A DNA stretch of 26,778 bases, taken from positions 1 to 26,778 of the forward strand of contig JAFCCL010000001.1 in assembly GCA_017610205.1 (NCBI GenBank), given 5' to 3'. A program made the position numbers and the translations under genes. Numbering within the stretch: the stretch's first letter is position 1; each line of letters starts with the position of its first letter. The stretch is from Candidatus Iainarchaeum sp. (lineage in GTDB: Archaea > Iainarchaeota > Iainarchaeia > Iainarchaeales > GCA-2688035). The notes under the pieces are model-generated. The model was not told where the DNA came from, did no database searches, and saw nothing but the letters and a program-made list of their open reading frames with translations. Of the stretch, positions 1 to 26,778 are shown one piece after another.

Positions 1-3000
1 TTGGCTGCTTCCATTGCTCGGAGAGCTAATGCTTGCAATTGGGCCTGTTTTGTCTATTGCTAAATAAATCAAATGCGCATTCTCATTGTGGTCCATTGTG
101 TCGTCTGACCAGTACCAGATTGAGTGGTTTCCGTCTGTGTTGAGTACAATGCCAATATTCACGTCTTCTTTGTTCCAGGAAAGCTGGGCGTTTGCGTCAT
201 TCACGCTGTAGTAAAAGTTTTTGCAGCCGCTTCCTTCCTCGTCAGTGCAGGAGAATTGTATGTTTGCATCTACCTTCTGCCAAACATTGTTGCCGTCCAC
301 GTTGTCAATTGTCACAGGAGCATTGTTGTCTATGCCAAGAGCATTTAACGTGGTATTAAAGTCGGCGTTTCCAACGGAATCAATTGCTGTTACCCCTACA
401 TAATAGTTGCCGTCTGACACATTCATTATGTTCCAGTCCTGCGAACACTTGCGCATATTAATTAAGCCATAATTATAATCCATTGAAATTTCGGCAGCGG
501 TTAGTGCCCTGTTATAAACCTTTACTTCTTCGATGAGGCCGTCGAACATCGTGATAGAATCAGCATCCCTTCTTCCTATTTGAACTGCGGCATTACTTTG
601 CCCGTTGAGGTCAGTTGAGGTATAAGTTGATTGTTTATCTTGTGCTCCATTTAAGTAGAGGGTTGCTGTTGTTGAATTAACAGTAACAGCGCCGTAATAC
701 CATTGGTTAGAGGAAAGAGTGGTGTTTCCGGTTAAACTACGGCCGTCAGGGGTAAATCTGTAAGCTTTAAGTGTGGAATTTCGTATATACAATATAAAAG
801 TGCCATCATTGCCTGAATTATACTTAGAGATAATTGTTTGTGGGACTGAAACGTTTTTGGTATTAAACCAAGCTGAAATGGTATATGCGTTGGTTCTTGC
901 AACGTTGAAGTCTTGGTCTGTTCCGCTTGCATCAACCATTATGTAGTCATTCACTCCATCCAAGTACAGCGCATTAGTATCCCATTTCCCTGCCGCATTA
1001 TTATCTGCTCCTCCTATGTTTTGCCCGTGGTTTCCTCTCCAGCTGCTGTCCACTGCCTGGATGCTGTTTCCGTCGTTTCCGTTGAATTGCCAGTATCCAA
1101 CCAGATTTACATCATACTCATTGTCTGAGTTTAGGTCTAGTGGCGCTGTTATGCAGTGGTTTCCATCCAGGTTAAGGCCTGATTTGATTTTTGTGCTTTG
1201 CCCATAGTCCATCGAAGTAGAATACCATACCTCAGCCGTTTTTGGGTCAAAGTTGTCCCAATCCGAGACATTGAAGTCTATTGTCAGGTTTCCGTCTACG
1301 GGGTGAGAGAAAAACGGAAATTCACCTTGTGCGTCGTATCCATCCACTGCGGAAACATTGGCGTCAGGAACTCTGTTGTACTCAACGCCCACATCATTCA
1401 GGTAGGCATACCCTATTGGATAGTTTGCGTCTGTGTGCACAAAGTTTCCTTTGTACTGCACGTACTGCATTGGGTTGCCTTTCAGGTACTGACCCATTAT
1501 TTCGCCGGCGGAAAGGGCGCGGTTGTAGACTTTGACGGAGTCGATTAGGCCGGAGAAAAAATTTAAATTTTGTCCTTGTCTTCTACCCAAATCTAACGAA
1601 GACAAGTCAAGAGTACCGATAGAGCTATTTGAACCAACAAGAGTTCCATTAAAATATAAATCAGCCCTAATTCCGTCCGTTACAATACAAACTACATGAG
1701 CCCACTCTCCTATTGCTGCAGGTGCTGTTGTAGGATTTATATCGTAACCTGCATCACCACTATATAAATTATATCTATTATTATATATTATCAAATTTGA
1801 TCTACTATTTGTTGCACTCCAAATCCGTTGACTGTTTGTGAGAATATTTGGTTTCACCCAGACAGAAATGGTAAAATTGGATGTCATATAAGGGAGACTA
1901 ACATATCCATCCACCCCATCGAAGTACCCTGCCCTTGTTTTGTCTTTTCCTGTTCCGTTTATGTCTGCTCCGCCTGTTAGCGTTCCGTCGTTTCCGTACC
2001 CTGATGCGTCGTATAGCGTGCTTCCGTCTTTGTCGTTGAAGTTTATGTCGAGTACAAGCCCAACATTTGAGTCCAGCGAGTGATAGCGGTTGCCTACATC
2101 AAATTCTGCCCAGTTGCCGTCGTTGAGGCCTGAGCAGGATTGGTCGTTGCAAGTTCTGACTGAGAGGTTTAGGTCGTTTAGGCCGGCGGAGTACAAGGTG
2201 CGGACTTCGTCGGGGGTTAATGCTTTATTGTAGATGCGGAGTTCGTCTATGAGACCGGAGAAGTAAGTTGTGTCGGATATTTTTCCGATTTGAACAGTGT
2301 TTCCGTTAATATAAACCGGGAATTGGGAAGGGCTTGATTCTATTCCGTTAATATACCTTTTTTCTGCTGCCAGCCTTACGCCTGTGTTCCCCCCTGCGCT
2401 TGTGGTTCCGCCGTCGGCAGCATTTACATCCCCATCTGTTATATCGTATCTAACAACTGTCTGGCTATCGAACGAGCCGCTTGTTCCTGCTTCATCCAAT
2501 TTCCAGTACACACCTGTAATAGCACCATCCTCTGCCATTATCGCTGCACGTATATCGTCTGGGTCGTAACCGGCTCCATTGATTGCAGAAGATAGGCTTT
2601 CTGCAAAGGCTTGGTCTACTGTACCTACGGCTGATAAATCGAGGACTGCAAAGAAGCCGAATTTGGCGGTAGTTTTGCCACCAGAAGTAGTATGAGCCCC
2701 TGCTCCTAATCTAATTAAAGTAGGTTGAACTAAAGCAAGACTATCAAACCAATCATTACCTATTAATACTCCATCAACAAGATACCATCCTACATTATTA
2801 AAAACAAAAGCTGTATTATGAATTTGATTTTCATTGAATGTGAAACTACTATAAAACCAATCAGTTCCAGTCCAAACTGTCTTATAAAGATTCGGGGAAT
2901 TTTCGCGTATGAAGTTTAGGCCCTTGTCGCTTGTTGTTTCTGCACTAAATAATCTTTCATAATTGCTCGTATCCGAATCTGCATTAACAACCTGAACAAT

Positions 3001-6000
3001 CGCAAGCTTGCCGTCCCGCAAGTCATTTAGGTAATTCGTTGGGGTTGTCAAGTCAATGTAACCATCTGTTCCGTCTGTGTGAATGCCGGGAACCTCTCCA
3101 ACCCAAACATCGTGAGTCCAGGAAGAGGCTGTTGAATCCTTGTGCCATAAAGAGGTTGTATTTTTATCCTGTATTATTGTAACCTCAACATATTCATCAA
3201 TTCCATTCAAGGCCAGTGCATTTGTATCATCCCATCCTAATCCGTTGTTGTCTGCTCCGTTTATCATTAATCCGTTTAGTTCTGCGTTGTTGTCGCATCT
3301 TGCAAGGTTTCCTGTTGCGTTGTTGTCATTAAAACGATACCAGGCTATGAGGTTTTGGTCCATTGTGTCAAGTTCTGTTAGTTGTTTTGAGCCGAATAGT
3401 GCGCTCCATATGAGTCCTAGGATTGTTGCCGGGTGGTACATGTCAATTATTTTACTATAGTATGTTGCGTTTGTCCATCCGCCGTTGTAGTCTGCCCTGA
3501 TTTCGGATGCCGAGAGTACAACATCATAAATTTTTAGTTCTTCGATTAGGCCGTCAAAGGCTCTGTCGCCTGTTGACCTGTTTCCGATGAACACGTTTGT
3601 TGTTCCTGCTGTTGGTGTGCCTGAATCTTGATTTGCAGTTCCATTCAAAATTCCATTTATATAGAAGTTAGCAATTCCGCCAGAGTTTCTTTTTACACAA
3701 ACGTGTTGCCAAACATCAAAATTAATTGCACTTGCGGAAGTTAAAACAAATGTAGAACCATCAGAAGTAAACTGTACTGTATTATTATTACTTATTAAGA
3801 ACTTAAAATTTCCATTATCAACTATTCTTCCATTACCTCCACCACCTAAACCATAAGGATAAATCCAAGCACATATCGTGGTTGTGCTTGTTCCAATGAA
3901 GTCGCTTTGTGTTGTAATTGCATCATCAACTCCGTCAAAGTACCCTGCGTTCGTGTCCCATAGTCCCCATGCGTTGATGTCTGCTCCGTTTACTAGCAGT
4001 CCGTTGTGGTCTCCGCCTGCAATGTCTTTTATTCCTGTTGCGCTGGAGTTTGTGTCGTTAAAGTTATAGTATGCCACCAGGCCTTCTCCTTTTTTGTTGC
4101 GGTTGTACTCGTTTGCGATTTCGGTTGCGCTTAGGGCGCGGTTGAAGATTTTGACGGAGGATATTTGGCCGTTGAATTGGGTGAACATTCCAGCATCTAG
4201 ACTGCCAATATAAAGGAGCTGTCCTGTATAAGCGAGTTCGGTTTCGAGTGTGAATTCTTCGGTTATGCCGTTAACTGTAATGGATACAAATTCGCCTTTT
4301 CTGTATTTTGCTACCACGTGATTCCATTGGTTAAGGGACACTTTTTCTGTAGAGATATAATCGGTATATGCTGCTCCATCACTAAGACAAATGACAATTC
4401 TTTCATTACTCGATATCATAAATTCATAATTTCTGTTTACGGTGGGGCCGTTGAAACCCAAAATGTCCTGATTTTTGCTTTCAGTTGGCTTGACCCATGC
4501 CATTAAGGTAAACTCATTCTCAACATTCAGACTTGTATTATCTACAACCTTAACATAGTCATCCACTCCATCAAAGAACCCTGCATTCGTGTCAAAAAAC
4601 CAGCTTCCGTTTGAGTCTGCTCCGTTTTTCCAGGTTCCGTTGTTGTTGTTGCCTGATGAGTCTAGTGCTACTGTTGCGTTGTTTGTGTCTAGTTTCCAGT
4701 ATCCTACGAGTCCGCTGTTTGGGTAGTATTTTGTTGGGGGTGTTAGTTCGCCGCTTGCCATGATGTTTTCGTCGGTGAGTTGTTTGGTGTAGTTGAAGTC
4801 TATTCCTTGGCCTTCCTGTGGTGGTTCTGTTGTGGTGTTGTCTATTACTGCGAGGTTTGTGGTTGCTTTAAAGTTTGCGTCTGTGCTGCTGTCTCTCAAT
4901 TCAATCAGAATGTAGTATTGTCCTTTGTTTGTGTTCATAATGTTCCAGTCCCAGCTGCATTTTGAGACGTTGTTGTCCCATTTTTGTGATGGGCAGACGC
5001 CTGTTGTCAGGTTTAAGTCCTCTACTATTACATTTCCGGTTCCTTGGGTTCTGCTGGTTGAGTAGTTTATGTCTACTGTCATTCTTTCGTTTTGAGGGTT
5101 TTGGACGTTGAAGTCTATTGCCAGATTGTGGTCAGTACTGTATCTGAATTGCGGCAGGGGTTCACTTACCGGGTTGCCGGCAATCTTTGTAATATTCAAA
5201 TCTGGCAGGGTCTGGTTTACCCTCATGTTCTGTGTTGTGGTATTAAAGTCTGCGTTTCCAACGGAATCAATGGCTGTTACCCCTACATAGTAATTGCCGT
5301 CGGAGACGTTCATTATGTTCCAGTCGTGCGAACACTTGCGCATATTAACCAAGCCATAGCTGTAATCCATTGAAATTTCTTCTGCGGAAAGGGCGCGATT
5401 GTAGATTTTTAGGGATTCGATGAGGCCGTCGAAGGGGTCAACCCCTAAATCTGGAGAATAGCTACCAATTGCTAGACTTGTTGTTGGGTCTATTGCTCCT
5501 GTAACAGTCAAATTTACAGATTTGTCTTCTGAACCATCCAAATATATTTTTGCTTTTGAGTTGCTCGTATCTCGGATAAAGCATATGTGATACCACTGGT
5601 TAGCAATTAATGAAGTTACCCCTGCAGTGGCTTGAAAATTCGTGCCATCTCCTAAGTCAATACGAATCGTATTGGTTGAAGTCTCGAAGTATATTTCATA
5701 ACTTTCTCTTGTAGCTGTAGCCCCTGACCTATGGCTTACAATCCTTGTTTTTACTGACGTGGAAGCTCTTTTTATCCATGTGCAGATTGTGAAATCGCCA
5801 GAGAGAACCAAATCGCTATTATCCGCCACATCAACATAGTCATCAACTCCATCAAAAAACCCTGCATTCGTGTCCCATTTCCCTTGTGCATTATTGTCTG
5901 CTCCGTTGATGTATTGCCCGTGGTTGTGCCTCCAGCTACTGTCCCATGCCCTTATGTTGTTTGTATCTGCTCCGTTGAATTGCCAGTATCCTACCAGATT

Positions 6001-9000
6001 AACGTCGTATTCGTTGTCTGAGTTTAGGTCTAGTGGGGCTGTTATGCAGTGGTTTCCGTCCAGGTTAAGGCCTGATTTGATTTTTGTGCTTTGCCCATAG
6101 TCCTTTGAAGTAGAATACCATACCTCAGCCGTTTTTGGGTCAAAGTTGTCCCAATCCGAGACATTGAAGTCTATTGTCAGGTTGTTGTCTACTGGGTACG
6201 AGAAGAACGGGAATACTCCCCCTGCATCGTAGCCGTCTACCGCAGAAACGTTTGCATCGGGTACTCTGTTGTACTCTATGCCAACGTCGTTCAGGTAAGC
6301 GTATCCTATTGGGTAATTGCTATCAGTGTGCATAAATTCTCCTTTGTATTGCACATACTTCATTGGGCTGCCCTTCAAGTATTGTCCCATGATTTCGCCG
6401 GCGGAAAGGGAGCGGTTGTAGATTTTTACGTTGTCTATTTGGCCGGGGAATAAGCTATCTGCAGGGAATAAAGCACCTATAAGATTATCGCCACTTTTGG
6501 AAGTGATAGGACCGCTTGCAGTGCTATCTTCCGCTACATTTACACCATCTACATATAATATTGCTGTAGAGCCATTGTATGTTCCAACAGCAAAATACCA
6601 AACTCCTGCAGATACTGGAGAAGAAACTACACCAAAACTATTATCTCCTCCACTTGTTTTTCCATTCCAATAAACCGAAGTCGTTAATGTACTTAATCTA
6701 TATCCGTCTTGTCCATGACCTCCACGAGATACAATTCCCCTACCTGATACTATTGTATTATATTTAATCCAAGCTGAAACAGTTATTTCGTTAGGGGCAT
6801 CTAATACATCTCCAACATTAACATACCCGCCCACTCCATCAAAGAACCCTGCCCTTGTTTTGTCTTTTCCTAATCCGTTTATGTCTGCTCCGCCTATTAA
6901 TAGCCCGTTGTTTCCTTGCCCGCTTGCGTCGAGTACGCCTGAGCCGTCCCCATTCGTATCATTAAAGTTTATGTCAAGTACAAGCCCAACATTTGCGTCA
7001 AGCGAGTGATAGCGGTTGCCTACATCAAATTCTGCCCAGTTGCCGTCGTTTAAGCCGCTACAGCTTGGGTCGTTGCAGATTCTGACAGAGAGGTTTAGGT
7101 CGTTTACGCCGGCAGAGTAGATTGTGCGAACTTCGTCGGCATCCAAAGCTCTGTCGTAGATGCGGACTTCGTCTATGAGGCCGTTGAATGAATAGGTATT
7201 CGGAGAGGACTCGCCTGACCCAAAACCGCATCCAATACCCAAAGGTCCGGCTGTGCCTAATAAGGGGTTTAAGCCCAGGCTTCCAGTGTCGCTTAGTGTG
7301 CCATCAAGATAAGTGTTGACAGTATCGTTTGAGTAGGTGACAACAACATGATGCCAAGCATTAGTGCTAATAATGTGTTGGTCATCAGTAAACGTTTGCC
7401 AGGTTCCGCCAGAATCCTTGCCCCTAAATTCCATATAACCAGAATTAGTAATATTAAACCAATATTGTACTTCTTCTGGACTATGGGTTCTGTCTGCTTT
7501 TTCTACAATTGTACTCCAATCACTCCCAATGATACCTATCCAACTATTTCCTTTAACCCAGGCACTGATTGTTAGATTATTTGTAATATTCAAATCTTCG
7601 GAATGTGGAACTTCAACATAATTATTAACTCCATCAAAGTACCCTGCATTTGTATCATCCCATCCTAACCCATTTATGTCTGCTCCGCTTGTTAGCGTTC
7701 CGTCGTTGCCGCTTGATGAGCTGTCGTATACTGTTGTTCCGCTTTTTGTGTTGAATCTGTGCCACATTACGAGGTTTTGGTCCATTGTGTCAAGTTCTGT
7801 TAGTTGTTTTGAGCCAAACAGCGCGTCCCATTTGATTCCTTGTATTGTTGCGGTGTGGTTCATGTCTTTGACTTCGCTGTAATAAGTTGCGTTGTTCCAG
7901 GCGTTGTAGTCGCGTTGGATTTCGGAGGCGGTTAGGGCTCGGTCGTAGATTTTTAGTTCTTCGATGTAGCCAGTGAAATCTCTTTCGCCGCCATATGGCG
8001 TTCCGACAATTGCAAAGCTTGATGCTGCATTCATGTCTCCAGTAAAAATCGAGTCAGTGCCTTTCAAGACACCGTTTACATAAAGTTTGCAGTTTGATTC
8101 AACTTCCCACGTAGCGATTACATGTGTCCATTTATTTGGTTCAATTCCATTTGGAAGTGTTATGTAACAATTGTTTCCTCCTGAATCTGCCGCTTCATCG
8201 ATTTTAAGAACAAGGGCATTGCTTGTCGTGTGTTGAATGCAAAAACCTGATTCATGAAATACTTCATTGCTAACAAGCTTTGCCCAGTCCCCCGGGCTTC
8301 CGTCACTGTAAAACCAGAGTGACACTGTTCCTTGCTTTGCTTTCTCGCTTAAATTAAAGTCGTCTATTATAACTTGGTCATTCACTCCATCAAAGAACCC
8401 TGCATTCGTGTCCCATAGCCCCCATGCATTGATGTCTGCTCCGCCCATTAGGATTCCGTTTGTGTCGTCAGGATTTTGCCCCACTTGATTCAATATTGCC
8501 GAGCCGTCTGAGTTGGTGTCGTTGAAGTTATAGTATAAAAAGAGCCCGTTTCCGTCGAGGTTGCGGTTGTACTCGTTTGCAATTTCGGTTGCATTCAAAG
8601 CGCGGTTGAAGATTTTGACGGAGGCGAGCTGGCCGGAGAAAAGTTGATCTCCTAATTGATCAGCACCAATAGTCAAAGCAGTACTCATATCAAAATCCCA
8701 ATTACTTATTATTTTTGTATCTGGCTCTGCAATTCCATTAACATATAATGTCATAAATCCACTTGCATCCAAAGTCCCTGTAAGCATTTCCCAATCACCT
8801 GAAGGAGAAGCAGCACTCTCACAAGTTAGGCAAACAGAAGAATTACAAACTATAAATTGCCATTTATTTGAATTAGCCTGCTTTATTATAAAACCGTTAC
8901 TCCCTCTCCTACGAAAAACAGTATGGCTAGCACTGTCTATGATATTTGATTTTGCCCAAGCATTAACTGTTAATTCATTTATAGAGTCAAAAGAAGCATC

Positions 9001-10341
9001 ATCTTTCACTTCAACATAGTCATTAACCCCATCAAAGAATCCTGCATTCTGGTCAAAGAACCATGTTCCGTTTGAGTCTGCTCCGTTTTTCCATGTTCCG
9101 TTGTTTCCTTGCCCGCTTGAGTCTGTTGCGACTGCTTCTCCGGTGTTTGTGTCGAGTTTCCAGTATCCGACTAGTCCTCCTGCCGGCTGGTACTTTGATG
9201 GAGTCATTGTTTCTCCTGTTGGCATCACATTGTTGTCCCATTTGACTTTTGTGTGGTTGAAGTCAAATGCAATGCCTGTATTGTAGTCGCCTGTTGTTGT
9301 GCCTGTTGTCCATGTTGCCCCAGCCATATTGTAGGCGAAATCGGCTGCCATTCCAAAAATGAATTTGAGAGCGTGCTTTCCTGTTGTAAGCACAAGATTT
9401 GAAAGAGTGGCTTCTTCTGAGCAATTGAAGTTTGGAAAAATCAGTTGCCTAGCCGCCACTGCCGGCTGGTCAGGGTACAACCCCCTTTCAGGGGGTTGAA
9501 CATGCTCCGTCAAAGTATTTTGAACACCAGATTCTTCAGGGGTAAACGATTCTTGGACTTCGACGGAGTTTTCATGTTCCATCAGAGTATTTTCGGTACC
9601 GTGTTTTTGAGAAGTAAATACTTCGATGGAGCCGCAGTAAAGTGTTTGAAACACAATATCTGTTCCAAACACGGTTTCCTCAATTGCACTGATTATCAGG
9701 TCAGCTGTTCCCTGTGTAGTGAACTGCACATCCCAGTTTTCACCAACTTGCGGGTAGGATTGCGGATTGATGACATCAATCTCTGAAAATCCAAAATCCG
9801 ACGCTCCCGGCTGGTCTGAGTACAACCCCCTTTCAGGGGGTTGAACGTGCTCCGTCAAAGTATCCTGAACACCAGATTCTTCAGGGGTAAACGATTCTTG
9901 GACTTCGATGGAGTTATTTAAATCTGCTTCACACGAAGTGTTTTGGCCCCCTGCGTAAATCGCTGGCAGGCAAAGTGTTGCCAAAAGCACTATGATTGAG
10001 AAGAATAATGGTAGAGTGGTGTAGTGGTTGGCGGTTGTTGTTTTTTGGGAAGATGTTAAACACCAAAACCCGTTATGTATAAGCCACCTGTTTTTTGGCT
10101 TTTTTTCGTTTGTTTTGTTTCTTTCCTTGCTTCTTTCCTTGTTTTCGGGTGCTTTTGTTTCAAGCACGGTTTTTTTGCTGTTGCAAATCTGGTACTTTTT
10201 GGCTTGTGCTTTTTGGTGCTTTTTTGCAGGCAGTGTCTGGTTGTGTGTGGTGCTTTTTGCGGTCGGTGCCTGTTTTTTTGCGGGATTTTTGTGGATTGTT
10301 TTTTTTAGTATTGTGTGGTTTGCCTGTTTTCCCAAGTTCAA
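1..10341 (-). CDS. Giant surface/adhesin protein with 10 LamG (concanavalin A-like, Laminin_G_3) domains and Ig-like linkers; 3'-partial, >3440 aa
   Basis: Segments translated by hand at both ends and in the middle fall in one frame (codon first bases at multiples of 3), from TTG 10341 (GGGGG upstream) to the window edge (...AIDKTGPIASISSPSNGSSQ). The absence of long minus-strand ORFs here in the track fits an unbroken frame. Hydrophobic segment TTLPLFFSIIVLLATLCLPAIYA lies at ~9952-10020. LamG motifs recur: GLVGYWKLD, AGFFDGVxDY, FxGxIDExKIYNRALSAxEI. Exact start is uncertain. Confidence 0.9.
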   Translation of the reverse strand, partial: MNLGKQANHTILKKTIHKNPAKKQAPTAKSTTHNQTLPAKKHQKAQAKKYQICNSKKTVLETKAPENKERSKERNKTNEKKPKNRWLIHNGFWCLTSSQKTTTANHYTTLPLFFSIIVLLATLCLPAIYAGGQNTSCEADLNNSIEVQESFTPEESGVQDTLTEHVQPPERGLYSDQPGASDFGFSEIDVINPQSYPQVGENWDVQFTTQGTADLIISAIEETVFGTDIVFQTLYCGSIEVFTSQKHGTENTLMEHENSVEVQESFTPEESGVQNTLTEHVQPPERGLYPDQPAVAARQLIFPNFNCSEEATLSNLVLTTGKHALKFIFGMAADFAYNMAGATWTTGTTTGDYNTGIAFDFNHTKVKWDNNVMPTGETMTPSKYQPAGGLVGYWKLDTNTGEAVATDSSGQGNNGTWKNGADSNGTWFFDQNAGFFDGVNDYVEVKDDASFDSINELTVNAWAKSNIIDSASHTVFRRRGSNGFIIKQANSNKWQFIVCNSSVCLTCESAASPSGDWEMLTGTLDASGFMTLYVNGIAEPDTKIISNWDFDMSTALTIGADQLGDQLFSGQLASVKIFNRALNATEIANEYNRNLDGNGLFLYYNFNDTNSDGSAILNQVGQNPDDTNGILMGGADINAWGLWDTNAGFFDGVNDQVIIDDFNLSEKAKQGTVSLWFYSDGSPGDWAKLVSNEVFHESGFCIQHTTSNALVLKIDEAADSGGNNCYITLPNGIEPNKWTHVIATWEVESNCKLYVNGVLKGTDSIFTGDMNAASSFAIVGTPYGGERDFTGYIEELKIYDRALTASEIQRDYNAWNNATYYSEVKDMNHTATIQGIKWDALFGSKQLTELDTMDQNLVMWHRFNTKSGTTVYDSSSSGNDGTLTSGADINGLGWDDTNAGYFDGVNNYVEVPHSEDLNITNNLTISAWVKGNSWIGIIGSDWSTIVEKADRTHSPEEVQYWFNITNSGYMEFRGKDSGGTWQTFTDDQHIISTNAWHHVVVTYSNDTVNTYLDGTLSDTGSLGLNPLLGTAGPLGIGCGFGSGESSPNTYSFNGLIDEVRIYDRALDADEVRTIYSAGVNDLNLSVRICNDPSCSGLNDGNWAEFDVGNRYHSLDANVGLVLDINFNDTNGDGSGVLDASGQGNNGLLIGGADINGLGKDKTRAGFFDGVGGYVNVGDVLDAPNEITVSAWIKYNTIVSGRGIVSRGGHGQDGYRLSTLTTSVYWNGKTSGGDNSFGVVSSPVSAGVWYFAVGTYNGSTAILYVDGVNVAEDSTASGPITSKSGDNLIGALFPADSLFPGQIDNVKIYNRSLSAGEIMGQYLKGSPMKYVQYKGEFMHTDSNYPIGYAYLNDVGIEYNRVPDANVSAVDGYDAGGVFPFFSYPVDNNLTIDFNVSDWDNFDPKTAEVWYSTSKDYGQSTKIKSGLNLDGNHCITAPLDLNSDNEYDVNLVGYWQFNGADTNNIRAWDSSWRHNHGQYINGADNNAQGKWDTNAGFFDGVDDYVDVADNSDLVLSGDFTICTWIKRASTSVKTRIVSHRSGATATRESYEIYFETSTNTIRIDLGDGTNFQATAGVTSLIANQWYHICFIRDTSNSKAKIYLDGSEDKSVNLTVTGAIDPTTSLAIGSYSPDLGVDPFDGLIESLKIYNRALSAEEISMDYSYGLVNMRKCSHDWNIMNVSDGNYYVGVTAIDSVGNADFNTTTQNMRVNQTLPDLNITKIAGNPVSEPLPQFRYSTDHNLAIDFNVQNPQNERMTVDINYSTSRTQGTGNVIVEDLNLTTGVCPSQKWDNNVSKCSWDWNIMNTNKGQYYILIELRDSSTDANFKATTNLAVIDNTTTEPPQEGQGIDFNYTKQLTDENIMASGELTPPTKYYPNSGLVGYWKLDTNNATVALDSSGNNNNGTWKNGADSNGSWFFDTNAGFFDGVDDYVKVVDNTSLNVENEFTLMAWVKPTESKNQDILGFNGPTVNRNYEFMISSNERIVICLSDGAAYTDYISTEKVSLNQWNHVVAKYRKGEFVSITVNGITEEFTLETELAYTGQLLYIGSLDAGMFTQFNGQISSVKIFNRALSATEIANEYNRNKKGEGLVAYYNFNDTNSSATGIKDIAGGDHNGLLVNGADINAWGLWDTNAGYFDGVDDAITTQSDFIGTSTTTICAWIYPYGLGGGGNGRIVDNGNFKFLISNNNTVQFTSDGSTFVLTSASAINFDVWQHVCVKRNSGGIANFYINGILNGTANQDSGTPTAGTTNVFIGNRSTGDRAFDGLIEELKIYDVVLSASEIRADYNGGWTNATYYSKIIDMYHPATILGLIWSALFGSKQLTELDTMDQNLIAWYRFNDNNATGNLARCDNNAELNGLMINGADNNGLGWDDTNALALNGIDEYVEVTIIQDKNTTSLWHKDSTASSWTHDVWVGEVPGIHTDGTDGYIDLTTPTNYLNDLRDGKLAIVQVVNADSDTSNYERLFSAETTSDKGLNFIRENSPNLYKTVWTGTDWFYSSFTFNENQIHNTAFVFNNVGWYLVDGVLIGNDWFDSLALVQPTLIRLGAGAHTTSGGKTTAKFGFFAVLDLSAVGTVDQAFAESLSSAINGAGYDPDDIRAAIMAEDGAITGVYWKLDEAGTSGSFDSQTVVRYDITDGDVNAADGGTTSAGGNTGVRLAAEKRYINGIESSPSQFPVYINGNTVQIGKISDTTYFSGLIDELRIYNKALTPDEVRTLYSAGLNDLNLSVRTCNDQSCSGLNDGNWAEFDVGNRYHSLDSNVGLVLDINFNDKDGSTLYDASGYGNDGTLTGGADINGTGKDKTRAGYFDGVDGYVSLPYMTSNFTISVWVKPNILTNSQRIWSATNSRSNLIIYNNRYNLYSGDAGYDINPTTAPAAIGEWAHVVCIVTDGIRADLYFNGTLVGSNSSIGTLDLSSLDLGRRQGQNLNFFSGLIDSVKVYNRALSAGEIMGQYLKGNPMQYVQYKGNFVHTDANYPIGYAYLNDVGVEYNRVPDANVSAVDGYDAQGEFPFFSHPVDGNLTIDFNVSDWDNFDPKTAEVWYSTSMDYGQSTKIKSGLNLDGNHCITAPLDLNSDNEYDVNLVGYWQFNGNDGNSIQAVDSSWRGNHGQNIGGADNNAAGKWDTNALYLDGVNDYIMVDASGTDQDFNVARTNAYTISAWFNTKNVSVPQTIISKYNSGNDGTFILYIRNSTLKAYRFTPDGRSLTGNTTLSSNQWYYGAVTVNSTTATLYLNGAQDKQSTYTSTDLNGQSNAAVQIGRRDADSITMFDGLIEEVKVYNRALTAAEISMDYNYGLINMRKCSQDWNIMNVSDGNYYVGVTAIDSVGNADFNTTLNALGIDNNAPVTIDNVDGNNVWQKVDANIQFSCTDEEGSGCKNFYYSVNDANAQLSWNKEDVNIGIVLNTDGNHSIWYWSDDTMDHNENAHLIYLAIDKTGPIASISSPSNGSSQ
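350..4730 (-). repeat. Copy 2 of the intragenic five-LamG block duplication (LamG 6-10)
   Basis: Linkers match copy 1 in the same order, e.g. 1121-1290 vs 6014-6183 (near-identical), 2040-2200 vs 6965-7140, 3350-3410 vs 7770-7830, 4090-4170 vs 8560-8640. Confidence 0.9.
5240..9190 (-). repeat. Copy 1 of the intragenic five-LamG block duplication (LamG 1-5)
   Basis: Same linker order as copy 2: SATEIANEYNRN-like, LFGSKQLTELDTMDQNL, CSGLNDGNWAEFDVGNRYHSLD, DWDNFDPKTAEVWYST, RKCSxDWNIMNVSDGNYYVG. Confidence 0.9.
9462..9570. repeat. 109-bp palindromic element, copy 1 (in-frame within giant 1)
   Basis: 103/109 identical to 9807-9915. Contains the perfect hairpin CAACCCCCT-TTC-AGGGGGTTG (9478-9498) and the inverted repeat CTCCGTCAAAGT...ACTTCGACGGAG. 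Confidence 0.85.
9573..9631. repeat. Degenerate third copy of the stem part of the palindromic element
   Basis: catgttccatcagagtatttt...aaatacttcgatggag has the same ends as copy 1 and is itself an inverted repeat. Confidence 0.6.
9807..9915. repeat. 109-bp palindromic element, copy 2 (in-frame within giant 1)
   Basis: Direct repeat of 9462-9570 at a 345-bp offset; hairpin at 9823-9843. Confidence 0.85.
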
Positions 10342-10394
10342 TTGTTTTGCCCCCGACGAAGCTGGTTTTTTTGCTGTATTAAATAGTCTATTAT

Positions 10395-10412
10395 TGTATA
10401 AATAGTTGTCGT
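10395..10412 (-). promoter_or_regulatory. Putative archaeal TATA box for giant 1
   Basis: Minus strand reads ACAACTATTTATACA, about 55 nt upstream of the TTG at 10341. Confidence 0.4.
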
Positions 10413-10485
10413 TTGTGTTTGTTGGAGGATTTTGGACTTGTTTTTTTGGCTTTGTTTTGTTTTGTTTCAGTAGTTGTGTATTGTT

Positions 10486-10590
10486 TGTTTGGTGACTGTT
10501 TGTTTGGTGACTGTTTGTTTGGTGACTGTTTGTTTGGTGACTGTTAGTTTAGTGAGTGTTAGTTTAGTGAGTGTTAGTTTAGTGACTGTT
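10486..10590. repeat. 15-bp tandem repeat, 7 copies
   Basis: (tgtttggtgactgtt)x4, (agtttagtgagtgtt)x2, then agtttagtgactgtt. The last copy contains the nuclease stop codon. Confidence 0.95.
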
Positions 10591-11583
10591 TGGCTGTCTG
10601 GTTTTTTCTTGTGTGTTGTTTGCTGGAAAGCTTGTTCCTGGCTTTTTGTGTATTTCTTTCATTCTTGCCTGGCTTGGTTCAAAGCAGTAGTAGTTTTTTT
10701 CGTCGAACCAGGCACATTGCATTTTGTTTAGGGGAATGCCTGTTCTGAAGCTGAGGGCTAGTGCGTATAGGTAGATTTGGGTTGGTGCTTTTTTTTCTTT
10801 TTCTGCGTTTGGCTTGAAGTCTAGGACTTGCACTTTTCCGTTTCTTATTTGAACCAAATCGATGTGTCCGCAGTATCCTTTACTCAAATTTCTTTCCCAG
10901 TACCATACTGGGACTTCTGAGGCAATGGATGTTGAGTCGTGAAGCAGGAATGTTTTTTGGATGTTTGTGTGCCTTTCGTTGTTGTTTTCCACTCCTTTGA
11001 GCACGTAGCTTGCTATTCTGTTGGCTTGGTTGAAGTCTTTTTTTATGTTTGCAAAAATCTTCATTTTTTGTTGGGATATTCTGTTTGAGGTTTCGAATAT
11101 TTTGTTTGGTGTGCCTTGGGTAAACCTGTAAAGGTATTGTTGTAGTGCTGGGAATTTTTTTCCAAGATGTCTTGTTTTTGGTTGGTGCAGCTGGAAGCAG
11201 TATGCCAGCCCTTTGTGGATGTAGGTTTTTTGTATGAGGGTTTTTTCAAGCTGGTCTGCTGGCAGTGTATTTTTTATGCCTGTTTGCTGTTTGAATTCTT
11301 GGCGCCATCTGCTTATTGCTGCTTTGCTTGCTTTTCTTTTTGTTTTTTTGTTCAGCCACAGAACTGTTTGGCGCAGTGTGTGCCCAAGCGCGATGTGGTT
11401 GATTGCTTGCAGCCTTGTTTCCTGCCCGAATTTTTGGAATCGGTTTTTTCCTTCTGCAAACAATTTGCCGCAGCTTTTGCATTGAAACCTTTGCTTTTCT
11501 CCTTCTTGTGTTTTTCTTTTTCCTCGTTTTTTCACTTCTTTTGAGTAGCAGTAGGGGCATTGAACATCGTCCATGTTTTTCAC
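10579..11583 (-). CDS. IS1 InsA-like Zn-ribbon/HTH fused to a C-terminal PD-(D/E)XK (RecB/Cas4-like) nuclease
   Basis: N-terminal CPYC...QRFQCKSCGK followed by an HTH-like region (LRQTV...ISRW); C-terminal EVPVW...GHIDLVQIRNGKVQVLDFKPNA...QIYLYALAL. Start is GTG 11583 or ATG 11574. Confidence 0.8.
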   Translation of the reverse strand: MKNMDDVQCPYCYSKEVKKRGKRKTQEGEKQRFQCKSCGKLFAEGKNRFQKFGQETRLQAINHIALGHTLRQTVLWLNKKTKRKASKAAISRWRQEFKQQTGIKNTLPADQLEKTLIQKTYIHKGLAYCFQLHQPKTRHLGKKFPALQQYLYRFTQGTPNKIFETSNRISQQKMKIFANIKKDFNQANRIASYVLKGVENNNERHTNIQKTFLLHDSTSIASEVPVWYWERNLSKGYCGHIDLVQIRNGKVQVLDFKPNAEKEKKAPTQIYLYALALSFRTGIPLNKMQCAWFDEKNYYCFEPSQARMKEIHKKPGTSFPANNTQEKTRQPNSH

Positions 11584-11605
11584 TTTGTTTGGTTTACTTG
11601 TTTTA

Positions 11606-11670
11606 GGAATGCCTTGCTGTGTTTTGGTTTAAAAAGCGGTCTTTTTTTTCGTTGTTTGTGGAAGATTGTT
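11606..11670. repeat. Intergenic repeat A, copy 1 (contains TTTTTAAA TATA-like box on the minus strand)
   Basis: 11610-11670 is identical to 13281-13341 (61 bp). It lacks the 8 bp (ttaacttg) present in the other two copies. Confidence 0.95.
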
Positions 11671-11773
11671 GCTTTTTTTTGGTGGATGGGGGGGGAGGGG
11701 GTGAAGCTTTTTTTTTGAAGGAAAAACAATTATATGCTTGAATTTTTTTTGGTTGCGGAGTGCTTTTTTTGGT

Positions 11774-13036
11774 TTATTTTTTGGTGAGTAGCCATTTCCA
11801 GAGCGGGATGAATTTTATTTTTGCTTTTTTGCCGTACCATTCTGCAGTTTCTTCTGCTTCGTAATCGTTTGTTAGCACTATCAGTTCGCTGCATTTGAGT
11901 TCTTGTTTTGCTTTTATTAGTGCGCGTATTTCTCTTTTTTTTGTGTTTGGATTGGAAATATCATAGCAAACCTGGATTAGCTTGGTTATTTTTGTGCGTT
12001 CTTTTATTACGAAGTCCACTTCCTCGTGCTGTGGGTTTTTCCAGTAATAAAAATCTAGTTTTCCGTCAATTTCTGCTTTTTTCAAATGCACTGCAACAAT
12101 GTTCTCATATAGCTTGCCGGTGTCCGGTGTTGATTTGGTTGATTTTGCGGAAATGAAGCCGTTGTCAATTGCGTAAATTTTTTTGTTGGAAGCCAATTGC
12201 TCCCTTGTTTTGAAAGAGAATCTTTTCAGTGAAAAGAGCAGGAAGGCTTCTTCTAAATAGCCCAAATATTTCTGGATTGTGTGTGCGCTTTTTGATTTTG
12301 TGAGTTCTGCCAGTCGCTGGAAAGAGTACTCGCTGCCAACATTTGACAAGAGAAATTGAGCCAGGTTTTCTATTGCATTGGGTTTTCTTATCTTGTATCT
12401 TTTTACAATGTCCTTGAAGAGAATTGAATCAAACAGCGTGGACAAATATTCGTTGTGGTTAATGTTCTTGACCAATGGTTCGGGGTATCCGCCGTGTGTT
12501 GAATATTCAAATAATTTTTCGCTTTTTTGTGTGGTAGTTAATTCCTGGTTTTGTTGTTTTATGAATTCTTTGAATGAAAATGGGAAAACAATTATTTGCA
12601 GGTGCCTGCCGGTAAGGTGTGTTGCAAGTTCTTTGCTTAGCAGGTTTGAATTGCTACCGGTAATGAATAGTTTTCTTCCCTGCCTTTGCAGCCTGTTGGC
12701 GACTAATTCCCATTTGTCAAAGTTTTGAATCTCGTCAAGCAGGAGAAGTTCAGGAGAACCGTATAGCGAATCAGCTACTGCGAGCAGTTCGTCAAAGTCT
12801 TTTGCTGCCACAAGCTTTTCGTCATCAAAATTAATGTAACCAAATTTTGCGTTTTTCTTGAGCCAGTGAACAGCAAAAAAAGACTTCCCGGCCCTTCTGG
12901 GTCCAATAATTACCCGAATCAGGTTATCTTTGACAGAGTCTATTTTGAGTTTGGTGTCTCTTTCAATGTAGAGTTCTTTAAACCGATTTTCCAGTTCTGC
13001 CTTTTGCTGAACCAAAACATTTCTAACATTGTTCAT
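11774..13036 (-). CDS. AAA+ ATPase, COG1373 (AAA_14 + DUF4143)
   Basis: Walker A GPRRAGKS, Walker B LLLLDEIQ, ITGSN, LTGRH, GGYPE, KKIYAIDNG, LYEN, EVDFV. ATG 13036 preferred over TTG 13045 because it lies 25 nt from the TTTATAAA box. Confidence 0.92.
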   Translation of the reverse strand: MNNVRNVLVQQKAELENRFKELYIERDTKLKIDSVKDNLIRVIIGPRRAGKSFFAVHWLKKNAKFGYINFDDEKLVAAKDFDELLAVADSLYGSPELLLLDEIQNFDKWELVANRLQRQGRKLFITGSNSNLLSKELATHLTGRHLQIIVFPFSFKEFIKQQNQELTTTQKSEKLFEYSTHGGYPEPLVKNINHNEYLSTLFDSILFKDIVKRYKIRKPNAIENLAQFLLSNVGSEYSFQRLAELTKSKSAHTIQKYLGYLEEAFLLFSLKRFSFKTREQLASNKKIYAIDNGFISAKSTKSTPDTGKLYENIVAVHLKKAEIDGKLDFYYWKNPQHEEVDFVIKERTKITKLIQVCYDISNPNTKKREIRALIKAKQELKCSELIVLTNDYEAEETAEWYGKKAKIKFIPLWKWLLTKK

Positions 13037-13060
13037 TAGAAACAATATAATACATAAAAG

Positions 13061-13068
13061 TTTATAAA
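13061..13068 (-). promoter_or_regulatory. TATA box (TTTATAAA), likely leaderless transcript of the ATPase
   Basis: 25 nt upstream of ATG 13036, the canonical archaeal spacing. Confidence 0.55.
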
Positions 13069-13267
13069 ATCGTGCATTAAATGCTGTTTATTGCCTGTTT
13101 TTGGCTATTTTTGGTTTACTTGCTTCTTTTGGGGAAGAGCCGTTGCTTTTTTTCTTTGTTTTCAATCGGCAAGATAGGTGTGAAATCACTCCCCAAAATC
13201 ATTTAAAAGCGTTACGTTAATGTAACGAAAAATAGGTGTTTTTGTAACACTTTTGTAACGACTGCGG

Positions 13268-13341
13268 GGGAATGTTAACTTGCCTTGCTGTGTTTTGGTT
13301 TAAAAAGCGGTCTTTTTTTTCGTTGTTTGTGGAAGATTGTT
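13268..13341. repeat. Intergenic repeat A, copy 2
   Basis: gggaatgttaacttgccttgctgtgttttggtttaaaaagcggtcttttttttcgttgtttgtggaagattgtt, directly 3' of the pilin stop codon. Confidence 0.95.
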
Positions 13342-13354
13342 TTTTGTTGTTTTG

Positions 13355-14497
13355 TTATTTGCCGCTGTTATATTCTGCTTGGATTTCTTCTGCTGTTAGT
13401 GCGCGGTTGAAGATTTTGGCGGAGTCGATGAGGCCAGTCATGGCGTGATAACTGCCACACCAACTAGTATTGTATATTCCTAAATTAACCTTGGAAATAT
13501 TGCCATAAGAACCAGAAAGATTAGACGCGCTCTGATATAACTTGCCGTCTACGTATGTTTGATGGGTAAGAGCTGGCAAGTTAAAAACATAAGCAAAATG
13601 GTGCCAAGAATTATCTGCAGGTACATTTGTTGCTATTGGCGCATTTTCTCCAGAATTATTAATAACATAAGACCCATAGTTTCTTATCCAAAAACCGCTG
13701 CAACAACCAGCCATATAGCACTGCGTTTGAAATCTAACAATTGCTCCGCTAGCAGTAATTTTCAACCAAGTTGTAAAAGTAAATTTATCTTGAGGTAAAT
13801 TATATATTGGGTTTGACGAAGTTATATTTTGGTAAGCTCCAGTTGGACAAGGCGTACTAGCAGTTTTCGCAGATGGTAAATAATTAAGACCCTTGCCATT
13901 TATTCCATTGTCCCACATGATATTGGTCCCAATACCGCCAATGCTAAGTGTGTTTTTGTTTCCGCTTTCATCTGCTGTTTCTGTTCCGGTTCCTTCGTTG
14001 AACCAGTATGCTGCCACTAGCCCTGGTGGCCCTCCGTTTCCTGATTTGATTTCTGTTTTTCTGTCCAAGCCTGTTGCATCAGTGTATTCTATGAATATGC
14101 TGCTGTTTTCTCCGTTTTTTTGAACTGCAAGGTTTTCCAGGAGGATTTCGCTGCCAGCGGTTAGTTCTAGTGGGAAGTCGGTTGCTGGGTCTATTGTTTG
14201 CCTGTTTAGTGTGTATCCTGTTAGAGTGTCGGCTATGTCTCCGGAAAATGTGATGGAATTGATTGTGATTTTTCCGCCTGTTATGTTTTGCAATACTAGG
14301 CTTGCTGTGTTTTCTGTTATTGAGCTTCCTTTTAGCATGATTTTTGAAGGGTCAGAGCTTGAAAAACTGGCAGTAGTAGAAGTTGGGTTTATGATGAAAA
14401 CAAGCACTCCAACAACACTGGCAATTATTACCAGTGCCCAGCCGTATGTCATTAAGTATTCTAATCCGGATTGTGCTTTTTGGTTCATTTGTTTCAA
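13355..14497 (-). CDS. Type IV pilin-like protein (class III signal peptide) with C-terminal LamG domain
   Basis: N-terminal QKA|QSGLEYLMTYGWALVIIASVVGVLVFII with E at +5; C-terminal GLVAAYWFNEGTG...WHHFAYV...YVDG...GLIDSAKIFNRALTAEEI. Start is TTG 14497 or ATG 14488. Confidence 0.88.
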   Translation of the reverse strand: MKQMNQKAQSGLEYLMTYGWALVIIASVVGVLVFIINPTSTTASFSSSDPSKIMLKGSSITENTASLVLQNITGGKITINSITFSGDIADTLTGYTLNRQTIDPATDFPLELTAGSEILLENLAVQKNGENSSIFIEYTDATGLDRKTEIKSGNGGPPGLVAAYWFNEGTGTETADESGNKNTLSIGGIGTNIMWDNGINGKGLNYLPSAKTASTPCPTGAYQNITSSNPIYNLPQDKFTFTTWLKITASGAIVRFQTQCYMAGCCSGFWIRNYGSYVINNSGENAPIATNVPADNSWHHFAYVFNLPALTHQTYVDGKLYQSASNLSGSYGNISKVNLGIYNTSWCGSYHAMTGLIDSAKIFNRALTAEEIQAEYNSGK

Positions 14498-14600
14498 TTA
14501 GCTTTAAACTCTTATTTATTGTTTTGCTTTGCTTTTTTTGTGTGTGGGTGGGTGTTTGCCTTTTTTTTCACTTTTTTTGAGTAGTAGTATGAGCAGACAG

Positions 14601-14695
14601 TTTGGTTCATTGGCTGGCTTCTTTTGCTCTTTTCTACATCTGGCTTTTTGCTGCAAATGCTTTAAAGCTTTGTCTTTGTTTTGGCTATTGTGGAA
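14601..14695. repeat. Intergenic repeat B, copy 1 (95 bp; contains AAAGCTTTAAAG TATA-like box on the minus strand)
   Basis: Identical to 16229-16323. Confidence 0.95.
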
Positions 14696-14699
14696 ATGC

Positions 14700-14835
14700 C
14701 TGTTTACACTTACGGTGTTTTGGTCTCTCATCAGGTTTTTTTTACAAGACCTTCTTTGTAGTATTCTCTATTCCTTTTAAGGTATTGGGTGCCAAACAGT
14801 TTTTCAAAATTTTCAACAAAGTTTTCTTTTTTCAT
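14700..14835 (-). pseudogene. 5' fragment of a possible SWIM zinc-finger family gene, frameshifted and truncated at repeat B
   Basis: ATG 14835 gives MKKENFVENFEKLFGTQYLKRNREYYKEGLVK, then a shift in an A8 run to NLMRDQNTVSV. This resembles the RGxxYyxxGxV N-terminal motif of SWIM-domain proteins (family recognition from memory). Confidence 0.4.
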
Positions 14836-14863
14836 TTTTAGCGCTCTTTTAGTGCAGTTCATT

Positions 14864-15661
14864 TTATTTCAATTTGTATTTGAATTCTTTTGCTATTGCT
14901 TTGATTGCTGTTTTGTAATTTATTGGCTTGTTTGTCAGGCTGGTTATTTCTTGTTCCCATTTTGAGTATATTCTGTTCGCGTTTTTGAAGATTTTTTCTG
15001 TTTTGTATTGCAGGTCTGCTTCTTTGAGTTTTGTTTTGACCAGTTTTGAGTCAATTTTTTGTTTTGATTTGATTATTTGGTATGTGTCAAAGTAGTCTCT
15101 GGGTTGGTTTCTTTGGAATAGCGCGCGTATCTTTTCAGCAACTAGTTCTGTTTGGTTCAGCATTGTTACACTGAATTTTGGAATTTCTTTGTAAAAGTGT
15201 TTTGCTTGTTTTTTCTCTGGTTTCAGGTGGATTTTTGTGTGCGCATTCAGGTCAACGTTGATGTATTCTTTTTCCCTGAAATAGCTTTTGTAGTAAACCT
15301 GTATTCTCACAAATTTGTCTGTTTTCTTGTCTGTTTTCTTGTCTGTTTTCTTGTCTGTTTTCTTGTCTGTTTTAATCTTTGTAAATAACTCCTGATTTTC
15401 TTTAACTATTTTCCCGATTTTCTTTTTCACTTCGTTTGTTTTTGCTTTGCAGCTGAAGTCCAAGTCCTCGCTTAACCTTGTGTGGTTTAATACAAGTTTG
15501 TTTAATGCTGTGCCACCTTTGAAGTAAATCCCTTCAATGTCTTTGATTAAATAAAGTAGAACTGTAAGAAAGTAGTCTTTTTCCAGGTAAGTAATGTTGA
15601 ATCCTTTCTCTCCGGCCAGGTAGCGGAGTTTTGTTTCTGTTATTCTTTTGATTTCAGCCAT
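14864..15661 (-). CDS. abiEii: AbiEii/AbiGii family nucleotidyltransferase toxin (type IV TA)
   Basis: LEKDY, FKGGTAL, RLSEDLDFS, AEKIRAL...RDYFD motifs; overlaps the upstream antitoxin gene by 22 nt. Confidence 0.9.
   Translation of the reverse strand: MAEIKRITETKLRYLAGEKGFNITYLEKDYFLTVLLYLIKDIEGIYFKGGTALNKLVLNHTRLSEDLDFSCKAKTNEVKKKIGKIVKENQELFTKIKTDKKTDKKTDKKTDKKTDKFVRIQVYYKSYFREKEYINVDLNAHTKIHLKPEKKQAKHFYKEIPKFSVTMLNQTELVAEKIRALFQRNQPRDYFDTYQIIKSKQKIDSKLVKTKLKEADLQYKTEKIFKNANRIYSKWEQEITSLTNKPINYKTAIKAIAKEFKYKLK
15315..15373. repeat. 12-bp in-frame tandem repeat, about 5 copies, encoding (KTDK)5
   Basis: ttgtctgttttc repeated inside the toxin gene. Confidence 0.95.
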
Positions 15662-16140
15662 TCTTTTACCTTCTTTTTTGTTGCAATATTGAATCCGTGG
15701 CTCTTGATTTGTTTCCTTTCAAAACCTGTAATTCTATGTTTTCTTAGTGTCTTGAAGACAATTTTGTGGTTGAATATTTCCCTTCCTCCCCTTTTGTTTG
15801 TGCAATAGACTTCTGTTTTTGTTGGAATCTGGTCAATAAGTTTCCAGTAGTGCGCTGCAGCGTAACCGTTAATGTAGTAGTTTTTTCCGTTAAATATTTC
15901 GTCTACTAGGATGAAAGGGTGTTCTGACCAATAGCCTTTGAAGGCCTTCACTGGGATAAGGTAGTACTTCGATTTGTTGAGTTTAATTATTCTGCCTTTA
16001 TTCTTAAGTTTGTGAAGGTAAACCGAAACTTCGTTGTAGTTCTTGAAGAAACGCTTTATGTCTTTTCTTGTAAAAAAGAATTTTTCGTCAAGTTCAAGAA
16101 ATGAAACAATTTCTATTTCTTTTCCAGAAAGTCCATTCAT
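15640..16140 (-). CDS. abiEi: AbiEi family antitoxin / wHTH transcriptional regulator (type IV TA)
   Basis: LHKLKNKGRIIKLNKSKY winged HTH; YYINGYAAAHYWKLIDQIP AbiEi-type motif; directly upstream of AbiEii. Confidence 0.82.
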   Translation of the reverse strand: MNGLSGKEIEIVSFLELDEKFFFTRKDIKRFFKNYNEVSVYLHKLKNKGRIIKLNKSKYYLIPVKAFKGYWSEHPFILVDEIFNGKNYYINGYAAAHYWKLIDQIPTKTEVYCTNKRGGREIFNHKIVFKTLRKHRITGFERKQIKSHGFNIATKKKVKEWLKSKE

Positions 16141-16184
16141 ATTGATGCGCCAATATTATCAAATCATTAATATTAATACATCAA
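16139..16184. promoter_or_regulatory. Inverted repeats in the abiE promoter (candidate autorepression operator)
   Basis: ATATTG-atgcgc-CAATAT overlapping the start codon, ATTAATATTAAT palindrome and TTGATG...CATCAA. AbiEi proteins are known to bind promoter inverted repeats. Confidence 0.4.
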
Positions 16185-16228
16185 GTGTTTTTAAACCTTT
16201 GCTCAAGCAAAACAATGTGGGCGCGCAC

Positions 16229-16323
16229 TTTGGTTCATTGGCTGGCTTCTTTTGCTCTTTTCTACATCTGGCTTTTTGCTGCAAATGCTTTAAAGCTTTG
16301 TCTTTGTTTTGGCTATTGTGGAA
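16229..16323. repeat. Intergenic repeat B, copy 2
   Basis: Identical to 14601-14695; the pair brackets the abiE module. Confidence 0.95.
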
Positions 16324-16404
16324 GTTTTGTTCTTTTTTTGTGTGGAAGGAGGCGTGTGTGAAGTTTTTTTTTGTGTAAATGTTTTTTTTTGTTTGAAGAA
16401 GAAA

Positions 16405-17655
16405 TTAATTAGGCAGCTGTTTGTTGTTTGCTTTTGAGGGCTTGTTTTTGGCTTGCATCCATTTCCATGCTGGCTTAATGGCAATTTCTTTGTTGTTTTT
16501 TTGAAGTGTGTCTTCTTGGTTGTATGTAAGTATTAGGCCTTTTTTTAAATTGAATTTTTTCAATGCTTCTAAGAGTCCTGAAACTTCTCTTTTTAGGTTG
16601 TCTTCTGTGAGGGAGTAGCATACTTGTATTGCTCCCGCTATTTTTTCTTTTTCTTTGAAAACAAAGTCGCATTCGCCTTTTTCTTTGAAGTAAAAAATTT
16701 CTTTGTTTTTTCTCCTTAAGTGCAAAAAGACCTGGTTTTCCAGCATTCTTCCTTTGTCTTTTGAAAAGGATATTGAGTTTGTTGCCGATAATCCGTTGTC
16801 TATGGAATAGATTTTTCTTGGATTTATTTGCTGTTTTTTGAAAGAGTAATCGAATTTTGGGGTTGTGAATATTAGGTAGGCGTCTTCAAAAAACGAAATG
16901 TAATCGATAATGCTTTGTACTGAAGCTACTGAAAACATTTTTTTTAAAGAGTTGTATGAGAATTCTTTGCCAACGTTGCTGATTAGATATATTGCTAGTT
17001 TTTTTAACAGCCTGGAGTTTCTTATGCCAAACCTTATTGCCACGTCACGCATAATGACATCTTTGAGTAATTCTTGCAGTACATAATTTTGTTTCTTTTC
17101 AAGGTATTCTGGAAATCCGCCGTTTTCAAAGTATTTTGCAAAAGAGTTTTTTGATGGTTTGAATTTATGGTATTTTAAGAATTCTTTGAAAGAGAAAGGA
17201 AATAGTTCGTGGCTGAGGTGCCTGCCGGTAAGCAGTGTTCCGAGTTCTCTGCTTAAAAGTGATGCGTTAGAGCCTGTCAACACAACCTTTTCCTTTTTGT
17301 CTATAAGCCAACGTACAAACTTTTCCCATTTTGGCACGGTTTGTATTTCGTCAAAAAAATAAATTCCGTTCTTTCCATAGTGTTCCTTAAAAATCTCGTT
17401 TGCCTTTGTAAAGTCCTGCAGCCCAAAACCATCTAAGCGAACGTCCTCCAAATTAAGGTAGTAAAATTCTTTTTCTCTCTTTAAGAGCTGTTTTAAAAGC
17501 GTGCTTTTTCCGCAGCGCCGTATGCCTGAAATGGCTATTGCAAAGGAAGTCATTGGCTTAATAACTGCCAAGTCTTCTCTTGGAACCGTTTTTTCGCCCA
17601 GAGCAAGCTCTTTTCTTTGGGCTGCAATTATTTCCTCCAGTTTCTCTTTTAACAT
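16405..17655 (-). CDS. AAA+ ATPase, COG1373 (AAA_14 + DUF4143)
   Basis: GIRRCGKS, YFFDEIQ, LTGSNAS, LTGRH, GGFPE, RKIYSIDNG, MLEN, ECDFV; paralogue of 11774-13036. Confidence 0.93.
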   Translation of the reverse strand: MLKEKLEEIIAAQRKELALGEKTVPREDLAVIKPMTSFAIAISGIRRCGKSTLLKQLLKREKEFYYLNLEDVRLDGFGLQDFTKANEIFKEHYGKNGIYFFDEIQTVPKWEKFVRWLIDKKEKVVLTGSNASLLSRELGTLLTGRHLSHELFPFSFKEFLKYHKFKPSKNSFAKYFENGGFPEYLEKKQNYVLQELLKDVIMRDVAIRFGIRNSRLLKKLAIYLISNVGKEFSYNSLKKMFSVASVQSIIDYISFFEDAYLIFTTPKFDYSFKKQQINPRKIYSIDNGLSATNSISFSKDKGRMLENQVFLHLRRKNKEIFYFKEKGECDFVFKEKEKIAGAIQVCYSLTEDNLKREVSGLLEALKKFNLKKGLILTYNQEDTLQKNNKEIAIKPAWKWMQAKNKPSKANNKQLPN

Positions 17656-17678
17656 GACTAATTAATATGCAAAAACAA

Positions 17679-17728
17679 ATATAAAGCTTTCTATTAGTAA
17701 TAGAAACTTTCTTCTATTGGTAATAGAT
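17679..17728 (-). promoter_or_regulatory. BRE/TATA (AAAGCTTTATAT) plus two tandem palindromes upstream of the ATPase
   Basis: TATA about 25 nt upstream of ATG 17655; TTTCTATTA-G-TAATAGAAA (17688-17706) and TCTATT-GGT-AATAGA (~17713-17727). Confidence 0.5.
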
Positions 17729-17785
17729 ATTACCGGCAGGCTTTGGAGGCTTGTTTTCACATTGTTTTCAGAACTGCTGTTGGGA

Positions 17786-17851
17786 GGGAATGTTAACTTG
17801 CCTTGCTGTGTTTTGGTTTAAAAAGCGGTCTTTTTTTTCGTTTTTTGTGGA
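17786..17851. repeat. Intergenic repeat A, copy 3
   Basis: Matches 13268-13333 with one mismatch. Confidence 0.95.
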
Positions 17852-17995
17852 CGCTTGTTGCTTTTCCTTTTTTTTGGTTAGTAGGTTAATCCTGTTAGGA
17901 ATAGGGGTATTTTGTTTTCGGTTGTGTCTAGGCTGTCGATGATGTAGTAGTCTGCTTTTTGTTTGCGGTTTTTTGTTGCAGGCCAGGAACTGCCT

Positions 17996-18742
17996 TTAAT
18001 CCCTTTTCCTGGTTTTGTAAAGCAGCAGGACAGAAATCAGAACTATGGCGATAATAACTGCGCCAAGCGTGAGCAGCAGGTCGGGGTTTTTGAATTTTTG
18101 GCACTGGTTATTTATACAGACCATGTCTGTTTTGCAGGTTGTTCCAGTTGCTAGGTTGCTGTAAGCGCATTTTCCTTCAGTGCAGTAATCCCTAGTGCAT
18201 GGATTGAAGTCATTGCATTTAATGCCAGTGCAGTCGTTTTCTGAAACTGGGATTAGGGCAGTTGGGGTTTCCATTCCAGCAAAGGCTGTCTCAATCGCTT
18301 TTAGCCTACTTTCATCAAGTTCAACGCTGTAGCTCACCCTTTTCACCCCGTCTACTTCTATTATCCCAAAAGAAAACTTGATTACTGGGTCGGTTTCCAA
18401 GACAAGGAAATTCAAATCGCTTTTCACGACCCCAACATGCTGTGCGATTTCTTTTGGGATTGTTTCAATCAAGGAAATGTTTTCAAGCGCATTGCCTGAA
18501 ACGTTCTGCAGGTTTAAGGTAAACCTGATATTATAGCCTGTTATACCTTCTGTTCCAAGCAAGGCAACGGTTTTCATTTCCCTGCTGAAGAACAGGTCTG
18601 CCTGCTCTGCAACCTTTTTCTCGATTGACGAGCCACCTGGGCCTACTTCAACTATTACAAGGTTTTTTGATGGCAACACATAGCCTTGCACAGGCATGCA
18701 CAAAAAAGCAAGCAATAACAAGGCAATCGCTACTCTTTTCAT
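17996..18742 (-). CDS. Secreted, membrane-anchored protein with Cys-rich (Dictyostelium repeat-like CNDxNxCTxDxC) region; paralogue of the giant 2 C-terminal anchor module
   Basis: Signal peptide MKRVAIALLLLAFLCMPVQG; CNDFNPCTRDYCTEGKC; C-terminal TM helix with basic tail; ATGA overlap with the upstream gene. Confidence 0.85.
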   Translation of the reverse strand: MKRVAIALLLLAFLCMPVQGYVLPSKNLVIVEVGPGGSSIEKKVAEQADLFFSREMKTVALLGTEGITGYNIRFTLNLQNVSGNALENISLIETIPKEIAQHVGVVKSDLNFLVLETDPVIKFSFGIIEVDGVKRVSYSVELDESRLKAIETAFAGMETPTALIPVSENDCTGIKCNDFNPCTRDYCTEGKCAYSNLATGTTCKTDMVCINNQCQKFKNPDLLLTLGAVIIAIVLISVLLLYKTRKRD

Positions 18743-21700
18743 ACTGTTTTACCTCGCTTTCTTTTCCACTTCCTTGTTGTTATCTGTGCTGTCAGGCCTA
18801 GGGTGATTGCCCCAACAAGCAGGATTATCGCTATTGTGTCGGCTTTTGTTGCGATGGCAATTACCCCTTCAACCGGCTTTATTGGCACACATTTTCCCTG
18901 CCTGCATACTTTGCCAGTGCCGCATTTTGCTTCTTCTTTCATTGCTGCATATGTGCATTTTCCTTCAACGCAGTAATCCCTGGTGCAGGTGTCAAAGTCG
19001 TTGCATAGCACGCCCATGCATTTGTCCTCTGACTGCAGTTGAACTAAGACAGTTGGCGCTTGCATTGCATTAAACATTTCGGCTGTCATTTCTCCTTTTT
19101 CAAAGCTTCTTTCAAAGCTGTATTCAACGCTTTTCATTTTGCCTGGCTGAATGTCTCCCAAGAAGAAGCGTAGGATTGTTGGGTCTGCTTCCATTATGGA
19201 GAAGTCTGACCCGCTTTCAACCAAGGCCGCGTTTTCAACCATCTCCTTTGGGATTGCTTCAAGTATTTCAACGCCTTTGAGGGCTTTGATGCCAATGTTT
19301 TCCACTTCAATTATTATAGCGTTTTTGTATCCTGTTATTCCTCTTGTTGTCATTAGTGCAAAGCTTTTGATGTTTCTTTTTATAGTGAGCTCGTTTGCGG
19401 TTGCGAACCTTTTTTGCTGGAGTTCAATCTGTTTTTCTGTTTGGTCCAATATCGGAATGCCTGGGTCTGCAAGTAAAACAAACCAGTTTACAAGTCCTAG
19501 AAGTTGCTTTGTTTCAATCGCCCTTGCTTGTGGTCCGACCCCCATAATTCCCCAGGGCACTCCCAAGGACAGTGTGGTATTTGTGCATATTTCTGCTGAA
19601 TTGCTTGCGTTGTCCTCTGCTTTTGCGCAGTATGTGTGGCTGCCGGCGCTCTGTGAGCTGAATGTATAGCTTGTGTTTGCGCTGTTGCTTATCCAGCTAC
19701 CTGAGTCGGCTTTTATGTAGTATGCTGCTATTCCGCTTGTTGCATCGGTTCCAGTATACACTAAACTTACTGTTGTGCTTGTTTGGCTGCTTCCTGTTGT
19801 TGGTGAAGAAATTGTTATTGTTGGCGCTGTTTTGTCTATTGCAAGGTAAACAAGCTTTGATGTTTCATTGTTGTCTGATGTGTTATCGCTCCAGTACCAT
19901 ATTTCATGGTTTCCGTCTGTTGTAAGTGATATTCCTCTGTTTAAATCTGCTCCCCATCCTTTTTGGTAGTTCACATCATCCAAACTATAATACATGTTTT
20001 TGCAACCGCTTAGTGTGTCAGTGCAGGAGAATTGTATGTTTGCATCTACCTTCTGCCAAACGTTGTTGCCGTCAACGTTGTCAATTGTTGTTGGGGGGTC
20101 TTTGTCTATTGCTAGATAAACCAGGTGTGCGTTTTCGTTGTTGTCTGTTGTGTCGTCTGACCAGTAAAATATTTCATGGTTTCCGTCTGTTGTAAGCGTT
20201 ATGCCTCTGTTTAAATCTGTTCCCCATCCGGTTTGATAGTTTGTGTCGTCAATAGAGTAGTAGAAGTTTTTGCAGCCGCTTCCTTCCTCGTCAGTGCAGG
20301 AGAATTGTATGTTTGCATCTACCTTCTGCCAAACGTTGTTGCCGTCAACGTTGTCGATTGTTGTTGGGGGGTCTTTGTCTATTGCTAGATAAACCAGGTG
20401 TGCGTTTTCGTTGTTGTCTGTTGTGTCGTCTGACCAGTACCAGATTGAGTGGTTTCCGTCTGTGTTGAGTACAATGCCAATGTTCACGTCTTCTTTGTTC
20501 CAGGAAAGCTGGGCGTTTGCGTCATTCACGCTGTAGTAAAAGTTTTTGCAGCCACTTCCTGCCCCGTCAGTGCAGCTGAATTGTATGTTTGCGTCTGTGT
20601 TCTGCCAGGTGTTGTTGCCGTCAGCATTGTTTATTGTTGTTGGTCCGACATTGTCTACCATAAAGCTTTTTTGGGTTGTTGCTGTGTTTGAGTCTATGCC
20701 ATCATTTATTTCTATTGTTACCCAGTAGTTGTTGTTTGTTATTGCAAAAATGTTCCAGTCCCATGAGCAAACCATTCCGGTTATTTTGCTGTTTGTATCG
20801 CAATTTCCGTGTTCTGTGTCTGTTGAAAGATTTATGTCCCCGATTATTTTGTTGGTTTTGCCGTTTGCGCTTGTATCATACCACATATTGAAGTTGAGGT
20901 CGTGGTTGTCTGCGTCGCTTGCCCAAAATTTGACTGACAGATTGCCATCTGTTGAATAAGAAAATGACGGCATTGTGGCATTTAAATCGTATCCATCAAT
21001 TTGCCATATGTTTGCGTCAGGCAAATATGAAAAACTTATGAAATTGCCGTCCATTGAATAGTGTTGTGCTCTAATCCAGCTTGAGCTTCTTAGTACACTT
21101 TCTACTCTGCATTCGTCCAAAAAACCGTCGAAGTGGTCGTCGTCTCCTGTGTCTTTGCTTCCAATGCCCATGTTTGCACTGTTTGCAAGGTCTGTAATTC
21201 TTGTTGAAGCGTCTGTTGCTACTGAGATTCCGTCAAGCCATAAAACTCCCAGTGTGTTTGTAACGTCTCTTGTTCCCCATACATCGTGCCATAATCCGTC
21301 CGGAGCCTTGGTGTAATTCGTGTGGTCGTCTCCGCTTCCGTCGTGGATATTTAAATGAAGGCTGTTGGTTGTAATTGCATCTCCCCATTCAAGTTTCCAC
21401 CATGTGTTAGTTGGCGGGGCAGTGTTTGTGCTTCCTTTTCTCATAAAGTCTGTGTCTGCAAGTGTTGCATCTGTTGGGGCGTTTGTTCTGCACATTATTG
21501 TAAAGTCTGCTGCTGCTGCGTTCAGGCTTGTGCTATTTGGAACAATGATATGGTCTGCTGAGGGGATTCCTCCGAATTCGGGATAGTATCCTAGTCCGTT
21601 TACGTCTTTGTTTGTTCTTGATGTTACCTGGATTGAAGCGGTGTTTGCGTCGTTGTTGTTTTCTGTTGAATCAAGGTAGTATCCGCTTGTTTCTGCAAAG

Positions 21701-24474
21701 TGGTAGACTGCATTGTAGCCGTTTGCCCAGACTGCTGCGTTTTGGTTTCCGTCTGGTACGCATTCGTTTCCGTATTTCATTGTAATATAGTCAGTGGTAC
21801 TGCCAGATGGAATGTTTGGAATTCTAACCCAGATGATGCTGTCTGCGTTTGTGTTCCAGTCTTCAATTTCATACATTAAAACATTTTCGTCGTGGTCAAA
21901 GAATCTTAAGTCTCCTCCGTTGCTTTTTCCAACATTTGAATAATCAATTATGTCGGAATTAAGCCTGACCATTACTGGGAAGTTGTTTAAGTCTTCTGTT
22001 TGGAATGAATTGTCAAATGTAAGTCTTAAACTGTATGGCCAGCTTCCAACGCACCATATGTTAAAGTCGTTTGCTCCTGCGTTGAAGTCTGAGGCATATT
22101 TGTCGTTTACTGTTGTAAGAATGTAGTAGTTTCCTGCTTCCATTGCTGATATGTTCCAGGAATATTTGCATTCTTGTGCTGTGCTTAGTGTGTTTGAGTC
22201 GCATTTTAGTGTTGCAAGGTTTACGTCGTTTATTATTGCTGTTCCTGTTCCCTGTGTTTTTTCTGTTGAATAGTTTATGTCTATGTTTAAGTCAAATGTT
22301 GTTGTGTCTAGATCCTGTATGGATATGTTTATGTCTATTGTTGAAATATCTCCCTTATCAAATGTTTCGCCATTCATTGGGTATAGGACATTGGCATCTG
22401 GTGTGGCTGCAGAACTTGTTATAACAAAGTTTCCTCCTGCATTAAAGTCTGTGTTGGTTCCGTCACTGGCGGTTGCAAGAATATAATAAGTGCCTGTTGC
22501 AACTGATGATATGTCCCAAGTATATTTGCATTGTTGTGGTGTTGTTAGGTTGTTTGAGTCGCATTTTAGTGTTGCCACATTTACATCTGTAATAATTGCT
22601 GTTCCGCTGCCCTCTGTTTGTGTTGTTGAATATCGCAGGCTTAGGGTCATGTCAAACGTGTTTGTGTCATCGTCCTGTAATGAAACGTTTATGTCAATTG
22701 TTGAAACGCTGACTATGTCAAAGCTTTCTCCTTTTACAGGGTATACTACATTTGCATCAGGTATTTTTCCTGTCTTAAGTATAAATTGGTATATTCCGCT
22801 TGTGCTGTTGTTGTCTGCATCGTTTGCGTTTACATCCCAGTAATATGTGTCATAATCCAGTTGGTAGTAGTTTGCTATTTCGTCTGCTGTAAGTGCTTTG
22901 TTAATTATTGCGATTTCATCAATATATCCTTTAAATCCTCCGTCTGATGCTCCTGTATCTTGCCTGAATGCTGTTCCAATTCCTACTTTTTGTGCACTGC
23001 TTTGCGTTCCTTTTCCTGCTATTGTTTTTAGTCCGTCTTGAATTCCGTTTAAGTATATTTTGAATGTGCCTTCTGGTGTATCGCTTGATTTGAATACTGC
23101 TGCAAAGTGGTACATTTTATTTGTTTGAATAGCTGTTGAGCCGCAAACTGGGTCGTTTCCGCTGTTGTTATCGTATTCCATGTCTGCACAAACGTAGTTT
23201 GTGGTTTCTTGAATGCCTGTAAAGAAGGCAATGTCCCTGTTGGCTGCTTCGGCTTCTCCTTTCCCTTTTGTCACAAGGGGATAGACTGTTACGCCTCCTG
23301 TTCCACTGTTTACTGTGTCTCCGGTTCCAGTCATGTTGAACCAACCCATTATTGTCCAGTCTATCATATCAAAGTCGTCGCTGTCTGCTATTTCAAAGTA
23401 GTCGTTGCTTGCCGTTGGAGAACCGCCATCAAAGTAGAAGGCTGATGCGAATTTTCCCCCCACTGCATTAAAATCCGGACAGTTTCCTGCACTTGGGCAT
23501 GTTGCTGTGTTGCTGTTTCCTGAAAAGTCTCTAACAGATGTTGCAGTTTCATCATACGCTGCCCTTTTATCAAAGTGGTATAATGCCATTGTGTTCACAT
23601 CTGGTTGCACTACTGGAGCGTTCCAATTGTAGTCAATTTCGACATTGTTGTCAGATGTTTTTAAATAATAAAGAAGTGATGTGTTTAGGTCTAACTGGCT
23701 TGTTGAGCCAAAAATGAAAATGTTCATGTCATCGCCTTCAGCGTCGCCTATGTTTACGTCTAATGGCATGAAATAATTTGAGGATGTTGCATTGTTTGCA
23801 GGTGAAATAATATTAATGTCGGGTTCGTTGTTACTGTTTGTTATTGTGAATGTTCCTGTTCCTGCGTTGAAGTCTGTTCTGCCTCCGTCATTTATTTCTG
23901 TTAGTATATAATATGTTCCATTTGAAACGCCTGTTATTATCCATGTGTATTTGCATTGTTGTGGTGTTGTTAGGTTGTTTGAGTCGCATTTTAGTGTTGC
24001 TAGGTTTACATCGTTTATGATGTTTGTTCCTGTTCCTTGTGTTTGGCTTGAGGAATAGTTTATGTCTATTGTCATGTCGAATGTGTTTGTGTCTGGGTCT
24101 TGTATTGATATGTTGATGTCTATTGTTGAAACGCTTGCTTTGTCAAAGCTTTGTTCGCTTACTGGGTATAGGACGTTTGCATCAGGGCTGTATTTTGGTG
24201 TACTGTCCCAGATGTTAAAGTCTCCTGTTCCTGCGTTGAAGTCTGTGTTTGAGCCATCGCTTATTTCTGTTAATATGTAATAGTTTCCGTCCTGAACTAA
24301 GTCAATGTTCCATGTGTATTTGCATTCTTGTGCTGTGCTTAGTGTGTTTGAGTCGCATTTTAGTGTTGCAAGGTTTACATCGTTTATGATGTTTGTTCCT
24401 GTTCCTTGTGTTTGGCTTGATGAGTAGTTTATGTCTATTGTCATGTCAAATGTGTTTGGTTGAAATGTTTGCAT
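18739..24474 (-). CDS. Giant surface protein 2, C-terminal part: Ig-like repeats, LamG, DUF2341+LamG, three ~91-aa repeats, Cys-rich region, TM anchor
   Basis: 1911-aa ORF without a signal peptide that begins mid-repeat, so it is the frameshifted continuation of 24446-26778. LamG at ~22870-23600 and ~21060-21730; DUF2341 (NFPVMVRL...DLRF...YEIEDWN...IWVRIP) at ~21770-22040; C-terminal TM plus RKWKRKR. Confidence 0.88.
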   Translation of the reverse strand: MQTFQPNTFDMTIDINYSSSQTQGTGTNIINDVNLATLKCDSNTLSTAQECKYTWNIDLVQDGNYYILTEISDGSNTDFNAGTGDFNIWDSTPKYSPDANVLYPVSEQSFDKASVSTIDINISIQDPDTNTFDMTIDINYSSSQTQGTGTNIINDVNLATLKCDSNNLTTPQQCKYTWIITGVSNGTYYILTEINDGGRTDFNAGTGTFTITNSNNEPDINIISPANNATSSNYFMPLDVNIGDAEGDDMNIFIFGSTSQLDLNTSLLYYLKTSDNNVEIDYNWNAPVVQPDVNTMALYHFDKRAAYDETATSVRDFSGNSNTATCPSAGNCPDFNAVGGKFASAFYFDGGSPTASNDYFEIADSDDFDMIDWTIMGWFNMTGTGDTVNSGTGGVTVYPLVTKGKGEAEAANRDIAFFTGIQETTNYVCADMEYDNNSGNDPVCGSTAIQTNKMYHFAAVFKSSDTPEGTFKIYLNGIQDGLKTIAGKGTQSSAQKVGIGTAFRQDTGASDGGFKGYIDEIAIINKALTADEIANYYQLDYDTYYWDVNANDADNNSTSGIYQFILKTGKIPDANVVYPVKGESFDIVSVSTIDINVSLQDDDTNTFDMTLSLRYSTTQTEGSGTAIITDVNVATLKCDSNNLTTPQQCKYTWDISSVATGTYYILATASDGTNTDFNAGGNFVITSSAATPDANVLYPMNGETFDKGDISTIDINISIQDLDTTTFDLNIDINYSTEKTQGTGTAIINDVNLATLKCDSNTLSTAQECKYSWNISAMEAGNYYILTTVNDKYASDFNAGANDFNIWCVGSWPYSLRLTFDNSFQTEDLNNFPVMVRLNSDIIDYSNVGKSNGGDLRFFDHDENVLMYEIEDWNTNADSIIWVRIPNIPSGSTTDYITMKYGNECVPDGNQNAAVWANGYNAVYHFAETSGYYLDSTENNNDANTASIQVTSRTNKDVNGLGYYPEFGGIPSADHIIVPNSTSLNAAAADFTIMCRTNAPTDATLADTDFMRKGSTNTAPPTNTWWKLEWGDAITTNSLHLNIHDGSGDDHTNYTKAPDGLWHDVWGTRDVTNTLGVLWLDGISVATDASTRITDLANSANMGIGSKDTGDDDHFDGFLDECRVESVLRSSSWIRAQHYSMDGNFISFSYLPDANIWQIDGYDLNATMPSFSYSTDGNLSVKFWASDADNHDLNFNMWYDTSANGKTNKIIGDINLSTDTEHGNCDTNSKITGMVCSWDWNIFAITNNNYWVTIEINDGIDSNTATTQKSFMVDNVGPTTINNADGNNTWQNTDANIQFSCTDGAGSGCKNFYYSVNDANAQLSWNKEDVNIGIVLNTDGNHSIWYWSDDTTDNNENAHLVYLAIDKDPPTTIDNVDGNNVWQKVDANIQFSCTDEEGSGCKNFYYSIDDTNYQTGWGTDLNRGITLTTDGNHEIFYWSDDTTDNNENAHLVYLAIDKDPPTTIDNVDGNNVWQKVDANIQFSCTDTLSGCKNMYYSLDDVNYQKGWGADLNRGISLTTDGNHEIWYWSDNTSDNNETSKLVYLAIDKTAPTITISSPTTGSSQTSTTVSLVYTGTDATSGIAAYYIKADSGSWISNSANTSYTFSSQSAGSHTYCAKAEDNASNSAEICTNTTLSLGVPWGIMGVGPQARAIETKQLLGLVNWFVLLADPGIPILDQTEKQIELQQKRFATANELTIKRNIKSFALMTTRGITGYKNAIIIEVENIGIKALKGVEILEAIPKEMVENAALVESGSDFSIMEADPTILRFFLGDIQPGKMKSVEYSFERSFEKGEMTAEMFNAMQAPTVLVQLQSEDKCMGVLCNDFDTCTRDYCVEGKCTYAAMKEEAKCGTGKVCRQGKCVPIKPVEGVIAIATKADTIAIILLVGAITLGLTAQITTRKWKRKRGKTV
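19830..20655 (-). repeat. Three tandem ~273-bp Ig-like repeats (DANIQFSCTD...GCKN.YYS...DGNH.I.YWSD)
   Basis: Near-identical DNA blocks, e.g. 20016-20166 vs 20289-20439; also shared with 50-312 in giant 1. Confidence 0.9.
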
Positions 24475-25930
24475 TGTTAAATTCTTGACTTATTGGGTAT
24501 AATACATTTGCATCAGGGCCTGCGCTTGCCAGGTTAATTTCAAAGCTGGCGTCGCTTGAATCTGTTCTGTAGTTTTTTGAGGTGTCGGAGACGTTTGCAT
24601 CAATGAAATAGGAACCGTCATCAACAAAGTTTGTGTTTCCATCTGCTGCAATCATGTCATACATGTCTTTGACTTCGGTTGCTGTCAGACCCCTGTCCAA
24701 AATAAATGCTTCGTCTACAAGGCCTGTTATTCCCTGGGCACCAGCTAGGTTTTCACAAACTGTTAGATTGTAGGTTGAGTTGTAATTTGCCGGAATTGGG
24801 TCTACTTGGCATGTGTCGTCATATCCGTCAACATACATTCTTGAAGTGCCTGAAATTCTTGTTGTTACTACAAAATGCCATGCATTGTCCCTGATATTTG
24901 TGTAACCGCATATTCTTTGAGCTCCGCTCACATCATCCTTTGCATATAATACTGGCCCTACATCACAGGCTGCCAAATCACAGCCTGAATCATATCCTCT
25001 TAATCCCCATCTTGGAGTGTTTGCTCCATACTGGCCAAATATCTGGCCTTTGTCTTCAGAAGAGCTTAATTTTGTCCACACTCCTATTGTATAGTCTCCG
25101 TTAAAGACATCAATGCTGTCATCATCGGTTACTGTTACTACATTGTTAACGCCATCACATTCTATTGCCCTGTTTCTTTTTCCAGCAACTCCTATCTCGC
25201 TTACAGCAAAACCTGACATGGCTCCGTCATTATAGTATGGACTGAAGTCTTTTCCATCAATGTCAAATGGCAGATACAAAACAAGTTCGTTGTCTTTTGT
25301 TGGTATTGATTCTTGGTATACATTCCAGTCAAAGGTGCAGTTTGTGCTGTTAGTCCAGTCAGTGTCATCGCAGGTTAATCCTGCATAGTTAGCATAGTCG
25401 TTTAGGTTAAGGTCGGCTATAAGGTAGTTAAAGTCTCCTGAGGAATCAGAGTAATAAAGAGCAGCCCTTAACTCTTCTGCACTAGTTGTATCGGAAACAT
25501 TGAAGTCAATAGCGTAGGTTTCTGAACTGATTATTTCACCGCCATTTGGGTCATTAACGTTAACGTCTGATGCGCTGTTGTTGATTATTGTAAAGCTGCC
25601 TGTTCCTGCATTGAAATCTGTGGTGTTACCGTCGTTTACTTTTGCAAGGATGTAGTAGTTTCCGTCTGTAACTGAGTCAATGTTCCAGGTGTATTTGCAT
25701 TGTTGTGGTGTTTTTAGGTCATTTCCATCGCATGTTAGGCTGTATAGCATGTTTTTGTTGATTATTACTGTTCCTGTTCCTTCTGTCTGGCTTGTTGAAT
25801 AGTTTAGGTCAATAATCATATTGTATGTGTTTGTGTCACTGTCTTGCACTGCTATGTTAATGTCTATTGTTGAAACTGTTTTTTTGTCAAACATTTCTCC
25901 GTTTTTTGGGTAGCTTACGTTTACATCTGG
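22055..25930 (-). repeat. Five ~120-aa Ig-like scaffold repeats (PDANVLYP...IDINYS..QT.GTG...CD.N.L.T.Q.CKY.W.I...G.YYIL...DFNAG)
   Basis: Copies at approximately 22055-22405, 22420-22765, 23845-24190, 24210-24520 and 25590-25930, with high DNA identity. Confidence 0.88.
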
Positions 25931-26778
25931 TGTTCTTTTCGTGTATGTTATTGTGAATGTTCCTGTTCCTGCATTAAAGTCTGTGTTACTTCCATCGTTT
26001 ACTTCTGTTAGTATGTAGTATGTTCCGTTTGGTTTTATGAGTTTTTGGTAGTCGTCTGGTTCTCCTACTATAAACATTGATTCCATGTCTGGTGAGAATG
26101 AGAGTCCTTCTGGTTGGCTGAATATTGTTGTGTTTACTGCCATTGTGCTTACAAGTGTGCCATCTAATTCTACTTCGTAGATTGTGTTATTTTCTTCTCC
26201 TAGTAAAAATAGGTTTTGTGTTCTTCTGTCAAAATAAACAGCCCCCAGGTCTGTGTTTCCTTCTGCACTTAGTGTTGTTTCAATGTCTGTTAGTTCTTCT
26301 GAGCTGCCATCCCAGTTTAATATGAAGACTCTTCCTCCGTCTCCTCCTCCTGCTTGTTTTTCTGTTACGACATAGAATATGTTTCTGTCAATGTTGTAGC
26401 TTACTCCTTCCATTCCTTTGTTGTCTGTTATTTCAAAGTCTGGTGTTATGATTATTCCGTTGTTTTTGTTTAGTGAGGTTGTGTTTGGTTCGATTTTTAT
26501 TACGATTAGTGTTGGGTCTGCTATTCTTTCCTGGCATATTGCAAATGTGTTGCCATACATCCATACAATTCCTTCTGTGTCGGTAAAGTTGGTTGCTGTA
26601 ATTGTTCTCAGGTGTGTGCCTTGTACTGTGTATTCGTAGATCATGGTTTCGTTTGCGATGGCAAATATTGTGTTTGTAATAGGGCTGTATGTAACTCCTG
26701 ATATGTCTGCTGTTGCTACTGGGAGGTCGTTTGTGTATAATTCGCTTTCATAATTGTCTAGTGAAAAAAGGCCCCAGG
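24446..26778 (-). CDS. Giant surface protein 2, upstream part (5'-partial): SdiA-regulated/YjiK-like beta-propeller, Ig-like repeat, LamG
   Basis: The frame stays open past ATG 26644 to the window edge (WGLFSLDNYESELYTNDLPVATADISGVTYSPITNTIFAI...). DTEGI, NKGMEGVSY, QPEGLSF...IVGEP are typical of the SdiA-regulated domain; LamG at ~24650-25290. Ends prematurely at the deletion near 24458. Confidence 0.85.
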   Translation of the reverse strand, partial: WGLFSLDNYESELYTNDLPVATADISGVTYSPITNTIFAIANETMIYEYTVQGTHLRTITATNFTDTEGIVWMYGNTFAICQERIADPTLIVIKIEPNTTSLNKNNGIIITPDFEITDNKGMEGVSYNIDRNIFYVVTEKQAGGGDGGRVFILNWDGSSEELTDIETTLSAEGNTDLGAVYFDRRTQNLFLLGEENNTIYEVELDGTLVSTMAVNTTIFSQPEGLSFSPDMESMFIVGEPDDYQKLIKPNGTYYILTEVNDGSNTDFNAGTGTFTITYTKRTPDVNVSYPKNGEMFDKKTVSTIDINIAVQDSDTNTYNMIIDLNYSTSQTEGTGTVIINKNMLYSLTCDGNDLKTPQQCKYTWNIDSVTDGNYYILAKVNDGNTTDFNAGTGSFTIINNSASDVNVNDPNGGEIISSETYAIDFNVSDTTSAEELRAALYYSDSSGDFNYLIADLNLNDYANYAGLTCDDTDWTNSTNCTFDWNVYQESIPTKDNELVLYLPFDIDGKDFSPYYNDGAMSGFAVSEIGVAGKRNRAIECDGVNNVVTVTDDDSIDVFNGDYTIGVWTKLSSSEDKGQIFGQYGANTPRWGLRGYDSGCDLAACDVGPVLYAKDDVSGAQRICGYTNIRDNAWHFVVTTRISGTSRMYVDGYDDTCQVDPIPANYNSTYNLTVCENLAGAQGITGLVDEAFILDRGLTATEVKDMYDMIAADGNTNFVDDGSYFIDANVSDTSKNYRTDSSDASFEINLASAGPDANVLYPISQEFNNANISTKHI

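What the first reader, a model, noticed from the sequence alone, without database searches (positions are those of the whole stretch)
480..9060. Candidate cassette-swap adhesin diversification system: conserved LamG frameworks with ten unrelated, foreign-looking cores
Seen: giant 1 is a duplicated five-LamG block whose linkers and domain edges are nearly identical between copies (1121-1290 vs 6014-6183 differ at only a few bases). At every paired position, however, the core between FFDGVxD and FxGxI cannot be aligned by eye at the DNA level. Approximate cores: 8641-9015, 7978-8376, 7189-7620, 6451-6830, 5434-5835, 4177-4555, 3559-3921, 2263-3190, 1558-1905, 547-945. Core 1 begins YVEVKDDASFDSINELTVNAWAKSNIIDSASHTVFRRRG; its partner core 6 begins YVKVVDNTSLNVENEFTLMAWVKPTESKNQDILGFNG. 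Cores also lose the host strand skew and codon bias: 3721-3780 (core) has 24 A/16 T on the + strand vs 5 A/27 T for 4621-4680 (framework), and 8 of 9 Asn codons in core 1 are AAT while the adjacent framework uses mostly AAC. Cores differ in GC from each other. Established: the central beta-sandwich of LamG/ConA domains carries the ligand-binding surface. Inference: binding cores are replaced wholesale and in frame from an external or silent pool, giving an antibody-like constant-frame/variable-cassette adhesin, plausibly for host recognition by a DPANN symbiont. Point mutation alone is unlikely to erase five cores while leaving flanks almost unchanged.
Basis: partly seen in the sequence, partly recalled or inferred. 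Interest (0 to 1): 0.88.

Follow-up and report, generated by a model that had tools for sequence, protein, structure and literature searches.

The report
Giant archaeal adhesin with shuffled lectin cores
A giant cell-surface protein gene of a small-genome archaeon carries ten lectin-like (LamG) domains whose linkers are conserved while their binding cores are unrelated, and comparison with relatives suggests that recombination replaces whole cores over evolutionary time.

Summary
Window 1-10341 (minus strand) is one open frame of 3447 aa with ten Laminin_G_3 domains, arranged as two tandem five-domain blocks. Between the blocks the frameworks are 61-88% identical in protein. The five core pairs are 14-29% identical, and identity steps within about 10 codons at FFDGVxDY and FxGxI.

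Frameworks and cores do have different histories. Synonymous sites in frameworks are unsaturated and patchy (dS 0.06 to saturated), whereas cores sit at chance level. In two independent pairs of close orthologues elsewhere (P0003/P0004, P0123/G005a) some cores are replaced outright while everything else stays 70-100% identical. Homologous cores also occupy different slots in different proteins.

- The cores are not foreign-looking. Their GC3 and AT skew are host-like, and it is the frameworks that are GC3-rich.
- No donor pool was found. The best relative of any core is 31% identical in its own genome and 47-52% identical outside it.
- The genome has no reverse transcriptase.

My best reading is mosaic evolution: recombination with junctions in the conserved LamG edges, plus gene conversion of the frameworks. 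I see no evidence of a programmed cassette switch. I rate it a new variant of a known kind.

The parts
1..10341 (-). Giant ORF, 3447 aa, C-terminus beyond the contig start; ten LamG domains
9943..10020 (-). Hydrophobic N-terminal segment (residues 108-133), probable signal peptide or anchor; the true start codon probably lies just upstream of it
   Evidence: Read from the translation; P0003 and P0004 begin with a similar segment; inference
5227..9201 (-). Block A: five LamG slots (residues 381-1705)
337..4737 (-). Block B: five LamG slots (residues 1869-3335)
8641..9009 (-). Core 1 (slot 1, block A)
   Evidence: 23% identical to core 6
7978..8367 (-). Core 2 (slot 2, block A)
   Evidence: 23% identical to core 7
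7189..7611 (-). Core 3 (slot 3, block A)
   Evidence: 15% identical to core 8
6451..6816 (-). Core 4 (slot 4, block A)
   Evidence: 20% identical to core 9 with flanks 81-88% identical
5434..5829 (-). Core 5 (slot 5, block A)
   Evidence: 25-29% identical to core 10 with flanks 84-88% identical
4177..4548 (-). Core 6 (slot 1, block B)
3559..3912 (-). Core 7 (slot 2, block B); its nearest relative is 47% identical, in the distant protein P0021, with unrelated flanks
2263..3186 (-). Core 8 (slot 3, block B), 308 aa; only its C-terminal third matches the LamG model
2371..3096 (-). Separate pentraxin/LamG-like domain of about 245 aa nested in core 8; homologues occur in unrelated proteins and in one viral contig ORF
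1558..1896 (-). Core 9 (slot 4, block B)
547..936 (-). Core 10 (slot 5, block B)
9010..9201 (-). Framework U1, block A (first LamG strands of slot 1)
   Evidence: (dS 0.53)
8368..8640 (-). Framework U2, block A
   Evidence: (dS 0.73)
7612..7977 (-). Framework U3, block A
   Evidence: (dS 0.85)
6817..7188 (-). Framework U4, block A
   Evidence: (dS 0.46)
5830..6450 (-). Framework U5, block A (207 aa; includes a folded spacer)
   Evidence: (dS 0.79, dN/dS 0.13)
4549..5433 (-). Framework D5 of block A, the inter-block spacer, and U1 of block B
3913..4176 (-). Framework U2, block B
3187..3558 (-). Framework U3, block B
1897..2262 (-). Framework U4, block B
937..1557 (-). Framework U5, block B
1..546 (-). 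Framework D5 of block B and Ig-like repeats; 58-69% identical to repeats in the second giant gene at 19810-20769
6107..6183 (-). Recent conversion tract: 77 nt identical to 1214-1290; the surrounding 30 codons have dS 0.06
   Evidence: same-codon run of 25, P=0.0008
1214..1290 (-). Partner of the 77-nt identical tract
6181..6360 (-). Framework tract (residues 1328-1387) with saturated dS but dN 0.10: old DNA held by purifying selection

Best explanation
The region encodes the extracellular part of a giant surface protein. It has a probable signal peptide, ten lectin-like LamG beta-sandwiches separated by Ig-like or linker spacers, and probably a C-terminal membrane anchor beyond the contig end. 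It most likely acts as an adhesin for glycans or for a partner cell.

A small family of such proteins shares a fixed scaffold of slot-specific frameworks in the order U1-U2-U3-U4-U5-D5. Each framework consists of the last strand and helix of one LamG domain, the linker, and the first strands of the next domain. This gene holds two such five-slot blocks.

Frameworks and cores evolve in different ways:
- Frameworks are under purifying selection, and gene conversion between repeats re-homogenises them from time to time. This may also explain their GC3 enrichment.
- Cores are free of that homogenisation. From time to time a whole core is replaced, in frame, by recombination whose junctions fall in or next to the conserved edge motifs (FFDGxxDY and FxGxIxxxKIYN). 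The incoming sequence is another LamG-type module from a different slot, a paralogue or another lineage.

The result is a constant frame displaying a changing set of binding cores, on an evolutionary timescale rather than a programmed one.

Shown: the step-like anatomy, the discordant histories, the conversion tracts, and discrete replacement in relatives. Inferred: the adhesin function, recombination at the edge motifs as the mechanism, and whether the cores were replaced or the frameworks converted in this particular gene.
For: Anatomy:
- Ten Laminin_G_3 stretches.
- The domain 5 model matches lectin-type jelly rolls with Foldseek probability 1.0 and TM about 0.55.
- Identity steps at 10 of 10 edges.

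Different histories within the gene:
- Framework dS is 0.46-0.85 with dN/dS 0.13-0.38. Core dN is 0.78-0.92 with dS saturated.
- Codons are identical at 71% of 494 identical-residue framework sites (chance 46%), against 38% of 149 core sites (chance 40%).
- Between species the framework value is only 39-56%.

Conversion tracts:
- Within U5, dS runs from 0.06 to saturated.
- U5 has a run of 25 identical codons (P=0.0008).
- The longest exact repeat between blocks is 77 nt.
- The block A and block B copies of U5 and D5 are supported sisters (98/96 and 97/94).

Discrete replacement in relatives:
- P0003 and P0004 are 85-100% identical throughout, with cores 58, 80 and 84% identical at slots 1, 2 and 5. 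At slots 3 and 4 identity is 10-35%, with sharp edges at FFDGxND and IDNVKIYNR.
- P0123 and G005a are 70-100% identical over about 900 aa, but the slot 4 core and the visible end of the slot 3 core are 15-45% identical.
- Of 8 same-slot unit pairs with flank identity of at least 0.75, 3 cores are 0.58-0.84 identical and 5 are 0.19-0.27. The distribution is bimodal. The two G000 pairs at slots 4 and 5 fall in the low class.

Cores move between slots:
- The propeller-bearing core sits in slot 5 of P0002 but in slot 2 of P0013 and G005c (49-55% identical over 439-514 aa).
- P0004 slot 3 resembles slot 2 of P0003 and P0004 (42-43%).
- P0004 slot 4 resembles P0022 slot 5 (42%) and G003b slot 1 (41%).
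- With P0004 left out, a core's nearest neighbour in another protein is in the same slot for 10 of 39 cores. Shuffled labels give 7.3 (P=0.2).
- Frameworks keep their order in all 13 family proteins.

Composition: the GC3 contrast recurs in 5 of 5 relatives' ORFs examined. Translational selection does not explain it, since EF1A, EF2, the thermosome, L2 and a ribosomal protein cluster have GC3 of 0.26-0.37.
Against: - No close relative of this gene itself was found. The best matches are 47-54% identical, so replacement is shown only in relatives and is extended to this gene by analogy.
- For blocks A and B, core replacement and framework conversion cannot be told apart.
- No donor above 55% identity was found for any replaced core, so no event is caught in the act.
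- Edge DNA shared between slots and species offers only 17-30 nt of exact identity. That is marginal for homologous recombination.
- The FDG...DY and FxGxIDEVRIYNRAL edge motifs also appear in unrelated LamG_3 proteins such as P0005 and P0010. Some of the step is therefore ordinary family conservation.
- Many identical residues in core alignments may be chance matches, which weakens the same-codon test.
- The framework trees for U1, U3 and U4 are unresolved.
- The domain 5 model has low confidence (mean pLDDT 60).
Confidence: 0.6

Rival explanations
1. Differential constraint only. The two blocks are paralogues that diverged in place by point mutation and small indels. The linkers are held by purifying selection, and the cores evolve neutrally or under diversifying selection. 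No recombination is involved.
For: - Framework dN/dS is 0.13-0.38, and some framework tracts have saturated dS with dN 0.10. Purifying selection on frameworks is therefore real.
- Neutral change over dS of about 0.7 would by itself bring protein identity to about 20-25% (my arithmetic).
- Core codon usage is host-like.
- The edge motifs are conserved across the LamG_3 family.
Against: - It would need dN/dS of at least 1.1-1.5 averaged over whole folded cores in 5 of 5 pairs.
- Core synonymous sites are at chance (38% against 40%) while frameworks are at 71%.
- Core identity at high flank identity is bimodal.
- Cores are retained at 58-84% next to replaced cores at 10-35% in the same pair of proteins.
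- Cores in different slots share 41-55% identity.
- dS within frameworks is patchy.
Confidence: 0.15
2. Programmed cassette switching. Cores would be exchanged frequently, within a lineage, from a silent or external cassette pool, as in pilE/pilS, vlsE or msp2 (system names recalled, not from a call).
For: - The conserved-frame, variable-core anatomy with step-like edges.
- Discrete replacement in close relatives.
- The gene family is sparse and organism-specific.
Against: - 0 of 10 cores has a relative above 31% identity elsewhere in the 92%-complete genome.
- None of the 13 other LamG_3 matches in the genome resembles a core closely.
- No reverse transcriptase was found.
- Pfam finds no recombinase among the 9 other ORFs in the window.
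- Cross-slot relatives are only 41-55% identical, which points to old events.
- No population data could be obtained.
Confidence: 0.07
3. Assembly artefact. The mosaic would be a chimera of several strains' or paralogues' reads, joined through the repeated frameworks in a metagenome-assembled genome.
For: - The gene lies at a contig end.
- The blocks share exact repeats of 77, 50, 45 and 45 nt.
- Other LamG genes also sit at contig ends.
Against: - Mis-joins could permute the cores but could not create ten distinct in-frame cores.
- The frame is open for 3447 aa.
- The same scaffold order, with unrelated cores, occurs in independent assemblies from several sources.
Confidence: 0.03
4. Diversity-generating retroelement hypermutation of the cores.
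For: From recall only: such retroelements are known in small-genome archaea and target lectin-type folds.
Against: - There is no RVT_1 match in the genome, although the control genomes do give matches.
- The cores differ by indels and at all base types to saturation, not at adenines of a template copy.
- No near-identical template repeat of any core exists.
Confidence: 0.01

Closest known systems
LamG / ConA-like surface proteins expanded in DPANN archaea (Mia14 'ARMAN', PMC5498576; Ca. Nanohalobium, PMC7443923; I read passages only, found with the 'find' mode)
   Same: - Large secreted proteins with LamG jelly-roll domains.
- Described as organism-specific.
- Proposed to mediate host-cell attachment.
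   Different: Those passages do not describe a fixed slot-specific framework, step-like core boundaries or core replacement. Here the scaffold order U1 to D5 is conserved across 13 proteins while the cores are unrelated.
Antigenic variation by segmental gene conversion (Neisseria pilE/pilS, Borrelia vlsE, Anaplasma msp2, Mycoplasma genitalium MgPa; recalled, except that a review, PMC4534519, appeared in the search listing)
   Same: Conserved flanks around a hypervariable central cassette, with in-frame replacement of the cassette by recombination.
   Different: - No silent donor copies in the genome.
- Ten slots in one protein.
- The events look old, with donors at most 55% identical.
- No evidence of switching within a population.
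Mosaic or domain-shuffled bacterial adhesins and outer-membrane proteins (PMC10952558, PMC12175518, PMC5266723; search listing and start of abstract only)
   Same: Surface binding proteins that diversify by local recombination and domain exchange against a background of purifying selection.
   Different: - An archaeal giant protein.
- The exchanged unit is the interior of a LamG sandwich, with junctions inside the domain's own first and last strands.
- The frameworks are GC3-enriched.
Concerted evolution of tandem repeats by gene conversion, with GC-biased conversion (general knowledge, recalled)
   Same: - The paralogous frameworks are more alike at synonymous sites within the genome (71%) than between species (39-56%).
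- Tracts are patchy.
- GC3 is raised.
   Different: Conversion stops at the core edges, so only about half of each repeat is homogenised. GC bias in conversion is an inference here, not something I measured.
Polymorphic toxin systems (PMC3482391; start of abstract only)
   Same: A conserved part joined to a variable module that is exchanged by recombination with cassettes.
   Different: In those systems the variable part is a C-terminal toxin, and standalone cassettes lie nearby. Here the variable parts are internal lectin cores, and no cassettes were found.

Membership tests
Laminin_G_3 / concanavalin A-like lectin superfamily | Match to the Pfam model above its gathering score | tested here: met
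   PF13385 at 802 bits (cut-off 27.6) with 10 stretches. The eighth stretch covers only model positions 96-150.
Laminin_G_3 / concanavalin A-like lectin superfamily | Beta-sandwich jelly-roll fold | tested here: met
   - Domain 5 model: pTM 0.66, mean pLDDT 60 (low). Foldseek probability 1.0 and TM 0.5-0.58 to trans-sialidase lectin domains, pentraxins, CBM40 and AbnA domain 4.
- Core 8 model: pTM 0.74. It matches pentraxin and LamG domains with target-normalised TM of 0.5-0.6.
Laminin_G_3 / concanavalin A-like lectin superfamily | Ligand binding (carbohydrate or calcium site) | not testable with these tools
   I derived no binding residues. Binding is inferred from the fold only.
Programmed cassette (segmental gene conversion) antigenic variation | Silent donor copies of the variable segment in the same genome | tested here: not met
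   tblastn of the 10 cores against the genome (E<=1e-3) gave a best non-self hit of 31% identity. The genome is 92% complete in 24 contigs.
Programmed cassette (segmental gene conversion) antigenic variation | Variants of the expressed locus within one population | not testable with these tools
   No sequencing run was listed. No strain-level relative was found.
Diversity-generating retroelement target | A reverse transcriptase and a template repeat nearly identical to the variable region | tested here: not met
   No RVT_1 match. No near-identical copy of any core.
Mosaic (recombining) surface-protein genes | Segments of one gene with discordant histories and sharp breakpoints | tested here: met
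   within the gene. in close relatives. for independence of slot and core.
Mosaic (recombining) surface-protein genes | Identified donor sequence for a replaced segment | tested here: inconclusive
   Only distant relatives of the replaced cores were found, at 41-55% identity. Core 7 has a 47% relative in P0021. The domain nested in core 8 has a 52% relative in P0242.
Concerted evolution by gene conversion | Repeats more alike within a genome than between genomes, with tract-like heterogeneity | tested here: met
   - Same-codon fraction is 0.71 within the genome against 0.39-0.56 between species.
- The two copies of U5 and D5 are supported sisters.
- dS is 0.06 next to saturated tracts, and the run test gives P=0.0008.
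- Not met for U2, where the block B copy groups with other species (90/94).

The most novel reading that the evidence does not exclude
The frameworks are more than structural spacers. They would be maintained, GC3-rich homology arms that let LamG binding cores move in frame between slots, paralogues and co-occurring lineages. Even divergent jelly-roll modules shared with phage proteins, such as the domain nested in core 8, could be carried this way. That would give small-genome archaea a recombination-based, multi-slot 'plug-in' receptor repertoire that retunes partner or host recognition much faster than point mutation. It would operate at population level, without silent cassettes or a retroelement.
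Probability: 0.25. Interest if true: 0.85.

Novelty: new variant of a known kind. Interest (0 to 1): 0.62.

Why it matters
Small-genome archaea that live attached to other cells are thought to recognise partners through large, organism-specific LamG proteins (PMC5498576 and PMC7443923, passages read). How that specificity diversifies is not known.

This gene and its relatives show a concrete architecture for it: a conserved five-slot scaffold into which unrelated lectin cores are set. Two pairs of close orthologues give direct comparative evidence that whole cores are exchanged.

If recombination at the conserved LamG edges is the mechanism, the question becomes testable:
- by comparing slots across strains or long reads;
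- by mapping breakpoints at nucleotide level;
- by assaying the binding of individual cores.

It also offers a natural design rule, with junctions at FFDGxxDY and FxGxI, for swapping LamG binding modules. My four literature searches returned no paper describing this arrangement.

Tried and rejected
- Self-BLAST of the whole protein printed only the self hit. I replaced it with a half-against-half BLAST.
- Public sequencing runs: none was listed, so read laying was not used and population variation stays untested.
- The metagenome-contig scan with framework U5 gave a best hit of 44% identity and no strain-level relative.
- Word-index protein searches, 'near' and 'shorter', gave best hits of 47-54%. 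A third search from P0003 found no close relative beyond P0004.
- Pfam and PHROGs gave nothing for core 8 or its homologues. The exceptions were a weak LamG match in P0244 and a CBM_4_9 match in P0248.
- PDB sequence search with the core 8 profile gave nothing meaningful.
- The single-protein viral scan with core 8 found nothing.
- Alignment A2 of full-length proteins was too gappy for scans. Alignment A3 worked on viral contigs but not on genome contigs.
- Translational selection as the cause of framework GC3 is rejected, because highly expressed genes have GC3 of 0.26-0.37.
- A DGR is rejected.
- 'Cores lose the host strand skew' is rejected. Core AT skew is 0.07 against a host value of 0.14 +/- 0.17.
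- Recent inter-species transfer of frameworks is not indicated. The longest exact matches to relatives are 17-30 nt.

Rows dropped:
- G005c slot 2 and G003b slot 3 fell out, because their downstream framework failed the filter of at least 40% identity and 60% coverage.
- P0004 was left out of the main permutation because it is a near-duplicate of P0003. With it included, the count is 15 of 44 against 8.2 expected (P=0.02).
Full report
WHAT IS THERE

The window is the first 26,778 bases of contig C3 of a 1.37-Mb genome in 24 contigs, 92% complete. Bases 1-10341 on the minus strand form one open frame of 3447 aa that runs off the contig start. Pfam finds ten Laminin_G_3 stretches at 802 bits, with overlapping weaker matches to Laminin_G_2, pentraxin and the sialidase lectin domain.

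A hydrophobic segment at residues 108-133 looks like a signal peptide. Relatives begin with a similar segment, and one of them (P0002) ends in transmembrane-like segments. An AlphaFold model of domain 5 has low confidence (mean pLDDT 60, pTM 0.66). It still matches carbohydrate-binding jelly rolls with Foldseek probability 1.0. I therefore read the product as a giant secreted or anchored lectin-array protein, probably an adhesin. That function is an inference.

CHECK OF THE OBSERVATION

A global alignment of residues 341-1835 with 1829-3447 shows two tandem five-LamG blocks. Frameworks are 61-88% identical in protein and 72-97% identical in DNA in 20-codon windows. The five core pairs are 14-29% identical, with third positions at random level.

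Identity steps within ten codons at all ten edges. Mean DNA identity goes 0.86, 0.73, 0.39 across FFDGV, and 0.40 to 0.79 at FxGxI. The frameworks are not nearly identical overall: their dS is 0.46-0.85, and in 30-codon windows it ranges from 0.06 to saturation.

ARE THE CORES FOREIGN-LOOKING? NO.

I compared them with 3000 random 125-codon segments drawn from 603 long host ORFs. Host GC3 is 0.324 +/- 0.064 and host coding-strand AT skew is 0.14 +/- 0.17.
- Cores have GC3 0.29 and AT skew 0.07.
- Frameworks have GC3 0.52 (z of +1.4 to +4.4) and AT skew 0.28.
- Asn codons are 84 AAT to 30 AAC in cores and 56 to 141 in frameworks. The host is at 50%.

The compositional contrast is real, but the frameworks are the atypical part. 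The same contrast appears in 5 of 5 relatives' ORFs for which I held DNA: frameworks 0.44-0.55, cores 0.30-0.42. Highly expressed genes have GC3 of 0.26-0.37, so translational selection is an unlikely cause. Recombination-associated GC enrichment is my inference.

IS THERE A DONOR POOL?

- The genome holds 23 LamG_3 matches, ten of them in this gene.
- No core has a relative above 31% identity anywhere else in the genome.
- I searched the 120 large homologues plus the long ORFs of 13 relatives' loci. The best match to any core was 47%: core 7 against P0021, whose flanks are unrelated. All other cores stayed at or below 38%.
- No reverse transcriptase was found.
- Pfam finds two AAA_14/DUF4143 ATPases, an AbiEii toxin and three further LamG proteins in the rest of the window, but no recombinase.
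- No sequencing run was listed, and no strain-level relative was found.

DIFFERENT HISTORIES INSIDE THE GENE

- Core dN (0.78-0.92) equals or exceeds the dS of the flanking frameworks. Divergence in place would therefore need dN/dS of about 1.1-1.5 over whole folded cores in all five pairs.
- At aligned identical residues with degenerate codons, frameworks keep the same codon at 71% of 494 sites (chance 46%). Cores do so at 38% of 149 sites (chance 40%). A caveat applies: some identical core residues are chance alignments.
- Between species the framework value is 39-56%. The two blocks' frameworks therefore share more recent DNA ancestry than the species do, even though their protein identity (61-81% for U1-U4) is about the same as that between species (52-80%).
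- Within U5, a 30-codon window with dS 0.06 lies next to 60 codons with saturated dS and dN 0.10. The run of 25 identical codons has P=0.0008. The longest exact repeat is 77 nt.
- The U5 and D5 copies of the two blocks are supported sisters. The U2 copy of block B instead groups with other species (90/94). U1, U3 and U4 are unresolved.

This patchwork is what repeated gene conversion between the frameworks would leave.

THE FAMILY

Thirteen proteins share slot-specific frameworks, always in the order U1-U2-U3-U4-U5-D5. They are this one, P0002, P0003 (which appears to be the product of G003:C38), P0004, P0013, P0022, P0122 (G017), P0123, P0124, and ORFs of G003 and G005. Frameworks are 45-80% identical to those of this gene. 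Cores are not recognisably related to it.

Two pairs are close enough to calibrate.
- P0003 and P0004 are 85-100% identical along their length. Their cores are 58, 80 and 84% identical at slots 1, 2 and 5, but identity falls to 10-35% at slots 3 and 4, with sharp edges. At slot 4 the edges are exactly FFDGxND and IDNVKIYNR. At slot 3 the replaced piece begins with the first LamG strand.
- P0123 and G005a are 70-100% identical over about 900 aa, apart from one repeat-length indel. Identity is 15-45% in the slot 4 core and in the visible end of the slot 3 core.

Among the eight same-slot unit pairs with mean flank identity of at least 0.75, three cores are 0.58-0.84 identical and five are 0.19-0.27. 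This gene's slots 4 and 5 are in the low class. A bimodal pattern of this kind points to discrete events rather than graded divergence.

CORES MOVE BETWEEN SLOTS

- A LamG core with nested 'YDGNLF' propeller-like repeats is in slot 5 of P0002 but in slot 2 of P0013 and G005c (49-55% identical over 439-514 aa). The upstream and downstream frameworks remain slot-specific.
- P0004's slot 3 core resembles the slot 2 cores (42-43%).
- P0004's slot 4 core resembles P0022 slot 5 (42%) and G003b slot 1 (41%).
- With P0004 left out, a core's nearest neighbour in another protein lies in the same slot for 10 of 39 cores. Shuffled labels give 7.3 (P=0.2). Mean scores are 29.0 bits for same-slot pairs and 28.1 for different-slot pairs.

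CORE 8

This 308-aa core is not a plain LamG core. Only its last third matches the model. Its central part, about 245 aa, is a separate domain with 51 homologues in the representative library (45 at E<=1e-10; best 52% identical), in proteins of 93-1268 aa that lack these frameworks.

The model of this domain has pTM 0.74 and is again pentraxin/LamG-like. One homologue (39% identical) is the C-terminal half of a 552-aa ORF on a 44-kb IMG/VR contig. Another ORF two genes upstream of it carries a LamG domain, and endonuclease VII and small-terminase genes lie downstream. A jelly-roll module from another context has thus been set into a LamG frame.

HOW IT MOST LIKELY WORKS

The frameworks form a conserved scaffold, held by purifying selection and re-homogenised by gene conversion. 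The cores escape conversion and are occasionally replaced in frame by recombination, with junctions in or beside the conserved edge motifs.

- Shown: the anatomy, the discordance, the tracts, and replacement in relatives.
- Inferred: that this gene's own cores were replaced rather than its frameworks converted; that the edge DNA is the recombination substrate, given that exact identities of only 10-30 nt are shared; and the adhesin role.

I put 0.6 on this reading, 0.15 on divergence in place without recombination, 0.07 on a programmed cassette system, 0.03 on assembly error and 0.01 on a retroelement.

TAXON

Order-level relatives have genomes of 0.5-1.5 Mb spread over more than 30 families. 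Named homologues come from Nanoarchaeota, Woesearchaeota, Aenigmarchaeota and candidate-phyla bacteria. A small symbiotic archaeon is therefore plausible. However, a same-genus record is titled 'Thaumarchaeota archaeon', so I did not verify DPANN membership.

LITERATURE

Passages in PMC5498576 and PMC7443923 describe expanded, organism-specific LamG proteins in DPANN archaea and propose a role in host attachment. Four searches listed papers on mosaic and domain-shuffled adhesins but none describing this scaffold-and-core arrangement. For those papers I saw listings and the starts of abstracts only. Supplements were closed.

VERDICT

The feature is real and non-random. It is a new variant of a known kind: a mosaic, recombining surface protein combined with concerted evolution of repeats. 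Interest 0.62.

Noticed in passing
window 2371-3096 (-); L036:7155-8813: The domain nested in core 8 belongs to an unnamed family: 51 representative proteins match it, with no Pfam or PHROGs match. The predicted fold is pentraxin/LamG-like with two added helices. One member is the C-terminal half of a 552-aa ORF on a 44-kb viral contig, with a LamG ORF two genes upstream. That placement would suit a receptor-binding protein.
   Followed up: partly
window 937-9201, framework segments: Frameworks are GC3-rich (0.52) against cores (0.29) and the host (0.32). The same holds in five relatives' ORFs. Highly expressed genes are not GC3-rich. GC-biased gene conversion is a candidate cause.
   Followed up: partly
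P0002 residues 1589-2027; P0013 residues 357-854; L017 (G005:C70) ORF residues 370-916: Some relatives carry LamG cores with a nested array of 'YDGNLF(A/V)G' repeats, probably a beta-propeller. The same module sits in different slots in different proteins.
   Followed up: partly
window 9453-9570 and 9798-9915 (-): Two 118-nt copies, 92% identical and 345 nt apart, encode a repeated acidic Pro/Glu-rich peptide near the N-terminus, upstream of the LamG blocks.
   Followed up: no
window 14864-15661 and 15640-16140 (-): An AbiEii nucleotidyltransferase toxin ORF is overlapped by a 166-aa ORF with no Pfam match, possibly its antitoxin. Two AAA_14/DUF4143 ATPase genes flank the pair (11774-13045, 16405-17655).
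   Followed up: no
window 18739-24474 (-): A second giant gene (1911 aa) has two LamG_3 stretches and a DUF2341 domain. Its Ig-like repeats at 19810-20769 are 58-69% identical to the end of the first giant (window 1-546). Shared repeats of this kind probably explain why the contig breaks there.
   Followed up: no
window 24446-26644 (-) and 13355-14497 (-): Two further LamG proteins lie in the window. One combines an SdiA-regulated/phytase-like propeller with LamG. Five of the ten ORFs analysed in the window carry LamG domains.
   Followed up: no
G000 C11:381-845, C11:23449-23919, C8:132-599: Other LamG_3 domains of the genome sit at contig ends. They may belong to the missing C-terminal part of this gene or to similar repeat-rich genes that break the assembly.
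   Followed up: no
L037 (record of G003:C38): A same-genus genome is titled 'Thaumarchaeota archaeon' in its public record, although genome sizes and homologue names point to DPANN-type archaea. The label may be loose.
   Followed up: no
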